A stretch of 63,421 bases of DNA from NCBI GenBank assembly GCA_964650515.1, contig CAZYUB010000013.1:1-63421 (forward strand), in the 5' to 3' direction. Position numbers and translations under genes: made by a program. Positions 1 to 63,421 of this stretch are shown here, one piece after another. Within the stretch, counting starts at the first letter, position 1; each line of letters starts with the position of its first letter. The DNA comes from an uncultured Planctomycetia bacterium. Lineage in GTDB: Bacteria > Omnitrophota > Gorgyraeia > Pluralincolimonadales > Pluralincolimonadaceae. Below the pieces are notes generated by a model. It was given only the letters and a program-made list of their open reading frames with translations, was not told where the DNA came from and ran no database searches.

Positions 1-57
1 CTACGCCCTTCGGGCAAATTGCCTTCGGCAACTTGTTTTATCGCCGGCCCGTTATAC
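1..57 (+). repeat. attC site, 3' part only (divergent type)
   Basis: Hairpin modules GCCC-TTC-GGGC and TTGCC-TTC-GGCAA end in core GTTATAC (51-57); truncated by window edge. Confidence 0.6.
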
Positions 58-123
58 GCAATTGCGCCTAAAAACCGTGAAATAGGTTTGCGGGCGGGGA
101 AAGACAAAATGCAAACAAGCTCC

Positions 124-250
124 TCATAACAAGCCGCTCAATCTTGACGGGCAACTGCTGCGGTTCGATCGAAGTTTTTACTTGAAATCGGCGGTAAGTG
201 CTCTAAAAAGATTTAGTGCTGTTGCCCGCAAATTAGCGGCGGTGTTAGCC
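124..250 (+). repeat. attC site, long divergent type (127 bp)
   Basis: R'' TCATAAC 124-130; arms GCCGCT/AGCGGC and CGGGCAAC/GTTGCCCG; R' GTTAGCC 244-250. Confidence 0.85.
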
Positions 251-259
251 GGAGATAAA

Positions 260-775
260 ATGACTGATAAAAAGATCATGAAACTAGAACAAAGGCCACG
301 CTTTAAAGGTCGCTTCACATTTGAGATCAAAAGTGACGGCACTGTTGACGTTAATTATGCAGGTCCTGCTTTCCGCCAGCAATTAACGCTATCTTTAGCA
401 GGGATAGATCCTAATCCTGCTTATCAGCAGCATAAGGCAATAGATATGATCGTCGGAATGTGCATCTTTGCTATACCTGTTCTTGGTTTTCTTGTAGCGT
501 CAATAAAAGCGCAGCCTGGAACAAATGAATTTCCATGGTTTTTTGGGATGTTTTTGGTATTTTTGTTGCCTCTCGGCTTATGCTGGTATGGATTCATAAA
601 GAAGAGTTTTGATATAGCCATCTTTACGGAATCATCTACCGGGAAGAGCCTTATCATTCATAAAAACTTACCAGATCCCGATACGTTTAATTTGTTCGTG
701 TCCAAACTGCAAGATGCCATTAATAAAAAGCATGGAAATATTAAAGGAAACGATAATATTGGTTTTAAGACATAG
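260..775 (+). CDS. Cassette hypothetical membrane protein (2 TM)
   Basis: GGAG RBS 251-254 before ATG 260; the track's 182 start lies inside attC; two hydrophobic helices. Confidence 0.8.
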   Translation: MTDKKIMKLEQRPRFKGRFTFEIKSDGTVDVNYAGPAFRQQLTLSLAGIDPNPAYQQHKAIDMIVGMCIFAIPVLGFLVASIKAQPGTNEFPWFFGMFLVFLLPLGLCWYGFIKKSFDIAIFTESSTGKSLIIHKNLPDPDTFNLFVSKLQDAINKKHGNIKGNDNIGFKT

Positions 776-776
776 C

Positions 777-839
777 GGCTAACATTTCACTCCAGCGGAG
801 GCTCGCTACGCTCGCACCCGCTGAGTTCAATCGTTAGAA
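777..839 (+). repeat. attC site (host-type backbone)
   Basis: GGCTAAC-ATTTCACTCCAGCGG...CCGCTGAGTTCAATC-GTTAGAA; ACTC(C)AGCGG/CCGCTGAGT with one extrahelical base. Confidence 0.95.
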
Positions 840-846
840 GGAGAAA

Positions 847-1176
847 ATGATAAATAAAACGATAATCTGCGTTATCTTGGTGGCAATAAGTTTAACTATT
901 AGTTTGGCTAACGTATCCGCAGAAGAAGCGATAAACAGAGATGAACCCTCCTTAGGGCTCGAAGAAGCATTAACTCTAGCTAAGGAATACATAAAAGACC
1001 ACAAAATTGATATATCAAAGCATTACCTCGATAATATAAGACTACTAAGCAAATCAAATTGGATGGAAGGAAAACACTGGATTCTGACTTGGCGCTTAAA
1101 AGGGCGTTACGTCGGAGGAGAAATATTTATCATAGTAGGAATGGATAAAAAAATAATAGACATCGGAGGATTATAG
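847..1176 (+). CDS. Cassette small secreted protein (possible PepSY-like fold)
   Basis: AGGAG RBS; signal peptide ending VSA-EE; alpha-beta pattern. Confidence 0.8.
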   Translation: MINKTIICVILVAISLTISLANVSAEEAINRDEPSLGLEEALTLAKEYIKDHKIDISKHYLDNIRLLSKSNWMEGKHWILTWRLKGRYVGGEIFIIVGMDKKIIDIGGL

Positions 1177-1179
1177 AAC

Positions 1180-1255
1180 TTCTAACATTTCACTCCAGCG
1201 GACTGTCCCGGCCGCCTGTTTATAGGGTGCCAGCCGCTGAGTTAAAACGTTAGGC
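1180..1255 (+). repeat. attC site
   Basis: TTCTAAC...GTTAGGC, shared backbone. Confidence 0.95.
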
Positions 1256-1270
1256 GAGGAGAAATATTAA

Positions 1271-1588
1271 ATGAAAAAGCTATCAATTAAATTGTCTGCA
1301 TACTTAATAATAACGATTCTTGCCGCGATTGCTTCAATCATATCGTTTTTCAAGGTTGGAAACTCAGGTCCATTTGATCCAGATAAAAATGCGGTCTATC
1401 GTTATTTATTCTTGTGGATATTATCATTTTCTTTAGGTATCGTTATATCGGTAAGAATAATAAGACTTGCAGCTGGGATGAAGTCCATGATCGGCAATAT
1501 TTGCTGGTCAGCGTACGGAGGGATAACAATATTATTTCACCTATTGTCACTATTTATTCTTTTAAGCTTTGGAGGGGGCGGGAGATGA
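1271..1588 (+). CDS. Cassette hypothetical membrane protein (3 TM)
   Basis: GAGGAG RBS; three hydrophobic segments. Confidence 0.8.
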   Translation: MKKLSIKLSAYLIITILAAIASIISFFKVGNSGPFDPDKNAVYRYLFLWILSFSLGIVISVRIIRLAAGMKSMIGNICWSAYGGITILFHLLSLFILLSFGGGGR

Positions 1589-1601
1589 AGATAATGAAGG
1601 C

Positions 1602-1676
1602 GCCTAACATTTCACTCCAGCGAACGGCGCTGGCCATCTGTTTTAATGTCGCCGCCGCTGAGTTCAATCGTTGGAA
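1602..1676 (+). repeat. attC site
   Basis: GCCTAAC...GTTGGAA, shared backbone. Confidence 0.95.
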
Positions 1677-1684
1677 ATAAAAAT

Positions 1685-2119
1685 ATGATCTATAATAAAT
1701 TTAAAATGTATAAGATTTTTGTGATAGCTGTTTTTGTTTTAACCACATTGTGTTCTTCAAGCATGTCAGCAGAACAAGTATCGTTTGATTCTCCCGTGAG
1801 ATGTGTTTTTCAATACGGTCAATATATGGATTCCCAAAAAGCTAAAACCGACACACAAAAAAATGAACTTGAGTGGGTTTTCTATGATCTCCTTGGCTCA
1901 AAACCGTATTTTTATGCAGGTGGTGATACCGGTTCGATAGAAGTACATAAACACACAACAAGTGATGGATTATCTGTTTGGCTTAAGCAAGGGAATGGCG
2001 CACATCTGTTCTCAATTTGGCCAGATGGAACAGCTTTTTGGAGTAAACATAATGACTTATTCAACAAGGCTACGCAACAGTTTCGTGGGACTTGCACAAA
2101 TATTAGGAAAGTAGAATAA
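1685..2119 (+). CDS. Cassette hypothetical secreted beta-rich protein (start 1685 or 1706)
   Basis: Signal peptide ending SMSA-EQ; the track's 1646 start lies within attC. Confidence 0.75.
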   Translation: MIYNKFKMYKIFVIAVFVLTTLCSSSMSAEQVSFDSPVRCVFQYGQYMDSQKAKTDTQKNELEWVFYDLLGSKPYFYAGGDTGSIEVHKHTTSDGLSVWLKQGNGAHLFSIWPDGTAFWSKHNDLFNKATQQFRGTCTNIRKVE

Positions 2120-2149
2120 TACGAATAGACTTATACAGATTAAATAATT

Positions 2150-2223
2150 TTCCAACAACTCAATCCAGCGGACGTTCATAGCGGCTTCGCCGCTATGCCC
2201 GCCGCTGATTTCGGGCGTTATGG
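2150..2223 (+). repeat. attC site, divergent type
   Basis: TTCCAAC-AACTCAATCCAGCGG...CCGCTGATTTCGGGC-GTTATGG; internal hairpin CATAGCGGC-TTC-GCCGCTATG. Confidence 0.93.
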
Positions 2224-2256
2224 GAAGATAATTTTTAATCCAGAAAGACATAATAT

Positions 2257-2745
2257 ATGCCTATAATTGTAATTATAGTCTTTTTAATTTTATTAATCAT
2301 TCCAATCGTCGTATCAGTTAGGTTTATCGGCTGTATCTTTTCTTCTGAATTACGCAGCAGGGTAAAAAAACACCCCATTATTCATGCGATATGGGCTATT
2401 ATTACCATCTTACTTATTGCAGGTATTTATGTTCCCTTTTTTGCGGGAGGAGTAAAACCGGTTCCAAAGAGTATATTATGCGCCAACAATTTAAAACAAA
2501 TTGGCCAAGCATGCGCATTTTATAGTGAAGAAAATAACGGCAAGTGGCCTAATCGATTATCGGACCTGGTTCCAACTTACTTAGATGATGAAAAAGTAAT
2601 AAAATGTCCAATTGTAAAGAATCAATATAATTATGTTCAGCCAAATTCAAGCTCGTCATCAAATACGGTTGTAATATATTGTGAACATCCTAAGCCAACT
2701 CATAGCGTTGTACTATATAAAGGTGGATATATAAGGATTAGGTGA
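2257..2745 (+). CDS. Cassette membrane-anchored pilin-like protein (DUF1559/PVC pseudopilin-like domain)
   Basis: AIITILLIAGIYVP followed by C-x-NNLKQIG-x-A-x3-Y-x5-G-x2-P; no G|F-x-x-x-E prepilin site. Confidence 0.65.
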   Translation: MPIIVIIVFLILLIIPIVVSVRFIGCIFSSELRSRVKKHPIIHAIWAIITILLIAGIYVPFFAGGVKPVPKSILCANNLKQIGQACAFYSEENNGKWPNRLSDLVPTYLDDEKVIKCPIVKNQYNYVQPNSSSSSNTVVIYCEHPKPTHSVVLYKGGYIRIR

Positions 2746-2760
2746 TGAAGAAATATAAAC

Positions 2761-2835
2761 CCATAACATTTCACTCCAGCGGACTGTCCCAGCATCCTGT
2801 TTTAAGGGGCCAGCCGCTGAGTTCAAACGTTAGCT
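2761..2835 (+). repeat. attC site
   Basis: CCATAAC...GTTAGCT, shared backbone. Confidence 0.95.
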
Positions 2836-2843
2836 GAAGGAAA

Positions 2844-3182
2844 ATGGATAAAATAACAAAAAATAGAACGACAATATTGATCTATGGTATTTTATCCGCC
2901 ATATTGTTTGTGCTTATCTTTATAAAGGAATCGGCGCCATCCGGGGATGTGCCAAAGGCATGGGTGCATGGTGTTACATATGTTTTGCCGTTAGCTTTAG
3001 GATCTATGATATTCGGTTGGATTGGTATTATAAGGCTTATAATATTAACTAAAAGTCTTGGTTTGAAACAAGTATTTAGAGATATAAAAACAATCATCTC
3101 AGGAATATTACTATTGCCAGCCGTATATTTGACTGTGCAAATGATCAGAATAATAGTTATTTCAATGAAACAGAGCAGCTAA
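2844..3182 (+). CDS. Cassette hypothetical membrane protein (3 TM)
   Basis: Three hydrophobic helices; TAA stop inside R''. Confidence 0.8.
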   Translation: MDKITKNRTTILIYGILSAILFVLIFIKESAPSGDVPKAWVHGVTYVLPLALGSMIFGWIGIIRLIILTKSLGLKQVFRDIKTIISGILLLPAVYLTVQMIRIIVISMKQSS

Positions 3183-3251
3183 CATCTTACTCCAGCGGAC
3201 TGTCCCAGCGTCCTGTTTTAAGGTGCCACCCGCTGAGTTCAATCGTTATGC
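3177..3251 (+). repeat. attC site
   Basis: AGCTAAC...GTTATGC, shared backbone. Confidence 0.95.
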
Positions 3252-3694
3252 ATAAAATAATAAAATATATAAAAAATCTTTATAATAATAACTCAAATAA
3301 GAAGTGCGTTATTCATCCAGATATAAGCGCACTGAACATATGCAATGGATGTAAGAAATACTACTGCAAAAATTGTTTGACTGAAGGCCTCAAATATTAT
3401 TATTGCGCCTCACGAGAATGCCGAAAATTATATCTTCAAGAATTAGATTATGCAAATAATCCAAGGTTTTGCCAGAAATGCATTTCAGAAACAACAGAAG
3501 AATCAGCAGGGAATATAGTTACTGTAAATGGCATTTTCGGAGAAAATCTATATGATGAAACGCATCGAGATTGCCCAATTTGCGGTGCCGTTACCTGTGA
3601 AAAAGTAGGCACATTTGGGCGGTACAAAGCTTCATATAAGGTAATATGGCTTAATGATGAAAGAACAAAATTTATATCAAGGAAAATAAAATAG
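3248..3694 (+). CDS. Cassette Cys-rich Zn-finger protein (B-box-like plus second Zn ribbon)
   Basis: C-x2-H-x7-C-x2-C-x4-C-x2-C-x9-C-x4-C, then CxxC...CxxC; ATG embedded in R'. Confidence 0.7.
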   Translation: MHKIIKYIKNLYNNNSNKKCVIHPDISALNICNGCKKYYCKNCLTEGLKYYYCASRECRKLYLQELDYANNPRFCQKCISETTEESAGNIVTVNGIFGENLYDETHRDCPICGAVTCEKVGTFGRYKASYKVIWLNDERTKFISRKIK

Positions 3695-3768
3695 CATAAC
3701 ATTTCACTCCAGCGGACCGCGCCAGGTATCTTTTAGCAGGGCTTGGCCGCTGAGTTCAATCGTTAGCA
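3694..3768 (+). repeat. attC site
   Basis: GCATAAC...GTTAGCA, shared backbone. Confidence 0.95.
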
Positions 3769-3780
3769 GGGGATAATAAT

Positions 3781-4041
3781 ATGACAGGATGCCCGCAAAG
3801 CAATAGGACATATGACAAAAAAGAAGATAAATGTGCGAATTGCGGGCATAGCGAATTCCCAGGGCCGGTCATATCAAGCAGCCCGATTAATGCTAATCCC
3901 GAAGATCAATTAGGATCATATAAATTCTTTGCAGCCTGGCGCAATATAGAAAAAACAAAATTGGGTAAGGCATTGTCAATTATTGCGATATTAGTAGCCA
4001 TTATAATCGCAATATTGATGGTTTTGGCACTGAAAAAGTAA
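3781..4041 (+). CDS. Cassette small Zn-ribbon-like protein with C-terminal TM anchor
   Basis: C...CANCGH at N-terminus; hydrophobic tail ALSIIAILVAIIIAILMVLAL. Confidence 0.7.
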   Translation: MTGCPQSNRTYDKKEDKCANCGHSEFPGPVISSSPINANPEDQLGSYKFFAAWRNIEKTKLGKALSIIAILVAIIIAILMVLALKK

Positions 4042-4048
4042 ATGGGAC

Positions 4049-4122
4049 TGCTAACATTTCACTTCAGCGGACCGCGCCAGCGTGTCTATAGGGGGCTCGG
4101 CCGCTGAGTTCAATCGTTAGCC
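4049..4122 (+). repeat. attC site
   Basis: TGCTAAC...GTTAGCC, shared backbone. Confidence 0.95.
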
Positions 4123-4142
4123 ATAATAAATAAAATAATATA

Positions 4143-4171
4143 TTGTATATACATTTGTAATATGATATAAT
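4143..4171 (+). promoter_or_regulatory. sigma70 promoter of BrnT/CopG cassette with palindromic operator TGTATATACA (4144-4153)
   Basis: TTGTAT-17-TATAAT with TG extension; ATG begins 7 nt after the -10. Confidence 0.8.
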
Positions 4172-4177
4172 CTATCC

Positions 4178-4435
4178 ATGAAAGAATCGCGCTGGGATCT
4201 TACTAAGAATGAACGATTAAAGAGGATAAGAGGAGTTTCTTTTGATGATTTAATAAATTCAAAGCTAGTATGCATTCTGGAACATCCGGTTAGGAAGAAC
4301 CAGAAATTAATGTTATTTGATTACAAAAAATATATCTGGGTAGTTCCGGTCATAGAAGAAGAGGATTATTACTTTTTAAAAACGCTATACCCAAGCAGAA
4401 AATACACAAAACAATTTAAAGGAGAAATAAAATGA
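4178..4435 (+). CDS. BrnT-like ribonuclease toxin
   Basis: W(D)xxKNExLKxxRGVSF...LKTLYPSRK signature; upstream of CopG-type antitoxin. Confidence 0.85.
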   Translation: MKESRWDLTKNERLKRIRGVSFDDLINSKLVCILEHPVRKNQKLMLFDYKKYIWVVPVIEEEDYYFLKTLYPSRKYTKQFKGEIK

Positions 4436-4680
4436 AAAAGATCAAATTAACCTCAGAAGAGAGAAAAATTGAAAAGGATTTGCTAGAAGGAGTCTATAAA
4501 CCGGTTTCAGAAAGCGATTTTCGCGCCATGTCGGAATCAATTGCTCGTAGAAGAAAAGATGCAGTATTGAATATTAGAGTCAATAGCAAAGACTTGGAAT
4601 ATATTAAACACAAAGCTAGAAAGCTCGGGATAAAATATCAAACATTTATTTCAGAAATTATTCACAAGGTGGCATTATAA
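4432..4680 (+). CDS. BrnA/CopG-family antitoxin (C-terminal RHH)
   Basis: KDAVLNIRVNSKDLxxIKxKAxxxGIKYQTFISEIIH; AGGAG RBS; overlaps toxin stop. Confidence 0.88.
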   Translation: MKKIKLTSEERKIEKDLLEGVYKPVSESDFRAMSESIARRRKDAVLNIRVNSKDLEYIKHKARKLGIKYQTFISEIIHKVAL

Positions 4681-4684
4681 AAAG

Positions 4685-4759
4685 GGCTAACATCTCACTC
4701 CAGCGGACTGTCCCAGCTCCCTGTTTTAATGGGCCAGCCGCTGAGTTCAATCGTTGGCC
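4685..4759 (+). repeat. attC site
   Basis: GGCTAAC...GTTGGCC, shared backbone. Confidence 0.95.
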
Positions 4760-4809
4760 GTAATAATATGAAAAATAGAATAACAACCGATATCCCTGCC
4801 TGATTCGTC

Positions 4810-4838
4810 TTGATAATTGAAAGATAACCTGATAAAAT
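4810..4838 (+). promoter_or_regulatory. Putative sigma70 promoter of R-M cassette
   Basis: TTGATA-17-TAAAAT with TG extension; ATG begins 7 nt after the -10. Confidence 0.65.
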
Positions 4839-4844
4839 GAAGCC

Positions 4845-5576
4845 ATGAACGAGAACGAAATCCTTAAAAAATTACCTAATCTCACCGAAAGAGCCGTTTC
4901 AAGTTATTGGCAAACGAGAACTTCTCAGCGCAAAAAACAAAAGAAATCAGGAAAGGCTGATCAAGGGCTTCGTAGCGCCGTCACTGGCGGCGCACAGATG
5001 GACGGTTTCATCAATATATTCACGGAATTAGCTTTGCATGCAGGTATCCCAAAAGACTGCATATTTCGAAAAAAAGCCGTTGAGCTTCCCGGGTTTTTTA
5101 GACCTACCAAAGAGTGGGATTTACTTATTGTATGCAAAAACACTCTTATCGCCGCAATCGAAGCTAAGTCGCAGGTTGGTCCTTCTTTTGGGAACAATTT
5201 CAATAACAGAACAGAAGAAGCAATAGGCAGCGCCCTGGATATTTGGACAGCCTTTCGAGAAAAAGCATATCTTGAAAGCCCGCAACCGTTTCTTGGCTAT
5301 TTTTTTATGCTAGAAGATTGCGAAGCGTCAAATCAACCCGTCAGCGTAAACGAACCCCACTTTAAAGTATTTCCTGAATTTATCGGTGCATCATATATGC
5401 GCCGTTATGAGCTATTTTGCCGTAAACTTGTTTTAGAGAGACATTATACAGCTTCTACTTTCATTACCTCATCGGCTATAAACGGTCTCAAAGGCTCTTA
5501 TAAAACACCGGCCGACGATCTATCAATGGAACGCTTTGCGAAGGTGTTGCTTTCTCACATAGCAACCTTCAGGTAA
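4845..5576 (+). CDS. Type II restriction endonuclease, XhoI/PaeR7I family
   Basis: LPGFFRPTKEWDL...IEAKSQVGPSFGNNFNNRTEEAIGSA family motif with PD-(D/E)xK core. Confidence 0.88.
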   Translation: MNENEILKKLPNLTERAVSSYWQTRTSQRKKQKKSGKADQGLRSAVTGGAQMDGFINIFTELALHAGIPKDCIFRKKAVELPGFFRPTKEWDLLIVCKNTLIAAIEAKSQVGPSFGNNFNNRTEEAIGSALDIWTAFREKAYLESPQPFLGYFFMLEDCEASNQPVSVNEPHFKVFPEFIGASYMRRYELFCRKLVLERHYTASTFITSSAINGLKGSYKTPADDLSMERFAKVLLSHIATFR

Positions 5577-5580
5577 AACT

Positions 5581-6531
5581 ATGCCTACAACGCACAGATT
5601 AATCAACGGAGATGCGCGAGACCTATCTTTCTTAGATGATGGATCGGTACATCTTGTTGTCACATCTCCACCCTACTGGAACCTAAAACGCTACAACGAA
5701 AGTCCAGACCAGATGGGGCATATTCAAGATTACGAGATATTTTTAAAAGAACTGGAAAAAGTATGGAAACAGGCATTTCGCGTTCTCGTGCCCGGTGGCC
5801 GATTAGTATGTGTGGTTGGAGACGTCTGCGTAGCTAGAAAAGATTATGGACGACATTTAGTATTTCCGCTTCATGCGGATATTTGCGTACTATGTCGAAA
5901 AATCGGTTTTGACAATCTAAACCCGATCATATGGCATAAAATATCCAACGCCTCATATGAAGTGAATAACGGCTCAAAGTTTTTAGGAAAACCATACGAA
6001 CCCAACGCTATCATAAAGAATGATATGGAGTTCATCCTTATGCAGCGCAAGCCGGGGGGATATAGAAAACCATCCTATGCTCAACGAAAAGCAAGCAAAA
6101 TTCCTAAAGATAAATTTAATCGTTGGTTTCAACAAATATGGAATATCCCTGGGGCATCAACTAAACATCACCCGGCTCCATTTCCATTAGAGCTGGCGGA
6201 TCGTCTAGTGCGCATGTTTTCATTTGTTGGTGACACAGTATTGGATCCGTTTTGCGGTTCTGGCACAACCATGGTTGCCGCATTAAAGTCGGGCCGAAAC
6301 AGCATAGGAATAGAAATCGATCCTGAATATTGTAAAATGGTCGCTCGAAATGTAAGGTCCGAATTAAGCAACCTTTTTTCAAGCGATACATTTATCTTCG
6401 AGAAAGACGCAAAAGAAAATAAAGTTCCCTACATAAAATGTGAAGATATTTATAATATTCGCCCACCTAAAAATAAATTAAAAGAGGCCAACATTTCACT
6501 CCAGCGGATCCGCCTTGCGGCGGACCGCTGA
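5581..6531 (+). CDS. DNA amino-methyltransferase, beta class (N4-C/N6-A)
   Basis: Motif IV TSPPY near N-terminus, HPAPFP, motif I VLDPFCGSGTT near C-terminus; last 15 codons lie inside attC. Confidence 0.92.
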   Translation: MPTTHRLINGDARDLSFLDDGSVHLVVTSPPYWNLKRYNESPDQMGHIQDYEIFLKELEKVWKQAFRVLVPGGRLVCVVGDVCVARKDYGRHLVFPLHADICVLCRKIGFDNLNPIIWHKISNASYEVNNGSKFLGKPYEPNAIIKNDMEFILMQRKPGGYRKPSYAQRKASKIPKDKFNRWFQQIWNIPGASTKHHPAPFPLELADRLVRMFSFVGDTVLDPFCGSGTTMVAALKSGRNSIGIEIDPEYCKMVARNVRSELSNLFSSDTFIFEKDAKENKVPYIKCEDIYNIRPPKNKLKEANISLQRIRLAADR

Positions 6532-6546
6532 GTTCAATCGTTCTCC
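6486..6546 (+). repeat. attC site (short, overlapped by MTase 3' end)
   Basis: GGCCAAC...GTTCTCC; internal CCGCC-TTGC-GGCGG hairpin. Confidence 0.93.
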
Positions 6547-6564
6547 GTAATTATAATATAATGC

Positions 6565-6593
6565 TTGACATAGTATACATTAATGTGTATACT
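6565..6593 (+). promoter_or_regulatory. sigma70 promoter of Phd/RelE cassette with operator AGTATACA-N6-TGTATACT (6572-6593)
   Basis: TTGACA-17-TATACT; perfect 8-bp inverted repeat covers spacer and -10. Confidence 0.85.
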
Positions 6594-6619
6594 TATCCTT
6601 GATAAAGGAGGACGTGCAA

Positions 6620-6892
6620 ATGACCCATACCATTACATTAAAAGCTTTACGCCCTGGATTACCTAAAGTAGCTAGCGCTATAGCATCGAGATACGACCGC
6701 TATATTGTTACAAAACGCGGCAACCCCGTCATGATGCTTATCAATCCGGAAGATTTTGAAGGACTTCTCGAAACAATAGAAATTCTTTCCGACAAAACTG
6801 CCTTAAGACGCATAAAAAAAGCAAGAAAAGAAGCGGAAGCCGGCAAGACCGTCACACTTGCAGAACTAAGGCGTCGGATCGAGCGTGTATAG
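6620..6892 (+). CDS. Phd/YefM-family antitoxin
   Basis: AAGGAGG RBS; IVTKRGNPVMMLINPEDFEGLLETIEILSD motif. Confidence 0.9.
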   Translation: MTHTITLKALRPGLPKVASAIASRYDRYIVTKRGNPVMMLINPEDFEGLLETIEILSDKTALRRIKKARKEAEAGKTVTLAELRRRIERV

Positions 6893-7145
6893 TTTGGAAT
6901 TTGGCAGGCAGGTCGGAAGAGATCTGAAAAAAGTATACCATTCCGACAAAGCGCTATATCAAAGATTTATCAACGCATTTGAAGATATGGCGAGATCTCC
7001 TGAACAGGGGAAGAGGCTTCACGGTAAGCTCTCAGGCTTGTATTCCCACAGAATGGGAAGCTATAGGATTATATACGAAGTTTATCACTCAAAGCTATTG
7101 GTTATCATTCTAGATTTGGGCCATCGTAAAGATGTCTATCGATAA
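6885..7145 (+). CDS. RelE/ParE-family toxin
   Basis: GKRLHGKLSGLYSHRMGSYRIIYEV...LGHRKDVYR; GTG start overlaps antitoxin. Confidence 0.9.
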   Translation: MYSLEFGRQVGRDLKKVYHSDKALYQRFINAFEDMARSPEQGKRLHGKLSGLYSHRMGSYRIIYEVYHSKLLVIILDLGHRKDVYR

Positions 7146-7146
7146 A

Positions 7147-7395
7147 ATGAAAAAGATTAAACTGACTTCAGAAGAAAGAAAGATCGAAAAAAATCTCTTA
7201 GCTGTGGTTTATAAGTCCGCTTCGGCCAGCAAATTCCATGCTGTATCAGAAGCGATTGCGCATAGGAAAGAGGATGTGCTAAAGGAAATGCAAGAAAATC
7301 TAACAGACAGAAAAGTTATCGATAAATTTGAAGCGGAAGAACGCGCTAAAAATGTACGTTTTTATACGGCTGATGAAATACGGAAAAGAATATAA
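7147..7395 (+). CDS. Chimeric antitoxin-like protein (BrnA-type N-terminus plus RelB/Phd-like acidic-basic tail)
   Basis: 30 of the first 43 aa are identical to the 4432-4680 antitoxin; the RHH domain is replaced by ENLTDRKVIDKFEAEERAKNVRFYTADEIRKRI. Confidence 0.75.
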   Translation: MKKIKLTSEERKIEKNLLAVVYKSASASKFHAVSEAIAHRKEDVLKEMQENLTDRKVIDKFEAEERAKNVRFYTADEIRKRI

Positions 7396-7399
7396 AAAC

Positions 7400-7476
7400 G
7401 GAGAACATTTCACTCCAGCCCTCCGCAGTTTTGCTGGCGCAAAACTAAACGCGAGGGCTGGGTTCAAATGTTGGGC
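7400..7476 (+). repeat. Terminal attC site
   Basis: GGAGAAC...GTTGGGC; internal AGTTTTGC-TGGC-GCAAAACT hairpin. Confidence 0.9.
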
Positions 7477-7490
7477 TTTAGGAGAAGATA

Positions 7491-8081
7491 ATGTTTGATG
7501 ACATACCGCAGGGCATCCTTAACCGGATGAAGGAGCTTGAGCAGATCGACGCTCAAGATCGAGCTGACGGCACAGCCCGACTTGAGCGCCTTCGCCAGAT
7601 TCCCCCGGAGACAGGCAAGTTTATCGCGCTTCTTGCCGCAACCGCTCCTGCAGGACGATATCTTGAGATAGGAACCAGTGCAGGCTACTCCACTCTCTGG
7701 CTCGCGCTGGCGTGTCGCCTAGTCGGTCGAAGGATCACAACATTCGAAGTCCTTGACCAGAAGGTTAAACTGGCACGTCACACATTCGAAAGGGCAGGTG
7801 TCGGCGATGTCGTGGACCTCATCCACGGCAATGCCCTTGGCTATCTCCCCGGTTGTTCCGACGTGTCATTCTGTTTTCTCGACGCAGAAAAGGATATCTA
7901 CGCCGAGTGTTACGAAGTCATTGTCCCCAATATGGTGCCTGGCGGCATTCTTGTTGCCGACAACGCCATCAACCATGAGAAGGCGCTTCGGCCCATGCTG
8001 GACCGGGCATTGACCGATGACCGCGTGGACGCGCTCATCGTCCCGATCGGAAAAGGCGAACTGGTGTGCAGGAAGAAATGA
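7491..8081 (+). CDS. SAM-dependent O-methyltransferase (YrrM/COMT-like)
   Basis: [16 protein letters not shown] motif I; FCFLDAEK; ILVADN. Confidence 0.9.
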
Positions 8082-8521
8082 CTAAACCGATCACACCACT
8101 TGTTGGCGCAGACACATTCCTTGTAAATGACAAGTCGCAGGTATGCCTCATCCAGCGTTCGGATACCCGGCTCTGGGCTTTGCCGGGCGGCTGTCAGGAT
8201 CTGGGTGAAACGCCAAAACAATGCGCGGAACGGGAATTTTACGAGGAGACGGGCCTGCAAATCGAGGCAACCCATTTGCTTGGTGTCTTCAGTTCTACCC
8301 TCTATTCCTACGACACCTATCCGTACAAGGAAAACGAATTTTGCCACTTGCTCTTCTTTGGCCGTTTTCTCGGGGGAAAAGAGAGAATATCCGGCGAATC
8401 AAAAGCTATTGCCTGGTATTCTGAAAATTCCCTGCCAAAGCTTTCAGATGGCCACGAACCCAGGATCCGGTTTGGTTTCGCCTGGCTGAAAAACAAATCT
8501 ATAGGGCCACACTTTGAATGA
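8078..8521 (+). CDS. Nudix hydrolase
   Basis: Nudix box [23 protein letters not shown]; ATGA overlap with upstream stop. Confidence 0.9.
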
Positions 8522-9393
8522 AAAGTAAAATACTCCTATTAGGCATCACGCTGGCCGTATTATTCTTTCTTTTGTCGGTCCTGCCCGTCAATTCGCGCTA
8601 TGCTTATTCCGGCGACATCCATATATATTACGAGGACTACGGGCGAAAGGATGCCCCGGCGATCGTCTTCATCCACGGCTGGTCGTGCGACCATACCGTA
8701 TGGCGGCTGCAGGTACCGGAGTTACGCAAGGACTACCGCCTTATCATCGTTGATCTGCCCGGCTTCGGGTCAAGCAGCAAGCCCACCAATGTCGCGTATA
8801 CCCCGGATTATCTCGCCGAGGCCGTCGGCGCGGTAATGTCGTCGGCCGGGATAGAGCGCGCCGTTCTTGTCGGGCACAGCAGCGGTTTTGCGGTAGCGCG
8901 CAGGTTTGCGATCAAGTATCCCGAGAAGACCGCGGCGATCTGCGACGTAGATGGGGTATTTATGGATCTGGCCTGGGACCCGAAAGCCCTGGAGGCGTTC
9001 AAGGCCGAGATGGACACCTTTATGAAAGGGCTCAACGGCAAGGACAGGGAAGAGTTCGTTCGCTGGTTCGTTAATATGACTTTCTACGGCAAGACCCCGG
9101 AATCTCTGCAAAAAGAGATAATGGTGTTAATGACCAAAGCGAACGCGTATGCCGCCAACAGCGCGATGGAGGAGATGTGGCGCCCCAAGGAGTGGGAGAG
9201 AGCCGTAGTCAAGGCGCCCATGCTGGCTATCTACGCAAAGATACCGGAATTGCCTCTCGACGAGGAGGCGCAGCTAAAAGCCCAATTCCCCGATCTTACC
9301 TACGTCGAATGGGACGATACCGGGCATTTCCTGATGATGCAGCATCCGGAAAGGTTCAATAAACTGCTGTCGGATTTCATCAAAAGCCTATAA
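8518..9393 (+). CDS. Exported alpha/beta hydrolase
   Basis: Signal/anchor helix; VFIHGW oxyanion motif; GHSSG nucleophile elbow; C-terminal GHFLM. Confidence 0.9.
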   Translation: MKSKILLLGITLAVLFFLLSVLPVNSRYAYSGDIHIYYEDYGRKDAPAIVFIHGWSCDHTVWRLQVPELRKDYRLIIVDLPGFGSSSKPTNVAYTPDYLAEAVGAVMSSAGIERAVLVGHSSGFAVARRFAIKYPEKTAAICDVDGVFMDLAWDPKALEAFKAEMDTFMKGLNGKDREEFVRWFVNMTFYGKTPESLQKEIMVLMTKANAYAANSAMEEMWRPKEWERAVVKAPMLAIYAKIPELPLDEEAQLKAQFPDLTYVEWDDTGHFLMMQHPERFNKLLSDFIKSL

Positions 9394-9453
9394 AGAAGAT
9401 TTTTGAAAGAAAATCCCTCCTTTTTACGTCTACTATAGCGTCCTATAATATTA

Positions 9454-9481
9454 TTGACATATTTGTCGGGTGTGCTATAAT
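9454..9481 (+). promoter_or_regulatory. sigma70 promoter of ilv operon
   Basis: TTGACA-16-TATAAT with TG extension. Confidence 0.85.
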
Positions 9482-9546
9482 TCTGGTTTACAATGGCTTA
9501 GACTTTCCTTACGCCAGTAACCCCAAGTAATATAAGGAGATATATC

Positions 9547-11205
9547 ATGTTCAGGAGCGAAAGGGTCAAAAAAGGCCTCGAAAAGGTCGGTAGCAGGTCA
9601 CTGATGTATGCGACAGGCATGACTAAGTCCGAGATAGAGAGGCCGTTCATCGGCATAGCGTCCAGCTTTACAGACCTCGTGCCTGGGCATGTCCATTTAA
9701 GGGAGCTCGAGCGCTCTATCGAACACGGCATATACGCTGCCGGCGGGACCGCTTTCGTCTTCGGGATACCGGCTATCTGCGATGGCATCGCGATGGGGCA
9801 CTTGGGCATGAACTGCTCGCTCCCGTCGAGGGAACTTATCGCCGACTCGGTCGAGATGGTCACTACCGCGCATGCGCTGGACGGGCTTATTTTGCTCACG
9901 AACTGCGACAAGATAACTCCCGGAATGATGATGGCAGTGAGCCGCATGAACATACCGGCGATCGTCGTTACCGGCGGGCCGATGCTCTCGGGCCGCGCGC
10001 AGATGAGGCGCCTTTCGCTCGTCAAAGACACATTTGAGGCGGTCGGTAGGCACAAAGCGGGGCATATCTCGAGGGAAGAGCTCGAGGAGCTCGAATGCAA
10101 CGCGTGCCCGGGCGCCGGAGCGTGCCAGGGGCTTTATACCGCTAACACGATGGCCTGCGTCTCTGAGGCGATAGGCATGGCCATGCCGGGCGGGGCAACG
10201 GCGCTTGCCTCGTCGGCGAAGAGGGAGAGGATAGCTTACGTCAGCGGCGAGAGGATAGTCGAACTCGTCAGGAAAGAGATAACACCGAAGAAGATAATGA
10301 CACTGAAGGCGTTCGAGAACGCGTTGCGCGTCGATATGGCGCTCGGCGGCTCGACGAACACCGTCTTGCATGTCACGGCGATCGCGCACGAGCTGGGGAT
10401 CAAACTGCCCATCGAGATCTTCGACAGCATCAGCAGGGATACGCCGCATATATCGGATATTTTGCCGTCGGGCAAGTATTTCATGGAAGACCTCGAGTTC
10501 GCGGGCGGAATTCCCGCGGTCATGAAGAGGTTGAAGACGAAGCTCAGCGACCATATGACCGTCAGCGGGAAGACCGTCTACCAGATAGCGGATTCCGCGC
10601 GCATCGACGATGAAGAGGTCATAAGGCCGCTTAACAGGCCTTACCATAAAGAAGGAGGGATCGCCGTCCTGAAGGGCAATATCGCCCCGGACGGCGCCGT
10701 AGTCAAGCAGACCGCGGTCCAGGAGAAGGTAAAGCATTTCATAGGGAAGGCGAAGGCCTTCAACTCCGAGGAAGACGCGATGAGGGCGATCATGGCCGGC
10801 AATATCAAGGCCGGCGATTGCGTCGTCATCCGTTACGAAGGGCCGAAGGGCGGCCCGGGGATGAGGGAGATGTTATCCCCGACGGCGGCGATAGTCGGCC
10901 TCGGCCTCGCGGACAAGGTCGCTCTGATCACGGACGGCAGGTTCTCGGGCGGAACGCAGGGGCCGTGCCTCGGGCATATATCCCCCGAAGCGGCCGAAGG
11001 CGGGCCGATCGCCGCGATACGCGACGGCGACACTATCGAGATAGACATCCCGAAAAGGAAGCTCGAGTTGAAGGTCTCGAAGGCCGAATTGGCAAAACGA
11101 ATGAAAACTATAAAGGCGCAGAAGCCGAAGATAACGACGGGATACCTCGCGCGTTACGCGAAACTCGTCACATCCGCAAGCACCGGCGCCGTCATGAAAG
11201 GTTAA
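9547..11205 (+). CDS. ilvD: Dihydroxy-acid dehydratase
   Basis: [38 protein letters not shown]. Confidence 0.97.
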
Positions 11206-11211
11206 TACAGA

Positions 11212-12885
11212 ATGACAACTAAGATGAACGGGGCGAAGATACTCGTCGAATCGCTCAAAAAAGAAGGCGTCGGGGCCGTGTTCGGCTATCCGGGCGGGCA
11301 GGCGTTGCCGCTCTTCGACGCGATATACCATTCCGACCTTAAGTTCTACCTCGTCAGGCACGAGCAGGCCGCGGCGCACGCCGCCGACGGCTACGCGCGC
11401 GTCACGGGAAAACCCGGCGTCTGCATAGCGACCTCGGGCCCGGGAGCGACGAACCTCGTCACGGGCATAGCGACCGCGTATATGGACTCGATACCGATGG
11501 TCGCGATAACCGGGCAGGTCAAGACGTTCATGATAGGCAATGACGCGTTCCAGGAGGCCGACATGCTCGGCATAACGCGGCCCATTACGAAGCATAATTA
11601 CCTGGTCAAGGATGTCAAGGACCTCGCGAGGACGATAAAGGAAGCGTTCCATATTGCCTCTACGGGAAGGCCGGGGCCGGTCCTCATAGACCTGCCGTCG
11701 GACGTCCAGCTGGCCGAGACGGAGTTCCATTATCCGTCGGAGGTCAACATACGCAGCTATAAGCCGACCTACTGCGGGCACCCGGGGCAGATAAGGAAGG
11801 CCGCGAAGATGATATCGGAGTCGAAGAAGCCGGTCATCTACGCCGGCGGCGGCGTCATATTATCGGGCGCGTCGAAGCAGCTCAGGGAGTTCGCCGAGAA
11901 GATAAATTCGCCCGTCACGATGACTTTACTGGGCCTCGGTGGGTTCCCCGGGAACCACGAGCTTTCGCTCGGCATGCTCGGCATGCACGGCACCGGATAC
12001 GCGAACCACGCGGTCCAGAATTGCGACCTGCTGATAGCGATAGGCGCGCGTTTCGATGACCGCGTCACGGGCAAGGTCGACGAGTTCGCGCCGCACGCGA
12101 AGGTCATACACATCGACATAGACCCTTCGGCGATCTCGAAGAGCGTCGCGGTCGACGTGCCGATAGTCGGCGACGTCAAATGCGTCCTCGACGAGATGCT
12201 GAAGATAGTCCACCGGCCGCATGACAAGGAATGGACCGAGAAGATAGTCGAGTGGAAGAAGAAGCACCCGCTTAACTATAAGATGGACGATAGCCTGCGC
12301 CCGCAGTACGTCATTCAGCAGATCTGCGAGGCGACGAAGGGCGAGGCGGTCATAGCGACCGACGTCGGCCAGCACCAGATGTGGACCGCGCAGTGGTACA
12401 AGTTCGCGAGGCCGCGCGAGTTCCTATCGAGCGGCGGGCTCGGGACGATGGGTTACGGTTTCCCGGCCGGAATAGGCGCGAAGGCCGGCAGGCCCGACGC
12501 GCAGGTCTTCGTCATAAGCGGCGACGGATCGATACAGATGAACATACAGGAACTATCTACGGCGGTCGTCAACAATATCGACGTCAAGATAGCGATACTG
12601 AACAATTCGTTCCTCGGCATGGTCCGCCAGTGGCAGGAAATCTTTTACGGGAAGAGGTATTCCCATACGAAGATGACCAACCCGGACTTTGTCAAGATAG
12701 CCGAGGCGTACGGCGCCACCGGGGTCAGGATAGAGAAGAAGGAGGAGGTCCGCCCGGCGATAGAGAAGGCGATGCACACGAAGGGTGTGGTCGTGATGGA
12801 ATTCATAGTCGAACCGGAGGAGAACGTCTACCCGTTCGTTCCCGCCGGCAAACGGCTCGATGATATGATAGGGAGCATGGCATGA
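11212..12885 (+). CDS. ilvB: Acetolactate synthase large subunit
   Basis: [32 protein letters not shown]. Confidence 0.97.
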
Positions 12886-13400
12886 AACACACTATATCGG
12901 CTCTTGTTGAGAACCACTCGGGAGTGCTGTCGAGGATATCCGGGCTCTTTTCCGCGCGCGGATTCAACATCAATTCGCTGACGGTCGGGGAGACCGAGGA
13001 CCCGACGGTCTCGAGGATGACGATAGTCGTCGACGGCGACGAGCGCACGCTCGAGCAGGTCAAGAAGCAGCTGAACAAGCTTATCGACGTCATAACGGTG
13101 CAGGACCTGACGAAGACGAGGTTCATCGACCGCGAGCTGCTGCTGATAAAAGTGTCGGTCGAGTCGCCGAAGGACCGCACCGAGATAATCGACACCGCGG
13201 AAGCGATGAAAGCGGATGTCGTCGACCTCGGGGCGAACACGGTGACCGTCGAGGCGACGGGCGAGACCCAGAAGATAGACAGGCTCATAGAAGCGCTGAG
13301 GCAGTTCGGGATAAAAGAGATAGTGAGGACCGGAAAGATAGCGATGTCGCTTGATCCGAAGGGAAATACACAACACACTCCAAAGGAGGAAGAAGAGTAA
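12882..13400 (+). CDS. ilvN: Acetolactate synthase small subunit
   Basis: [26 protein letters not shown] domain. Confidence 0.96.
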
Positions 13401-14402
13401 ATGGCAAAGGTATATTACGACAAAGACGCGGACTTGGATGTCATAAAAAACAAGACGATAGCGATAATCGGCTATGGCATACAGGGCCGCGGGCAGTCGC
13501 TCTGCCTCAGGGATTCGGGATGCAAGGTAGTCGTTTCCGAAATGCCGGGCACCGTTAACTACGAGATGGCGAAGAAGGACGGTTTCGAGCCCGTCTCGGC
13601 CGCCGAGGCCGCTAAGCAGGCGGACATAATACAGATACTGACCCAGGACCACGTCCAGGCCAAGGTGTATAAAGAGAGCATCAAGCCGAATCTTAAAAAA
13701 GGCAAAGCGCTCTGCTTCTCGCACGGCTTCAATATCCGCTTCAAGCAGATAAAGCCGCCGAAGAACGTCGACGTCTTCATGATAGCGCCGAAAGGCCCGG
13801 GCGCGTTGGTGCGCAGGATGTACGAAGAGGGCAAAGGTGTGCCTTCTCTTGTCGCGATATACCAGGACGCGACAGGCAGCGCGAAAAAGATAGCTTTGGC
13901 TTACGCTAAGGCAATAAAAGCGACGACCGCGGGTGTCATCGAGACGACGTTCGAGGAAGAGACCGAGACGGACCTCTTCGGCGAACAGGCAGTCCTCTGC
14001 GGCGGCGTCAGCGAGCTGATAAAAGCCGGCTTCGACACGCTCGTCGAGGCGGGATACCAGCCCGAGATAGCTTATTTCGAGGTCCTGCATGAGCTGAAGC
14101 TGATAACGGATCTGATACAGGAGAGGGGTATCGCGGGAATGCGCCGCGGCGTATCGAATACCGCGACCTACGGCGACCTGAGCCGCGGGCCGAGGATAAT
14201 AACCGCGAAGACGCGCAAAGAAATGAAAAAGATGCTCAAGGAGATAAAGTCCGGCAAGTTCGCAAGGGAATGGATCAAGGAGAACGAGACCGGCAGGAAG
14301 AACTTCGACAGGCTGCTCAAGGAAGGCGATGAGCACAAGATCGAGAAGGTCGGTAAAGATCTCCGCGAAATGATGCCTTGGATGCGCAGCGAGCGCAAGT
14401 AG
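13401..14402 (+). CDS. ilvC: Ketol-acid reductoisomerase
   Basis: [32 protein letters not shown]. Confidence 0.97.
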
Positions 14403-14418
14403 TTCGTGCGCGAGCGAA

Positions 14419-14466
14419 GCCCCTGCGTCTTGATTGCGCGGCTTCAGCCGCGGAATCAGCAGGGGT
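14419..14466. repeat. Intergenic long imperfect palindrome (REP/PATE-like)
   Basis: CCCCTGC/GCAGGGG, TGATT/AATCA, CGCGGC-TTCA-GCCGCG; no U-tail. Confidence 0.6.
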
Positions 14467-14484
14467 AAAGAGAGGTTATATAAA

Positions 14485-16017
14485 ATGGAAAAGATAATAA
14501 TCTTCGATACGACGCTTCGCGACGGGGAGCAATGCCCCGGCGCGTCTCTCGAGGCGCACGAGAAGCTCGAGATAGCCAGGCAGCTCGTGCGGATCAAGGT
14601 GGATGTGATAGAAGCGGGTTTCCCGGTATCATCTCCGGGAGATTTCGCCGCTGTAAGGACGATAGCGCAGAAGGTCAAGGGCCCGGTCATATGCGGGCTC
14701 GCGAGATGCCTGAAGAAGGACATAGAAGCGGCGGGCGAGGCCATTAAGCCCGCTTCTAAAAAGCGCATCCACGTGTTCCTCGCGACATCGAAGATACACA
14801 TGAAGTATAAATTGAGGAAGGCCGAGGACGAAGTCATACGCCTCGCTGTCGAAGGGGTGAAGTACGCCCGGCGTTTTACGGATGACGTCGAATTCTCGCC
14901 CGAAGACGCGTCGAGGAGCGAGAAGGAGTTCCTCTACCGCGTCATTGAGCAGGCGATCATCGCGGGCGCAACCACGATAAACGTCCCCGATACCGTCGGA
15001 TACGCGATGCCCGAAGAGTACGGCGGGCTTATACGCGACATAAGGAGCCACGTGCCGAACATCGGCCGCGCGGTGATCAGCGTGCACTGCCATAATGACC
15101 TCGGCCTTGGCGTCGCGAACTCGATAGCCGCGATAAAGAACGGCGCGAGGCAGGTCGAATGCACGGTAAACGGCCTCGGCGAGCGCGCCGGAAACGCCTC
15201 GATGGAAGAGATCGTCATGGCCATAAGGACCAGGAAGGATTTTTTCGGGAACCTCTCGACGGGGATAGTGACCGAGGAGATATCGAAGACGAGCAGGCTC
15301 GTCTCGAAATTGACCGGCATGATGATACAGCCGAACAAAGCGATAGTCGGGCAGAACGCGTTCGCGCACGAGTCCGGCATACACCAGGACGGCATCCTCA
15401 AGAAGCGCACTACCTACGAGATAATGAGCCCGCGCGAGATAGGGCTTAACGCGTCGAACCTCGTTTTGGGCAAGCACTCGGGCAGGCACGCTTTCACCGA
15501 GAAGCTCAAGAAGCTCGGGTATCCGCTCAGTGAGGCGCAGGCGGCGAAGGCCTTCGAGAGTTTCAAGGTGTTGGCCGATAAGAAGAAGTTCATATACGAC
15601 GAGGACCTCGAGACGTTGATGGAAGAGGGCTCGGGCGGCCTTTCCGACACATGGAAACTCGTATCGTTCCGCACGGTGGCAGGGACGCGGGAGACGCCGG
15701 TCGCTGAGGTCAAATTGCAGTCGAAGGAAGGCATCAAGGCCGCTTCCGCAGAGGGAGACGGCCCCGTCGACGCGTGCTGCAAGGCGATAGACAAGATAAC
15801 GAAGATAAAGGGCGAATTGATCGACTACGCTTTGCAGTCGGTCACTAAAGGCAAGGACGCGATGGGCGAGGTCACCGTAAGGGTCCGCTCGAAGGAGAAG
15901 ATGGTGCTCGGCAAGGCGGCCTCGACGGATGTCATCGAGGCGAGCGTGAAGGCGTACCTCAACGCGGTGAATAAATTGGCGCACAAGGAAAATAAGAGAT
16001 TGAGAATTGAGATCTAA
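14485..16017 (+). CDS. leuA: 2-isopropylmalate synthase
   Basis: IFDTTLRDGEQ, HCHNDLGL, GERAGN, C-terminal regulatory domain; ATG 14485 preferred over the track start. Confidence 0.95.
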   Translation: MEKIIIFDTTLRDGEQCPGASLEAHEKLEIARQLVRIKVDVIEAGFPVSSPGDFAAVRTIAQKVKGPVICGLARCLKKDIEAAGEAIKPASKKRIHVFLATSKIHMKYKLRKAEDEVIRLAVEGVKYARRFTDDVEFSPEDASRSEKEFLYRVIEQAIIAGATTINVPDTVGYAMPEEYGGLIRDIRSHVPNIGRAVISVHCHNDLGLGVANSIAAIKNGARQVECTVNGLGERAGNASMEEIVMAIRTRKDFFGNLSTGIVTEEISKTSRLVSKLTGMMIQPNKAIVGQNAFAHESGIHQDGILKKRTTYEIMSPREIGLNASNLVLGKHSGRHAFTEKLKKLGYPLSEAQAAKAFESFKVLADKKKFIYDEDLETLMEEGSGGLSDTWKLVSFRTVAGTRETPVAEVKLQSKEGIKAASAEGDGPVDACCKAIDKITKIKGELIDYALQSVTKGKDAMGEVTVRVRSKEKMVLGKAASTDVIEASVKAYLNAVNKLAHKENKRLRIEI

Positions 16018-16882
16018 AAAGACAACAGGCCGTACCGGGATTTTCGGGATAATCGGGTTCCCGCTTAAGCACACGCTGTCGCCGCATTTTCAAAATGCGG
16101 CATTCGCTTATCTGGGCCTCGACGCGAGGTATATCCCGTTCGAGATTTCGCCCGCTGAACTTTCGACTGCTTTCAGCGGGCTCAAAGGCCTCGGCGCGCG
16201 CGGGATAAACGTCACGATACCGCATAAACAGGCGGTATTGAAACTGCTCGATTCCGTATCGCCGGAGGCGAAGGGCATCGGCGCGGTGAATACCGTCGTG
16301 TTCAAAGGCGGCAAAACGAAAGGGTATAATACCGACGGCAAAGGTTTTATCCGTTCATTGAAGAGCGACCTGAAGTTCGGCCCGAAAGGCAAAGCCGTGT
16401 TCCTTTACGGATGCGGCGGCGGGGCGCAGGCGATAGCGTTTATGCTCGCGAAGGAAGGCGCACGTTCGATCGCTTTCACGGACCTGGACGAAAGGCGCGC
16501 GGAGGCGTTGTCGTCGAAGATAGAAAAGGATTTCCGGAAGTGCGCCGTGAAGCATGTGCCTTTTTCGGCGGCGCTGATAGAGAGGGAGGTACTCGGTTCG
16601 GACCTGCTCGTAAACGCGAGCCCGGTTGGGATGCATAAGGGCGACCCCTGCATAGTAAACCCGAAAGCGCTGCACGCGAAACTCGCGGTATACGATATCG
16701 TGTATAATCCGCCGGTGACGCCGCTTATCGGGGAAGCGAAGAAGCGGGGGCTTAAGGCCGCCAACGGCCTCGGGATGCTTTTATACCAGGGCGTGCTTTC
16801 GTTCGAGCTGTTCACGGGAAAGAAAGCGCCGGTCGCGGTGATGCGCGGCGCGCTGAAAAAGGCGGCCAAATGCTGTCGATAA
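16007..16882 (+). CDS. aroE: Shikimate dehydrogenase
   Basis: HTLSP, GINVTIPHK, GAVNTV, GYNTDG, NGLGMLLYQG. Confidence 0.95.
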   Translation: MRSKKTTGRTGIFGIIGFPLKHTLSPHFQNAAFAYLGLDARYIPFEISPAELSTAFSGLKGLGARGINVTIPHKQAVLKLLDSVSPEAKGIGAVNTVVFKGGKTKGYNTDGKGFIRSLKSDLKFGPKGKAVFLYGCGGGAQAIAFMLAKEGARSIAFTDLDERRAEALSSKIEKDFRKCAVKHVPFSAALIEREVLGSDLLVNASPVGMHKGDPCIVNPKALHAKLAVYDIVYNPPVTPLIGEAKKRGLKAANGLGMLLYQGVLSFELFTGKKAPVAVMRGALKKAAKCCR

Positions 16883-17649
16883 TCATCTATGTATTCGTGT
16901 TCATGTTCGGTTCCATAGTCGGAAGTTTCCTGAACGTATGCATACACCGGCTGCCGCGCGGCGAGTCGATAGTATTCCCCGCATCGCATTGCCCGACGTG
17001 CAACAGGGCGCTGCCGTGGTACCTGAACATACCGTTCGTCAGCTACCTGATGCTCGGGGGCAGGTGCGCGTACTGCAAGGGGAAGATAGCGTTCCGGTAT
17101 TTCGTGGTAGAGGGGATCACGGCTTTGGTGTTCACCGCGCTCTTCTGGCGTTTCGGGCCGCGGCCGGATTTTTTCATATATACCGCGCTCTTTGCGGTGC
17201 TGATAGTGATATCGTTCATAGATATAGAGCATTGGATAATACCCGATGAGCTTAGTATCCCCGCGACGGTACTGGGCCTTGTCGCGAGTTTCGCGTATCC
17301 GGTGATGCAGGGCGAGGCCTCGCGGTTGGCGGGATTGAGGGAATCGTTCTTTGGCCTCGTATTCGGGTTCGTATCGTTGTACCTGTTAGCGCTGCTCGGC
17401 AGGATATTATACAAAAAAGAAGCGATGGGTGGGGGAGACCTTATGCTGCTGATGCTGATAGGTTCGTTCCTCGGCTTTAAGCTGACGATAGTGGCTTTCT
17501 TCGTAGCACCGGTCTTCGGATCGCTGGTCGGCGTGCCGAAATTGTTGATGAAGAAGCAGGATATAATACAGTACGGGCCGTTCCTTGCGATAGCCGCGTT
17601 TGTTTGCGTGTTCTTCAGGGACGACATATTGGCGCTTTTCCCGTTATAG
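16870..17649 (+). CDS. pilD: Prepilin peptidase/N-methyltransferase
   Basis: GSFLNVCIHRLP, CPTC...CAYC, IDIEHWIIPD, MGGGD, YGPFLA. Confidence 0.96.
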   Translation: MLSIIIYVFVFMFGSIVGSFLNVCIHRLPRGESIVFPASHCPTCNRALPWYLNIPFVSYLMLGGRCAYCKGKIAFRYFVVEGITALVFTALFWRFGPRPDFFIYTALFAVLIVISFIDIEHWIIPDELSIPATVLGLVASFAYPVMQGEASRLAGLRESFFGLVFGFVSLYLLALLGRILYKKEAMGGGDLMLLMLIGSFLGFKLTIVAFFVAPVFGSLVGVPKLLMKKQDIIQYGPFLAIAAFVCVFFRDDILALFPL

Positions 17650-17666
17650 ACACAGGAGGATAGAAG

Positions 17667-18713
17667 ATGCTCAGATACCTTACGGCAGGCGAATCCCACG
17701 GCAGGTTCCTTTTGGGGATACTCGAAGGCATGCCTTCGGGGCTCAAGGTGGACAAGGGGACGATCAACCTCGAACTCAAACGCAGGCAGTCCGGCTTCGG
17801 CAGGGGTGCGAGGATGGCGATAGAGCAGGATACCGTCCAGGTGCTGTCGGGCCTGCGCAAGGGCGTCACTATCGGGAGCCCGCTCGCGCTGATGATAGAG
17901 AACAAGGACGCGTCCATAGATATAATGCCCTCGATAACGAGGCCGCGCCCGGGCCATGCGGACCTTGCCGGCGCGCTGAAATACAATACGTCCGACATAC
18001 GCGATATACTCGAGAGGGCGTCCGCGCGAGAGACCGCAATCCGCGTCGCCGTAGGGGGCGTTTGCAGGATGTTCCTCGACGAGTTCGGCGTAAGGATAGC
18101 CAGCCATGTAATGGAGATCGGCGGCGCCACGCGCGATAAGGAGATGCTCAAGAAGGTCGAAGAGTGCGCGAGGACAGGCGACACGCTCGGCGGAATATGC
18201 GAGATAACCGCGGCCGGGTTGCCTGTCGGCCTCGGCAGCCATGTATCGCCGGACAGGCGGCTCGACGCGAGGATAGCGGGCGCGATGATGTCGATACAGG
18301 CGATAAAGGGTGTCGAGATAGGGCTCGGTTTTGCCGCAGCGCGCCTGCCCGGCTCGAAGGTCCACGACGAGATAACCTACGACAGGAAAGGCGGTTTCTC
18401 GCGCAGTTCGAACAATGCCGGCGGCATAGAAGGCGGCATGACGAACGGGGAGCCGGTGATCGTGAAGATAGCGATGAAACCGATAGCGACGCTCGGGAAA
18501 CCGCTCGCGTCGGTCGATATAAAGACGAAGAAGAAGGTGACCGCGCAGGTCGAGAGGCATGATGTCTGCGCGGTATACGCCGCTTCCGTGGTCGGCGAGG
18601 CCGTGCTCGCTTTTGAGCTTGCCAATGCCATGTCCGAGAAGTTCGGCGGGGACAGCATGGCCGAGATGAAGAGGAACTACGACGGGTACATCAAGCAGGT
18701 GAAATCCTTTTAG
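17667..18713 (+). CDS. aroC: Chorismate synthase
   Basis: [31 protein letters not shown]. Confidence 0.97.
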
Positions 18714-19214
18714 ATGAAGAACATAATACTTGTGGGATTCATGGGGACCGGCAAGACGGCGGTCGGCAAGGCGCTGGCCAAGCGCCTTGGGCTCAGGTTC
18801 GTCGATATGGACGATATTATCGAGGAACGCGAGGGCATGAAGATATCCGAGATCTTCGAGAAGAAGGGCGAGAAATACTTCAGGCATTCCGAGAGCAAGG
18901 TCGCCAGGGACATCGCCCTGCAGACCGGGCTTGTCGTCGCCGTGGGCGGCGGCGCCGTAATCGACGATGAGAACGTCAGGAACCTGAAATCCAACGGGGT
19001 GATGTTCTGCCTTGTCGCAGCGCCGGAGACGATATTCGCCAGGACGAAGGGCCATACTCACAGGCCGCTGCTGAATGTCAGCGACCCGAAGGAGAAGATA
19101 GCCAAACTCATGGCCAAGCGCGCCGAGTATTACGCGAGGGCCGATTACAGGATAGATACCGGGAACCTTTCGGTAGAGGGCGTCGCAGATAAAATAATGG
19201 AGCTCATCAAGTGA
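18714..19214 (+). CDS. aroK: Shikimate kinase
   Basis: GFMGTGKT P-loop, GGGAV, HRPLL. Confidence 0.96.
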   Translation: MKNIILVGFMGTGKTAVGKALAKRLGLRFVDMDDIIEEREGMKISEIFEKKGEKYFRHSESKVARDIALQTGLVVAVGGGAVIDDENVRNLKSNGVMFCLVAAPETIFARTKGHTHRPLLNVSDPKEKIAKLMAKRAEYYARADYRIDTGNLSVEGVADKIMELIK

Positions 19215-20332
19215 CGGAACTCGAATACCTTATCGCGCTGAATTCCGTACCCGATGTCGGGTATGTAAGGATAAAGAACCTCATAGCGCGTTTTGGAGGT
19301 ATCGAAGCTGTTTTCAAGGCGACGAGAGAACAGCTTGAGGAGACGGAAAAGATAGGCCCGAAGATCGCCTCCGCGATAGCGGGCTGCGACAAGGAGAAGG
19401 CCCTGGAAACAGAGCTTAAGCTCGCCGCGGCTTCAGGCGCGAGGATAATATCCTATTTGGACGACGAATACCCGGCGAACCTGAAACAGATCTACGACCC
19501 TCCGGCTGTATTATACATCAAGGGCGCGTTCGGGCCCGAGGACAAGTTTTCGGTGGCGATAGTCGGCTCGCGCAGGGCAAGCCGTTACGGCCTGCAGACC
19601 GCCGAGAGGTTCGGCATGGAATTCGCCGCGCGCGGAATGACCGTGGTGTCTGGCCTGGCCAGGGGGATAGACGCGGCCGGGCACAGGGGCGCCCTGAAGG
19701 CGAAGGGAAGGACTGTCGCCGTGCTGGGCAGCGGGCTCGCGAACATATATCCGCCGGAACATGCGGAGCTCGCCGGCAGCATACTTGACGGCGGCGGCGC
19801 GATAATTTCAGAATTTCCGATGGCATGCGAGCCGTATAAGGATAATTTCCCGAGGAGGAACAGGATAATAAGCGGGCTCTCGCTCGGCGTCGTGGTCGTA
19901 GAGGCCGCGAAGGGATCGGGCGCGCTCATAACGACCGACTTCGCGCTCGAACAGGGCAGGGAGCTCTTCGCCGTGCCCGGCAACGCCGGCTCGGTTACAT
20001 CCGCGGGAACGAACACGCTGATAAAGCAGGGCGCTAAGCTTGTCGAATCAGCCGACGATGTCATCGAGGAACTCGGTGACATGATAAAAGGGCATATGAG
20101 GCCGTCCGCCGCGATAACGCCGCGCGCCGCCTCATACCGCGCATCAGGGCTTGAAGGGCCGCAGAAGAAGGTCCTTGAATCCCTCGGGGATACGCCGGTC
20201 TCGGTAGACGAGATAATTGACGGCACGCAGCTGGACGCTCCGGAGGCGGTAGGAGCGCTCGTGAAGCTCGAGATATTAGGGCTGGTCGAACGGCTGCCAG
20301 GGCAGTCATACGTCAGGAAAGGCACATCATGA
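19211..20332 (+). CDS. dprA: DNA-processing protein DprA
   Basis: AIVGSR, SGLARGID, FPRRNRIISGLS, EAAKGSGALIT, C-terminal winged helix. Confidence 0.96.
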   Translation: MTELEYLIALNSVPDVGYVRIKNLIARFGGIEAVFKATREQLEETEKIGPKIASAIAGCDKEKALETELKLAAASGARIISYLDDEYPANLKQIYDPPAVLYIKGAFGPEDKFSVAIVGSRRASRYGLQTAERFGMEFAARGMTVVSGLARGIDAAGHRGALKAKGRTVAVLGSGLANIYPPEHAELAGSILDGGGAIISEFPMACEPYKDNFPRRNRIISGLSLGVVVVEAAKGSGALITTDFALEQGRELFAVPGNAGSVTSAGTNTLIKQGAKLVESADDVIEELGDMIKGHMRPSAAITPRAASYRASGLEGPQKKVLESLGDTPVSVDEIIDGTQLDAPEAVGALVKLEILGLVERLPGQSYVRKGTS

Positions 20333-20526
20333 AGATATGCGTTAACGGAAAAGATATCCAGGCGGAAGACGGCCTAACCATTGCCGCGCTCATAACGCAG
20401 CTCAAGGCCGACGTAAAATACGCCGCGGTAGAGCTGAACCTCGAGATAATCGACAGGGCGTCTTATAGTTCCGTTAAGCTCAAGGACGGCGACAAGGTGG
20501 AGATAATATTGCCCGTCGGCGGCGGC
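20329..20526 (+). other. thiS: ThiS/MoaD-family sulfur-carrier domain with internal GG motif (part of topA ORF)
   Basis: MKICVNG...AVELNLEIIDR...LKDGDKVEIILPVGGG matches the ThiS consensus over its full length. Confidence 0.88.
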
Positions 20527-22530
20527 GCACCTTCGGGCGCGCTCGTCATCGTGGAGTCGCCGGCAAAGGCGAAGACCATAGAGAAGTTCCTCGGTAAGGG
20601 TTTTATTGTCCGGCCTTCCATGGGCCATGTCATAGACCTGCCGATGAGGAAGATGGGCGTAGATATCGAGAACAACTTCCAGCCGAGCTACGTCGTGATA
20701 GCGAAGAAGAAGAAACTGTTAAGCGAACTGAAGGCGGAAGCGAAAGACAAAGACGTCGTATATATAGCGACCGACCCTGACCGCGAAGGCGAAGCGATCG
20801 GCTGGCACCTCGCGTCGCACCTCGGCAAGAACAAAGAGGTAAAGAGGGTCGTATTCCACGAGATAACGAAGAAAGCGATCCTCGAGGCGTTCGATAACCC
20901 TGCAGAGATAGATACCAAGCTCGTGAACGCGCAGCAGGCGCGCCGCGTGATCGACAGGATAGTCGGGTACTCGTTGAGCCCGCTCCTCTGGAAGAAGCTG
21001 ACCCGCGGCCTAAGCGCCGGGCGCGTGCAGTCGATCGCGGTGAAGCTGATCGTGGACCGCGAGCGTGAGATAGAGAAGTTCGTCCCGCAGGAGTATTGGG
21101 AGGTGGAGGCCGAATTAAAGAAGCACAAGGACCGCAAGACCTTCTTCGCGCAACTCGATAAGATAGACGACAAGAAGGCCGAGGTCAAGGACAAGGCCAC
21201 AGCCGACGCGATATTATCGGAACTGCAGGGCGCGAAGTATAAGGTAAAGGATATAAAACAGTCCGAGAAGAAACTGAACCCGCAGGCGCCTTTCACGACG
21301 TCGAAGATGCAGCAGGAGTCATTCAACAAGCTGCATTTTAGGGCCGGCAAGACGATGAAGATAGCCCAGCAGCTTTACGAAGGCCTTGATATCGGCAAGG
21401 AGGGCACCGTCGGCCTCATCACTTACATGAGGACCGACTCGGTAAAAGTGGCATTCTCCGCCATCGAGGAAGCGAGGTTCTATATCAAGGACAAGTTCGG
21501 CGCGGAATATTTGCCTGCGGCGGCGAATGAATACAAATCCAAGAAGGCCGCGCAGGAAGCCCATGAGGCGATAAGGCCCACCTCGGTCGCGAGGGAGCCG
21601 GAATCCGTCAAGGAATACCTTTCGCAGGACCAGTACCGGCTGTACAAGCTGGTATGGGCGAAATTCGTCTCGAGCCAGATGAAGCCCGCGATAATATCGG
21701 TGGTATCGGTGGATATAGAGGCGGGCAGGTGCATGTTCAGGGCGTCCGGCTCGACAGTCGTATTCCCCGGGTTCAAGGCCGCGTATGATATAGAAGAAGA
21801 AGGCGAACCCGCCGACAAGAAGAAGTCGTACCTTCCGAAGCTGGAAGCGGGCGAAGCGCTGGACCTCGTCAAGATAGACCCCACACAGCATTTTACGAAG
21901 CCGCCGCCAAGGTATACGGACGCGTCGCTGGTCAAGGCGCTCGAGGAGGACGGCATAGGCCGCCCCTCGACCTACGCGCCGACCATCGAGACGGTCGTCG
22001 CGCGATTTTACGTCAGGCGCGAGGGATCGGCCCTCTGGCCGACCGAGCTCGGCACGGTCGTCAACGACCTGCTGACGAAGAGCTTCCCTGTCATAATCGA
22101 CGAAGAGTTCACCGCGAAGATGGAAGAGGAGCTCGACGATATAGAAGAGGGAAAGGTCGAGTGGACCACGGCATTGAAAGATTTCTACGGCCCGTTCTCG
22201 CAATGGCTCTCGAAAGCCCAGGTGGAGATGAAAGAGGTCAAGAAGGACGTCGAGGAACTCAATGAGGTATGCGAGAAGTGCGGCCGCAAGATGATAGTCA
22301 AGTGGGGCAGGCGCGGCAAGTTCAAGAGCTGTTCGGGATTCCCGGAATGCAAGAACGCGAAACCGATGGTCACCACGGGCATAAAATGCCCCGAGCCAGG
22401 ATGCGACGGCGAGCTCGTCGAGCGCCGTTCCCGCCGCGGCGCGTTCTACGGGTGCTCGCGCTTCCCAACGTGCAGGCATGTGGAGAATAAGCCAAAACAG
22501 ACAGAGGAAAAACCGACGGAGCAAACTTGA
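20329..22530 (+). CDS. topA: DNA topoisomerase I with N-terminal fused ThiS-like ubiquitin-fold domain
   Basis: aa 1-66 ThiS-like ending VGGG; then LVIVESPAKAKT TOPRIM, ATDPDREGEAI, SAGRVQS, LITYMRTDS and two C4 Zn ribbons. Confidence 0.95.
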   Translation: MKICVNGKDIQAEDGLTIAALITQLKADVKYAAVELNLEIIDRASYSSVKLKDGDKVEIILPVGGGAPSGALVIVESPAKAKTIEKFLGKGFIVRPSMGHVIDLPMRKMGVDIENNFQPSYVVIAKKKKLLSELKAEAKDKDVVYIATDPDREGEAIGWHLASHLGKNKEVKRVVFHEITKKAILEAFDNPAEIDTKLVNAQQARRVIDRIVGYSLSPLLWKKLTRGLSAGRVQSIAVKLIVDREREIEKFVPQEYWEVEAELKKHKDRKTFFAQLDKIDDKKAEVKDKATADAILSELQGAKYKVKDIKQSEKKLNPQAPFTTSKMQQESFNKLHFRAGKTMKIAQQLYEGLDIGKEGTVGLITYMRTDSVKVAFSAIEEARFYIKDKFGAEYLPAAANEYKSKKAAQEAHEAIRPTSVAREPESVKEYLSQDQYRLYKLVWAKFVSSQMKPAIISVVSVDIEAGRCMFRASGSTVVFPGFKAAYDIEEEGEPADKKKSYLPKLEAGEALDLVKIDPTQHFTKPPPRYTDASLVKALEEDGIGRPSTYAPTIETVVARFYVRREGSALWPTELGTVVNDLLTKSFPVIIDEEFTAKMEEELDDIEEGKVEWTTALKDFYGPFSQWLSKAQVEMKEVKKDVEELNEVCEKCGRKMIVKWGRRGKFKSCSGFPECKNAKPMVTTGIKCPEPGCDGELVERRSRRGAFYGCSRFPTCRHVENKPKQTEEKPTEQT

Positions 22531-23411
22531 TAGACAGGTATATCGAGAAGTTCATTAGGTACCTTGAGATAGAGCGTAACGCCTCGAAGCATACGCTCGT
22601 GAACTATTCCATAGACCTTAAATCCCTGCGAGAGTTCCTGAAGGAAGAGCCGATAGAGAAGGTCGATTACGTCTCGTTGCGCAGGTATCTCGCGCACGTG
22701 AAAGAGACGAACCTTTCGAAGGTCTCGATAGCGCGCAAGATCGCCTCGATAAGGTCGTTCTTCAAGTTCCTTTTCAGGGAAGGCATAATCAAGAACAACC
22801 CCGCGTCGTCGCTCTCGACGCCAAAACGCGACAAGCACCTGCCGAAATTCCTCGATGAAAAAGAGATTGTCCTGCTGCTCGAATCGCCGGGGAAAGAGGA
22901 CGAGGCCGGGCTGCGCGACGGCGCGATACTCGAGACGCTCTATTCGACCGGCATCAGGGTCAGCGAGCTCGTAGGGCTGAACACCGATACCGTCGACCAG
23001 ATAGGCGGCGTCATAAAGGTCTACGGCAAGGGCAAGAAGGAGAGGATCGTGCCGATAGGCGACAGGGCCCTGCAGGCGATAAGGGATTACCTGAAAAAGA
23101 GGCGCGCCTCGAATACCAAAGATACGCACCCGGGAAAGGCGCTGTTTTTCAACAAGAACGGAGGCCGCCTGACGGACCGTTCCGTAAGGCGGATAATAAA
23201 CAAATATATAACCAAGACAAGCATACAGCAGAAGATATCCCCGCACACCCTGCGCCATTCGTTCGCCACGCACATGCTTGACCACGGGGCGGACCTCAGG
23301 AGCGTGCAGGAGCTTTTGGGGCACGCGAACCTTTCCACGACCCAGATATATACGCATATAACTACCGAAAGGCTCAAGTCCGCGTACACTAAAGCGCATC
23401 CGCGGGCCTGA
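22527..23411 (+). CDS. xerC: Tyrosine recombinase XerC
   Basis: RD-x-AILETLYSTGIRVSEL, GKGKKER, HTLRHSFATH, LLGH, TQIYT; dprA-topA-xerC synteny. Confidence 0.93.
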   Translation: MIDRYIEKFIRYLEIERNASKHTLVNYSIDLKSLREFLKEEPIEKVDYVSLRRYLAHVKETNLSKVSIARKIASIRSFFKFLFREGIIKNNPASSLSTPKRDKHLPKFLDEKEIVLLLESPGKEDEAGLRDGAILETLYSTGIRVSELVGLNTDTVDQIGGVIKVYGKGKKERIVPIGDRALQAIRDYLKKRRASNTKDTHPGKALFFNKNGGRLTDRSVRRIINKYITKTSIQQKISPHTLRHSFATHMLDHGADLRSVQELLGHANLSTTQIYTHITTERLKSAYTKAHPRA

Positions 23412-23421
23412 GATACCGATT

Positions 23422-24699
23422 ATGAAGATGTTATACGACGCGTTTTTCATGGTTTTTTCCGTCCTCTACCTGCCTTATTTCGTGGTAAAAGGCAAATGGC
23501 GCGGTTTCAGCCGGCAGAGGTTCGGCATATTCCCCGAAGAACTGCTCGCGCGCATAAAGGGCCCCTGCACGATATGGCTGCACGCGGTGTCCGTAGGCGA
23601 AGCGATAGCGAGTTTACCGCTGTATGATGAGATACGCAGGAACTACCCGTCGGCGAGGATCGTCGTCTCGACCGTGACGCCGACAGGCAACCATATAGCC
23701 CGCGAAAGGTTCAAGGGCGCCGCTGTCATCTACCTGCCGCTCGATATAAGCTTTATAACGGAAAAGGTCGCGCAGATAATAAAACCGAAGGTCCTGCTCA
23801 TAGCCGAGACCGAGATATGGCCTAACCTCATATCCTCGGTCAAGAGGTCCGGCGCGAAGATAGTGATATTCAACGGCAGGGTCTCGAATAAATCGTTCAA
23901 GAACTATTCCGCGGTAAGGTCGATGCTCAAGAAGATACTGAAAAAGGTCGACCTTTTCCTAATGCAGTCGAGGCCCGACGCCGACAGGATAATATGCCTC
24001 GGCGCGCCGGATGAAAGGGTGAAGGTCTCGGGAAACCTGAAGTTCGACGCGGCCCTTTCCGCGGGGAAGGCCGACGAGAGGGAGGGCTTCAGGAAGAAGC
24101 TCGGGTTGCAGCCCGACGAGAGCCTGCTGATCGCGGGCTCGACGCATCCCGGGGAGGAAGAGATAATACTCAGGGGGTTCAGGAAGCTCTCGCGGGAGTT
24201 CCCGAAATTGCGCCTGCTTATAGCTCCGAGGCATACGGATAGGTCCCCGGCAGTGTCAGGCCTGGTCAGGTCCGCCGGTTTCAAGCCGCGGTCCGTTTCG
24301 AAATCCGACCACAGCCCGTCGAGGATTGAGGATGTATACGTTCTTGATGTTATGGGCATCCTCGCGCGCCTCTATTCCGCGGGGGACATAGTATTCATAG
24401 GCGGAAGCTTCATAAAGAAAGGCGGGCAGAACCCGCTCGAGGCCGCGTATTATTCGAAGGCGATACTTTTCGGCCCGCATATGCATAATTTCGAAGGGAT
24501 CGCCGGGGCGCTTCTTTCGAAGAAAGCCGCAATGCGCGTATCGGACGAGGAGGACCTGGTCCGGAGCGCCAGGATGCTGCTGCACGATCCCGACGGACGG
24601 GGCGCGATGGGTGAGAGGGCGCGTTCGGTCCTCGAAGCCAACGCAGGGGTCGCTGAGAAAGACCTGGAACTTATTGAGCCGTTGATAGGTAAAGCATGA
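23422..24699 (+). CDS. waaA: Kdo transferase
   Basis: WLHAVSVGE, AETEIWPN, GSTHPGEE, APRH, GGQNPLE. Confidence 0.95.
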   Translation: MKMLYDAFFMVFSVLYLPYFVVKGKWRGFSRQRFGIFPEELLARIKGPCTIWLHAVSVGEAIASLPLYDEIRRNYPSARIVVSTVTPTGNHIARERFKGAAVIYLPLDISFITEKVAQIIKPKVLLIAETEIWPNLISSVKRSGAKIVIFNGRVSNKSFKNYSAVRSMLKKILKKVDLFLMQSRPDADRIICLGAPDERVKVSGNLKFDAALSAGKADEREGFRKKLGLQPDESLLIAGSTHPGEEEIILRGFRKLSREFPKLRLLIAPRHTDRSPAVSGLVRSAGFKPRSVSKSDHSPSRIEDVYVLDVMGILARLYSAGDIVFIGGSFIKKGGQNPLEAAYYSKAILFGPHMHNFEGIAGALLSKKAAMRVSDEEDLVRSARMLLHDPDGRGAMGERARSVLEANAGVAEKDLELIEPLIGKA

Positions 24700-25784
24700 G
24701 CGACAGCATCAAAAGATATTTCCTTTCCCTGATGTCCGATGATCCCGAGGCGCGCGGCATCGTTTCGGAAATCCTCAAATGGCTGCTGTACGAGCTGTCT
24801 TTTGTGTACGGTTCGGCGCTTGCGATCGCGAGAGCCGGCGCGAAACCCTACCGTCCCCGCGGATGCAAAGTCATCAGCGTCGGCAATATCACTCTCGGCG
24901 GGACGGGCAAGACGCCCCTTGTCGCCGCGATAGCGCGAAGGTTCAGGCAGGAAGGGAAGAAGGTGGTTATCCTTTCACGCGGTTATATGACGGACGCGAA
25001 GACCGGGATAGCGGATGAACCGGAATTCTACAGGAAGACGCTCGGGGGCGTGCCTGTTATAACGGGCCGCGACAGGGCCGCTTCGGCGAAAGAGGCGGAG
25101 GCGAAATATTCCCCCGGCCTGCTGCTTCTCGACGACGGGTTCCAGCACTGGAACCTCGCGAGGGACCTTGATATAGTCACCGTAGATGTGAACAACCCTT
25201 TTGGGAACGGGAGTTTGCTCCCGAGAGGAATACTCAGGGAGCCGGTCTCTTCCCTGAAGAGGGCCGGCGTGGTCGTGATCACGAAAGTCCTCCCCGATAT
25301 GTCGAGCCTCGGCAAGGCCGAGGCGTTAAAAAGCAGGATCAGGAAGGAGAACCCCGGCGCGCAGGTCTTCAACGCGTCATATTGCGCGCGGCGCCTGTAT
25401 GACGCCACGGGTGGGTACGAGACGTCACCCGACGCGATAAACGGGAAACAGGTGGCGTTGCTATGCGCGATAGGGGACCCGCGTTCGTTCGAGGATACCG
25501 TAGTGTCTACGGGTGCCATTGCCGCGGCGCGGTATTATTTCATCGACCATCATATATTCAACGCGGCGGAGATCGGGCGCATGATGAAGGAATGCAGGGA
25601 TAAGGGCATCGATACTATCGTAACGACCGAGAAGGACCTACCTCGCATAAAGAATTCAGGTATGGCACCGGCCTTGACCGGAGAATTTGGTGTCCGGATA
25701 CTCGCGCTTTCGGTCGATCTCGTAATAGACAAAGAGGAGCAATTTTTTGGCGGACTGGATACTCTATTTACTCGTAAGGGCTGA
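24696..25784 (+). CDS. lpxK: Tetraacyldisaccharide 4'-kinase
   Basis: SVGNITLGGTGKTP, LSRGY, LDDGFQH, GILREP. Confidence 0.95.
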   Translation: MSDSIKRYFLSLMSDDPEARGIVSEILKWLLYELSFVYGSALAIARAGAKPYRPRGCKVISVGNITLGGTGKTPLVAAIARRFRQEGKKVVILSRGYMTDAKTGIADEPEFYRKTLGGVPVITGRDRAASAKEAEAKYSPGLLLLDDGFQHWNLARDLDIVTVDVNNPFGNGSLLPRGILREPVSSLKRAGVVVITKVLPDMSSLGKAEALKSRIRKENPGAQVFNASYCARRLYDATGGYETSPDAINGKQVALLCAIGDPRSFEDTVVSTGAIAAARYYFIDHHIFNAAEIGRMMKECRDKGIDTIVTTEKDLPRIKNSGMAPALTGEFGVRILALSVDLVIDKEEQFFGGLDTLFTRKG

Positions 25785-27681
25785 GGCCTCCGTATTCCGC
25801 CTCCTGCCGCTCAGGTTCTCGCTTTGGGCGGCGAGGTCTTTCGGGAGTTTGGTATATTTCACGATGGGTCGCCGCAAGACCGTCGCGTACGCGAACCTGC
25901 GCGCCGCGTTCAGGGGCAGGTATACGCCCGCGCAGCTCGACGGTATCATAAAGGACGTATACAGGAATATCGCGCAGTCATATATGGAACTGCTGAAGTT
26001 CCCGCAGGTCGATGATAAATACATAAAGAAATATATAAAGATAGAAGGCCACGACAAGGTAAAAAAGGCGGTCGCTGAACAGGGCACCGGCGTCATTTTT
26101 CTTACGGCGCATTTCGGCAACTGGGAGCTTAGTTCGCTGATCGGCTCGGGTTCCGGATATAAGATGAACGTGCTCGCCCGCTGGCAGAAGATGGAGAAAC
26201 TTAACGGCTACCTGAACAAGATGCGCGGCTCGAAGGGCGCGCATGTCATATTCAAGGAGAACGCCGTCGAGGAGATCCTCGATTCCCTGAACAGGAAGGA
26301 AGCGGTCGGCATACTCTCCGACCAGGACGGCGGCAAAAAAGGAGAGCTCGTCGGGTTTCTCGGGCGCAGGGCTTCCACGCCGAAGGGTGTCGCGCATTTT
26401 TCGCTGAGGACCGGCGCGCCGGTATTCCCGGTCTTCATCGTCAGGGAACACGGGCCTTACCACAGGATAGTCGTCGAGGACGATATATCGGTGATGCGTT
26501 CCGATGACCTCGAAAAAGACGTGCATGAGATACTCCAGAGGTTCGCGGATGGCCTCGCGAAATATGTCACGAAATACCCCGGGCAGTGGCTCTGGCTGCA
26601 TAAGCGCTGGAAGTCCACGCCGACAAAATTCGTCCTCGTGCTCAATGACGGCAAGGCGGGCCATTACAAGCAGTCGCTCGCGCTCGCGCGCATGATAAAG
26701 GACGCGCGCGCCGCGAAGGGGTACCTGCCGGACGATACCGCAATCGGGGCCGTTGATGTGAAGTTCAAGAGCGCCTCCGCCAGGGCCGTTTTCGATCTCG
26801 GGTCAAAAATAGGGCTGGGCATACACGCGCTTTCGGTATGTTTCGAAAAGGAAAGCTACGAGGCCTTGAGGTCGTCATATGCCGATTACGTCGTATCATG
26901 CGGCTCTTCGCTCGCGGGAGTGAACCTGTCACTTAAGAAGGAACTGGGCTCCAGGTCCGTCGTGATAATGAAGCCTAACATATTCGACATAAAGTATTTC
27001 GACCTTGCGGTGGTCCCGGCCCACGACAGGGTGAAACCGGCGAAAAACACCGTCTTCACCAAGGGCACGGTCACCGGACTCGACGCGGCGGCCCTGCGCG
27101 GTTACGCAGCGCGGCTCAACGAAAAGGTAAAGATAACGAAGAAAAAAGTCATCGGCGTGCTTATAGGCGGCGACTCGAGGGACTACGTGCTCGAGAAGGA
27201 GCTCGCGGTTGAGGTCATGGACGGAGTCCTGCGCGCCGCGGAAGAGATAGACGCCGAGGTGCTGGTCACGACGTCGCGAAGGACGCAGAGGGCGGTCGAG
27301 TTCGCGCTGAAGGAGCGTTACGGCAAGTCCGGCAGGATAAAGATGCTGCTGATAGCCAACGACGGGAATTTCGAGGGCGCGATAGAAGGGATATTGGGGC
27401 TGTCAGGATTGCTGGTAGTATCCGGGGAATCAGTCGCTATGCTGACAGAAGCGGTAAGCTCGGACAGGCCGGTCATAGCGTTCATGCCCCGCAAGATAAG
27501 GCCGCGTTCAGCGTCGAAACTGGAGAGGTCGGTGGCCAATCTCGAGAAAGAGGCGCTGATAAAGGTATCAACACCCGCGGAGATAGCGAAGGATATAGCC
27601 CATTATATCGGCCACGAACCGGCCGCGGTCTCGGACGGCGATATCGCGGCCGTGCGCGCCGCGTTGGATAAAATAATATGA
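25747..27681 (+). CDS. Fusion: lipid A late acyltransferase (LpxL/HtrB family) plus ELM1/GtrOC1-like domain
   Basis: TAHFGNWE, ILSDQD, QWLWLHKRWK, then LVLNDGKAGH...DLAVVPAHD...VTTSRRT...VSGESVAMLTEA. Confidence 0.88.
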   Translation: MADWILYLLVRAEASVFRLLPLRFSLWAARSFGSLVYFTMGRRKTVAYANLRAAFRGRYTPAQLDGIIKDVYRNIAQSYMELLKFPQVDDKYIKKYIKIEGHDKVKKAVAEQGTGVIFLTAHFGNWELSSLIGSGSGYKMNVLARWQKMEKLNGYLNKMRGSKGAHVIFKENAVEEILDSLNRKEAVGILSDQDGGKKGELVGFLGRRASTPKGVAHFSLRTGAPVFPVFIVREHGPYHRIVVEDDISVMRSDDLEKDVHEILQRFADGLAKYVTKYPGQWLWLHKRWKSTPTKFVLVLNDGKAGHYKQSLALARMIKDARAAKGYLPDDTAIGAVDVKFKSASARAVFDLGSKIGLGIHALSVCFEKESYEALRSSYADYVVSCGSSLAGVNLSLKKELGSRSVVIMKPNIFDIKYFDLAVVPAHDRVKPAKNTVFTKGTVTGLDAAALRGYAARLNEKVKITKKKVIGVLIGGDSRDYVLEKELAVEVMDGVLRAAEEIDAEVLVTTSRRTQRAVEFALKERYGKSGRIKMLLIANDGNFEGAIEGILGLSGLLVVSGESVAMLTEAVSSDRPVIAFMPRKIRPRSASKLERSVANLEKEALIKVSTPAEIAKDIAHYIGHEPAAVSDGDIAAVRAALDKII

Positions 27682-29768
27682 AGATAATCCAGATACTTCC
27701 GTCATTGAGCATGGGAGGTGTCGAGACGGGCGTCGTCGACCTGTCGGAGCGCCTTATCAAGCTCGGGCACAACGCCGCCGTCATATCGGGCGGCGGGGAG
27801 CTCGTAAAAAAACTCGAGGCCGCCGGCATCAAGCACTACACGCTCCCGGTCGAAAAAAAGAACCCGCTTACGATACTGCGCATGATACCGGCCGTCTGCA
27901 GGATACTACGCTCGGAGAAAGCCGATATCCTGCACGCGCGCAGCAGGGTCCCCGCGATGATCGGCTATTACGCCGCCCGCAGGGCAGGCGTGGTGTTTAT
28001 AACCACGTGCCACGGGTACTATTCGAAAAAGCCGTTCAGCAAGGTGATGGGATGGGGCAAATATGTCATCGCGATAAGCCAGGTGATCGCGAAGCATATG
28101 ATGGATTCGTTCAAGGTGCCTTACAGGCGGATAAAGCTTATATACCGCGGGGTGAACCTCGAGCAGTTCAAGTTCAGGGAACCCGACGAATCCGTAAAAA
28201 GCGATTACACTATCGGGATAATCGGCAGGCTCACGCCGCTGAAAGGGCACGCGTATTTCTTCAGGGCGGCGGCGAAGGCCCTCAAATATTTTCCTCGGCT
28301 TAAGGTCCTCGTCGTGGGCGACGCGTCCCCCGGCAAGGAGAGGTACAGGCAGGAGCTGAAGGATACAGTTCGGAGGTTAGGCCTCGAAAAGCACGTGGAG
28401 TTCCTCGGCCGCAGGAGCGACATCCCGGAGATACTCGCGGGGCTCGACCTGCTTGTACTCGCGACGACGGTCCCGGAAGGATTCGGCAGGGTCATCATCG
28501 AGGCGTTCGCCGCGGGAGTGCCGGTCGTCGCGACGAGCGTCGGCGGAGTGACCGAGATAATCCGCGACGGCGTGAACGGCCTGCTCGTTCCGCCCGAAGA
28601 CCCGCAGGCGATGAGCGACGCGATCGTAAGGGTGCTTAAGGACAGGGCGCTTACGAAAGGGATCGTGCGCAACGCGAGGAAGGACGCGGAGGAGAAGTTC
28701 AACCTCGACAGGATGATAACCGAGACCGTCCGTGTCTACGAGGAAGCGCTCGAGCGGAAGAGGATACTCGTCATCAAGATAAGCGCGGTCGGAGATTGCG
28801 TGCTCGCTACGCCGTCACTGCGCGCGATACGGCAGAAGAACCCTAAGGCATATATTGCCCTGCTTACCGGCAGGATGGAGAGCCAGGCCCTCAAGGGATG
28901 CCCCTACGTGGACGAGTTCATAATATATGACAGGACCGGCCGCGACAGGGGATGGCTCAGGTTCCTCGAGCTTGCCGCGGAAGTCAGGCGATACTGCTTC
29001 GAGGAAGTCGTGGACCTGCAGAACAATTCGAAGAGCCATATATTCGCGATAATGAGCACCGCGACGAAGAGGTACGGTTACAGGAAGGGCTGGCACGGCT
29101 TCCTTCTAAATAAGGCGATAACGGATAACGGGCGCCCGATACCGCCCGTAGACCACCAGTTCAGGGTCCTCTCGCTCATGGGGATCGAGAACGCGCCTAA
29201 GGAACTCGAACTCTGGCCTTCCGCCGCGGACGAAGGATCGGTAAGGGAGATGCTTGAAACGGACTGGGTCGGGGACCAGCAGGCGCTCGTCGCGATAAAC
29301 CCGGGCGCGAGCCCGCGCTGGGCGACGAAGAGGTGGCCCGCCGAAAATTTCGCCAAACTGTGCGACCTGCTCGCGGAAAAAGAGATACGGCCGGTCATTA
29401 TCGGGGCCAAAGCGGATTCGGAGGGCGCGGACCTGATAATATCCATGACAAGGTCGAAGCCGGTGAACCTTACGGGAAAAACCACGATAACGGAACTGGC
29501 CGCGCTGATGAAGAGGATGAAATGCCTCGTTACAAGCGACAGCGCCCCGATGCATGTGGCGGCGGCGATGAAGACGCCGTTCGTCGCGTTGTTCGGCCCC
29601 ACCGACCCGGCAAGGCACCTGCCTCCTTCGCAGGCCTGCGCGGTCGTGCGCAAGGGCCTCAGGTGCGCGCCGTGCTATAAGCCGGTGTGTTCGGATATCA
29701 GGTGCAAGAGGGAGATAGAGGTGGAAGACGTCATGAAAGCGATAGAGAAACTCCTGGCGGCCCGATGA
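27678..29768 (+). CDS. Fusion: GT4 glycosyltransferase plus GT9 heptosyltransferase
   Basis: GGVE...HARSR...EGFGRVIIEA (GT4), then IKISAVGD...KRWP...SDSAPMHVAAA...FGPTDP (GT9). Confidence 0.9.
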   Translation: MKIIQILPSLSMGGVETGVVDLSERLIKLGHNAAVISGGGELVKKLEAAGIKHYTLPVEKKNPLTILRMIPAVCRILRSEKADILHARSRVPAMIGYYAARRAGVVFITTCHGYYSKKPFSKVMGWGKYVIAISQVIAKHMMDSFKVPYRRIKLIYRGVNLEQFKFREPDESVKSDYTIGIIGRLTPLKGHAYFFRAAAKALKYFPRLKVLVVGDASPGKERYRQELKDTVRRLGLEKHVEFLGRRSDIPEILAGLDLLVLATTVPEGFGRVIIEAFAAGVPVVATSVGGVTEIIRDGVNGLLVPPEDPQAMSDAIVRVLKDRALTKGIVRNARKDAEEKFNLDRMITETVRVYEEALERKRILVIKISAVGDCVLATPSLRAIRQKNPKAYIALLTGRMESQALKGCPYVDEFIIYDRTGRDRGWLRFLELAAEVRRYCFEEVVDLQNNSKSHIFAIMSTATKRYGYRKGWHGFLLNKAITDNGRPIPPVDHQFRVLSLMGIENAPKELELWPSAADEGSVREMLETDWVGDQQALVAINPGASPRWATKRWPAENFAKLCDLLAEKEIRPVIIGAKADSEGADLIISMTRSKPVNLTGKTTITELAALMKRMKCLVTSDSAPMHVAAAMKTPFVALFGPTDPARHLPPSQACAVVRKGLRCAPCYKPVCSDIRCKREIEVEDVMKAIEKLLAAR

Positions 29769-30874
29769 ACATTCTGCTGGCCACCACGCATATGAGGATG
29801 GGAGGCGTCGGCGTATACACGGTGACGCTCGCGAACCGCCTGCAGGCCGCGGGCAACCGCGTATTCGTCGCGTCTTCGGGGGGAGGCCTAACGGAAGGCC
29901 TCGCGCCGGGCATCGTAAAACTGGATGTGCCCCTCGACACTAAATCCGTGTTGAGCCCAAAGGTCCTCGTGTCCGCCCTGAAATTGCGCTCGGCGGTTAA
30001 AAAAGAGAAGATAGATATCGTGCACGCCCAGACGAGGGTATCACAGGCGGCGGCGCACCTGTTGTCCGCGATGACGGGCGTCCCGTATGTCGCGACCTGG
30101 CACGGGTTCTTCAAGCCGCACTTCCTGCGCAGGGCGTTCCCGTTCTGGGGGGTAAAGACGATAGCGATAAGCAAACCGGTATACGAGGACCTGAAGGATG
30201 CGTTCGGCAGGAAAGAGAAAGGCCTGCGGCTCGTGCCCAACGGCGTCGAGACGGACAGGTTCAACGTGGAGTATACCCCCGGAGAGAAGGACAATATAAG
30301 GAAGAAGTACGGATTGGGCGCCGGGCCGGTCGTCGGCATCATATCGCGCCTTTCCGAGGAGAAGGGCCACGCGGTCCTGATAGACGCGTTCAGGGAAATA
30401 TCCGCAAGGTTTCCCGGAGCGCAACTGCTTATTATCGGCGAAGGCCGCCTCGAGCGTGGCCTCAGGGAGAGGGCCGAAGGCCTTGGCCTCGGGGACTCTG
30501 TCCGCTTCTTCGGAAACACTTTAAACGCGCGCGAATTTCTTGCTATAATGGATGTATTCGCGAGGCCGGGGCTGCAGGAAGGGTTTGGGCTCGCGATAGC
30601 TGAAGCAATGCTGATGGGCGTTCCGGTCGTTTCCACGGGAGTCGGCGGTTTCAGGGAGATGCTAGACGAAGGGGAATTTGGCGTGCTTGTCGATCCGTGC
30701 GACGACGCAACGCTCGCAGGTGCGATATGTAGCCTGCTTGCCGATAAAGCGCTGGCGGGGCGCATAGCAGCGGCCGCGAAGAAATACGCTGCGGAGAATT
30801 TCTCGGCTGAACGCATGGCGAAGCAGACGCTTGAAGTATATAAGGAGGCGCTGGATGAGGCCGGAAAAAAATAA
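29765..30874 (+). CDS. GT4 glycosyltransferase
   Basis: GGVG, HAQTR, EGFGLAIAEAM; ATG 29765 overlaps upstream stop. Confidence 0.9.
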   Translation: MNILLATTHMRMGGVGVYTVTLANRLQAAGNRVFVASSGGGLTEGLAPGIVKLDVPLDTKSVLSPKVLVSALKLRSAVKKEKIDIVHAQTRVSQAAAHLLSAMTGVPYVATWHGFFKPHFLRRAFPFWGVKTIAISKPVYEDLKDAFGRKEKGLRLVPNGVETDRFNVEYTPGEKDNIRKKYGLGAGPVVGIISRLSEEKGHAVLIDAFREISARFPGAQLLIIGEGRLERGLRERAEGLGLGDSVRFFGNTLNAREFLAIMDVFARPGLQEGFGLAIAEAMLMGVPVVSTGVGGFREMLDEGEFGVLVDPCDDATLAGAICSLLADKALAGRIAAAAKKYAAENFSAERMAKQTLEVYKEALDEAGKK

Positions 30875-31658
30875 CCGGCCGCGCTTGGGCGCCTTTATTG
30901 CCGTAGCGGTATTGGCCCTGGTGCTGGCAGGGGTAAAGCTCTTTCTCGAGACGAAATTTTATCCGCCGGTACTCATGTACCATAACGTCGAGGACCTTCC
31001 CGGGGGCAACGCGATGTATGTCACCGGCGCGCAGTTCAGGGAGCAGATGAAGTTCCTGAGGGAGCATAAGTACAATGTCTTATCCCTTGACGCGCTCGCG
31101 AATATCCTCGAAAGCGGAGGGAGGGTGCCGAGGAACACCGTCGCGGTCACGTTCGACGACGGCAACGCGAACAATTACCTGAACGCTTTCCCCGTATTGA
31201 AGGAATACGGGATACCCGCGACGGTATTCATGATATCGGATTATATAGGCAGGGACGGGTACCTGACGATAACGCAGATAAGGAAGATGTCCGCGGCCGG
31301 GATAGATTTCGGCAGCCATACGAGGTCGCACCTTAATTTCAAGGATGCCCCGGAACGGGTGATAGCGAGCGAATTGCTGCATTCGAAAAAAATAATTGAG
31401 GAAGTGACCGGCAAGAAAGTGACGGCGTTCTGCTACCCGTTCGGCGAACGCGGCGCCTGCACAAGCGGCATGCTCGAGCGCGCCGGATACAGGACGGCTT
31501 TTGTGACGACGCTGCGCGACGGGTCGGTAAAATTGGACAGGTTCGCGCTGAAACGCATAAAGATAGAGACGAGCAGGGCTAACATGCTCGAGTTCAGGCT
31601 CAAGGTGTCGGGCTACTACACATGGCTGAAGTCGGCCGGACGGAAAAAGAAAAATTGA
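30855..31658 (+). CDS. Polysaccharide deacetylase (NodB/CE4), N-terminally anchored
   Basis: PVLMYH, TFDDG, FGSHTRSH, FCYPFG; AAGGAGG RBS before 30855. Confidence 0.92.
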   Translation: MRPEKNNRPRLGAFIAVAVLALVLAGVKLFLETKFYPPVLMYHNVEDLPGGNAMYVTGAQFREQMKFLREHKYNVLSLDALANILESGGRVPRNTVAVTFDDGNANNYLNAFPVLKEYGIPATVFMISDYIGRDGYLTITQIRKMSAAGIDFGSHTRSHLNFKDAPERVIASELLHSKKIIEEVTGKKVTAFCYPFGERGACTSGMLERAGYRTAFVTTLRDGSVKLDRFALKRIKIETSRANMLEFRLKVSGYYTWLKSAGRKKKN

Positions 31659-32674
31659 AAAAGATACTGATAGTAAACGTGAACTGGATAGGGGATGTGC
31701 TCTTCTCGACCCCGGCCATACGCGCGCTGCGCAGGCATTTTCCCGACGCGCATATCGCCTGCATGGTCGTGCCGCGCTGCAGGGAGGTGCTCGAGCTGAA
31801 CCCTAACATTAACGAACTGATCATCTATGACGAAAAGGGCGAGTATAAGGGCCTGACGGGAAAGATGAGGCTGATATCGGAGCTGAAGGCGCGCTCGTTC
31901 GATATCGTGTTCCTTTTCCACAGGTCGCTGACCCGCACGCTGATGGTCGCCCTCTCGGGGATAAAGGAGAGGGTCGGCATCGATAACCCGAAGAGGGGCT
32001 TCCTGCTTTCGAGGAAGGTCCTGCCGCCGCCGCCGGACATACATAAGGTCGAGCAGTTCCTGAACATCGTAAAGGTAACAGGCGTGCGCGACTGCGGCAA
32101 GGACATGGAAGTGCATGTCAGCAAGAGCGACGAGGCGTTCGCGGAGGCATTCCTGAAGTCCCAGGGCATAAAGAGGGGCGAGCCGTTCGTTGTCCTGAAC
32201 GCAGGCGGCAACTGGGACATGAAGCGCTGGCCCGCGGAAAATTTCGCCGAACTCGGTAATAAGCTTGGCAAGGAATACGGCATGCCGGTCGTATTGACCG
32301 GCGCCGGGAAGGACGTCGGCCTCGCCGAAAAGATCGCCGGCATGATGAAGAAGAAGCCGGTCATCGCCGCGGGCACTACCTCGTTGAGGCAGCTCGCCTC
32401 GATAATGAAACGCTCTGCGCTCGTCGTCTCTAACGATTCGGGGCCGATGCATATAGCGGTCAGCCAGGGCGCGAGGACGATAGCGATATTCGGGCCGACC
32501 GACCCTAAACTTACGGGGCCGTACGGCAGCGGGATATACAAAGTGCTGCAGAAGAGTTCCGGGAAGCCGGGATGCAAGATACCGTGCTACAACCTGCGCT
32601 GCGAAGATGCCCTTTGCATGAAAGCGGTATCGGTAGATGACGTCATGCGCGAAGCGGAAGGGCTCCTTAAATGA
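31655..32674 (+). CDS. waaF: LPS heptosyltransferase II-like GT9
   Basis: NWIGDVLFSTPAIR, KRWP, NDSGPMHIA, FGPTDP; start TTG 31655 or ATG 31622. Confidence 0.85.
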   Translation: MKKILIVNVNWIGDVLFSTPAIRALRRHFPDAHIACMVVPRCREVLELNPNINELIIYDEKGEYKGLTGKMRLISELKARSFDIVFLFHRSLTRTLMVALSGIKERVGIDNPKRGFLLSRKVLPPPPDIHKVEQFLNIVKVTGVRDCGKDMEVHVSKSDEAFAEAFLKSQGIKRGEPFVVLNAGGNWDMKRWPAENFAELGNKLGKEYGMPVVLTGAGKDVGLAEKIAGMMKKKPVIAAGTTSLRQLASIMKRSALVVSNDSGPMHIAVSQGARTIAIFGPTDPKLTGPYGSGIYKVLQKSSGKPGCKIPCYNLRCEDALCMKAVSVDDVMREAEGLLK

Positions 32675-33642
32675 AAAGCGTAAATAAGATACTCGTCGTG
32701 ACCCTGAGCAATATTGGCGATGCCGTGCTGACGCTGCCGGTCATAAACGCCCTGCGCGCGCAATACGGCGAGGCGGAGATAGACGTTGTCGCTGGCCCGC
32801 GTTCCGCGGAGGTCTTCGTATCGGACCCGAGGATAAATAAGGTTTACATATATGATAAGTCGGCCCCGCTGGCGCGTAAGGCGCGCCTCATGCTCGAGCT
32901 CAGGAAGAACCGTTACGGCCTTCTCGTTGACCTTCGCAACAGCATGTTCGGGTTCTTCGTCGGAGCCGGGGCTTCCAACGGGCCGGCCAGGGCGCCCGCA
33001 GGAGAAGCCAAACATAAGACGGAGGAGCACCTCGACAGGATAAGGCAACTCGGCATAGACGCGAGGTACGCGCCGTTCCCGGTCTGGATAGGGAAGCCCG
33101 ACGAAGAGAAGGCGAGGATCCTGCTGAGGGACAAGGGCATATCGGACGCCGACAGGTTGATAAGCGTAAGCCCGGGCGCGAAGAGCCATATAAAGAAGTG
33201 GAGCGAAGGCGGGTTCGCGAAGGCCTGCGACATGCTTGCCGCGTCATATAAAATGAAGGTAGTGTTCGTCGGCGACGCCTCCGAAAAGGAGACGTGCCAA
33301 AGGATAATAAATATGATGCGCAGTTACGCCGTCTCGACAGCGGGTTCCACGAACCTGCGCGAACTCGCGTGGATCATCAAACGCTCATCGCTGCTGATAA
33401 CCAACGACAGCGCGCCTTTGCACATTGCGGGCTCCGTAGGGACGCCGGCTGTGGCCATATTCGGCCCGACCGACCCGAAAAGATACGGCCCGAGGGAGGG
33501 CGCGGGGATCACGGTCAGCAGGAAGCTACACTGCTCGCCGTGCGAGAGCGCGCAATGCAGGTATAACCTCGAATGCATGAAATCCGTGACCGTCGAAGAG
33601 GTCTTCGATACCGCGAAAAAGGTGCTGGATGCAGGAAAATAA
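32671..33642 (+). CDS. GT9 heptosyltransferase-family protein
   Basis: SNIGDAVL, KKW, NDSAPLHIA, FGPTDP. Confidence 0.9.
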   Translation: MKSVNKILVVTLSNIGDAVLTLPVINALRAQYGEAEIDVVAGPRSAEVFVSDPRINKVYIYDKSAPLARKARLMLELRKNRYGLLVDLRNSMFGFFVGAGASNGPARAPAGEAKHKTEEHLDRIRQLGIDARYAPFPVWIGKPDEEKARILLRDKGISDADRLISVSPGAKSHIKKWSEGGFAKACDMLAASYKMKVVFVGDASEKETCQRIINMMRSYAVSTAGSTNLRELAWIIKRSSLLITNDSAPLHIAGSVGTPAVAIFGPTDPKRYGPREGAGITVSRKLHCSPCESAQCRYNLECMKSVTVEEVFDTAKKVLDAGK

Positions 33643-34675
33643 GAGAAAATACAGGATACTGATAATCAGGACCGACAGGATAGGCGACGTGCTTCTTTCC
33701 ACGCCCGCGATAAAAGCGGTAAGGGACGCGTACCCAAACGCGCATATCGCGATGATGGTCAGGCCGTATGTCGAGGACATCGTTGATGGCAATCCCTACC
33801 TCGATGAAGTGATCTTGTACGACAAGGACAATGAGCAGAAAGGGATCTTCGCGACCCTGGCTTTCGTAGCCGGGCTAAGGCGCAAGAAGTTCGACCTCGC
33901 GATAGTCCTCCACCCGACCATACGATCAAACATGATACCGTTCCTCGCCGGAATACCCGAGAGGGTCGGCTATGACAGGAAATGGGGTTTCCTGCTGACG
34001 AAGCGGCTTAAGGACACGAAACACTACGGCGAGAAGCACGAGATAGATTACAGCCTCGATGTCCTGCGCCCGATCGGGATAACATCGAACAGCAGGGCGC
34101 TTTACATGCCCGTAAAGCCGGAATACGAGAGGGTCATAGAACGTTTCATGGACCTTGCCGACCTCGGGAGCAGGGATATTATCGTCGCTATAAGCCCGGG
34201 GGCGAGCTGCCCGTCGAAGCGCTGGCCCGCTTACAGGTTCGGCCGCGTGGCGGATGAGCTCATAGGAAGGCGCGGTGTGAAGGTCGTGATCATCGGCGGG
34301 CCGTCCGATAAGAAGACGGTAGATGAGGTGAAGACGGGCATGCTGCACAGCCCGATAGTGCTGTCGGAGGAGCATTCGCTCGGGGAGGTGGCGGCATTGC
34401 TGAAGAGGTGCAAACTGCTGATCTCAAACGACTCCGGCCCGGTGCATATCGCGGTAGCGGTCGGGACCCCGGTAATCTCGATATTCGGCAGGTTGGATCC
34501 GGGGCTTTCTCCCCAGAGGTGGGGGCCGGTCGGGCCGCGCGACATCGTTATACATAAGGATGCCGGATGCAAGGAGTGCCTTGCGCACAACTGCAAACTC
34601 GGTTTCAAATGCCTGGAGGCCGTTGCTGTCGAAGATGTCCTTTCGGCGGCGGAAGGGCTCCTAGGCGGCAATTGA
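33629..34675 (+). CDS. GT9 heptosyltransferase-family protein
   Basis: RTDRIGDVLLSTP, KRWP, NDSGPVHIA. Confidence 0.9.
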   Translation: MQENKRKYRILIIRTDRIGDVLLSTPAIKAVRDAYPNAHIAMMVRPYVEDIVDGNPYLDEVILYDKDNEQKGIFATLAFVAGLRRKKFDLAIVLHPTIRSNMIPFLAGIPERVGYDRKWGFLLTKRLKDTKHYGEKHEIDYSLDVLRPIGITSNSRALYMPVKPEYERVIERFMDLADLGSRDIIVAISPGASCPSKRWPAYRFGRVADELIGRRGVKVVIIGGPSDKKTVDEVKTGMLHSPIVLSEEHSLGEVAALLKRCKLLISNDSGPVHIAVAVGTPVISIFGRLDPGLSPQRWGPVGPRDIVIHKDAGCKECLAHNCKLGFKCLEAVAVEDVLSAAEGLLGGN

Positions 34676-34700
34676 CATAATGCGTTAATAGTGGTAAACT
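34672..34700 (+). promoter_or_regulatory. sigma70 promoter of hldD-kds operon
   Basis: TTGACA-17-TAAACT with TG extension; -35 contains the upstream TGA stop. Confidence 0.8.
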
Positions 34701-34727
34701 TTTCGACAACAGAAAGCAAGGTAAACC

Positions 34728-35645
34728 ATGAAATTCTTAGTCACCGGAGCGGCAGGCCTTATCGGCTCCAACCTCGCATTAGAACTCCAGAAACACGGTA
34801 AGACCATCGCTTTAGACGACCTTTCAGCCGGCAGGAAAGAGAACCTCGCGCGCTTTAAGGGAGCGATGGTCATAGCGGACATACGCAAGGTGGACTACTC
34901 GAAGTTCCTCGACAGGTGCGACGCGGTATTCCATCAGGCCGCCATCACAGATACTACCGTCATGGACAGGAACCTGATGCTGTCGGTCAACGTCGACGCC
35001 TTCAAGAGGCTCCTTATTTACGCGAAATCGATCGGGTGCAAAAAGATAGTGTACGCGTCGAGCGCCGCGACATACGGCAAGGGCAAGGTCCCGATGAAAG
35101 AGACCGACAGGCCCGCGCCCGCCAACATCTACGGCGAGAGCAAGGTCCGCATGGAGCAGGTAGCTAAGGCGTTCGTGAAGGAGAACCCGGACTTCTCCGT
35201 CGTGGGACTGCGTTATTTCAACGTCTACGGCCCCGGAGAGACGCATAAGAAGAAGGCCGCAAGCATGATATACCAGCTTTACCTGCAGATGGCCTCAGGC
35301 AAGCGCCCGAGGGTCTTCAAATGGGGCGAACAGTACCGCGATTTCATATACGTCAAGGATGTCGTCGCCGCCAACATGAAGGCGATGGCGTATAATGGCA
35401 GCGGAGCCTTCAACGTAGGCACCGGAGCGCCCGCGACATTCAACGAGGTAATAGAGGCCCTGAACAAGGCGCTGAAGAAAGACCTGACGCCCGAGTATTT
35501 CGATAATCCTTACGGTTTCTACCAGGACAGGACGCATGCCGATATGGCGCTGTCGAAGGCAGCGCTCAAATTCTCCGCTAAATACGGTGTAGAGGCGGGG
35601 ATAAAAGATTACGTATCGATCCTGAAAAAACAGAAAAGGCGCTGA
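34728..35645 (+). CDS. hldD: ADP-L-glycero-D-manno-heptose 6-epimerase
   Basis: VTGAAGLIGS, YASSAATYG, PANIYGESK, RYFNVYGPGETHK. Confidence 0.9.
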   Translation: MKFLVTGAAGLIGSNLALELQKHGKTIALDDLSAGRKENLARFKGAMVIADIRKVDYSKFLDRCDAVFHQAAITDTTVMDRNLMLSVNVDAFKRLLIYAKSIGCKKIVYASSAATYGKGKVPMKETDRPAPANIYGESKVRMEQVAKAFVKENPDFSVVGLRYFNVYGPGETHKKKAASMIYQLYLQMASGKRPRVFKWGEQYRDFIYVKDVVAANMKAMAYNGSGAFNVGTGAPATFNEVIEALNKALKKDLTPEYFDNPYGFYQDRTHADMALSKAALKFSAKYGVEAGIKDYVSILKKQKRR

Positions 35646-35646
35646 G

Positions 35647-36651
35647 ATGCTGAAAAAGACTGATCTGGAAAAGTTCAATAGCACTATTTCGAGGTTCAGC
35701 GGCGCGAAGGTCCTCGTCGTAGGGGACCTGATACTCGACGAGTTCATCTGGGGCGACTCCTCGAGGATCTCTCCGGAGGCGCCGGTCCCGGTCGTGCTTG
35801 TGGGCAGGGAATCGATGATGCCCGGCGGCGCGGCCAATGTCGCGAGTAATATAAGCGCGATAGGGGCGAAGGCCTACCTTGCCGGCGTGATAGGGCGTGA
35901 CGCGCACGGGCGCCAGCTCGAGACGATATTAAAGCAAAAGGGCGTAGACCTCGAAGGCGTAATATCGGATCCCGAGAGGCCCACGACGCTCAAGACAAGG
36001 GTCGTGGCGCGCCACCAGCAGGTGGTCAGGATAGACCGCGAGAGCGCGAAACCGCTGGCGGAATCGCTGAACAGGGAACTTATAGCATTCATAAAGTCAA
36101 AGATAAAAGAGGTTGACGGTGTCATCATAGAGGACTACGGCAAGGGCGTCGTGACGCCCGGGCTTCTGAAGGAGATCGTCCCCCTCGCGAGAAAGCATAA
36201 GAAGATAATAACCGTAGACCCGAAGGAAGAGCATATTTCGTATTACAAGGGAGTGACGGCCATCACCCCGAACCGCAAAGAAGCGGAAGCCATGGGCGGC
36301 ATAAAGGCGAAGGACGATCCATCGCTGGATAAGCTCGGTAAGTCGTTACTGGAAAGGTTGAAACTGCAGGCGGCGCTTATCACTTTAGGCGAGAACGGCA
36401 TGAGGGTCTTTGAGCGCGGCGGGAAGATAACACAGATACCGACGGTCGCGCAGGAGGTCTTTGACGTCTCGGGCGCAGGCGACACGGTCATCGCCACTTT
36501 TACGGCGGCATTATGCGCCGGCGCGAAGATGATAGAAGCCGCGCATATTTCCAATTTCGCGGGCGGCATAGTGGTCGGGAAGGTCGGCGTCGCGTCGACA
36601 TCCCAGGCCGAGCTGAAAGCCCGCATAAGGGACCACCATTGGCAGCCCTGA
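35647..36651 (+). CDS. rfaE1: D-glycero-D-manno-heptose-7-phosphate kinase (stand-alone HldE kinase half)
   Basis: RISPEAPVPV, PGGAANVA, TPNRKE, DVSGAGDTV. Confidence 0.93.
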   Translation: MLKKTDLEKFNSTISRFSGAKVLVVGDLILDEFIWGDSSRISPEAPVPVVLVGRESMMPGGAANVASNISAIGAKAYLAGVIGRDAHGRQLETILKQKGVDLEGVISDPERPTTLKTRVVARHQQVVRIDRESAKPLAESLNRELIAFIKSKIKEVDGVIIEDYGKGVVTPGLLKEIVPLARKHKKIITVDPKEEHISYYKGVTAITPNRKEAEAMGGIKAKDDPSLDKLGKSLLERLKLQAALITLGENGMRVFERGGKITQIPTVAQEVFDVSGAGDTVIATFTAALCAGAKMIEAAHISNFAGGIVVGKVGVASTSQAELKARIRDHHWQP

Positions 36652-36668
36652 TCCGAGGAGGCATCTGA

Positions 36669-39028
<2,360 letters not shown>

Positions 39029-39031
39029 AAC

Positions 39032-39877
39032 GTGGCTAAGACCGTAGCGATCGGAAAGATAAAGATTGGCGGAGACAACCCGCTGGTCCTGATAGCCGGG
39101 CCGTGCGTAATAGAGAGCGAGTCGTCGGCCGTCAGGCATGCGCGCGCGATAAAGAAGATCGCGGACAGGCTCGATATCCCCTATGTCTATAAGTCCAGTT
39201 ACGACAAGGCGAACAGGACATCGGTCAAATCTTTCCGCGGTCCCGGGCTCGAGAAGGGGCTTAAGGCCTTGAAAGCGGTAAAGGCCGCCGCAGGCGTCCC
39301 GATATTAAGCGACGTGCACTGCAAGGAGGAGCTCGATGCGGCCGCTAAGGTCCTCGACGTAATCCAGGTGCCGGCGTTCCTTTCGAGGCAGACGGATTTT
39401 ATAATCGCTGTGGCAAGGACCGGGAAGGTCGTGAACATAAAGAAGGGCCAGTTCATGGCGCCCTGGGATGTTAAATTCGCAGTGGAAAAAGCGGCGGCGG
39501 CGGGTAACAAGTCGATCATAATAACCGAGCGAGGCGCCAGCTTCGGGTATAACAACCTCGTAAGCGACATGAGGTCGCTCGCGATACTCGGCGAACTCGG
39601 TTATCCGGTCGTTTTCGACGCGACGCATTCCGTGCAATTGCCGGGAGGCCAGGGGGAGTCGTCGGGCGGCGAAAGCAGGTTCATACCGGTCCTGGCGCGC
39701 GCGGCCGTGGCCGCGGGATGCGACGGCCTCTTCCTTGAGGTCCACGAGGACCCGAGGTGCGCTCTCTGCGACGGCCCGAACTCGGTCGCGCTGAAAGACC
39801 TCGAGGAGCTCCTTATTACGGTAAAGGAGATACACGAGACAGTAAAAGATAATGCGGGCAAGGGGAGGCGCAAATGA
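39032..39877 (+). CDS. kdsA: Kdo-8-phosphate synthase
   Basis: AGPCVIE, KANRTS, QVPAFLSRQTD, DATHSVQLPGG. Confidence 0.97.
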   Translation: MAKTVAIGKIKIGGDNPLVLIAGPCVIESESSAVRHARAIKKIADRLDIPYVYKSSYDKANRTSVKSFRGPGLEKGLKALKAVKAAAGVPILSDVHCKEELDAAAKVLDVIQVPAFLSRQTDFIIAVARTGKVVNIKKGQFMAPWDVKFAVEKAAAAGNKSIIITERGASFGYNNLVSDMRSLAILGELGYPVVFDATHSVQLPGGQGESSGGESRFIPVLARAAVAAGCDGLFLEVHEDPRCALCDGPNSVALKDLEELLITVKEIHETVKDNAGKGRRK

Positions 39878-40830
39878 TAAAGCGCGCGAAAGAGGTCCTG
39901 AGGATAGAGGCGGCCGCGGTGTCGTCTCTTATACGCAGGATAGATAAAAATTTCGAGAAGGCGGTCAGGGCAGTCCTCGCGTGCAAGGGAAAGCTCGTCG
40001 TGACGGGCATGGGAAAACCGGGTTTCATAGGCGCGAAGATATCGGCCACCCTCTCGTCGACGGGGACGCCGAGCCTTTACCTGCACCCGGCCGACGCCAT
40101 ACACGGCGACCTCGGCAGGGTAACGAAGGACGATGTCGTGCTCGCGATATCGAACTCAGGTGAGACCGAGGAGATAATAAGGCTCCTGCCGACGCTGAAG
40201 AAGATCAGCACGAGGATAATAGCCATGACCGGCAACAGGGATTCGACCCTCGCCAGGCACAGCGACGTCGTGCTGGATGTCGCGGTAAAGAAAGAGGCGT
40301 GCCCTCTCAACCTCGCGCCGACCGCTTCGACGACCGCGATGCTCGCGATGGGCGACGCGCTTGCTGTCGCGCTGCTGGACCGCAGGGGATTCAGGCGGGA
40401 GGATTTCGCGCTATACCACCCGGGCGGCTCGCTCGGAAAACGGCTTATACTGAAGGTCGAGGACATAATGAGGAAGGGGAAGGCGAACCCGGTCGTCGGC
40501 GCCGACATGAAGATCAAAGACGTGCTGCTGAGGATCACGGGCGCGCGCGCGGGTTCGGCGAGCGTCGTGGACAAAAAAGGCATGTTGGCCGGGATATTCA
40601 CCGACGGGGACCTCCGCAGGCACCTCGGCACGGATCCGTTGCTCTCTCTCAAGCCGGTAAAGCAGGTCATGACGAAGAATCCCGTGACGATCTCCAAGGA
40701 TATGCTCGCCGCGGACGCTTTCCGCATACTGCAGGAGAAGAGGATAGACGAGATCCCGGTTGTCGACAAGTTGAAGAGGCCTATAGGCCTCGTGGACGTC
40801 CAGGACCTGCTGAAGGCGGGGCTCGTATAA
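39874..40830 (+). CDS. kdsD: Arabinose-5-phosphate isomerase (SIS plus 2 CBS)
   Basis: GMGKPG, HGDLG, LAPTASTT, HPGGSLG. Confidence 0.95.
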   Translation: MIKRAKEVLRIEAAAVSSLIRRIDKNFEKAVRAVLACKGKLVVTGMGKPGFIGAKISATLSSTGTPSLYLHPADAIHGDLGRVTKDDVVLAISNSGETEEIIRLLPTLKKISTRIIAMTGNRDSTLARHSDVVLDVAVKKEACPLNLAPTASTTAMLAMGDALAVALLDRRGFRREDFALYHPGGSLGKRLILKVEDIMRKGKANPVVGADMKIKDVLLRITGARAGSASVVDKKGMLAGIFTDGDLRRHLGTDPLLSLKPVKQVMTKNPVTISKDMLAADAFRILQEKRIDEIPVVDKLKRPIGLVDVQDLLKAGLV

Positions 40831-40833
40831 CCG

Positions 40834-41334
40834 ATGGACATCTCCGATAAGGCGAAAAAGATAAAGCTCCTTGTCCTTGACGTCGACGGGGTCATGACCG
40901 ACGGCAGGGTGTATTACGACGATTTCGGCGACCAGCTGAAGGCGTTCGACATACAGGACGGCTACGGGCTTACGCTCTGGTGGAAGGCGGGGCTTAAGTC
41001 CGCGATCATAACCGCGAAGAGATCGCGCATCGTGTCGCGGCGCGCGAAGGCCTGCCATATCGATAAGGCCTTTATGGGCGCGCGCGACAAAGGCGCGGAA
41101 TACGAGAAGTTGCTCAGGATTTTCAAGGTCACCGACGAAGAGGCCTGTTTCATAGGTGACGACCTTATAGACTTGCCTGTCATGAGGCGGGCCGGACTGG
41201 CTGTCGCGGTCCCCTACAGCCGCCCTGAACTCAAAGCCATATCCCACTACACCACCCTTGCTGAAGGCGGTCGCGGGGCGATAAGGGAGATCGTCGAGAT
41301 CATCCTGAAAGCCCAGTCCAAATGGCACAGTTGA
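40834..41334 (+). CDS. kdsC: Kdo-8-phosphate phosphatase
   Basis: LDVDGVMTDG, GDDLID, GGRGAIRE. Confidence 0.95.
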   Translation: MDISDKAKKIKLLVLDVDGVMTDGRVYYDDFGDQLKAFDIQDGYGLTLWWKAGLKSAIITAKRSRIVSRRAKACHIDKAFMGARDKGAEYEKLLRIFKVTDEEACFIGDDLIDLPVMRRAGLAVAVPYSRPELKAISHYTTLAEGGRGAIREIVEIILKAQSKWHS

Positions 41335-41359
41335 CAAAAAAAATCTCCTAACGTATACT
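41331..41359 (+). promoter_or_regulatory. sigma70 promoter of pilus/T2SS cluster with A8 tract in spacer
   Basis: TTGACA-17-TATACT; A run 41336-41343. Confidence 0.8.
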
Positions 41360-41382
41360 ATGATTCAATAAAAGGAGAAACG

Positions 41383-43083
41383 ATGCCGAAAAGAGAGAAA
41401 AAATCTCTCGGGGAAGCGCTCGTCGAACTCGGCCTCATAGATGCCGGGAAGCTCAAAAAGGCGAAATCGGAGGTCGAGAAGACCAAGGAGCCGCTTCGGC
41501 GAGTTCTCGTGAAACTCGGTATGGTGGACGAGGACGCCATACTCTCCTTTTTTGAAGGGCAGATGGGCATCCCGCGAATAGATTTCTCCAATTATATCCT
41601 CGACCCGAAGGTAGTCGAGCTCCTCCCGGAAACATTCTGCAGGAAAAATTCCGTGCTCCCGCTTTTCAAGATCGCCGATACGCTGACGATCGCGATGACC
41701 GACCCGATGGACGTATTCGCGATAGACGAGGTCCGCGCGAGGACAAGGTGCGAGGTCGAGCCGGTAGTCGTCTCGGATAAGGACCTCCAGCGCGTCTTCG
41801 ACCAGTATTACGGCGCTAAGGGCACGATGGACGATATCGTGAAGTCGATCGACAAGGAAAAGTTTTCCGCGAAGGAAGGGGCGGAATCGGAGCTGAAGGC
41901 GCTCGAAGGGCTCGTCGAGGAAGCGCCGGTAGTCCGGCTCGTGAACCTCGTCGTAATGGAAGCCCTTAAAGCCGGGGCGTCGGACATACATATCGAGCCG
42001 GAAGAGGAGAGCCTGCTGACAAGATACAGGATAGACGGCGTCCTGCATGAGGTCGTCTCTCCCCCGAAGAACCTGCAGGCGGCGGTCATATCGCGAATAA
42101 AGATATTGTCCGGCATGAACATCGCAGAGCGCAGGATACCCCAGGACGGCAGGTTCCAGCTTAAGATAGAGAACCGCCAGATAGATTGCAGGGTTTCCAC
42201 GATACCGACCGTATACGGCGAGAACGTGGTGATAAGGCTGCTCGACCTCAACAGCGTCCTGCTCGGGCTGAGCGACCTGGGTTTTTCGAAGGATGACCTC
42301 GCGGTATACGAAAAGCTCATACACAAGCCGTACGGCATCATACTCGTGACCGGGCCGACCGGCTCGGGAAAGACGACCACGCTCTATTCGTCGCTAAGCA
42401 CTATAAACTCCCCCGAAAAGAATATCGTCACTATAGAGGACCCTATCGAATACCGCCTCCATATGGTCCGGCAGATGCAGATAAACCCGAAGGCGGGGCT
42501 GACGTTCGCGAGCGGCCTGCGCTCGATATTGCGCCAGGACCCCGACATCGTGATGGTGGGCGAGATCCGCGACCTCGATACCGCGGAGGTCGCCATACAA
42601 GCCGCCCTGACGGGCCACCTAGTCCTGAGCACTCTGCATACGAATGACGCGCCCGGCGCGATAACCCGCCTGATCGACATGGGGCTCGAGCCGTTCCTCG
42701 TGTCATCGTCGATAACCGGCGTGATCGCGCAGCGGCTCGTGCGGCTCATCTGCCCCGATTGCAAGAAGGAATATAAGCCCTCGGACAAGGTCCTCGAGGA
42801 CGTCGGAATGATCTCGTACAGGGACAGCGTCAAATTTTACCACGGGAATGGCTGCGACAAATGCATGCATACCGGCTACAGGGGCAGGATAGGCATATTC
42901 GAGCTGATGGTGCCCAGCGACGAGATACGCGGGCTGACCGTTTCTAAGGCCTCCATGTCGGAGATAAGGAAGGCCGCGCTTAAGGCGGGCATGAAGACGA
43001 TGCAGCAGGACGGCCTCGAAAAAGTCAAGGCAGGCAAGACGACACTGGAAGAGGTCATGCGCGTCACCCAGCAGGAAGAGTAG
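41383..43083 (+). CDS. pilB: T2SS/T4P assembly ATPase (GspE/PilB)
   Basis: MshEN-like N-terminus, GPTGSGKTTT, LRQDPD, CPDC...CDKC. Confidence 0.92.
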   Translation: MPKREKKSLGEALVELGLIDAGKLKKAKSEVEKTKEPLRRVLVKLGMVDEDAILSFFEGQMGIPRIDFSNYILDPKVVELLPETFCRKNSVLPLFKIADTLTIAMTDPMDVFAIDEVRARTRCEVEPVVVSDKDLQRVFDQYYGAKGTMDDIVKSIDKEKFSAKEGAESELKALEGLVEEAPVVRLVNLVVMEALKAGASDIHIEPEEESLLTRYRIDGVLHEVVSPPKNLQAAVISRIKILSGMNIAERRIPQDGRFQLKIENRQIDCRVSTIPTVYGENVVIRLLDLNSVLLGLSDLGFSKDDLAVYEKLIHKPYGIILVTGPTGSGKTTTLYSSLSTINSPEKNIVTIEDPIEYRLHMVRQMQINPKAGLTFASGLRSILRQDPDIVMVGEIRDLDTAEVAIQAALTGHLVLSTLHTNDAPGAITRLIDMGLEPFLVSSSITGVIAQRLVRLICPDCKKEYKPSDKVLEDVGMISYRDSVKFYHGNGCDKCMHTGYRGRIGIFELMVPSDEIRGLTVSKASMSEIRKAALKAGMKTMQQDGLEKVKAGKTTLEEVMRVTQQEE

Positions 43084-43086
43084 ACG

Positions 43087-44301
43087 ATGCCGAATTTCCG
43101 TTATAAGGCTAGGGACCAGGCGGGCAAGCTCGTGGAAGGCGCGATGGAGTCTGCCACCGAGCACGAGCTGGCCGACAAACTGCGCAAGATGGGATACGTC
43201 GTCACGGGCGTCTGGCCGGCGGCGGGCAGCGTCTCCCTGGGGGAGATACTCGGCGGTTTCAACAGGATAAGCGTCGAAGATACGATCTTCTTTAATATAC
43301 AGCTTTCTAACATGCTCGACGCGGGGCTCCCCCTGCTCACATGCCTCAATTCGATATCGCTGCAGGCGGAGAACAGGCAGATAAAGAAGGTGATATCCGA
43401 CGTCGGGCTTAAGGTAGAGACAGGCCTCTCCCTTTCCGAAGCGATGGCAAGCCACCCGGGCGTGTTTTCACGCCTTACGATAAGCATGGTGAAAGCCGGG
43501 GAGGCGAGCGGAAACCTGCCTATCGTGCTCAAGAGATTGGCGGATTTCGGGGAGAGCGAACTGGACCTGAGGCAGAAGGTCAGCTCGGCGCTCATATACC
43601 CGGCCATACTTACGCTTGCCTCTTCCGCCGCGGTGATATTCATTGTCACGTCTGTTATCCCGAAATTCGCGGAGATCTTCAACAAGTTCCATGTCCAGCT
43701 TCCGCTGATAACGCGGATGCTCAACTCTGCGGGGATCGCGCTAAGGGATTATTGGCATCTCTACGCCCTGGCGGCGCTGGCCATTGCCCTTGCCGCGCGA
43801 ATATACGTGAATACCGGAATCGGCAGGCTGCAGTTCGACCAGTTGAAGCTCTCGCTTCCGGTAATAGGCCCGCTCATGAGGAAGGCCGCCATATCGCGCG
43901 CCGGGCGCACCCTTGCCACGCTCTTCTCGAGCGGCGTGCCTATACTCGAATCGCTCGAGATACTCGAGGGCACTATCGGCAACGAGGTCCTCGCCCGCGT
44001 AATGGCGACAGTCCGCGAGGCGGTGCGCGGGGGCAGTAAGATCTCGGAACCGCTTAAAGTCAGCGGGGAGTTCCCGCCCGACACTATACAGATGATCGCG
44101 GCAGGCGAAGAGACCGGCAACCTTGACGTTATGCTTAACAAGGTCGCCGACCTTTACGATTCGGCCGTCGCTTACAGCATAAAAAAACTTACGGCATTCC
44201 TTGAGCCTGCGTTCCTGTTGATAATGGGTTCCGTCGTGGCCGTCATCATGGCCTCGACTCTAATACCGATGTTCGACCTGATAAAAATACTCAGGCGATA
44301 A
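43087..44301 (+). CDS. pilC: Inner-membrane platform protein (GspF/PilC)
   Basis: Two T2SSF domains, GEASGNL, GEETGNLD. Confidence 0.92.
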   Translation: MPNFRYKARDQAGKLVEGAMESATEHELADKLRKMGYVVTGVWPAAGSVSLGEILGGFNRISVEDTIFFNIQLSNMLDAGLPLLTCLNSISLQAENRQIKKVISDVGLKVETGLSLSEAMASHPGVFSRLTISMVKAGEASGNLPIVLKRLADFGESELDLRQKVSSALIYPAILTLASSAAVIFIVTSVIPKFAEIFNKFHVQLPLITRMLNSAGIALRDYWHLYALAALAIALAARIYVNTGIGRLQFDQLKLSLPVIGPLMRKAAISRAGRTLATLFSSGVPILESLEILEGTIGNEVLARVMATVREAVRGGSKISEPLKVSGEFPPDTIQMIAAGEETGNLDVMLNKVADLYDSAVAYSIKKLTAFLEPAFLLIMGSVVAVIMASTLIPMFDLIKILRR

Positions 44302-44318
44302 AAAAAGGAGGAAGCAAG

Positions 44319-44753
44319 ATGAGGAAAGGGTTCACGCTTATAGAGTTGCTGATAGTCATCATGGTCATCGCGATACTTATCGGGATAGCCCTGCCGAGGT
44401 TCCGCGGCATGCAGGAGGAAGGCAATATCGCGAAAGCGAAGGGTGAGCTCGTCACGCTGCAGGCGGCGGTGGAGAGCTATTACATGCACAACAACAACAC
44501 TTACCCGGCCGCGCTCGCGAACCTCACGACCGCGACCCCGCAGATCGTGGACGCGACGCTTCCCGAAGACCCGTTCAACGTCGGCAATGATTACGGTTAC
44601 GCGCAGTCCCCGGACGGCAGGTATTATGTCCTCTACTCCGTAGGGACCGGCGGCAACGGAAGCGCGTCCGTAGCGAATACCGGCGTAATAACGGAGACGA
44701 ACGGGACGAGCTGTATATATGTATCGAACGCGGGACGCGATACGCAGCCCTAA
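44319..44753 (+). CDS. Major (pseudo)pilin, GspG-like
   Basis: KG|FTLIELL class III signal; LPEDPF...YGY...YVLYSVG. Confidence 0.88.
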   Translation: MRKGFTLIELLIVIMVIAILIGIALPRFRGMQEEGNIAKAKGELVTLQAAVESYYMHNNNTYPAALANLTTATPQIVDATLPEDPFNVGNDYGYAQSPDGRYYVLYSVGTGGNGSASVANTGVITETNGTSCIYVSNAGRDTQP

Positions 44754-44754
44754 C

Positions 44755-45114
44755 GTGCGCAACAAAAAAGGCTTCACGCTTCTTGAAGTCCTGTTGGCCG
44801 TTGTCCTCATGGCCGGCGGTTTCATAGCCCTGTCACAGGCGGTCGTGACAGGGCTTTTTGTCACCGGCGGCAGCGAGCAGGAGCTCACGGCCGCGAACCT
44901 CGCTCAGGAGCGCATGGAGGACATAAGGAACACGGCATACGCGTCCGTTACGGACGAAGCGCGCGCCCCGGTCGCCGGTTTCACGTCATACGAGAGGGAA
45001 GTGGTCGTCACGACCCCGCTGGCAAGCTTGAAGCAGGTCAACGTTACCGTATATTGGCAGTCGAAATCGGATGAATTGAGCTTCAGCCTGGTGACATATG
45101 TCTCGGACATATAG
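44755..45114 (+). CDS. Minor pilin (GspI/PilV-like)
   Basis: GTG start; KG|FTLLEVL; KQVNVTVYW. Confidence 0.85.
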   Translation: MRNKKGFTLLEVLLAVVLMAGGFIALSQAVVTGLFVTGGSEQELTAANLAQERMEDIRNTAYASVTDEARAPVAGFTSYEREVVVTTPLASLKQVNVTVYWQSKSDELSFSLVTYVSDI

Positions 45115-45637
45115 AAGTCGCGGGTTCACTATAATAGAACTTGTAATATCGGCTTTCCTTGTGGCCGCGCTGCTAGGCGCGGTCGTGATGGTCTATAATT
45201 TCGGTTTCGACGTCTCGTATTCGCAATGGAAACGCACGGGGATAAAAGGGGAGACCTCAAGGGCGGTTTCCTCGCTCTCCGCGGAACTCCGCCGCGCGAC
45301 ATCCGTCGTATCAGGCCAGGCGCTCGAGCGCAGTATCAGGTTTACGGTGGATTACGACGGCAACGGCGCGGAAGAGACGATACAATACACGTGGGACAAT
45401 ACCGCCGGAAACCCCCTGGACAGGACATTCACTTCTACGGTCCCCGTCGTGAATTCAACGGACTCCGTCGTGAATTCCGTCGATTCGATGGCGTTCTCGT
45501 ATTACGACGCGAACGACAACCTGCTCGCGTTCCCGGTCACGGCGTCCCAGGCCAGGGCTGTCGCGGTCACGATAACGGTCACCGACGGCGATGAGACGTT
45601 CACGCTGCGCACGAAGGTAAAATTGAGGAATATCTGA
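45098..45637 (+). CDS. Minor pilin (GspJ/PilW-like)
   Basis: RG|FTIIELV class III signal. Confidence 0.85.
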   Translation: MSRTYRSRGFTIIELVISAFLVAALLGAVVMVYNFGFDVSYSQWKRTGIKGETSRAVSSLSAELRRATSVVSGQALERSIRFTVDYDGNGAEETIQYTWDNTAGNPLDRTFTSTVPVVNSTDSVVNSVDSMAFSYYDANDNLLAFPVTASQARAVAVTITVTDGDETFTLRTKVKLRNI

Positions 45638-45640
45638 CAA

Positions 45641-47152
45641 ATGCGAAATACGCGCGGCGCCGGGTCGCTGCTGATACTCGTATTCCTGCTGATGGTATCG
45701 ATGAGCCTTTTTGTCGCGGGGCTCATGTTCATCGCGTCGCACGAGATACGCGATACCGCGTTCGGCGCGAACGATTACCGGCTCCTGCACCTGGCGGATG
45801 CCGGCGTTGACAGGGCCATCAGGCAGCTGCGCGCGGACTATCTTACCTCTACACAGACGGGCGAGGCGGACCTCCGCGGCGCGGATACCTCATTATGCTC
45901 GAGCATAGGCAACCAGGCCCGGTTATCGTATATAGATGACAGCAGTGCCACAATAAACAATAACGGCGACCTGGCGATAATCAGGACCTTCGATTCGAAC
46001 TATACCCAGGCCCGCATAATATCCGTCACGTATTTCGTGAGGGCGAGCCGGGCGACCGGCGGCACGGGCGCCACCATGCAGGCCTCGTACACTACCGACG
46101 GCTCGACCTATACTACGGTAATAACCCAGGCCCTTCCGAACAGCACGACGCTCGTTAATTATTCCGCGGATATAACCGGAGGCCTCGACTGGGACGATAT
46201 AATGAGCGGGAATTTCAGGCTGCGCGTGGTCAGGACCGCGGGGAACAGGAATATAAACCTCGATGCGCTCTGGATAAGGGTCGAGTACGAAATAGATACC
46301 AATACGGAGACGTGGTTTGACGGTTCATACGCAAGCTTTCCCGTTGCTCTCGGTGATGGGAGCATCCAGTCCGTATCCATAACCGATGAATCCGGCAAGG
46401 TCCATTTAAATTACGCGACGCAGGGATTGTTAAGGTATCTCATGCAGGAGCGCGGTGTCGCGAGCGGCACCGCCAATACTGTCGCGACAAATATCGTCAA
46501 TTACCGGGGAGCGGCGCTCACGGACCCGTTCGATTCCGTCGAGGAATTACAGCGCGTCACCGGCATGACGCAGGCGATATATGACGCGATAAAAGACTAC
46601 GTGACGGTGTATTCCTACGTCAACCCGTATTCATACAGGCCGCCGGCCTCCGGGACAACATCGCGCGCCCCGATAAATGTCAATACCGCGCCCCGGGAGG
46701 TCCTTGAGGCGGTCTTCGACAACCTTTCGCTCGGCGCAACCGACGCCGCGAGTTTGGCCACCGACATAATCAACGCGCGCGCGTCGAACCCGTTCACGTG
46801 TTTCTACCATTGGGATACCGCCGTGACAACGGACCTCTACGGCCTTATTACGACGCGCGCTTACCTGAGCACAAGCGGTAATCCGGACGAGCGTGACAGG
46901 GTCCTTGATACCTCCGACGCGTCGTCGCTTATCCCCATCAGCGGCTCGGCCTCATATACGAACCCGGCCGCAGAATTTTGTTACGCTACGCAGGCATTTG
47001 AGGTACAATCTGTAGGTAGGTCGCTCGGTATCGACTTCAGGGTCACGACGAAAGTTAAGGACGATCCGCGCGATACGGGTAACATAAGGACATTTTATAA
47101 TTATACGGGCGACACGACGGCGATAGGCCACCGCAGGGAAAATTACGAATGA
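45641..47152 (+). CDS. GspK/PilX-like tip pilin with inserted beta-sandwich domain
   Basis: RG|A signal without E5; DESGKVHLN, FDSVEEL and INVNTAPREVL GspK/HhH motifs. Confidence 0.82.
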   Translation: MRNTRGAGSLLILVFLLMVSMSLFVAGLMFIASHEIRDTAFGANDYRLLHLADAGVDRAIRQLRADYLTSTQTGEADLRGADTSLCSSIGNQARLSYIDDSSATINNNGDLAIIRTFDSNYTQARIISVTYFVRASRATGGTGATMQASYTTDGSTYTTVITQALPNSTTLVNYSADITGGLDWDDIMSGNFRLRVVRTAGNRNINLDALWIRVEYEIDTNTETWFDGSYASFPVALGDGSIQSVSITDESGKVHLNYATQGLLRYLMQERGVASGTANTVATNIVNYRGAALTDPFDSVEELQRVTGMTQAIYDAIKDYVTVYSYVNPYSYRPPASGTTSRAPINVNTAPREVLEAVFDNLSLGATDAASLATDIINARASNPFTCFYHWDTAVTTDLYGLITTRAYLSTSGNPDERDRVLDTSDASSLIPISGSASYTNPAAEFCYATQAFEVQSVGRSLGIDFRVTTKVKDDPRDTGNIRTFYNYTGDTTAIGHRRENYE

Positions 47153-48732
47153 TGAATATGGGGCAGAAGAGCGTATTCCTCGGCATAGATATCGGCAGTT
47201 CCTGCATAAAGGCAGTCGAGATCGATCTCGGCGCCGCCGGGGGGCCTGTCGTAAGGAAGGCGAATGTCGTACCGAGGTCCGCGGGCCTCGGAAAGGCGCT
47301 TGCGGGCATGCAGGCCAAGGGCGCGAGGGCTATAGGCATCGTGGACTGCCCGACATCCTGCCTGCGTTACTTTACTGTCCCTGTCATGCCGGATAAGGAA
47401 CTCGGGGAAGCGATAAAGTGGGAAGCGAAAGACAAGGTGTCGTATCCGCTCGATGAGGCGGTCATCGGTTACGAAACGGAAGAGGAAACAGGCGAGGATG
47501 GCCTTAAAAAACTGCGCGTGAAGTTTGTCGCGTCCCCGAAGAAGTTCGTCGACGAGATGACCTCGCTCATGGCGGAAGCGGGCGTAGAACCGGTCGCGAT
47601 AACCGAACCTCCTCTCGCGATAGAGAATATCGCGCAACGCCTCGGCATAGAGGGCGCGGCAACGGCGGCGATAATAGATATCGGGGCGGAATCGACCGGC
47701 ATAAGCATCTTAAAAGGCGGGTCCCTGAAATTCCACAGGAAGATAGGGTCCGGAGGCATAGCGATAACGAAGGCGATCACTTCAGTGCTGGTAACCGAGC
47801 AGGGCCGCGTCGAGCTCGGTTATGAGGAGGCGGAGAAACTCAAGATCAAGCACGGGATACCGCCCCTGCCGGGAACCGACCTGCTGGACGGGAAGATAAA
47901 CAGCCAGCAGATGCTGTCGCTGATCAGGCCTGCGACCGAGCGGCTTGTCCAGGAGATAGAGCGCTCGTTCGAATATTACAGCGACGGCGCGCTCGGCGAC
48001 AAGGTAAGGTCCGTCGTGCTCGTCGGCGGCGGAGCGTCGCTGAAGGGCCTCGCGCATTTCCTGCAGGATACCCTGGATATGCCCGTATCGGTGGGCGACC
48101 CTTTCAAGGGGATGAAACTGGCGAACAGCGCGGTGATGCCCGGCGCGGAGCCGCAGATGTTCGCGGGCGCGCTCGGCGCGGCATTAAGCGAAGGCAAAGG
48201 CATAAACCTCCTGCCTTCGGAAATAAAACATAAGACCGCCCGGACCTTCGGGAAAGCGGCGGCCGAGTCGGCCGTGGTCGCGGCGGTGGTCTTGCTCATC
48301 CTCGGTTTTGTCGGCCAGCAAATGCGTCTGTCGAGCTATGAAAAGAAGATAAAATACGGCGATAAGGAGCTCGAGGCGATGAGGCCGCAGATACAGATAG
48401 CGCTCAACTACGAGCGCATCAGTCAGGACAACGACAAGAAGAAGGGCTTCATGGCGAAGATGCTCTCCGAAGAACCGCCGCTGAAGGAAGTGCTCAAGGA
48501 GCTCAGCAACAAGATACCGGGCGAAGCGGTGCTTACGGGCTTAAGGATAGATGATAAGGAGCTCATCATAAAGGGCGAGATACGCGGGGAGGTGGCCAAC
48601 CGCGAGGAGGCCCTCTCCGCTATAATAACGGCGCTGGAGGGCGGCCTGTTCAGCGAGACGACGCTTATAAACGCGAGGATGAGCGAAGATTCCAGGTCAA
48701 AGGCGGAGTTCGAGATAAAATGCGAATTTTAA
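47149..48732 (+). CDS. pilM: PilM-PilN fusion (GspL-like architecture)
   Basis: GIDIG actin-like fold, IDIGA, LVGGGA, then INLLP, a TM and a PilN periplasmic domain. Confidence 0.85.
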   Translation: MMNMGQKSVFLGIDIGSSCIKAVEIDLGAAGGPVVRKANVVPRSAGLGKALAGMQAKGARAIGIVDCPTSCLRYFTVPVMPDKELGEAIKWEAKDKVSYPLDEAVIGYETEEETGEDGLKKLRVKFVASPKKFVDEMTSLMAEAGVEPVAITEPPLAIENIAQRLGIEGAATAAIIDIGAESTGISILKGGSLKFHRKIGSGGIAITKAITSVLVTEQGRVELGYEEAEKLKIKHGIPPLPGTDLLDGKINSQQMLSLIRPATERLVQEIERSFEYYSDGALGDKVRSVVLVGGGASLKGLAHFLQDTLDMPVSVGDPFKGMKLANSAVMPGAEPQMFAGALGAALSEGKGINLLPSEIKHKTARTFGKAAAESAVVAAVVLLILGFVGQQMRLSSYEKKIKYGDKELEAMRPQIQIALNYERISQDNDKKKGFMAKMLSEEPPLKEVLKELSNKIPGEAVLTGLRIDDKELIIKGEIRGEVANREEALSAIITALEGGLFSETTLINARMSEDSRSKAEFEIKCEF

Positions 48733-49328
48733 ACAGGATAACGCTGCCGTCCGGATTGCTTGCCCGGAAGAAGGCCATCGCGATGTCGGCGGCCGGCGTA
48801 ATAGCTTTTGCCGTAGTCTTCGCGCTCGTCATCTCCCCGACGCAGAAGAAGATAATATCCAAGAAGAAGGAATGGAAACAGATGGAGGCGATGCTCGCTG
48901 AAAGCAGGGTCAAGCAGAGCACTGCTTACAAGATAGACAAGGCGGGCATAGAAGCGGAGTCCGCCGCCCTGAAGAGGAAATTGCCGTCCAGGAGCAACGT
49001 CTCGGCGGTGATAGACGAATTGACGAGGAAAGGCAAGGCGCTGAATATCGAGTTCATCACGATTGACCCGCAGGAAGAGAGGAGTGCGACGCCGGGTTCG
49101 CGACAGTCGGCGGACGGGTTCCGGTATTCGGTGCTGCCGATAGATATAGATATGCGCGCCTCTTTCAGGAGTATCGGCGAATACCTTAATGCCGTGGACG
49201 GCCTTGAAAGCGGGTTCGCGACCGTCGACAACGTGCAGATATCGAAGGACGACCGCATCTTCCCGAAACTTAAGGTCAGGATGACGGTCTCCGCGTATTC
49301 CATAGAGGACGATAGTGGACAAAAATAA
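48720..49328 (+). CDS. pilO: PilO/GspM-like protein
   Basis: TM, coiled coil, then ferredoxin-like VLPIDIDMRASFRSIGEYL. Confidence 0.8.
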   Translation: MRILNRITLPSGLLARKKAIAMSAAGVIAFAVVFALVISPTQKKIISKKKEWKQMEAMLAESRVKQSTAYKIDKAGIEAESAALKRKLPSRSNVSAVIDELTRKGKALNIEFITIDPQEERSATPGSRQSADGFRYSVLPIDIDMRASFRSIGEYLNAVDGLESGFATVDNVQISKDDRIFPKLKVRMTVSAYSIEDDSGQK

Positions 49329-49731
49329 ACGGCAGATCATGATACTTGCGGCGGTCATAACGGCATTCGTCGTCTTCCTTTTGGCCGCGGTAATGAAATC
49401 GAAGCCGGCCGGGAAACCGGCCGTGCGGGCGGCCGGGGCCGCCGTAACCACGGCGGTAAATAAACCCGCGGAGGCGCCGGCCCCCGGAAAGAGCTCATTC
49501 CCGTCATGGGGCAGGGACCCGTTCGCCGTGGGCAGCGTCCCGGTACAGGCGACCGGGGACCTTTCGCTGTCAGGCATCTTCTGGGACGCGAAGAAGCCCG
49601 TATGCCTCATTGACGGAAAGATGCTCAAGGCAGGCGACGAGATATCCGGCGCTAAGGTATTGGAGATAAACAAGGATACGGTCCTGCTTAAGGTCGGCGA
49701 CGAGCTCAGGACCCTCAGGGTCGGGCGTTAA
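49315..49731 (+). CDS. PilP/GspC-like protein
   Basis: TM, Pro/Ala linker, RDPF, LSGI...IDG...GD. Confidence 0.7.
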   Translation: MDKNKRQIMILAAVITAFVVFLLAAVMKSKPAGKPAVRAAGAAVTTAVNKPAEAPAPGKSSFPSWGRDPFAVGSVPVQATGDLSLSGIFWDAKKPVCLIDGKMLKAGDEISGAKVLEINKDTVLLKVGDELRTLRVGR

Positions 49732-49734
49732 CGC

Positions 49735-49763
49735 TTGACTTGGCGGATATCTTCTGCTATCAT
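49735..49763 (+). promoter_or_regulatory. sigma70 promoter (near-leaderless) of acyltransferase-lptC-lptB
   Basis: TTGACT-17-TATCAT with TG extension; GTG 9 nt downstream. Confidence 0.75.
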
Positions 49764-49771
49764 AACGCGTT

Positions 49772-50671
49772 GTGAAGCACAGGATCAGGAGAAGGTATCT
49801 ATATTACCTTCTGAAGACAGCCAGTTTTATCTCGCTTCTCTTTCCGATTAAAATTAACAGGTTTATAGGCAGACGGATGGGGGAATGCGCCTTTTTTTTG
49901 GCCGCAGCGCCCAGGAGGAAGGCCGTCGAGAACCTGAAGCTTGCCTTCGGGAAAGAGAAGTCCGGCGCTGAAATACGGGCTATAGCCAGGGGGGTATTCC
50001 GGAATCTCGGGGAGAACCTTTTCGAGATGCTGAATTCCTCCAAGTTCAGCTCCGGGAACATCGACAGGTACGTGAAGATAAAAGGCCTCGATATAGTAGA
50101 TAAGGCTCTTTCTCAAAAAAGAGGGTTTATCGTCCTGTCGGCGCATTTCGGCAACTGGGAGCTCCTCGCGGGCTGGTTTGGCCTGAAGGGATACCCGGTG
50201 AACGTCCTCGCGCGCAAGCTCCGCTACGAAAAGTATGACGCGTGGATAAACGGCCTGCGCAGGGGGCTCGGCGTGAACGTCATAATGCGCGATGAGTCGG
50301 CAAAGGCGATATTAAGGCTGCTTAAGGAAGGCCAGTCGATAGCGATACTCGCGGACCAGGACATATCCTCGCTCGACGGGGTCTTCGTGGATTTTTTCGG
50401 CCGCAAGGCGTTCACACCGACGGCGCCTGTGATACTCGCGCTCGCGACCGCGGTGCCCATAATACCCATGTTCATTGTCCGCGAGAGGGACACGCATACG
50501 ATATACGTGGAGGAGCCGCTTGAGCTCGAAATTACCGGCAATAAGGACGCGGATATAATGGCCAACACGCAGAAATGGTCGAAGGTCATAGAATCATATA
50601 TCAGGAAATACCCGTCACAATGGGTCTGGTTCCACGAAAGGTGGAAGACGCAAACAAATGAAGATAAATAA
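49772..50671 (+). CDS. Lipid A late acyltransferase (LpxL/HtrB family), second paralog
   Basis: SAHFGNWEL, ILADQD, QWVWFHERWK. Confidence 0.9.
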   Translation: MKHRIRRRYLYYLLKTASFISLLFPIKINRFIGRRMGECAFFLAAAPRRKAVENLKLAFGKEKSGAEIRAIARGVFRNLGENLFEMLNSSKFSSGNIDRYVKIKGLDIVDKALSQKRGFIVLSAHFGNWELLAGWFGLKGYPVNVLARKLRYEKYDAWINGLRRGLGVNVIMRDESAKAILRLLKEGQSIAILADQDISSLDGVFVDFFGRKAFTPTAPVILALATAVPIIPMFIVRERDTHTIYVEEPLELEITGNKDADIMANTQKWSKVIESYIRKYPSQWVWFHERWKTQTNEDK

Positions 50672-51452
50672 ATTTATTGCGGCGCTGCTCTTAGCGCTGT
50701 CGTTCAACGGCTGCGCGGTGCGCAGCGACAAGCCCGCAAAACAACCCGCGGAAGAGCCGGTGTCACTCTCGACCGACCAGCAGGTCATGGCTTTTTCCCT
50801 GGCCGGGTACGAGAAGAGCGGCAGGAAGAAGTGGGAGGTCCAGGGCAAGTCCGCAGACATCATGACGGAAGTCGTGAACCTGACCGACGTCGTCGCCAAG
50901 GCATACGGCGAAGAGGTAGACATGACGCTGACCGCGGACAAGGGAGTGTTCAACAGGAACACGAGCGACGCGCATTTCGAGTCGAACGTCGTCGTCTCCG
51001 GCACGGACGGAACGAAGATGGTGACCGACGAGGTCGACTGGAAGAACGCCGACCAGAAGATAGTCACCGACAAGCCCGTAAAGCTTTACGCCGAGAATGT
51101 CGAGAAGAAAGAGGACGGCACCGAGCGCAAGATCCCGACCACGATCGTCTGCGACGGCCCGATGGAGATAGATTACGGCAAGAACTACGCGGTCTTCAAT
51201 ACGAATGTCAGGGTCAATGACGAGCGCGGCCAGATATTCTGCGATACCGCCACGGCATATTACGATTCCGGCACGAAGAAGGTCTCAAGGATAGTCGCGA
51301 AAGGCAATGTGAAGATAGTACGCGGCGGAAGCTGGACATTCAGCGATGAGGCCGTATACCTGGCGGCGGAGCAAAAGGTCATATTGAGCGGCTCGCCGAA
51401 GGTGACCATCTATCCGGAAGAATCGAAGGCCGCGACAAAAGAGGTATTTTAG
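50658..51452 (+). CDS. lptC: LptC-like lipoprotein with C-terminal LptA/OstA-like jellyroll
   Basis: Lipobox FNGC; KKWEVQG...LTADKG...TDEVDW, then IVAKGNVKI...AVY...LSGSP. Confidence 0.78.
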   Translation: MKINKFIAALLLALSFNGCAVRSDKPAKQPAEEPVSLSTDQQVMAFSLAGYEKSGRKKWEVQGKSADIMTEVVNLTDVVAKAYGEEVDMTLTADKGVFNRNTSDAHFESNVVVSGTDGTKMVTDEVDWKNADQKIVTDKPVKLYAENVEKKEDGTERKIPTTIVCDGPMEIDYGKNYAVFNTNVRVNDERGQIFCDTATAYYDSGTKKVSRIVAKGNVKIVRGGSWTFSDEAVYLAAEQKVILSGSPKVTIYPEESKAATKEVF

Positions 51453-52175
51453 ATGCACCTGCTCGAGACGAAGGGCCTCCAGAAGACGTATAACCGCCGG
51501 CGCGTAGTCGACGGGGTGGACATATCCGTCAAGCGCGGCGAGATCGTAGGCCTTTTGGGCCCGAACGGCGCCGGGAAGACGACGACGTTCTACATGATAA
51601 CCGGCCTGATAGAGCCGGATAAGGGCGAGGTCATCTTCGATAACCAGGATATAACGAACCTGCCGATGCACAGGAGGGCCCGCTGCGGCATCGGCTACCT
51701 CGCGCAGGAGCCGTCGATATTCAGGAAACTGACCGTCGAAGAGAATATCATGGCGATACTCGAGACGCTGAAGATCTCGAAGAAAGAGCGCAGGAAGAGA
51801 TTGGAGATGCTGCTCGGCGAGCTCAGGATATCGCACCTCGCGAAGAATTACGCATATACACTCTCGGGCGGCGAGCGCAGGCGCCTCGAGATAACGCGCG
51901 CGCTCGTGACGGAGCCGCTGTTCGTTTTGTTCGACGAGCCGTTCTCCGGCATCGACCCGATAGCGGTCGCGGAATGCCAGGAGATAATATGCTCCCTGAA
52001 GGATAAGGGGCTCGGCATACTGCTGACCGACCATAACGTCAGGGAGACGCTCTCCATAACCGACAGGTCATATATCATGGCCGACGGGAAAGTGCTGATA
52101 TCGGGCACGGCCGAAGAGCTTATCTCCGACCAGAAGTCGAGGCAGATATATTTGGGAGAGAAGTTTAGAATGTGA
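51453..52175 (+). CDS. lptB: LPS export ABC ATPase
   Basis: [35 protein letters not shown]. Confidence 0.96.
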
Positions 52176-52191
52176 GCCGACCGCAGCAAGT

Positions 52192-52263
52192 TGTCCCCGC
52201 AGCTAGACGCTGCGCGACTTTTGCTCGCTGCGCGAGCAAAATCTGCTTGCAGCTGCGGGGATA
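52192..52263. repeat. Nested palindromic intergenic element
   Basis: TCCCCGCAGCT/AGCTGCGGGGA (52194-52204/52251-52261) encloses TTTTGCTCGC-TGC-GCGAGCAAAA. Confidence 0.7.
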
Positions 52264-52303
52264 TTCGTACGCTAATAGATAGCGGACTCATAAGGAGGCA
52301 GCA

Positions 52304-52855
52304 ATGAACGTAGTCGTGACAGGACGCCATTTCGACGTAACGGAAGGCATGAAGTCGCATATCAACGACAAGATAGCCAAGCTGAACCAGTTCCACCAGA
52401 ACATCCTTGAGGCGCATGTCATACTCGAGGTCTCGAAGTTCCGCCATATCGCGGAGATGACCGTCATCGGAAAGCATATGAAGTTCACCGCGACCGAGAC
52501 GACCACCGACATGTACGCGTCGATAGACAAGGCGATAGATTCCCTCGATAACCAGCTGCATAAGCTGCACGACAAGGTGAAGGAACACAGGGTCAGGAAC
52601 TCATCCGGTAGGATAAAGGAGCTCGCGACGAGGATATGGGGCATCAAGGATTACTGGAGGGGAGAAAAGCCCGCCTCCGGGCCCAGGATAGTCGAGACGA
52701 AACGCGTCGCCGAGAAACCTATGTCGGTCGAGGAGGCGGTAGAGGAGCTTAAGATATCGAGCGGCGAGTTCATCGTGTTCAGGAACGCCGATGACAACAA
52801 AGTAGAAGTGGTCTATAAGAGAAAGGACGGGGACTTCGGGCTCATAAAGGCCTGA
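52304..52855 (+). CDS. hpf: Ribosome hibernation promoting factor (long HPF)
   Basis: S30AE N-domain (DMYASID) plus C-domain KPMSVEEA...VVYKRKDG. Confidence 0.93.
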   Translation: MNVVVTGRHFDVTEGMKSHINDKIAKLNQFHQNILEAHVILEVSKFRHIAEMTVIGKHMKFTATETTTDMYASIDKAIDSLDNQLHKLHDKVKEHRVRNSSGRIKELATRIWGIKDYWRGEKPASGPRIVETKRVAEKPMSVEEAVEELKISSGEFIVFRNADDNKVEVVYKRKDGDFGLIKA

Positions 52856-52866
52856 GGCTTATCGCT

Positions 52867-54141
52867 ATGAAAGTAAAAAGCAAGGAATTGGCGGGTTCCC
52901 GCAGGGGTTTCGAGATAGAGGTTCCGGCGGAGACGATAAAGGAAAAATTCGACGAGATATATAACGAGATAGAGAAGTACGCCGAGGTCCCCGGATACAG
53001 GACCGGCAAGGCGCCGCGCTACCTCGTGGAGTCACACTACAAGGAGAAGGCCGGAGACGAGGTCAAGAAACGCCTCATAGGCGACTCGATAGTAAAGGCG
53101 GTCAAGGATGCCGGAATTGAGACGATAGGCATGCCGTCCGTCACGGACATAATCTTCGAGGAGGGCAAGCCGCTCTCGTTCAAGGCGGAGGTGCACGTGC
53201 GCCCGGAGATCAAACTGAAGAATTATAAAGGGCTTAAGTCGTCGAAACAGAAGGCCCAGATATCTACCGAGGACGTCGACAAGGTAATAGAGGAGCTCCA
53301 GGAGAGGCACTCGCAGCTCAAGGATGTCTCGGGGCGCCCGGCCAAGGAGAACGACTGGTGCCTGTGCGACGTCGAGATATCGGTCGAGGGCAAGCCGGGA
53401 GAGAAGAACGAGAACGTCTGGTTCCCTCTCACGCCGAAATCTACGAAGCCCGAGTTCATGAGCCAGCTTATCGGCGCGGTCCCGGGTGACACGAGGACGG
53501 TCAACACGACGCTTCCCGCCAATTACCCGAAGAAGGACCAGGCCGGCAAGCCCGCGGTCTTCATCGTGACCGTAAACCAGGTCAAGGAGAAGGTAGCGCC
53601 GGCGATAGACGACGAGTTCGCAAAGGATATTGGCGGTTTCAAGTCGCTGCTCGAGCTGCGCGGGAACATACGCGAGGAGCTCACGAAGGCGAAGGAGCAG
53701 GAGGTCAGGTTTAAGACGGAAGAGGACCTCATGAACCAGCTGATCAAGTCGGTGAGTTTCGAGGCGCCGTCATCGATGGTCGACGCGGAGGCCGCGCATA
53801 TGCTCAGGGACGCGCAGCAGAGGCTGCAGTACATGGGCTATAAGGCCGACGATATCCAGAAGGAAGAGGCCGCGATGAAGGACAAGTTCCGCGACGAGGC
53901 GACGAAGAGGGTAAAAGCGTATTTCATCCTCGACAAGATCGCGCAGGCCGAGAATCTTTCCGCGAGCCAGGAAGATATCAACAAGCGCATAGACCTGATG
54001 GCTACCCGCGCGAAGAAGACCTTCGAGGAAGCGAAGAAGTACCTCGAGGAGAACGACCTCATGGAAGACATCAAGGCGGAGATAGCGCAGGATAAGGCGA
54101 TGGAATTCGTGGTCGCGAACGCTAAAATAGAGGAGGTCTAA
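52867..54141 (+). CDS. tig: Trigger factor
   Basis: [10 protein letters not shown] ribosome-binding loop, FKBP-like and C domains. Confidence 0.94.
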
Positions 54142-54143
54142 AG

Positions 54144-54752
54144 ATGGCAGACAGGGAACGGTCGCAGATGCTCGTCCCGATGGTCGTAGAGCAGTCAGGA
54201 CGCGGCGAACGCGCTTACGACATCTATTCAAGGCTCCTTAAGGACAGGATAATCTTCATCGGCACGCCGATCGACGATTACATCGCCAACCTCATCATAG
54301 CCCAGATGCTTTTCCTGCAGATGGAAGACCCCGATAAAGACATCAATATGTATATAAACACGCCGGGCGGCGTGGTAACAGCCGGCCTCGCGATCTATGA
54401 TACGATGCAGTTCGTCAAGCCCGACGTATGCACCTATTGCATCGGCCAGGCGACATCCATGGGCGCGATACTGCTGGCCGCCGGCACAAAGGGCAAGAGA
54501 TTGGCGCTCCCGAACGCGCGCATAATGATGCACCAGCCGTGGGGCGGCACGCAGGGCGCGGCCGCGGATATCAGCATCCAGGCGAAAGAGATACTCAGGA
54601 TGCGCGACAGGATAGAAGAGCTGCTCGCGAAACATACGGGCCAGCCGCTCGAGAAGATCAAGAAGGATACGGACAGGGATTATTTCCTCAGCGCCGAAGA
54701 GGCGAAGGCCTACGGCATTGTGGATGAGGTCATAAAAGGTAAGAAGAAGTAA
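54144..54752 (+). CDS. clpP: Clp protease proteolytic subunit
   Basis: [34 protein letters not shown]. Confidence 0.97.
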
Positions 54753-54763
54753 CCGAAGGATAC

Positions 54764-57133
<2,370 letters not shown>

Positions 57134-57148
57134 CAGGAGGAAGCCAGC

Positions 57149-58315
57149 ATGAAGAAGAATTACCTTATGACGCCGGGGCCCACACCCGTTCCGCCGCAGG
57201 CGCTGCTTGCTATGGCGGAGCCGATAATCCACCACAGGACACCGGAGTTCATGGAGATATTCAAGGAAACATGTGAACTCTTAAAATTCGTGTTCCAGAC
57301 GCAGAACCCTGTCATAACATTGACATCTTCCGGTACGGGCGCCATGGAAGCGGCGGTCTGCAACCTGCTGTCGGCGGGAGACAAGGCCATTTGCGTCCAG
57401 GGCGGAAAGTTCGGAGAGAGATGGACGGAATTATGCAAGGCCTACGGGGTGAACGCGATAGTCATAAATGTAGAGTGGGGCAAGGCCGTCGACCCGAAGG
57501 TAATAGAAGCGGAACTCAAGAAGGACCCCTCGATACAGGCCGTATTCACGACGCTCTGCGAGACCTCGACCGGCGTGCTGACCGACATCAAGGCGATAGC
57601 GCAGGTAACGAAGAGCCACGGAGCGGTGCTCGCTGTCGACGCGATATCCGGCCTCGGCGCCGAAGAGATAAAGACCGATGAATGGGGCATAGACGTCGTG
57701 GTATCCGGCTCACAGAAGGGGCTCATGATCCCTCCCGGGCTCGCATTCATATCATTGAGCAATAAGGCGTGGGAGAAGGTCGAGAAGTCGAAGAACTCAA
57801 GATATTACTTCAGCCTCAAGAAGGCGAAGAAAGCCATTGACGCTACCGATACGCCGTTCACGCCGGCGATATCGCTGGTAATCGCCCTGCGCGAGACGCT
57901 AAGGATGATGAAGAAGGAAGGGCTTGACGTCATATTCAACCGCCACAAGATATTGGCGCTTGCCACGCGCGAAGCTATGGAGGCGATGGGATTAAAATTG
58001 TTCGCGCCTACCGCGCCGTCGAACGGAGTCACCGCCGTCTGCGTCCCCGAGGGGATCGACGGAGAGAAGCTCGTAAAGCATATGAGGGATAAATACGGCG
58101 TCGGGATCGCCGGCGGCCAGGCCGAACTCAAGGGCAAGGTCATCCGCATCGCGCATATGGGATATATTAACGATACGGATATACTGATGACGATCGCCGT
58201 GCTCGGAATGGCGCTCGCCGAGATGGGATTCAGGGGCGAACCCGGCGTCGGGGTCGAAGCCGCCGAGGAAGTCCTTCTCGAGGGCCGCGACAGGAACCCC
58301 GTAGAATCTGCTTAG
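57149..58315 (+). CDS. Class V PLP aminotransferase (AGT/SPT family; probable phosphoserine aminotransferase here)
   Basis: MTPGPT, ETSTG, DAISG, SGSQKG; upstream of serA. Confidence 0.88.
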   Translation: MKKNYLMTPGPTPVPPQALLAMAEPIIHHRTPEFMEIFKETCELLKFVFQTQNPVITLTSSGTGAMEAAVCNLLSAGDKAICVQGGKFGERWTELCKAYGVNAIVINVEWGKAVDPKVIEAELKKDPSIQAVFTTLCETSTGVLTDIKAIAQVTKSHGAVLAVDAISGLGAEEIKTDEWGIDVVVSGSQKGLMIPPGLAFISLSNKAWEKVEKSKNSRYYFSLKKAKKAIDATDTPFTPAISLVIALRETLRMMKKEGLDVIFNRHKILALATREAMEAMGLKLFAPTAPSNGVTAVCVPEGIDGEKLVKHMRDKYGVGIAGGQAELKGKVIRIAHMGYINDTDILMTIAVLGMALAEMGFRGEPGVGVEAAEEVLLEGRDRNPVESA

Positions 58316-58350
58316 GGCTTAGGGGCCATACACTTAGGGGACACACTTGG
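58311..58350 (+). repeat. Short CTTAGGG repeat cluster
   Basis: CTTAGGG at 58311, 58318 and 58333, plus ACACTT repeats. Confidence 0.6.
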
Positions 58351-58986
58351 ATGTCGAGTGAAACACTGGCGTTAGCCGCCACAGCGGCATCATTAGGTTT
58401 CATACATACGCTCGCGGGGCCGGACCATTATGTGCCGTTCATAATGATCGCGAAAGCCCGCGGCTGGTCTTTGCTGAAGACGGCATTCGTGACATTTTTA
58501 TGCGGCATCGGCCATATCCTCAGCGCCGTGCTTTTGGGGGTAATAGGCCTCGGTTTCGGTTTCGCGTTAAGCAGGATAGAGGCCTTCGACTCGATACGCG
58601 ACAATATCGCCGCGTGGCTGTTCATCGCCTTCGGGCTCGTGTATTTCGTCTGGGGCGTAAGGAAAGCGTTCAGGGACCGTCACGGCCATGGCCATGCGCG
58701 CGAAAGCAGGACAAGCATAACGCCGTGGGTGCTTTTCACGATATTCGTGTTCGGCCCGTGCGAGGTCCTGATACCGCTTTTGATGTATCCGGCCGCGAAA
58801 AACAGCCTGATGGACGCGGCTTATGTCACGCTGGTATTCGGCGCGGTGACGATAACGACGATGCTCGGGGTCGTGATGGTCTCGATGTTCGGGTTTAACC
58901 TGCTTCCGCTGGGGAAGATCGAGCGTTATACGCATGCCCTCGCCGGGCTTGCGATAGTTGTCTGCGGCGTTCTTATAATCATCTAA
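58351..58986 (+). CDS. His-rich Ni/Co transporter-like membrane protein (NicO/UreH/TauE superfamily)
   Basis: GFIHTLAGPDHY, GIGHILS, HGHGH loop, GPCE; about 6 TM. Confidence 0.78.
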   Translation: MSSETLALAATAASLGFIHTLAGPDHYVPFIMIAKARGWSLLKTAFVTFLCGIGHILSAVLLGVIGLGFGFALSRIEAFDSIRDNIAAWLFIAFGLVYFVWGVRKAFRDRHGHGHARESRTSITPWVLFTIFVFGPCEVLIPLLMYPAAKNSLMDAAYVTLVFGAVTITTMLGVVMVSMFGFNLLPLGKIERYTHALAGLAIVVCGVLIII

Positions 58987-58999
58987 CAGGAGAGACGAA

Positions 59000-60583
59000 A
59001 TGTACAAGGTGCTCGTCAGCGATTCGCTGTCTGAAGAAGGGCTTAAAGTATTAAAGGACGAGAAGGAACTGCAGGTCGATGTCAAACTGAAGCTTCCCCC
59101 CGAGGAATTAAAGGCGTTGATCAAGGATTACGACGCGCTCGTGGTCCGCAGCAGCACGAAGGTCAACAAGGATATCATAGAAGCCGCGACGAAACTCAAG
59201 GTCATCGGCCGCGCGGGCGTAGGCCTCGATAACGTCGACGCCGAAGCCGCCTCGAAACGCGGCATCATAGTCATGAACACCCCCGCAGGAAACACGATCT
59301 CGACCTGCGAGCACACATGGTCGCTGATGCTCTCGATGTCGCGCAACGTCCCGAACGCGAACGCATCGCTGAGGGAAGGCAAATGGGACAGGAATAAATA
59401 TATGGGCGTCGAGCTCTACGGCAAGACGCTCGGGATAATCGGCCTAGGCCGCATCGGCACCGAAGTCGCGAAGCGCGGCATGGCGTTCGGCATGAGGGTC
59501 ATCGCCTACGACCCGTACCTGACCGTCGAAAGGGCCAACGACCTCGGAGTCGAGCTCGTGGAAGTGAAGGATATAATAAGGGAATCCGATTACATAACGG
59601 TCCATACCCCGATAACGAACGAGACGAAGCACCTTATTGGCGAGCAGGAGTTCGGGCAGATGAAGAAGGGAGTGCGCCTGGTCAACTGCGCGCGCGGAGG
59701 CATCATTGACGAGAAGGCGCTGTTAAAGGCGCTCGAGTCCGGGCAGGTCGCCGGCGCCGCGCTCGACGTCTATGAGGAAGAGCCGCCGAAAGATTTCACG
59801 ATGTTCAAGAACGAGAAGCTCATAGCGACACCGCACCTCGGCGCCTCGACGGAGGAGGCGCAGGTCAACGTCGCGATAGAGGTAGCCAAGCAGGTCGCGG
59901 ACGCGCTCCTCGGGCGCGGATGCCGCAACGCCGTCAACGTCCCGTGCGTGGACCCGGAGGTCTATAAGGCGATACGCCCGTATGTGACGCTCGCCGAGAA
60001 GATGGGCCTCGTGATCGGCCAGCTTTCGGAAGGCAGGATGCAGGAGGTAAAGATAGAGTATTCCGGCGATATCGTCCAGCATGACCTGGCGTCGGTGACA
60101 ATAGCTTTCCTGAAGGGAGCGCTCACGCCTATCCTGCAGGAGACCGTAAATTACGTGAACGCGTCGTTCATAGCGAAAGAGCGCGGCATAAAGATAGTCG
60201 AGACGAAGACGTCGCAGATAGAGGAGTTCGCGAACCTCATTACGATAGAGGCGAACACCGACAAGGCGAAGGTCGTCGTGGCCGGGACGCTCTCGCCGCG
60301 CAAGAACCCGCGCATCGTCAAGATAAACGATTTCTACGTCGAGGCGTCGACGGTCGGTTACCTGCTCGTCCTCATCAACGAGGACAAGCCGGGCATAATC
60401 GGCCACATCGGCACGATACTCGGCAAGCATAAGATAAACATCGCGGGCATGACTCTCGGAAGGAAGAAGGCGGGCGGCCACGCGATGACCGTGCTTAACC
60501 TCGATGAAGAGGTCCCGGATGCCGTCATGAAGGAGATCCGCTCCGCCGAGCACGTAATAGAAGCTAAACTAATCAGGCTATGA
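59000..60583 (+). CDS. serA: D-3-phosphoglycerate dehydrogenase
   Basis: RAGVGLDNVD, GLGRIG, NCARGG, TPHLGAST, ASB and ACT domains. Confidence 0.96.
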   Translation: MYKVLVSDSLSEEGLKVLKDEKELQVDVKLKLPPEELKALIKDYDALVVRSSTKVNKDIIEAATKLKVIGRAGVGLDNVDAEAASKRGIIVMNTPAGNTISTCEHTWSLMLSMSRNVPNANASLREGKWDRNKYMGVELYGKTLGIIGLGRIGTEVAKRGMAFGMRVIAYDPYLTVERANDLGVELVEVKDIIRESDYITVHTPITNETKHLIGEQEFGQMKKGVRLVNCARGGIIDEKALLKALESGQVAGAALDVYEEEPPKDFTMFKNEKLIATPHLGASTEEAQVNVAIEVAKQVADALLGRGCRNAVNVPCVDPEVYKAIRPYVTLAEKMGLVIGQLSEGRMQEVKIEYSGDIVQHDLASVTIAFLKGALTPILQETVNYVNASFIAKERGIKIVETKTSQIEEFANLITIEANTDKAKVVVAGTLSPRKNPRIVKINDFYVEASTVGYLLVLINEDKPGIIGHIGTILGKHKINIAGMTLGRKKAGGHAMTVLNLDEEVPDAVMKEIRSAEHVIEAKLIRL

Positions 60584-61860
60584 CCATGAATACAGTAGTA
60601 GTTGGCGCCCAGTGGGGTGACGAAGGCAAGGGCAAGATAATAGACATATTCTCGCGCGACGCGGATTACATCGTGCGCTACCAGGGCGGCAACAACGCCG
60701 GGCACACGGTCGTCATCGGCGAGGGAGAGTTTATCCTGCACCTCATACCCTCGGGCATCCTGCACAAGGGCAAGATATGCGTTATAGGCAATGGCGTCGT
60801 AGTGGACCCCGAGGCCCTGATAAGCGAGATAGAGAGCTTGCGTTCAAAAGGCATACAGGTAGGCGACAACCTGAAGGTCAGCGACCAGGTCCACCTGATA
60901 TTCCCGTACCATAAGGAGATAGACCGCCTCAGCGAGCGCCGGAAGAAGATCGGCACGACCGGCCGCGGCATCGGGCCGTGCTATGTCGACAAGGTCGGAA
61001 GGGCCGGCATAAGGCTCGCGGACCTGCTCGATGACGAGGTATTCAGGAAGAAACTGAAGGAGAACATCACGGCGAAGAACGAGACGCTTAGGAAACTGTA
61101 CAACCACGAGGGTTTCTCGTTCGACGATATATACGCGCAGTTCGCGGAATACAGGAAGAAGATAGCGCAGTACGCGTGCAACACGACGATAATCCTGAAC
61201 GAAGCGGTCAGGAAGAAGAAGAGGCTCCTGCTCGAAGGCGCGCAGGGGACCCTGCTCGACGTGGACCACGGCACGTACCCGTATGTCACGAGCTCGAATG
61301 CTACCGCAGGCGGCGCGTGCACCGGCACGGGCCTCGGGCCGTCTAAGATAGACAAGGCCACGGGCGTCGTGAAGGCGTATACGACGCGCGTGGGAGAAGG
61401 GCCGTTCCCGACCGAATTCGGGCCGGACCTCATGGAGATAATAAGGCAGAAGGGCAAGGAGTTCGGCGCGACGACGGGGCGTCCGCGGCGCTGCGGATGG
61501 TTCGACAGCTTGATAGTCAGGCACTCGGCGCTCGTCAACAGCCTCGACGCCATAGTCGTGACAAAGCTTGACGTTCTTGACGAGCTCAAGACGATCAAGA
61601 TAGCGGTCGCGTATAAGCATAAAGGGAAGACATACAAGGATTTTCCGGCCAACATCGAGATATTGTGGGATGTCGAGCCGGTATATGAAGAGCTTCCCGG
61701 GTGGGGAGAGGATACCTCGCACGTGGCAAGCTTCTCGAAATTACCAACTAACGCCAAGAAGTATCTCAGGGAGCTCGAGAGACTTATCGGCGTAAAGATA
61801 GAGCTCGTTTCGGTTGGTAGCAGGCGTGAACAGGTGTTCAAGATGGGAGGTAAGAAGTAG
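60580..61860 (+). CDS. purA: Adenylosuccinate synthetase
   Basis: GAQWGDEGKGK, GGNNAGHT, EGAQG, GATTGRPRRCGW. Confidence 0.98.
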   Translation: MTMNTVVVGAQWGDEGKGKIIDIFSRDADYIVRYQGGNNAGHTVVIGEGEFILHLIPSGILHKGKICVIGNGVVVDPEALISEIESLRSKGIQVGDNLKVSDQVHLIFPYHKEIDRLSERRKKIGTTGRGIGPCYVDKVGRAGIRLADLLDDEVFRKKLKENITAKNETLRKLYNHEGFSFDDIYAQFAEYRKKIAQYACNTTIILNEAVRKKKRLLLEGAQGTLLDVDHGTYPYVTSSNATAGGACTGTGLGPSKIDKATGVVKAYTTRVGEGPFPTEFGPDLMEIIRQKGKEFGATTGRPRRCGWFDSLIVRHSALVNSLDAIVVTKLDVLDELKTIKIAVAYKHKGKTYKDFPANIEILWDVEPVYEELPGWGEDTSHVASFSKLPTNAKKYLRELERLIGVKIELVSVGSRREQVFKMGGKK

Positions 61861-61862
61861 AA

Positions 61863-63421
61863 ATGAAAAGTTTTTCTAAGGTCCTCTTCTTTGTTGTCGC
61901 GTTCTTGATGTTCTCGGGGCTCGCGGCGGCCCAGCAGGAAGCGGCCGTCGCTGTCCATGAAGGTTTCAAGCCGTTCGCTTTCATGAACGACCCGGTATTC
62001 ACGATGATGGAAAAGATAGCCCTTTGGTCGGTATTGGGCGTGGCCATACTCGGCCTCTTATACGCCGGATTCCTCATGGCGCAGGTATTGAGCTATGACA
62101 AAGGCACGCCGAAGATGCAGGAGATCTCGACGGCGATCCGCGTCGGCGCGAACGCTTACCTGAACCGCCAGTTCAAGGCGATAGTACTGCTGATGTTCGT
62201 GTTGACGGCGGGGCTTTATTTCACCGCGGGTGCGGCGCATATCCAGATAGGAAGGGCGTGCGCGTTCCTTATGGGCGCGTTCTTCTCTGCGATGGTAGGT
62301 TTCGTCGGGATGAACCTCGCCGTGCAGGGCAACGTGCGCGTGGCCGCGGCATCGAGGACGAGCTTCGGCCAGGCGTTGAAGATCGCCTATCGCACCGGAA
62401 CTATCACGGGCATGCTTACGGACGGCCTCGGATTGCTCGGCGGCACGGTCATATTCATGATATACGGCGAGCAGGCGTATGAAGTCCTGCTCGGTTTCGG
62501 TTTCGGCGGCACGTTGCTCGCGCTCTTCATGAGGGTCGGCGGCGGCATCTACACGAAGGCCGCTGATGTCGGCGCGGACCTCGTCGGCAAGATAGAGAAG
62601 AACATACCCGAGGACGATCCCAGGAACGCCGCCACGATCGCCGATAACGTCGGCGACAACGTAGGCGACTGCGCCGGTATGGCCGCGGATATCTTCGAGT
62701 CATACGAGGTCACGATCGTCTCGGCCATGATCCTCGGATGGGCGTCGTTCGGGCATAAGGGCGTCATATTCCCGCTCTTGGTGCGCGCGATAGGCGTATT
62801 GAGCTCGATATTCGGCACGTACCTCGTCCGCACCAGCGACAAGGTGCGCAACGCTATGCACGCGATCAACGTCGGCTTCTGGTCGTCGGCCGCGGTATCG
62901 ATAATCGGTTTTTGCGTAATAGGGTTTTATTACCTCAGGTTCCCCGGCTCGGAGCAGCTCCCGAACTGGGCGAGCTTCGGAGTGGCGGGCCTCGATATGA
63001 GGCCGGTATGGACGACGATGGTCGGCATCATACTCGCCATAGTGATCAACCGCGTGACGGAGTATTTCACGAAACCCGAAGCGGCGCCGGTAAAGTCGAT
63101 AGCGAGGGCCACGCAGACCGGCCACGCGACGACGATAATCACGGGCCTCGCGGTCGGATACGAGTCGACCGTATGGGCTATACTCATAATTGCCGCGGCT
63201 ATAGGGGCCTCGGTAATGATCTACGCGGGCACGAACCCGACGTTCATCGCCTACGGTGTGGCCATGTGCGGTATAGGCATGCTCACGCTTACGGGGAACA
63301 ACATATCGATGGATGTCTTCGGCCCCGTCGCGGATAACGCGAACGGCATAGGCGAGATGGCGCATCTCGATAAGGGCGCGCGCCAGACGCTTGCCGACCT
63401 CGACGCCGTCGGCAACACGAC
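61863..63421 (+). CDS. hppA: Membrane-bound H+/Na+-translocating pyrophosphatase (partial, runs off window)
   Basis: Translated by hand: RVGGGIYTKAADVGADLVGKIE...EDDPRNAATIADNVGDNVGDCAGMAADIFESY...DAVGNT. Confidence 0.95.
   Translation, partial: MKSFSKVLFFVVAFLMFSGLAAAQQEAAVAVHEGFKPFAFMNDPVFTMMEKIALWSVLGVAILGLLYAGFLMAQVLSYDKGTPKMQEISTAIRVGANAYLNRQFKAIVLLMFVLTAGLYFTAGAAHIQIGRACAFLMGAFFSAMVGFVGMNLAVQGNVRVAAASRTSFGQALKIAYRTGTITGMLTDGLGLLGGTVIFMIYGEQAYEVLLGFGFGGTLLALFMRVGGGIYTKAADVGADLVGKIEKNIPEDDPRNAATIADNVGDNVGDCAGMAADIFESYEVTIVSAMILGWASFGHKGVIFPLLVRAIGVLSSIFGTYLVRTSDKVRNAMHAINVGFWSSAAVSIIGFCVIGFYYLRFPGSEQLPNWASFGVAGLDMRPVWTTMVGIILAIVINRVTEYFTKPEAAPVKSIARATQTGHATTIITGLAVGYESTVWAILIIAAAIGASVMIYAGTNPTFIAYGVAMCGIGMLTLTGNNISMDVFGPVADNANGIGEMAHLDKGARQTLADLDAVGNT

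What the first reader, a model, noticed from the sequence alone, without database searches (positions are those of the whole stretch)
4845..6531. XhoI/PaeR7I-family endonuclease paired with a beta-class SPPY methylase, in a host whose backbone is full of CTCGAG
Seen: the REase carries the XhoI/PaeR7I motif, while the partner MTase is beta-class with TSPPY. Known: XhoI and PaeR7I cut CTCGAG and their cognate MTases are gamma-class m6A enzymes; SPPY beta enzymes are usually m4C. Seen: by eye I found no CTCGAG in 1-9700, but dozens in the backbone (e.g. 9706, 10068, 10081, 10492, 11062, 13010, 13050, 20881). Inference: a non-orthologous methylase pairing (m4C protection of CTCGAG, or shifted specificity), acquired recently because there is no site avoidance. 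It would be a very strong post-segregational killer for this genome.
Basis: partly seen in the sequence, partly recalled or inferred. Interest (0 to 1): 0.65.

Follow-up and report, generated by a model that had tools for sequence, protein, structure and literature searches.

The report
Restriction-modification pair on an integron cassette
This is an intact two-gene DNA-cutting and DNA-marking defence unit carried as one mobile integron cassette; the nuclease is a clear PaeR7I/XhoI relative but its partner methylase is of a different class, and the same pair turns out to be common in environmental bacteria, so it is an ordinary member of a widespread unit.

Summary
The sequence observations hold. 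ORF 4845-5576 is an XhoI/PaeR7I-family endonuclease (Pfam E=1e-91) and is 49% identical to R.PaeR7I. ORF 5581-6531 is a beta-class amino-methyltransferase with TSPPY ahead of motif I. CTCGAG is absent from 1-9705, occurs 62 times in the rest of the window and 1348 times in the 1.76 Mb genome.

The absence in the array is not informative, because only about 1.4 sites are expected in that AT-rich stretch.

Both genes lie in one integron cassette (4754-6540) between two attC sites, with their own promoter.

The pairing is not a local swap. The same R-then-M pair is adjacent in 79 of the 80 related loci kept from a species-genome collection, at 70-81% identity across many phyla. Its nucleases form a clade separate from PaeR7I-type nucleases, which have a gamma-class methylase upstream.

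Horizontal acquisition is supported: both same-genus genomes searched lack the nuclease, and the gene tree conflicts with host taxonomy.

CTCGAG specificity, N4-cytosine methylation and post-segregational killing remain inferences.

Verdict: a new member of a known kind, of modest interest.

The parts
4685..4759 (+). Upstream attC (belongs to the preceding BrnT/BrnA-like cassette). R'' is GGCTAAC and R' is GTTGGCC. The recombination point G|TT at 4753/4754 marks the 5' end of the R-M cassette.
   Evidence: Sequence; repeat families D1-D7; attC profile hit E=2.7e-21; folds as one hairpin with R''/R' paired.
4754..6540 (+). The R-M integron cassette, 1787 bp, 41.6% G+C, with no CTCGAG site.
   Evidence: Bounded by the two attC R' cores. 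In related loci the GTT of an R'-like core lies 43-47 nt before the R start in 33 of 69.
4810..4838 (+). Cassette-internal sigma-70-like promoter TTGATA-17 nt-TAAAAT with a TG extension. It ends 7 nt before the R start codon, which suggests a leaderless or very short-leader R-M transcript.
   Evidence: Consensus scan, 10 of 12 matches. A TGnTA motif lies within 25 nt of the start codon in 44 of 69 related loci. Function was not tested.
4845..5576 (+). Type II restriction endonuclease of the XhoI/PaeR7I family, 243 aa. Putative PD-(D/E)XK triad D92 (5118-5120), E106 (5160-5162), K108 (5166-5168).
   Evidence: PF04555 E=1.1e-91; PADLOC REase_II E=1.1e-90; 49% identity to R.PaeR7I. D92 and E106 are invariant and K108 at least 90% conserved in 25 homologues. 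AF2 model pLDDT 76 with only weak matches, several of them PD-(D/E)XK nucleases.
5581..6531 (+). Beta-class DNA amino-methyltransferase, 316 aa. TSPPY lies at 5662-5676 and FCGSGTT at 6250-6270. The last ~13 residues (from E304) come from read-through into the attC.
   Evidence: PF01555 E=3.8e-45. E=8e-119 to the Thermus thermophilus HB8 putative methylase in PDB 2zie. Homologues end in ...KKLE-TAG directly before GCCAAC, whereas the window has GAG at that codon.
6486..6546 (+). The cassette's own attC, about 60 nt. R'' is GGCCAAC and R' is GTTCTCC. It holds the TGA stop of the methylase gene.
   Evidence: Sequence; attC profile E=6.2e-12; single hairpin with paired AAC/GTT.

Best explanation
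Positions 4754-6540 are one integron gene cassette that carries a complete, apparently intact type IIP restriction-modification system.

Proposed mechanism:
1. A promoter just inside the cassette drives a bicistronic R-then-M transcript. The methylase start lies 4 nt after the nuclease stop.
2. The nuclease is a PD-(D/E)XK enzyme 49% identical to PaeR7I. It most likely cuts unmethylated CTCGAG in incoming DNA.
3. The methylase is a beta-class enzyme very close to the crystallised Thermus TTHA0409. It protects the roughly 1350 host sites. Because its catalytic motif is SPPY, it probably makes N4-methylcytosine rather than the N6-methyladenine made by M.PaeR7I.
4. The pair belongs to a large clade of R-then-beta-M units spread horizontally among many bacterial phyla, in many cases still as integron cassettes. 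This Omnitrophota lineage acquired it horizontally.
5. Sitting between two toxin-antitoxin cassettes, it should also behave as an addiction module that penalises loss of this part of the array.

Shown here: gene identities, motif order, cassette boundaries, conservation of the pair, phylogenetic separation from the gamma-paired type, and absence of site avoidance.

Inferred: the recognition site, the methylated base, promoter use, activity in this host, and killing on loss.
For: - Family assignments.
- 49% identity to annotated R.PaeR7I across the whole protein, with conserved blocks including WDLL...AAIE.KS.VGPSF.NNFNNRTEEAIG.
- Intact catalytic and SAM-binding motifs that are invariant across homologues.
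- attC sites on both sides.
- An integron integrase on contig C10 (383.7 bits, cut-off 265) with an attC in the orientation that fits joining to the window's start.
- R and M adjacent in 79 of 80 related loci. The nuclease reads without an internal stop in 77 of the 81 loci, window included.
- R and M distances co-vary (r=0.44, Mantel p=0.001).
- Beta-paired and gamma-paired nucleases split on one branch with support 99/91.
- Only 3 of 400 other genomes sampled from the host phylum match PF04555 at E<=0.001 (2 above the family cut-off), and neither of the 2 same-genus genomes does.
- SPPY is the motif IV of the structurally characterised N4-cytosine methyltransferase N4CMT, and CcrM (N6-adenine) has DPPY (PMC10406627).
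- CTCGAG is known to be methylated either as m6A or as m4C by methylases of different lineages of prokaryotic origin (PMC7253447).
Against: - No experiment or methylome exists for this organism.
- The specificity of TTHA0409 was not found in the papers searched. The Thermus thermophilus control genome has a PF01555 methylase but no PF04555 nuclease, so methylases of this broader family can occur without an XhoI-type partner.
- N4mC and N6mA methylases do not separate cleanly by sequence (PMC7544214), so SPPY is suggestive only.
- An R-first operon with a single visible promoter offers no obvious way to delay the nuclease on entry to a new host.
- The physical link between the window's array and the integrase contig is inferred.
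- Clean attC hairpins directly after the methylase gene were detected in only 7 of 74 related loci, against 3% at control positions, so many copies may no longer be mobile cassettes.
Confidence: 0.75

Rival explanations
1. Same R-M cassette, but the beta-class methylase makes N6-methyladenine at CTCGAG, the same mark as M.PaeR7I and M.TliI. Only the protein scaffold would differ, not the chemistry.
For: The known CTCGAG methylase cited in the literature reached here, M.TliI, is listed as m6A at base 5 (PMC8919816). Amino-methyltransferases for m4C and m6A do not group separately by sequence, and at least one m4C enzyme can methylate adenine (PMC7544214). JGI annotations name relatives 'adenine-specific', but these names are automatic.
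Against: Motif IV is SPPY and is invariant in 22 homologues. SPPY is the motif of the characterised N4-cytosine enzyme N4CMT, and the adenine enzyme CcrM has DPPY. After the near-identical Thermus hit, the best PDB sequence matches are cytosine-N4 methyltransferases (8s9m and 8s9n).
Confidence: 0.2
2. The clade has a shifted specificity. The nuclease and its methylase recognise a site other than CTCGAG, for example a related or degenerate hexamer, so the CTCGAG count in the host is irrelevant.
For: The beta-paired nucleases form their own clade on a long branch (0.93 substitutions per site) away from the PaeR7I-type. No member of the beta-paired clade with a measured specificity was found in the sources searched. 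A 41% identical methylase in the same genome pairs with an MjaI-family nuclease, a family whose prototype cuts CTAG according to my own knowledge. This shows that the methylase scaffold serves different sites.
Against: 49% identity and 68% similarity with few gaps over the whole nuclease. From my own knowledge, type II isoschizomers such as EcoRI and RsrI share specificity at about this identity, and the characterised members of PF04555 cut CTCGAG.
Confidence: 0.15
3. The cassette is a silent passenger. The genes are intact but not expressed or not active in this host, so the system neither defends nor stabilises anything.
For: Integron cassettes far from the integron's own cassette promoter are often silent (my own knowledge). 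No RNA run holding this stretch was found. Nuclease pseudogenes occur in 4 of the 81 loci examined, so decay does happen.
Against: The cassette has its own near-consensus promoter with an extended -10, and the motif position is conserved in relatives. Both reading frames are full length with all conserved residues. A silent nuclease with a silent methylase would be neutral and should accumulate defects.
Confidence: 0.1

Closest known systems
PaeR7I restriction-modification system (Pseudomonas plasmids, e.g. pRSB105; CTCGAG)
   Same: The nuclease is homologous: 49% identity over 227 aa, the same Pfam family and the same conserved catalytic blocks. Both are mobile (plasmid or transposon versus integron cassette). 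From my own knowledge, PaeR7I is a classic case of post-segregational killing (Naito, Kusano and Kobayashi, Science 1995).
   Different: PaeR7I-type loci have a 452-577 aa gamma-class methylase (PF07669 Eco57I plus TaqI_C) upstream of the nuclease. Here a 316 aa beta-class SPPY methylase lies downstream. The nucleases of the two arrangements fall on opposite sides of one well-supported branch.
TTHA0409, putative DNA methylase of Thermus thermophilus HB8 (PDB 2zie, 2zif, 2zig)
   Same: Very close sequence relative of the methylase (E=8e-119 over residues 4-260), including TSPPYW and the SAM motif. It is a dimeric beta-class enzyme (PMC7544214).
   Different: No specificity or partner nuclease was found for it in the papers searched. 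The Thermus thermophilus control genome has no PF04555 nuclease. The strain of that control genome is not stated.
R-M systems carried as integron gene cassettes (e.g. the XbaI system)
   Same: A complete R-M unit inside one cassette of a chromosomal integron. R-M functions are reported as enriched among environmental cassettes (PMC10661359).
   Different: The enzyme families are different. This particular unit is found in many phyla with a conserved cassette end and promoter.
Pandoravirus N4-cytosine methyltransferases acting on CTCGAG
   Same: They show that CTCGAG can be protected by m4C as well as by m6A, through methylases of separate lineages acquired from prokaryotes (PMC7253447).
   Different: They are orphan viral enzymes with no nuclease. 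Their sequence relationship to this methylase could not be tested here.
MjaI-family (CTAG) R-M systems with beta-class methylases
   Same: The own genome carries one at C7:19362-21360. Its SPPY methylase is 41% identical to this one. Methanothermobacter plasmid methylases are 34% identical.
   Different: The nuclease family (PF09568) and gene order (M then R) differ. That system is in the chromosome backbone and not in the integron.

Membership tests
XhoI/PaeR7I family of type II restriction endonucleases (PF04555) | Full-length match to the family profile above the curated cut-off | tested here: met
   306.3 bits against a cut-off of 25, profile positions 1-190 of 191.
XhoI/PaeR7I family of type II restriction endonucleases (PF04555) | Clear homology to a named, characterised member | tested here: met
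   49% identity and 68% positives over 227 aa to the paeR7IR product of pRSB105.
XhoI/PaeR7I family of type II restriction endonucleases (PF04555) | Conserved acidic/lysine catalytic residues of a PD-(D/E)XK core | tested here: inconclusive
   D92 and E106 are invariant and K108 at least 90% conserved. They align with D, E and K of R.PaeR7I. The fold search gave only weak matches (best E=7.6e-3), several of them PD-(D/E)XK nucleases, and no family member has a solved structure.
XhoI/PaeR7I family of type II restriction endonucleases (PF04555) | Cleavage of C^TCGAG | not testable with these tools
   Needs enzyme assay.
Beta-class DNA amino-methyltransferases (PF01555) | Family profile match and motif IV (D/N/S)PP(Y/F/W) lying N-terminal to motif I FxGxG | tested here: met
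   155 bits against a cut-off of 26.7. SPPY at residues 29-32 and FCGSG at 224-228. Motif definitions come from PMC7544214.
N4-cytosine-specific methyltransferases | Product is N4-methylcytosine | not testable with these tools
   Only the SPPY motif points this way. m4C and m6A enzymes do not separate by sequence.
PaeR7I-type R-M system (as an operon) | Cognate gamma-class (Eco57I/TaqI-like) methylase encoded next to the nuclease | tested here: not met
   The neighbour is a beta-class enzyme. tblastn with M.PaeR7I finds nothing in the whole genome. The nuclease clade is separate.
Integron gene cassette | Bounded by attC recombination sites with R''...R' cores that fold as a hairpin, within an array of like sites | tested here: met
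   About 10 attC sites between 778 and 7472. The flanking ones are at 4685-4759 and 6486-6546.
Integron gene cassette | An integron integrase in the same genome next to the array | tested here: inconclusive
   TIGR02249 gives 383.7 bits (cut-off 265) at C10:1689-2648, with an attC at C10:693-763 on the minus strand. The orientation fits a join to the window's start, but the contigs are not physically linked.
Post-segregational killing (addiction) module | Loss of the genes kills or arrests the cell | not testable with these tools
   Inferred from the 1348 target sites and, from my own knowledge, from PaeR7I experiments.

The most novel reading that the evidence does not exclude
The XhoI/PaeR7I nuclease family has undergone a non-orthologous replacement of its protecting enzyme. 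One clade is shielded by m6A from a gamma-class methylase. The other, to which this cassette belongs, is shielded by m4C from a small beta-class methylase at the same CTCGAG site. The second form has become a self-promoted, possibly leaderless, 'plug-and-play' integron cassette that moves between more than a dozen phyla and also stabilises cassette arrays by addiction.
Probability: 0.45. Interest if true: 0.4.

Novelty: new member of a known kind. Interest (0 to 1): 0.25.

Why it matters
The cassette is a clean natural example of two things.
- One restriction-nuclease family can be partnered with unrelated methylases, and probably with different protective marks.
- Integrons can circulate complete, self-expressed defence and addiction units among uncultured phyla. 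Here the host is a 1.76 Mb Omnitrophota genome from wastewater.

For restriction-enzyme specialists, the useful point is that the abundant beta-paired clade appears to lack a characterised member in the sources I could search. One cloning experiment would therefore annotate thousands of metagenomic genes. Neither point overturns anything known.

Tried and rejected
- **AlphaFold model of the methylase:** built from 22 close homologues, it was poor (pLDDT 39) and was not used. This blocked a structural comparison with viral methylases.
- **Fold search of the nuclease model:** pLDDT 76, but no PDB match at E<=0.001. It only hints at a PD-(D/E)XK fold.
- **attC detectors:** two home-made hairpin detectors were too strict or too noisy. 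A constrained version found clean sites after the methylase gene in only 7 of 74 loci, against 3% at control positions. I therefore relied on the conserved GTT position and the R''-like GCCAAC after the stop. The window's attC sequence profile found the same attC type only in one other Omnitrophota locus.
- **Literature:** searches for the specificity of TTHA0409, for M.XhoI and for a Thermus CTCGAG methylome gave nothing.
- **Propionibacterium plasmid:** the plasmid with an active CTCGAG system (PMC5644110) is not in the plasmid collection.
- **Sequencing runs:** no RNA runs hold the stretch. Contigs from four wastewater runs match the region at 99% or better in all but one laid contig, at 2-7x depth, with no cassette-loss junction. 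The one odd junction is cross-mapping from a similar attC at 3178.
- **Partner census:** a census of partner classes in another phylum failed because a locus cannot serve as a centre for the genome search.
- **Rejected idea:** that the lack of CTCGAG in the array reflects selection.

Full report
**What is at the coordinates**

The stretch 4845-6531 holds two same-strand ORFs separated by 4 nt.

The first ORF (243 aa) matches Pfam PF04555, 'Restriction endonuclease XhoI'. The match has E=1.1e-91 over essentially the whole profile. It also matches a PADLOC type II nuclease model at E=1.1e-90. A tblastn search of the plasmid collection found 111 records. The best full-length matches are the PaeR7I-type nucleases of Pseudomonas, Aeromonas and enterobacterial plasmids. 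Against the annotated paeR7IR product of pRSB105 the identity is 49% (68% positives) over 227 residues with two small gaps. The conserved blocks include PTK-WDLL, AAIE-KS-VGPSF-NNFNNRTEEAIG and PHF-VF-EF-GASY. D92 and E106 are invariant and K108 nearly so in 25 homologues.

No solved structure of this family exists in the PDB copy. A model of moderate confidence (pLDDT 76) gave only weak matches. Several of these are PD-(D/E)XK nucleases, such as EcoT38I, BstEII and Nt.BspD6I.

The second ORF (316 aa) matches PF01555, N6_N4_Mtase. It has T28-SPPY-32 near the N-terminus and F224-CGSGTT-230 near the C-terminus, which is the beta-class motif order (motif definitions in PMC7544214). It is very close (E=8e-119) to the crystallised putative methylase TTHA0409 of Thermus thermophilus HB8.

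**The CTCGAG counts**
- The window has 62 sites, the first at 9706, against 27 +/- 6 in dinucleotide shuffles.
- The whole 1.76 Mb genome has 1348 sites.
- Observed/expected is 1.8 on a first-order model and 0.94 on a maximal-order Markov model, which is mid-table among the 64 hexamer palindromes. The site is therefore not avoided, but it is not specially enriched once longer words are accounted for.
- Zero sites in 1-9705 means little. That stretch is 42% G+C and expects 1.4 sites, so P(0) is about 0.25. The cassette itself expects 0.26.
- I compared carriers and non-carriers in the host's own family, using GAGCTC as a same-composition control. The CTCGAG/GAGCTC ratios are 1.51 (this genome) and 1.45 (G027) for carriers of the beta-paired system. 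They are 1.20, 1.35 and 1.61 for three non-carriers. G088, a more distant genome with a PaeR7I-type system, has a ratio of 0.97 but no matched non-carrier. Carrying the system has left no visible depletion within the host family.

**Context: one integron cassette**

Positions 778-7472 are an array of about ten attC sites with conserved arms (AACATTTCACTCCAGCGG ... CCGCTGAGTTCAATCGTT).

The R-M pair lies between the attC at 4685-4759 and a shorter one at 6486-6546. Taking the G|TT recombination points as the ends, the cassette is 4754-6540 (1787 bp). The neighbouring cassettes are a BrnT/BrnA-like pair and a Phd/ParE pair.

The genome encodes an integron integrase on another contig (C10:1689-2648, 383.7 bits against a cut-off of 265). 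An attC and minus-strand cassettes lie upstream of it. This is the orientation expected if C10's start joins the window's start. That join is inferred.

The methylase ORF runs 13 codons into its attC. The codon just before GCCAAC is GAG here, where most relatives have TAG.

A promoter-like site, TTGATA-17-TAAAAT with a TG extension, ends 7 nt before the nuclease ATG.

**Is the pairing special to this genome? No**

A scan of one genome per species found 464 stretches encoding relatives of the nuclease, and the best 80 were kept. These are 70-81% identical and come from many phyla. They include Thermodesulfobacteriota, Planctomycetota, Verrucomicrobiota, Lentisphaerota, Nitrospirota, Chloroflexota, Aminicenantes, Bipolaricaulota, Omnitrophota and others.
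- In 79 of those 80 loci a homologue of the same beta-class methylase (62-84% identical) follows the nuclease within a few tens of bases. The exception is cut by a contig end.
- The methylase search hit its ceiling of 8000 clusters at E<=1e-20.
- The nuclease reads without an internal stop in 77 of the 81 loci, window included. Four copies have an internal stop. The methylase is decayed or frameshifted in three.
- Distances between nuclease copies and between methylase copies co-vary (r=0.44, Mantel p=0.001).
- Many loci keep cassette hallmarks. A GTT of an R'-like core (most often GTTGGCC) sits 44 nt before the start codon in 20 of 69 loci, and within -47..-43 in 33 of 69. A TGnTA motif lies within 25 nt of the start in 44 of 69. 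An R''-like GCCAAC often directly follows the methylase stop.
- Clean attC hairpins were found there in only 7 of 74 loci, against 3% at control positions, so many copies may be relics.

**How it differs from the PaeR7I type**

In six plasmid loci the partner is a 452-577 aa methylase with Eco57I and TaqI_C domains (gamma-class). The loci are pRSB105, pDV of Nitratidesulfovibrio vulgaris, Phaeobacter, Methylocystis, Paracoccus and a halophilic archaeon. The methylase lies upstream of the nuclease in five of them, and divergently across the record origin in the archaeon. None of the 111 plasmid records with the nuclease appeared among the 11 records holding a close relative of the beta-class methylase.

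A maximum-likelihood tree of 83 nucleases puts the 77 beta-paired and the 6 gamma-paired sequences on opposite sides of one branch. That branch has support 99/91 and appears in 100% of bootstrap trees.

It is not an event in this host. One other genome of the host phylum (G088) carries the PaeR7I type, with a gamma methylase 62% identical to M.PaeR7I.

**Acquisition**

The host is an Omnitrophota bacterium. Genome G027, in the same family, is identical at this locus to a record titled Candidatus Omnitrophota. Runs that hold the cassette come from wastewater.

Of 400 other genomes sampled from the phylum, three match PF04555 at E<=0.001, two of them above the family cut-off. Neither of the two same-genus genomes does. 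The window's nuclease is sister to a Thermodesulfobacteriota copy and not to the G027 copy. The cassette is 42% G+C in a 55% G+C genome. All of this fits horizontal gain through the integron. It gives no date.

**What the system most likely does**

At 49% identity to PaeR7I, with all conserved blocks present, CTCGAG is the most likely target. I put this at about 0.85, based on general experience with isoschizomer families (my own knowledge).

The methylase must protect against its partner, or the pair would not be conserved intact.

SPPY is the motif of the characterised N4-cytosine enzyme N4CMT, whereas the adenine enzyme CcrM has DPPY (PMC10406627). However, m4C and m6A enzymes do not separate cleanly by sequence (PMC7544214). 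CTCGAG is known to be modified as m6A by some methylases (M.TliI in PMC8919816; cedratvirus and mollivirus in PMC7253447). In pandoraviruses it is modified as m4C, by enzymes of a different lineage of prokaryotic origin (PMC7253447). m4C protection of this site is therefore plausible and is not a new concept.

Killing on loss is a reasonable inference from the 1348 sites and from the classic PaeR7I experiments (my own knowledge). The position between two toxin-antitoxin cassettes fits a stabilising role.

**Novelty**

R-M systems in integron cassettes are already described, for example XbaI, and R-M functions are enriched among environmental cassettes (PMC10661359).

Earlier notes from this scan on other genomes describe the same pair. 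One follow-up reached the same picture of a widespread cassette with a built-in promoter. Those are unchecked AI notes, and I re-derived the points here.

This is a new member of a known kind. The one open item of some value is the untested specificity and methylation type of the abundant beta-paired clade.

Noticed in passing
G000 contig C7:19362-21360 (outside the window): A second type II system lies in the chromosome backbone. It has a 433 aa beta-class SPPY methylase, 41% identical to the cassette's, with a C-terminal staphylococcal-nuclease-like domain (PF00565). An overlapping 234 aa MjaI-family nuclease (PF09568) follows it. CTAG-containing hexamers are the most depleted palindromes in the genome relative to composition (TCTAGA 18 sites, ACTAGT 15), although CTAG is rare in many bacteria anyway.
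   Followed up: partly
G000 contig C7:3379-6991 and C4:22665-30955 (outside the window): There are two more candidate R-M loci. One has a D12-class adenine methylase, a beta-class methylase and a convergent 453 aa ORF with no Pfam match. The other has an N6_Mtase (PF02384) gene followed by further large ORFs, which looks like a type I locus. That makes at least four systems in a 1.76 Mb genome.
   Followed up: partly
window 6488-6531: The methylase ORF reads through into its attC because the usual TAG before GCCAAC is GAG here. The other Omnitrophota copy (L029) also reads through to the same TGA inside the attC.
   Followed up: partly
window 6486-6546 compared with 1181-4759: The R-M cassette's attC is about 60 nt. 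Seven other attC sites of the array are 73-75 nt. Its outer arms match the host type, but its length and central part resemble the 60 nt attC that follows the same R-M pair in Bipolaricaulota loci (L044, L063).
   Followed up: no
loci L003, L012, L059, L076; L026, L068: Decay in relatives: four copies of the nuclease have an internal stop codon. In one of these (L012) the methylase is also riddled with stops. Two other loci have a frameshifted methylase.
   Followed up: partly
window 4178-4680 and 6599-7395: The cassettes on either side are toxin-antitoxin units (a CopG/BrnA-like antitoxin; Phd plus a ParE/RelE-like toxin and a third small ORF). Three addiction-type cassettes therefore sit together at the distal end of the array.
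   Followed up: no
G000 contig C9:93452-93522 (outside the window): A lone attC of the same sequence type lies far from the array, next to small ORFs. It could be a stray cassette or a second small cluster.
   Followed up: no
locus L085 (Paraburkholderia terrae plasmid pPT65) 2863-4593: A methylase 57% identical to the cassette's is followed by a 238 aa ORF with no Pfam match and no similarity to the XhoI family. Close relatives of this methylase therefore also pair with unrelated partners.
   Followed up: partly

Follow-up and report, generated by a model that had tools for sequence, protein, structure and literature searches.

Three-gene toxin-antitoxin (TA) operons such as PaaR2-PaaA2-ParE2 and omega-epsilon-zeta include a small helical protein that lacks a DNA-binding domain, DNA binding being provided by another component of the same operon. 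PaaA-ParE has been listed among the atypical modules (PMC5086665). BrnA-type antitoxins carry a C-terminal RHH domain having a regulatory role (PMC11980606). Orphan antitoxins and their proposed anti-addiction activity are exemplified by the chromosomal CcdA of Erwinia chrysanthemi, which is set against the F-plasmid CcdB, and by the orphan antitoxins of Bartonella pVbh (PMC7354431). Integron TA cassettes, antitoxin modularity, orphan antitoxins with suggested anti-addiction roles and three-gene TA systems with a DNA-binding-less component are all known already (PMC13108822, PMC7354431, PMC5086665, PMC11980606). The gene considered here, ORF3, is a mosaic gene in an integron cassette that keeps only the non-DNA-binding halves of two antitoxins. 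In the literature we found no description of a natural two-family antitoxin fusion that lacks a DNA-binding domain and lies inside a third TA cassette.

ORF3 begins at ATG 7147 and ends with a stop codon at 7393-7395 on the + strand of the window (the whole 63,421-nucleotide stretch analyzed). It encodes an 82-residue protein and is the third gene of a Phd-RelE cassette, the elements of which are given below.

6490..6542, + strand: attC site closing the preceding restriction-modification cassette; array consensus, imperfect ssDNA hairpin (z = -4.7)
6565..6593, + strand: cassette-internal promoter, TTGACA-17-TATACT, matching the sigma-70 consensus at 11/12 positions
6620..6892, + strand: phd/yefM-type antitoxin gene, 90 aa from ATG 6620 (PF02604, E = 6e-11)
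6885..7145, + strand: relE/parE-superfamily toxin gene, 86 aa (PF05016, E = 1.4e-11; TIGR02385 RelE_StbE)
7404..7472, + strand: terminal attC site of the array; R' GTTGGGC, hairpin z = -5.5 (+ strand) and -7.0 (- strand)

An attC-type repeat occurs at 10 sites between 781 and 7472, all on the + strand and each 3' of ORFs. The array consensus is AACATTTCACTCCAGC...TGAGTTCAATCGTT and ends in a GTTRRRY core. The 5' motif was observed 10 times versus 0.3 expected by chance, and as ssDNA the sites form imperfect hairpins (z -3.4 to -7.0). Having the R''...R' arrangement, the GTTRRRY core and the ssDNA hairpins, these are attC sites of integron gene cassettes. The G+C content of the array is 37-42% (~40%) and that of the flank past 7472 is 52-60%. 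The Phd-RelE-ORF3 cassette starts at the R' core GTTCTCC (6539-6545) of the attC at 6490-6542, and no further attC is present between that site and the one at 7404-7472. Hence, phd-relE-ORF3 is exactly one cassette, 6539-7472, the last of the array, and the preliminary description was right to call ORF3 its third gene, attC sites being found only at the two cassette ends. The ORFs within 1-9500 include no integron integrase, and the array extends past the 5' end of the window. Related arrays having the same attC type (L006, L008, and L009) begin beside a Phage_int_SAM_4/Phage_integrase gene, and this attC type follows the integron-integrase gene in L006-L009.

The cassette promoter is overlapped by an inverted repeat, GTATACA-N6-TGTATAC (6573-6592), which is likely a Phd/RelE operator, and the promoter sequence is also found upstream of phd in L001, L018, L019, and L022. 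The GTG start codon of relE overlaps the phd stop codon. Compared with their relatives phd gives dN/dS values of 0.05-0.08 and relE values of 0.11-0.21. The ORF3 ATG lies 1 nt past the relE stop codon and has no Shine-Dalgarno sequence, and thus its translation is probably coupled to that of relE. ATG 7132 may be an alternative start, but that codon is dictated by the RelE codons (D-V) that it overlaps, and the X homologues described below begin at MKKIKL.

The N-terminal half of ORF3 traces to a brnT-like/X gene pair of the type found at 4178-4680, a separate cassette of the same array having attC 4689-4755 after X. The 4178-4680 pair is separated from phd-relE-ORF3 by a cassette with genes for an XhoI-family restriction enzyme and an N6/N4 methylase.

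4178..4435, + strand: brnT-like toxin gene, the presumed target of the ORF3 N-half (AF2 model pLDDT 93, pTM 0.81)
4432..4680, + strand: gene of the X antitoxin, N-module plus C-terminal RHH, paralogue of the ORF3 N-half (PF12441 CopG_antitoxin, residues 40-78, E = 3.6e-5)
7147..7275, + strand: ORF3 N-half, codons 1-43, from the non-RHH N-terminal module of X (PF12441/BrnA-like), 30/43 identical to window 4432-4560

ORF3 and the 82-residue X protein are identical at 32 of 54 residues (pairwise E = 2e-18). Alignment confirmed both the 30/43 identity over the N-terminal segment that had been noted earlier and the observation that the first 15 residues (MKKIKLTSEERKIEK) are the same in the two proteins, although 7 of the 15 codons (4, 6, 7, 10, 12, 13, and 15) differ, all synonymously. 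The likeness stops at codon 43/44. After residue 43 X runs into its RHH, whereas ORF3 gives no RHH match. Residues K5, L6, T7, E10, I13, E14, and Y22 are invariant in the X family and are kept in every chimera. The window ORF3 differs at otherwise conserved positions (G20V and, in the tail, MYED to MQEN); it has G20V plus P24S, and the L014 protein, a bona fide X whose partner is a BrnT-like toxin, carries G20E plus P24S.

X gives a weak BrnA NCBIfam match and belongs at the edge of PF12441, with members P0034 and P0057 exceeding the Pfam gathering score. It is paired with BrnT-like toxins in the window, L014, and L015. By sequence the 4178 product has no Pfam match, being too diverged for Pfam BrnT_toxin; JGI annotates its homologues as 'DUF497' and NCBI as 'toxin'. 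PDB sequence searches with X, P0006, the BrnT-like toxin, and a BrnT-like family profile gave only chance matches. The best PDB fold match of the 4178 model is 3u97, the Brucella BrnT (E = 1.8e-3, prob 1.00, TM 0.60/0.65), which upholds the assignment of the N-half to the antitoxin of a BrnT-fold toxin. For BrnA-type antitoxins, we infer an N-terminal toxin-binding role.

The C-terminal half has a different source.

7276..7395, + strand: ORF3 C-half, codons 44-82 plus stop, from the C-terminal part of a DUF6290 antitoxin (84% over 38 aa to P0006/P0007)

Over residues 45-82 ORF3 shows 84% identity with the tail at the C-terminal end of P0006/P0007, 71-residue proteins that are solid DUF6290 members with an N-terminal RHH (PF19807, E = 1.7e-13). 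ORF3 residues 44-81 match PF19807 positions 34-71 (E = 0.016), and the DUF6290 counterpart of the C-half is the end of RHH helix 2 plus the putative toxin-binding tail. In L011, L016, and L022 the DUF6290 antitoxin genes lie directly downstream of the gene of an 89-residue RelE/ParE-like toxin and are then followed by an array-type attC. When metagenomes were scanned with the tail, the matches listed included at least two DUF6290 loci. Window 7284-7419 (tail plus attC start) is 90% identical in nucleotide sequence to the DUF6290 tail and attC start of L005, and the 5' part of the attC at 7404-7472 came with the DUF6290 tail. The tail therefore does stem from a bona fide antitoxin of a RelE/ParE-like toxin, given its 84% identity over 38 aa and the toxin-antitoxin gene pairs. 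The preliminary description had also likened it to the Phd tail of its own cassette. That likeness is real (31% over 39 aa, E ~0.03 in a 7-sequence comparison) but weak, and the true homologue is the DUF6290 tail. A frameshifted RHH as the source of the tail was rejected, since the DNA after codon 43 aligns to L005 and not to X. The 89-residue RelE-like toxin (L011, L022, and L016) and the cassette RelE share 29% identity over 31 aa only. No DUF6290-type toxin was found in the visible 63 kb window, the array extending past the window start.

The AlphaFold model of ORF3 (pLDDT 81, pTM 0.36) contains helices only, at residues 8-21, 27-67 (through the junction), and 75-81, with no beta-strand and no globular fold, and a PDB fold search with it gave no match. 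These predicted extended helices look like toxin-wrapping antitoxin segments. Searches of Pfam, NCBIfam, and PADLOC returned nothing above threshold and no DNA-binding domain. With no RHH match in Pfam/NCBIfam and the sequence after residue 43 replaced, ORF3 is a genuine chimera that lacks a DNA-binding domain, as had been proposed. The BrnA/CopG_antitoxin families (PF12441, PF14384, and NF047399) are defined by a C-terminal RHH, which ORF3 does not have, and by a BrnT-fold toxin gene directly upstream, whereas ORF3 follows a RelE/ParE toxin. Its score against DUF6290 (PF19807) is 15.8 bits versus a cut-off of 27 and covers profile positions 34-71 only. Because it has no RHH, ORF3 belongs to neither BrnA/CopG nor DUF6290. 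It also lacks the operon-autoregulating DNA-binding domain of type II antitoxins, and it has no PF02604 match that would place it in Phd/YefM, its likeness to the Phd tail being the 31% over 39 aa given above. Nor does it have the role of the required antitoxin of PaaR-PaaA-ParE-type systems, because the toxin does not require it: relE is intact and the third gene absent or broken in L018, L019, L020, and L022.

Three other proteins, independent analogues of ORF3, have related architectures. P0027 joins the X N-module to a Phd C-terminal half at the same boundary and has no RHH; its identity to the window Phd is 34% over 41 aa (E = 1e-6). P0052, encoded right after a BrnT-like toxin gene, is a complete X with a Phd-type tail (64% over 25 aa), and P0024 has the X N-module ahead of a BrnA-type RHH (PF14384). 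In this gene pool, neutralizing segments are thus repeatedly joined across antitoxin families.

The breakpoint, mapped by blastn and MAFFT, lies at codon 43/44 because window 6564-7275 (phd, relE, and ORF3 codons 1-43) aligns at 76% with the Phd-RelE-X cassettes of Omnitrophota L006/L009, whereas 7284-7419 matches L005. In the L006/L009 cassettes Phd and RelE are followed by a whole X, RHH included. The relE stop of L006 is separated from the start of X by 30 nt that match window 4400-4434 and represent the 3' end of a brnT-like gene with its Shine-Dalgarno sequence; a phd-relE cassette was therefore fused to a brnT-like/X cassette with loss of brnT. The order of events can be read from the related arrays. 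The ancestor was a phd-relE cassette of only two genes, a form that L020/L021 still show. Fusion with a brnT-like/X cassette, minus brnT, then gave the state of L006-L010. A second deletion, between ATAAAAT repeats, took out the brnT remnant together with its Shine-Dalgarno sequence. The window and all other chimeras lack the 30-nt remnant, and the position of the ORF3 ATG, 1 nt after the relE stop and lacking a Shine-Dalgarno sequence, is the consequence of that deletion. Recombination at codon 43/44 then put the tail and attC of a RelE-like-toxin/DUF6290 cassette in place of the X RHH and its attC.

All chimeras have one junction with no length difference, which argues for a single chimerization event. 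Two independent chimerizations (window versus L001) are unlikely, the junction codon being identical with no change in length. The window tail is 68% identical in nucleotide sequence to the L001/L004 tails but 90% identical to that of L005, whereas phd and relE are ~90% identical, and thus the tail seems to have undergone a further exchange with a DUF6290 cassette. The comparison suggests that a secondary exchange further into the tail, at ~7300, fits better than two chimerizations. In L022 (RelE 94%) a RelE-like/DUF6290 cassette lies immediately upstream of phd-relE, and hence the recombination partner is physically at hand.

Among the relatives the third gene is found in several states, which are listed with the RelE identity to the window.

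Window: RelE 100%; intact chimera, 82 aa, L005-like tail
L018: RelE 95%; X-type, put out of frame by an internal deletion (15-codon ORF); the attC has an internal deletion too
L022: RelE 94%; third gene almost all deleted (5-codon ORF)
L001/L002: RelE 88%; intact chimera, second tail type
L003, together with an ENA contig whose ORF3 protein is identical (P0003): RelE 81%; intact chimera, second tail type
L004: upstream part missing from the contig; intact chimera, second tail type
L019: RelE 76%; chimera with internal deletion and frameshift (25-codon ORF)
L006-L010: RelE 76%; intact X with RHH plus ~30-nt brnT remnant
L020/L021: RelE 63%; third gene absent, two-gene phd-relE cassette

Sought elsewhere, the phd-relE-chimera triad proved to be present in three other lineages, and the chimera also occurs on a fourth contig, that of L004, whose upstream part is missing. 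In three other lineages (L018, L022, and L019), the two closest relatives of the window included, the third gene has been deleted or frameshifted, and P0010 is a further chimera fragment, truncated at 49 aa. In a profile search of 1.84 billion representative proteins the chimera architecture formed one 50%-identity cluster only, the other matches having the N-module alone or the tail alone. No ORF3 relatives were found in plasmid and phage collections, and a scan of GTDB genomes gave only three loci, all X-type, with no chimera. Note that the intact copies came from a protein search and are thus subject to a bias toward intactness. The window host lineage has cassettes in common with Omnitrophota and Planctomycetia MAGs. 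Because absent, broken, X-type, and chimera states all occur among the relatives, the third gene is, to judge from these sequences, dispensable for the Phd-RelE cassette and has been repeatedly remodeled.

Purifying selection on the coding sequence had been put forward on the strength of the synonymous codon differences, and the dN/dS values bear this out. All six pairs of intact chimeras gave dN/dS of 0.10-0.27 (pS 0.3-0.7, Fisher p <= 3e-5). The window tail compared with its donor gave pS 0.40 and pN 0.08, and omega is ~0.25 on the window N-half branch, with 10.5 changes synonymous and 11.5 non-synonymous. These substitution patterns indicate that ORF3 is under purifying selection where intact, with decay in other relatives.

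We propose that ORF3 is a conditional anti-addiction toxin sponge that acts in trans, a reading to which we assign a probability of about 0.5. The phd-relE promoter would drive ORF3, its translation would be coupled to that of relE, and the protein would work in trans as a toxin sponge that does not bind DNA. BrnT-like toxins, among them the one encoded 2.7 kb upstream, would be bound by the N-terminal helices, and the 89-residue RelE-like toxins of DUF6290 cassettes by the tail. The cell would be buffered against loss or excision of the brnT-like/X and DUF6290 cassettes, and the carrier cassette would remain addictive via Phd-RelE. The benefit of ORF3 would be conditional, and the gene would therefore often be lost. 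Neutralization of the cassette's own RelE, also suggested in the preliminary description, is the least likely part of the proposal because that RelE shares only 29% over 31 aa with the cognate toxin of the tail and because Phd is intact and highly constrained. A bispecific anti-addiction role is plausible as a candidate function, and ORF3 is probably no core component of the cassette but either a dispensable toxin sponge acting in trans or a relic.

We consider it rather unlikely that ORF3 is a neutral recombination scar with no present function that hitch-hikes on phd-relE and is heading for decay, since every pair of intact copies gave dN/dS of 0.10-0.27 (pS 0.3-0.7, p <= 3e-5), omega is ~0.25 on the window N-half branch, the reading frame survived the apparent second tail exchange, and a Lys/Glu-rich ORF in AT-rich DNA would soon gain stop codons if neutral. 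Such a scar has a ready origin, because deletions between cassettes are tolerated only if the toxin is lost and the antitoxin kept, so that two antitoxin fragments fused in frame are a relic to be expected. Such a scar would also fit with the decay or deletion of the third gene in L018, L022, and L019 (two of them the closest relatives), the early end of P0010, the extreme rarity of the architecture, the loss before ORF3 of the Shine-Dalgarno sequence present before X, the changes of the window copy at conserved positions, and the common reading of orphan antitoxins as degraded TA systems (PMC7354431).

A more far-reaching version of the sponge seems doubtful. There, ORF3 would be a bispecific antitoxin lacking DNA binding that sponges both BrnT-like and RelE-like toxins and lets the Phd-RelE cassette disarm its array rivals, as part of a wider habit of 'tail capture' seen also in P0027, P0052, and P0024.

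By analogy with known three-gene systems ORF3 could instead be a second, cis-acting antitoxin of its own RelE, Phd giving the DNA binding and the ORF3 tail extra neutralization. This is improbable: the cognate toxin of the tail is only 29% identical over 31 aa to the cassette RelE, Phd is very strongly constrained (dN/dS 0.05), and relE is intact where there are only two genes (L020/L021), where the third protein has no such tail (L006-L010), and where the third gene is broken (L018, L019, and L022). In favor of a cis-acting role are the start of ORF3 1 nt past the relE stop, the toxin-then-antitoxin order native to both parental antitoxins, the derivation of the tail from antitoxins of RelE/ParE-type toxins, and its weak likeness to the Phd tail. 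Finally, a mis-join of two cassettes at a repeat during metagenome assembly might be suspected, as the window resembles a metagenome-derived contig and cassette arrays are rich in repeats, but such an artefact is effectively refuted because independent assemblies share the chimera: the identical junction with no length change is present in four others (L001, L002, L003, and L004), junction remnants persist in L019 and L022, and the chimera copies are 14-22% diverged in nucleotide sequence.

Natural cases in which the steps of antitoxin remodeling can be traced are scarce. Here the intermediates survive in related arrays, from the two-gene phd-relE cassette through the toxin-deleted fusion with its brnT remnant, loss of the remnant, and the tail swap to decay. 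Should the chimera neutralize two unrelated toxins while leaving DNA unbound, it would amount to a minimal natural "dual antidote". A functional sponge would be evidence of competition between integron TA cassettes and would bear on array stabilization and the policing of cassette excision. Even as a relic, ORF3 would be a record of how deletions that remove toxins shape arrays and give rise to new small ORFs. ORF3 is rare and dispensable, and it combines a clean evolutionary history with a candidate function that offers a testable hypothesis.

Compared with the known systems, the donor cassette 4178-4680 is like BrnT/BrnA of Brucella abortus and the CopG_antitoxin families (PF12441 and PF14384) in being toxin-first, with a BrnT fold and a C-terminal RHH antitoxin, although the 4178 toxin is too diverged for sequence detection by Pfam BrnT_toxin. 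The N-half of ORF3 is homologous to the non-RHH N-terminal module of the 4432 antitoxin, but ORF3 lacks the RHH, the defining and autoregulating domain of these antitoxins, and has no adjoining BrnT gene. With DUF6290 (PF19807) ORF3 shares an 84% identical tail and a homologous start of the adjoining attC, but it lacks the N-terminal RHH and follows a member of a different RelE subfamily. The PaaR2-PaaA2-ParE2 and omega-epsilon-zeta systems resemble the ORF3 cassette as three-gene operons that include a small helical protein devoid of a DNA-binding domain. In contrast to PaaR2-PaaA2-ParE2, Phd is here already a complete antitoxin for RelE, the ORF3 halves come from antitoxins of other toxins, and ORF3 is dispensable in relatives. 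Orphan antitoxins are, like ORF3, antitoxin-derived, without a toxin of their own, and potentially able to neutralize toxins encoded elsewhere (PMC7354431). However, the known examples are whole proteins of one specificity, whereas ORF3 joins two neutralizing segments of different families, lacks a DNA-binding domain, and rides inside another addiction cassette. Sedentary chromosomal integrons such as the Vibrio superintegron likewise hold attC-bounded TA operons with their own promoters in long arrays (PMC13108822). The cassette described here differs from those of the Vibrio type in belonging to an uncultured host lineage and in having three genes, the third of which is recombinant.

Positions 1-7472 of the window are occupied by an integron cassette array that extends past the window's 5' end. 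The array has a G+C content of 37-42%, whereas that of the adjoining chromosome is 52-60%. Its cassettes contain small ORFs that stand singly, and many of these are membrane or zinc-ribbon-like; one cassette (4756-6542) carries a complete restriction-modification pair. No integrase was found among the ORFs examined in window 1-9500.

Features of the window array, its junction and related loci
Window 1-7472: integron cassette array, at least 10 attC sites
Window 4845-5576: XhoI-family endonuclease (PF04555, E = 1e-91)
Window 5581-6531: N6/N4 DNA methylase
Window 8518-9393, L018 4479-5354 and L022 1624-2499: alpha/beta-hydrolase gene, 291 aa
L001 4551-4783: group I intron (Rfam RF00028, 109 bits)

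The terminal attC of the window (7404-7472) is longer, a nearly perfect palindrome, and its R' side has diverged (GGGTTCAAATGTTGGGC). The array of L022, which with L018 is one of the window's two closest relatives, ends in this variant too. In both of these loci the hydrolase gene immediately follows the array end, whereas in the window genes for an O-methyltransferase and a NUDIX protein (7491-8521) intervene. The array-chromosome junction is therefore not the same among close relatives. Directly 5' of the phd-relE cassette of L022 (756-1281) lies a cassette encoding a RelE-like toxin and a DUF6290 antitoxin (127-605), and the tail of this antitoxin is itself a mosaic of both tail types found in the chimeras.

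In L001 the triad cassette (phd, relE and a third gene) appears to be solitary and to lie beside housekeeping genes, with apparently no attC upstream of it. Just 5' of the cassette the group I intron splits an apparent tRNA gene, which is flanked by tRNA-Thr and tRNA-Gly.

Nearly identical genes for X, the BrnA/CopG-type antitoxin homologous to the N-terminal half of the window's chimera, occur as orphans in L012 (3403-3651), where the gene follows a hicAB pair in an uncultured-bacterium MAG, and in L013 (5001-5249; an Omnitrophota MAG), with no BrnT-like toxin adjacent to either. The X proteins from Omnitrophota and Planctomycetia MAGs appear to be very similar, which implies recent horizontal spread. 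The X N-module also occurs in other natural fusions. P0052 (L015 1-441), encoded right after a BrnT-like toxin gene, is X with a Phd-type tail appended; P0027 joins the N-module to the C-terminal half of Phd and lacks the RHH; and in P0024 the N-module is joined to a BrnA-type RHH. These three proteins suggest that antitoxins carried on cassettes have undergone "tail capture" repeatedly.

Follow-up and report, generated by a model that had tools for sequence, protein, structure and literature searches.

A ThiS-type sulfur-carrier domain fused in frame to the N-terminus of topoisomerase I in Omnitrophota, and its possible release by cleavage after Gly-Gly

Why would a small sulfur-carrier protein be encoded as the first domain of a DNA topoisomerase, and is the resulting protein a precursor that is cut or a permanent fusion? 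This question is raised by a locus on contig CAZYUB010000013.1 (GCA_964650515.1) from a member of the Omnitrophota (Pluralincolimonadaceae), of which we analysed 63,421 nt. This whole stretch of DNA is called the window below, and positions are those of its forward strand. A first-pass annotation had proposed that an intact ThiS domain ending in VGGG is joined in frame to topoisomerase I (TopA), which would lack a start codon of its own. The relevant features, all on the forward (+) strand, are as follows.

19211..20332, +: dprA (DNA_processg_A, 254 bits; DprA_WH); its TGA stop and the start ATG of the fused ORF overlap as ATGA.
20329..22530, +: fused ThiS-linker-TopA ORF, 733 aa, with ATG at 20329 and stop at 22528-22530; the exact protein is present in public collections.
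20329..20526, +: ThiS beta-grasp sulfur-carrier domain, aa 1-66, with a VGGG end (TIGR01683, PF02597).
20518..20526, +: Gly64-Gly65-Gly66, read from the codons; ThiS normally ends here, and cleavage is proposed here.
20527..20541, +: linker APSGA, 5 residues, corresponding to the short N-terminal leader of normal TopA.
20542-20568, +: LVIVESPAK, the first Toprim strand, from the translation.
20542..20865, +: Toprim domain, aa 72-179 (PF01751, 82.6 bits), with Glu76 in LVIVESPAK and the acidic motif DPDREGE.
20908..22176, +: Topoisom_bac catalytic core, aa 194-616 (PF01131, 428.5 bits), with the active-site tyrosine motif GLITYMRTDS.
22381..22497, +: the better-scoring of two C-terminal Zn ribbons, aa 685-723 (PF01396, 80 bits over 2 stretches).
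22527..23411, +: xerC-type tyrosine recombinase (Phage_integrase, Phage_int_SAM_1); its TTG start overlaps the topA stop.

The proposed fusion was borne out: a single ORF spans 20329-22530, and both curated models were matched at full length. The ThiS part (aa 3-66) covers positions 1-64 of 64 of TIGR01683, scoring 67.5 bits within the full protein and 70.5 bits when taken alone (cutoff 37.45), and gives 52 bits with PF02597; chance does not account for the ThiS match (E about 1e-19). The solved structures closest to this part are those of ThiS (2K5P/3CWI, 1TYG_B and 1F0Z). The TopA part is likewise complete. Residues 72-680 match TIGR01051 (topA_bact) with 818.8 bits (cutoff 456.4), the Toprim (PF01751) and Topoisom_bac (PF01131) domains and two Zn ribbons (PF01396 x2) are present, and LVIVESPAK (Glu76), DPDREGE and GLITYMRTDS, which by analogy with E. 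coli TopA are the catalytic motifs, can be read in the translation. The TopA part is a complete type IA topoisomerase like ordinary TopA, in the usual dprA-topA-xerC synteny, but ThiS and the linker add 71 residues at its N-terminus, and it has no start codon of its own.

We found no stop codon between the GGG and the Toprim strand in the ORF reading (20329-22530). The earlier claim that the junction contains neither a stop nor an internal ATG, GTG or TTG therefore held for the stop but not for the start codons: one in-frame GTG lies at V75 (20551-20553), within LVIVE. As about half of the homologous fusions encode Val75 by GTC, GTA or GTT and the remainder by GTG, a comparison of the sequences identifies this GTG as a non-conserved start. 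The homologous fusions have no conserved internal start, in agreement with the proposal that TopA lacks a start of its own. The coupling of the fused ORF to dprA through the ATGA overlap, within the dprA-topA-xerC block, was also as described. With the carrier domain N-terminal and its glycines directly before the downstream protein, the GGG is internal in the primary translation product. An AF2 model of the N-terminal 165 aa, built from a 7-sequence alignment and of low overall confidence (pLDDT 62.7), was used solely for the beta-grasp pattern and the flexibility of the junction. In this model the ThiS part (pLDDT 69-92) adopts the predicted beta-grasp pattern of strands and helix, and residues 62-69 at the junction have a pLDDT below 50; the linker between ThiS and TopA is thus probably flexible.

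ThiS-TopA fusions occur in at least 16 species-representative Omnitrophota genomes, a lower bound from a DNA junction-pattern scan of genome contigs, and in many metagenome contigs, and they fall into two deep clades. Identical full-length fusion proteins were found on 14 and 17 independent contigs (NCBI, JGI, ENA, Logan; 3 GenBank accessions). These results confirm that the fusion is real, and dispose of both concerns raised at the outset, that it might be a misassembly or a one-off. Public records label the fusion proteins "hypothetical protein" or "DNA topoisomerase-1". The ThiS domain alone, used as a query, returned 18 candidates and missed known fusions, sensitivity being limited by the word index; an alignment of 17 sequences succeeded. 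Most matches to the DNA junction pattern came from Bacillota and were rejected as false positives, because in these a Shine-Dalgarno-like GGNGGNGG precedes an ordinary topA, with just 3-50 open codons upstream. Neighbour-joining trees of TopA failed to discriminate one fusion event from two.

Across these fusions the ThiS part has been held to the sequence of a sulfur carrier. All 17 of the 17 fused or split homologues tested passed the TIGR01683 equivalog cutoff (best E 5e-23), and the fusions keep all positions that show 100% conservation among 75 free ThiS proteins (N6, G7, E35, N37, D55, E58, G64-66). The GGG is invariant among the 27 fused and 75 free ThiS sequences compared. It is also kept by all of the approximately 15 fusions recovered by protein-level searches in which no motif was imposed (P0001-5, P0012, P0121-3, P0126, L137-139, L141 and L142), so the GG did not prove variable among homologous fusions, as it might have. 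The ThiS parts of the two clades are 33-42% identical, dN/dS is 0.05-0.24 (pairs with dS 0.2-2.5), indicating purifying selection, and in none of the fusions found is ThiS degenerate or shortened. Linkers in homologous fusions measure 4-11 aa, and once 33 aa; their sequence is unconserved and rich in Ala, Gly, Ser, Lys and Pro. The closest free relatives of the fused ThiS are ordinary thiamine-operon ThiS proteins. Extended C-termini are common among them (27 of the 119 closest free homologues by motif, counting among them two split ThiS next to topA, the truncated fragment P0270 and one spurious match); the closest of all, P0289, is C-terminally extended and lies in a thiE-thiS-thiG-thiF operon. 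Trimming after the GG therefore seems, from these sequences, to be needed in this ThiS subfamily anyway.

Relatives with separate genes, which the first-pass annotation would have taken as a sign of a one-off, do exist, yet the fusion is not for that reason a one-off. In four relatives a separate thiS abuts topA. In L048, thiS ends GGG-TAA and is followed after 3 nt by the TTG start of topA, for which the GGG codons (GGGGGAGGA) double as the ribosome-binding site. In L140, GGG-stop is followed by a few codons and then by the topA ATG in the same frame; in L126, thiS ends GGGAR-TGA, overlapping the topA ATG; and in L203 the two genes are in different frames, the thiS ORF running 32 aa beyond GGGG and overlapping the topA start. 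Other Omnitrophota have the dprA-topA-xerC block without any thiS. Since the split relatives make both proteins separately at the same locus, ThiS and TopA can work as separate chains. Comparison of these junctions shows that the fusion came from adjacent genes; the separate genes of a few relatives do not make it an accident. By the proposed course, thiS may have come to sit between dprA and topA in one part of the Omnitrophota, next to the topA start or overlapping it; the loss of a stop codon, or small indels, would then have merged the two reading frames; and the fusion would then have become fixed in two deep clades.

The surroundings of the gene are shared among relatives. The upstream neighbour is also dprA in L001, L126, L124 and L125, the downstream neighbour is also xerC in L001 and L126, and the neighbours in the window, L001 and L126 are aroK, dprA, xerC, kdtA and lpxK. 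At these same three loci no E1-like, E2-like or JAB gene adjoins the ubiquitin-like (Ubl) gene; Ubl-conjugation operons, which combine Ubl with E1 and E2/JAB, differ from this locus in that respect. Genes of the operon overlap by 1-4 nt. The operon also holds other fused ORFs (LpxL+Elm1 and GT4+GT9).

In logic, eukaryotic ubiquitin precursors are the nearest parallel. There ubiquitin is N-terminal to the ribosomal proteins eL40 and eS31, which are unrelated to it and abundant, and a GG-specific peptidase sets both parts free; here, too, a beta-grasp domain with a GG end precedes a housekeeping protein of unrelated function. The eukaryotic precursors, however, belong to a conjugation system with dedicated DUBs, whereas the carrier here is by sequence a sulfur-transfer protein. 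The C-terminally extended carriers of the QbsE/QbsD, HcyS/HcyD and CysO/Mec pairs, which are trimmed by metalloproteases, also have their GG masked by extra residues; in these the extension is one to a few residues, and here it is a 667-residue enzyme. In proteobacteria and other groups a true ThiS is likewise found in frame with ThiG or ThiF (PMC1779556), but these partners are thiamine-pathway enzymes from thi operons. Closest in architecture are MoaX (Mycobacterium tuberculosis) and DR2607 (Deinococcus radiodurans), each with an N-terminal carrier of the ThiS/MoaD family and Gly-Gly at the junction. MoaX is active only after cleavage between Gly82 and Ser83 (PMC4326299), a JAMM protease cleaves Deinococcus MoaD-MoaE (PMC8832034), and Iyer, Burroughs and Aravind (2006; PMC1779556) described ThiS-ThiG and MoaD-MoaE fusions and proposed release by JAB peptidases. 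In MoaX and DR2607 the partner is the MPT synthase of the carrier's own pathway; here it is an essential DNA enzyme in a dprA-topA-xerC operon, unrelated to the carrier's pathway partners (MoaE, ThiG, ThiF), and cleavage is only proposed. Our literature search found no paper linking ThiS with a topoisomerase, and TopA is not mentioned in PMC1779556 or in the 2007 beta-grasp survey. The first-pass annotation had known of no described case, which holds for the TopA partner but not for the principle: GG-cleaved carrier fusions are already known, and it is the functionally unrelated housekeeping partner that we did not find described.

We put it at about an even chance that the fused gene encodes a precursor polyprotein that is cut after the GG, releasing ThiS and TopA. 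An endopeptidase, most plausibly a JAMM/MPN+ metalloprotease, would cut the ThiS-linker-TopA chain after the Gly-Gly(-Gly) that closes ThiS. One product would be free ThiS with its C-terminal glycine open to adenylation and thiocarboxylation; the other would be TopA, now starting 4-11 residues ahead of the first Toprim strand, much as ordinary TopA does. Cleavage, the protease and a continued sulfur-carrier role for ThiS, with thiazole or another acceptor, are what we infer from the retention of the invariant ThiS residues including GGG, from the purifying selection on the ThiS part, from linkers that vary in sequence and length and are predicted to be flexible, and from the published precedent for cleavage of carrier fusions. 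On the other side, conservation of the GGG could reflect a structural or hinge role, and the purifying selection could in part represent folding constraints on a domain attached to an essential enzyme. The wider proposal, that ThiS in Omnitrophota is made solely as the N-terminus of TopA and that a GG-specific peptidase frees both proteins, in a bacterial equivalent of the ubiquitin-ribosomal-protein precursors that originated independently from adjacent genes and became fixed in two deep clades, we judge to be a serious candidate standing slightly below even. In a bolder form of this proposal, the released ThiS may be a small protein modifier or sulfur donor for DNA transactions, with a JAMM peptidase and an E1 of the MoeB type as its partners, and not a thiamine carrier.

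The window contains none of the candidate partners of such a carrier: it has no JAB/MPN+ peptidase, thiF, thiG, thiH or thiI gene. It has no TPP riboswitch either, and scanning it for Rfam families and tRNAs gave no hit. In the source data of Seymour (2023), as far as they were available to us, the KO list of genome 231 includes thiS, mec (K21140, a JAMM peptidase), moeB and iscS, and lacks thiF, thiG, thiH, thiI and thiO. Among the KO lists examined, thiS is annotated in this Omnitrophota genome alone, and it may not carry a topA-linked thiS; the presence of mec, moeB and iscS is a weak hint of GG processing. The gene thiG is in neither of the two Omnitrophota KO lists examined (genomes 58 and 231, neither known to carry the fusion). 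If genome 231 is typical, the canonical partners of a ThiS carrier would be missing. In the same paper (PMC10066038), thiamine biosynthesis is stated to be encoded by >75% of Omnitrophota; we rejected this figure as support for thiS, because the module is defined by thiC and thiD alone and is silent on thiS and thiG.

Alternatively, ThiS may stay attached as a permanent N-terminal beta-grasp module of TopA, without sulfur-carrier chemistry; it might, for example, link TopA to other proteins, regulate or target it, or help to keep it soluble. In split species it would be a non-covalent partner of TopA. We regard this, the main rival, as possible but on balance unlikely. Reuse of beta-grasp domains as adaptors is widespread (PMC1949818), and the fusion need not be cut for TopA function, because N-terminal extensions are sterically tolerated on TopA; P0165 and P0178 are other TopA proteins with long N-terminal tails. 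In both split and fused species thiS lies in a DNA-metabolism operon away from the thi genes, the TPP riboswitch is absent from the window, the split ThiS of L126 (GGG+AR) and L203 (GGGG+32 aa) also have no free GG end, and thiS stands without thiF, thiG or thiH in the available KO list of genome 231. A pure adaptor, however, should have drifted at carrier-specific positions, whereas the domain is still an equivalog ThiS with all three glycines at the identity seen between clades. The linker length (4-33 aa) appears unconstrained, and the kinship with thiamine-operon ThiS proteins also argues against a permanent module.

We consider it improbable that the fusion is a neutral, tolerated accident in which a dispensable ThiS (for example, owing to thiazole salvage) is a passenger kept by the essential TopA, a frameshift or stop in the ThiS part being inactivating for TopA. 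Where genes overlap by so few nucleotides single indels fuse them easily, the operon holds the other fused ORFs noted above, and the two KO lists, as available, have no thiG. A passenger would nonetheless gather amino-acid changes, which the dN/dS values contradict, as do the invariant residues kept across two deep clades and the uniformly intact ThiS parts. A translational split, with TopA made from an internal start that uses the GGNGGNGGN codons as a Shine-Dalgarno sequence, or ThiS made by frameshifting or termination, is very improbable. The ribosome-binding site within the GGG codons of L048 is a precedent for it, but from GGG to the Toprim strand the fusions share no conserved ATG, GTG or TTG: all but one use CTN for Leu72, and only about half use GTG for Val75. 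There is no in-frame stop after GGG, and the alternative frames run about 20-25 codons to a stop, giving no GG end; we thus rejected the frameshift, termination and internal-start models from the junction sequences. A frameshift farther inside topA on the related metagenome contig L001 is all that favours a sequencing or assembly artefact or a pseudogene, a reading already refuted by the recurrence of the same fused ORF and of identical proteins, and opposed by the purifying selection.

If the fusion protein is cleaved as the precursor proposal predicts, a prokaryotic ubiquitin-fold protein would be made as a precursor with an unrelated housekeeping enzyme, a logic so far regarded as typical of eukaryotic ubiquitin, and a GG-specific endopeptidase with a defined natural substrate would be predicted in a phylum of which almost nothing has been cultured. 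With split, overlapping and fused stages all present in living relatives, the path by which such precursors originate would be directly readable. If it is not cleaved, TopA would have gained a new N-terminal beta-grasp module, and with it a new means of regulating or targeting a type IA topoisomerase. In either case, because of the names under which the fusions stand in public records, gene-based reconstructions of the thiamine pathway in Omnitrophota may score thiS as missing.

The topA gene of the window is joined in frame to a complete ThiS domain, and the resulting gene lies between dprA and xerC:

20329 (ATG) to 22528-22530 (stop), plus strand: ThiS-TopA ORF of 733 aa, from the DNA reading and the ORF list

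In a profile search, residues 3-66 matched the NCBI equivalog model for ThiS (TIGR01683) over its whole length, the ThiS part alone scoring 70.5 bits against a cutoff of 37.45, and residues 72-680 matched bacterial TopA at 818.8 bits (cutoff 456.4). The ThiS part (residues 1-66) ends in VGGG (GGC GGC GGC at 20518-20526) and is followed by five residues, APSGA, and then by the first Toprim strand, LVIVESPAK. The TopA part was complete in its domains by profile search (Toprim, Topoisom_bac and two zinc ribbons), and the translation shows the glutamate of the Toprim strand LVIVESPAK, the acidic cluster DPDREGE and the tyrosine motif GLITYMRTDS, to which we assign the catalytic roles of their counterparts in E. 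coli TopA. The fused ORF overlaps both neighbours, its start sharing ATGA with the dprA stop and its stop overlapping the xerC start. Among solved structures, the N-terminal part is closest to ThiS proteins (2K5P/3CWI, 1TYG chain B and 1F0Z). An AF2 model covering residues 1-165, low-confidence overall, showed a confident beta-grasp pattern, with pLDDT below 50 at residues 62-69, the ThiS tail and linker. The first-pass annotation had described such a fusion, and the DNA, the ORF list and the profiles bear this out, with ThiS followed by TopA in a single frame. It had also stated that the junction holds neither a stop nor an internal start codon. The first part stands, as the DNA reading of the window ORF gave no stop codon between GGG and the Toprim strand; the second needs a small correction, as Val75 is encoded by GTG, the sole in-frame start-type codon near the junction, though this codon lies within the strand LVIVESPAK and is unconserved.

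We found the same architecture in other genomes. With the first 165 residues as query, six independent partial proteins carrying both ThiS and Toprim were recovered (51-79% identity). Among 1.84 billion cluster representatives, a profile search gave four further proteins spanning both domains and more than 25,000 others matching TopA alone, so that overall the fused architecture is rare. One genome per GTDB species was scanned with a degenerate DNA pattern spanning the junction; a long open ThiS frame running into TopA was found on at least 17 contigs from at least 16 genomes, whose labels all read Candidatus Omnitrophota/Omnitrophica or, in the case of some third-party bins, 'uncultured Planctomycetia'. 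Numerous Bacillota matches to this pattern were false positives. A protein-level scan of metagenome contigs, in which GGG was not imposed in the query, added extra fusions. The carriers include the 99%-complete MAG fen_1319 (GCA_003141835.1, locus L028), named Pluralincolimonas frigidipaludosa and placed in GTDB order UBA6215 (PMC10066038), the genome UBA6215 (DISH01), and the Ca. Omnitrophota MAG JBAZJG01, whose protein (locus L045) is 94-97% identical to that of the window. In exact look-ups (NCBI, JGI, ENA, Logan), identical full-length fusion proteins recurred on as many as 14 and 17 independent contigs. Three GenBank accessions among these matches are named 'hypothetical protein', IMG labels fragments 'DNA topoisomerase-1', and none of the public annotations checked by exact look-up flags the fusion. 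Misassembly or a one-off event, which the first-pass annotation had raised against itself, is thus answered by the counts of genomes and contigs: these results demonstrate the architecture, and the fusion is neither an artefact nor a one-off.

Three irregularities were seen among the homologues. On the metagenome contig L001 (337-2542), the Topoisom_bac region contains a frameshift that splits the fused gene into 241 aa and 512 aa and leaves the ThiS-Toprim junction intact; it probably reflects an error of sequencing or assembly. The homologue P0121 (389 aa) has a 75-residue Arg/Gly-rich N-terminal extension ahead of the ThiS Met; on this GC-rich contig, the start was most likely miscalled. 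MAG CAYJSE01 carries two different fusions on separate contigs (L036 7103 and L055 1994), with linkers AGKQEKS and AAKA, and is either a mixed bin or a genome with two paralogues.

The surrounding gene order, leuA-aroE-pilD-aroC-aroK-dprA-[thiS]-topA-xerC-kdtA-lpxK-lpxL, is shared in Omnitrophota, where it occurs in three states: without thiS, with a separate thiS, and fused. In the thiS-less loci L124 and L125, topA follows dprA directly and begins MKPKGLVIVESP or MSKALVIVESP. In the split locus L048, thiS ends FVGGG-TAA and is followed after 3 bases by a TTG start of topA (MAKHLVIVESP), whose ribosome-binding site is formed by the GGG codons of thiS, GGGGGAGGA. The other split loci have GGG-stop and then a same-frame ATG (L140), a thiS ending GGGAR-TGA that overlaps the topA ATG as TGATG (L126), or a thiS that extends 32 residues beyond GGGG, overlapping a topA start that lies in a different frame (L203). 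Fusion linkers match the ordinary TopA leader in length, and most start with Ala, as does the L126 extension; a lost stop codon or small indel therefore explains the fusion. Genes of this operon overlap by 1-4 nt, so that fusion by small indels is easy. Together, these data demonstrate the origin of the fused gene; rough NJ trees, in which split forms are basal to, or beside, one of two fusion clades (clade B), fit one or two fusion events alike.

Two further fused ORFs were seen in the window operon, the first of which also occurs in L001 and L126:

25747-27681: LpxL-like lipid A acyltransferase with an Elm1-like domain
27678-29768: GT4 glycosyltransferase with GT9 heptosyltransferase

The credible genes of the window are all on the plus strand except an uncharacterised ORF (62700-63365, minus strand), GC skew is positive throughout, and tRNA and Rfam family scans of the 63 kb found none. 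Positions 1-8000 form a low-GC island (37-45%, versus 55-60% in the remainder) that was probably horizontally acquired; besides hypothetical membrane ORFs, it holds:

4432-4680: CopG-like small ORF, with a paralogous small ORF at 7132-7395
4845-5576: XhoI-type restriction endonuclease
5581-6531: N4/N6 DNA methylase
6599-6892 and 6885-7145: Phd/YefM-ParE toxin-antitoxin pair

We found that the fused ThiS domain is conserved in sequence. The fusions form clade A, ending '...EIILPVGGG' and including the window, and clade B, ending '...EIVHFVGGG'; between clades, ThiS parts share 33-42% and TopA parts 57-69% identity. All 17 ThiS domains tested matched TIGR01683, and the residues invariant in 75 free ThiS (N6, G7, E35, N37, D55, E58 and G64-66) are also invariant in 27 fused domains. 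Pairwise dN/dS was 0.05-0.24 for the ThiS part versus 0.03-0.12 for TopA. These results demonstrate conservation of, and selection on, ThiS. The linker, rich in Ala, Gly, Ser, Lys, Pro and Glu, is not conserved (4-11 residues, 33 in one case). That longest linker, in L139 (about 1417-1995), is Pro/Lys/Ala-rich, AQGATPPPVPRRKAPLRLQKASSAHGTGGGAKA, and has a second GGG directly ahead of the Toprim strand.

The closest free homologues of the fused domain are ordinary ThiS proteins; P0289, one of those nearest to it (47% identity), is part of a thiE-thiS-thiG-thiF operon. An exact GGG end was found by motif count in 92 of the 119 closest homologues. The other 27, P0289 (GGG+LCT) included, have 1-43 extra residues after GGG, a share that is somewhat lower among genuinely free ThiS because two of the 27 are split ThiS next to topA (P0308, P0320), one is a truncated fragment (P0270) and one a spurious match (P0358). 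Extended ThiS, one NCBI-labelled Candidatus Angelobacter, also appeared among the first ThiS-only search results; the observation draws on proteins P0271-P0285 and P0288-P0405 and on loci L122 and L130. Masked GG ends are thus frequent in this subfamily. If the extended ThiS function as carriers, something must trim them. The frequency of extensions, one of them in a canonical thi operon, suggests widespread C-terminal trimming of ThiS; we found no published discussion of it.

The best-supported reading, to which we give about even odds, is that the fusion is a precursor cut after Gly-Gly(-Gly) by a putative enzyme, the carrier then being available to a presumed downstream pathway. Such a cut would leave ThiS ending in a free glycine, ...VEIILPVGG(G), and give TopA a normal-looking, predicted neo-N-terminus, APSGALVIVESPAK. 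There is precedent: cleavage between Gly82 and Ser83 is obligatory in MoaX, a MoaD-MoaE fusion of M. tuberculosis (PMC4326299), a JAMM protease cuts the Deinococcus MoaD-MoaE fusion (PMC8832034), and Iyer et al. recorded fusions of ThiS with ThiG, ThiS with ThiF and MoaD with MoaE, with a proposal that JAB peptidases release the carrier (PMC1779556).

The main rival, distinctly less probable but a serious contender, is that ThiS serves as a permanent beta-grasp domain on TopA, or as a non-covalent TopA partner in split species. The odd genomic location of thiS, the masked GG in two split forms and the tolerance of TopA for N-terminal tails favour such a role; however, precisely the carrier-specific residues have been kept over long divergence, and the linker is unconstrained. 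That the ThiS part is a tolerated passenger is unlikely. Translational tricks and artefact, even taken together, are very improbable; the fusions compared share no conserved start codon from GGG to the Toprim strand: every fusion except one uses a CTN codon for Leu72, and about half use GTG for Val75.

The cleavage model is weakened by the gene content seen here and in published genomes. Apart from the fused thiS, no thi gene, E1-like gene, JAB/MPN+ peptidase or TPP riboswitch was found within the 63-kb window. Three successive ORFs of the window are:

57149-58315: class-V aminotransferase ORF (Aminotran_5, 113.6 bits)
58351-58986: DsbD_2-like membrane ORF
59000-60583: phosphoglycerate dehydrogenase, serA-like

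The first of these may be an aminotransferase of the serC type or else a cysteine desulfurase of the IscS/NifS type; in the latter case it would be relevant to sulfur-carrier loading. The published claim of thiamine synthesis in Omnitrophota rests on thiC and thiD only (PMC10066038). In the accessible portion of the KO table from that study, the entries for genome 231 (GCA_023819315.1, Duberdicusellales) include thiS, topA, thiC, thiE, iscS, moaD, moeB and mec, a JAMM peptidase, but not thiF, thiG, thiH, thiI or thiO; those for genome 58 include thiC, thiH, thiE, thiM and thiL but not thiS or thiG (PMC10066038). This portion of the table gives only a hint that the carrier may pair with an E1 of the MoeB type and a JAMM peptidase, not with ThiF/ThiG, the thiS of genome 231 being perhaps not topA-linked; the canonical partners missing from its list are also a hint towards a permanent domain.

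At the sequence level, one half belongs to the ThiS family and the other to the TopA family. Viewed as a system, the fusion would fall closest to the GG-processed carrier fusions MoaX and DR2607 (the Deinococcus protein), but those join a carrier to a partner from its own pathway, which TopA is not; its closest analogue in logic would be the eukaryotic ubiquitin-ribosomal-protein precursors. Our literature search found no paper linking ThiS or a sulfur carrier with a topoisomerase, nor is topoisomerase mentioned in two large surveys of beta-grasp proteins. The earlier view that no such case had been described therefore holds for the TopA partner; it does not extend to the principle, as GG-processed carrier fusions are already established, while in ThiS-TopA we infer the key step, cleavage. 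These findings are relevant to the evolution of the ubiquitin fold and to research on Omnitrophota.
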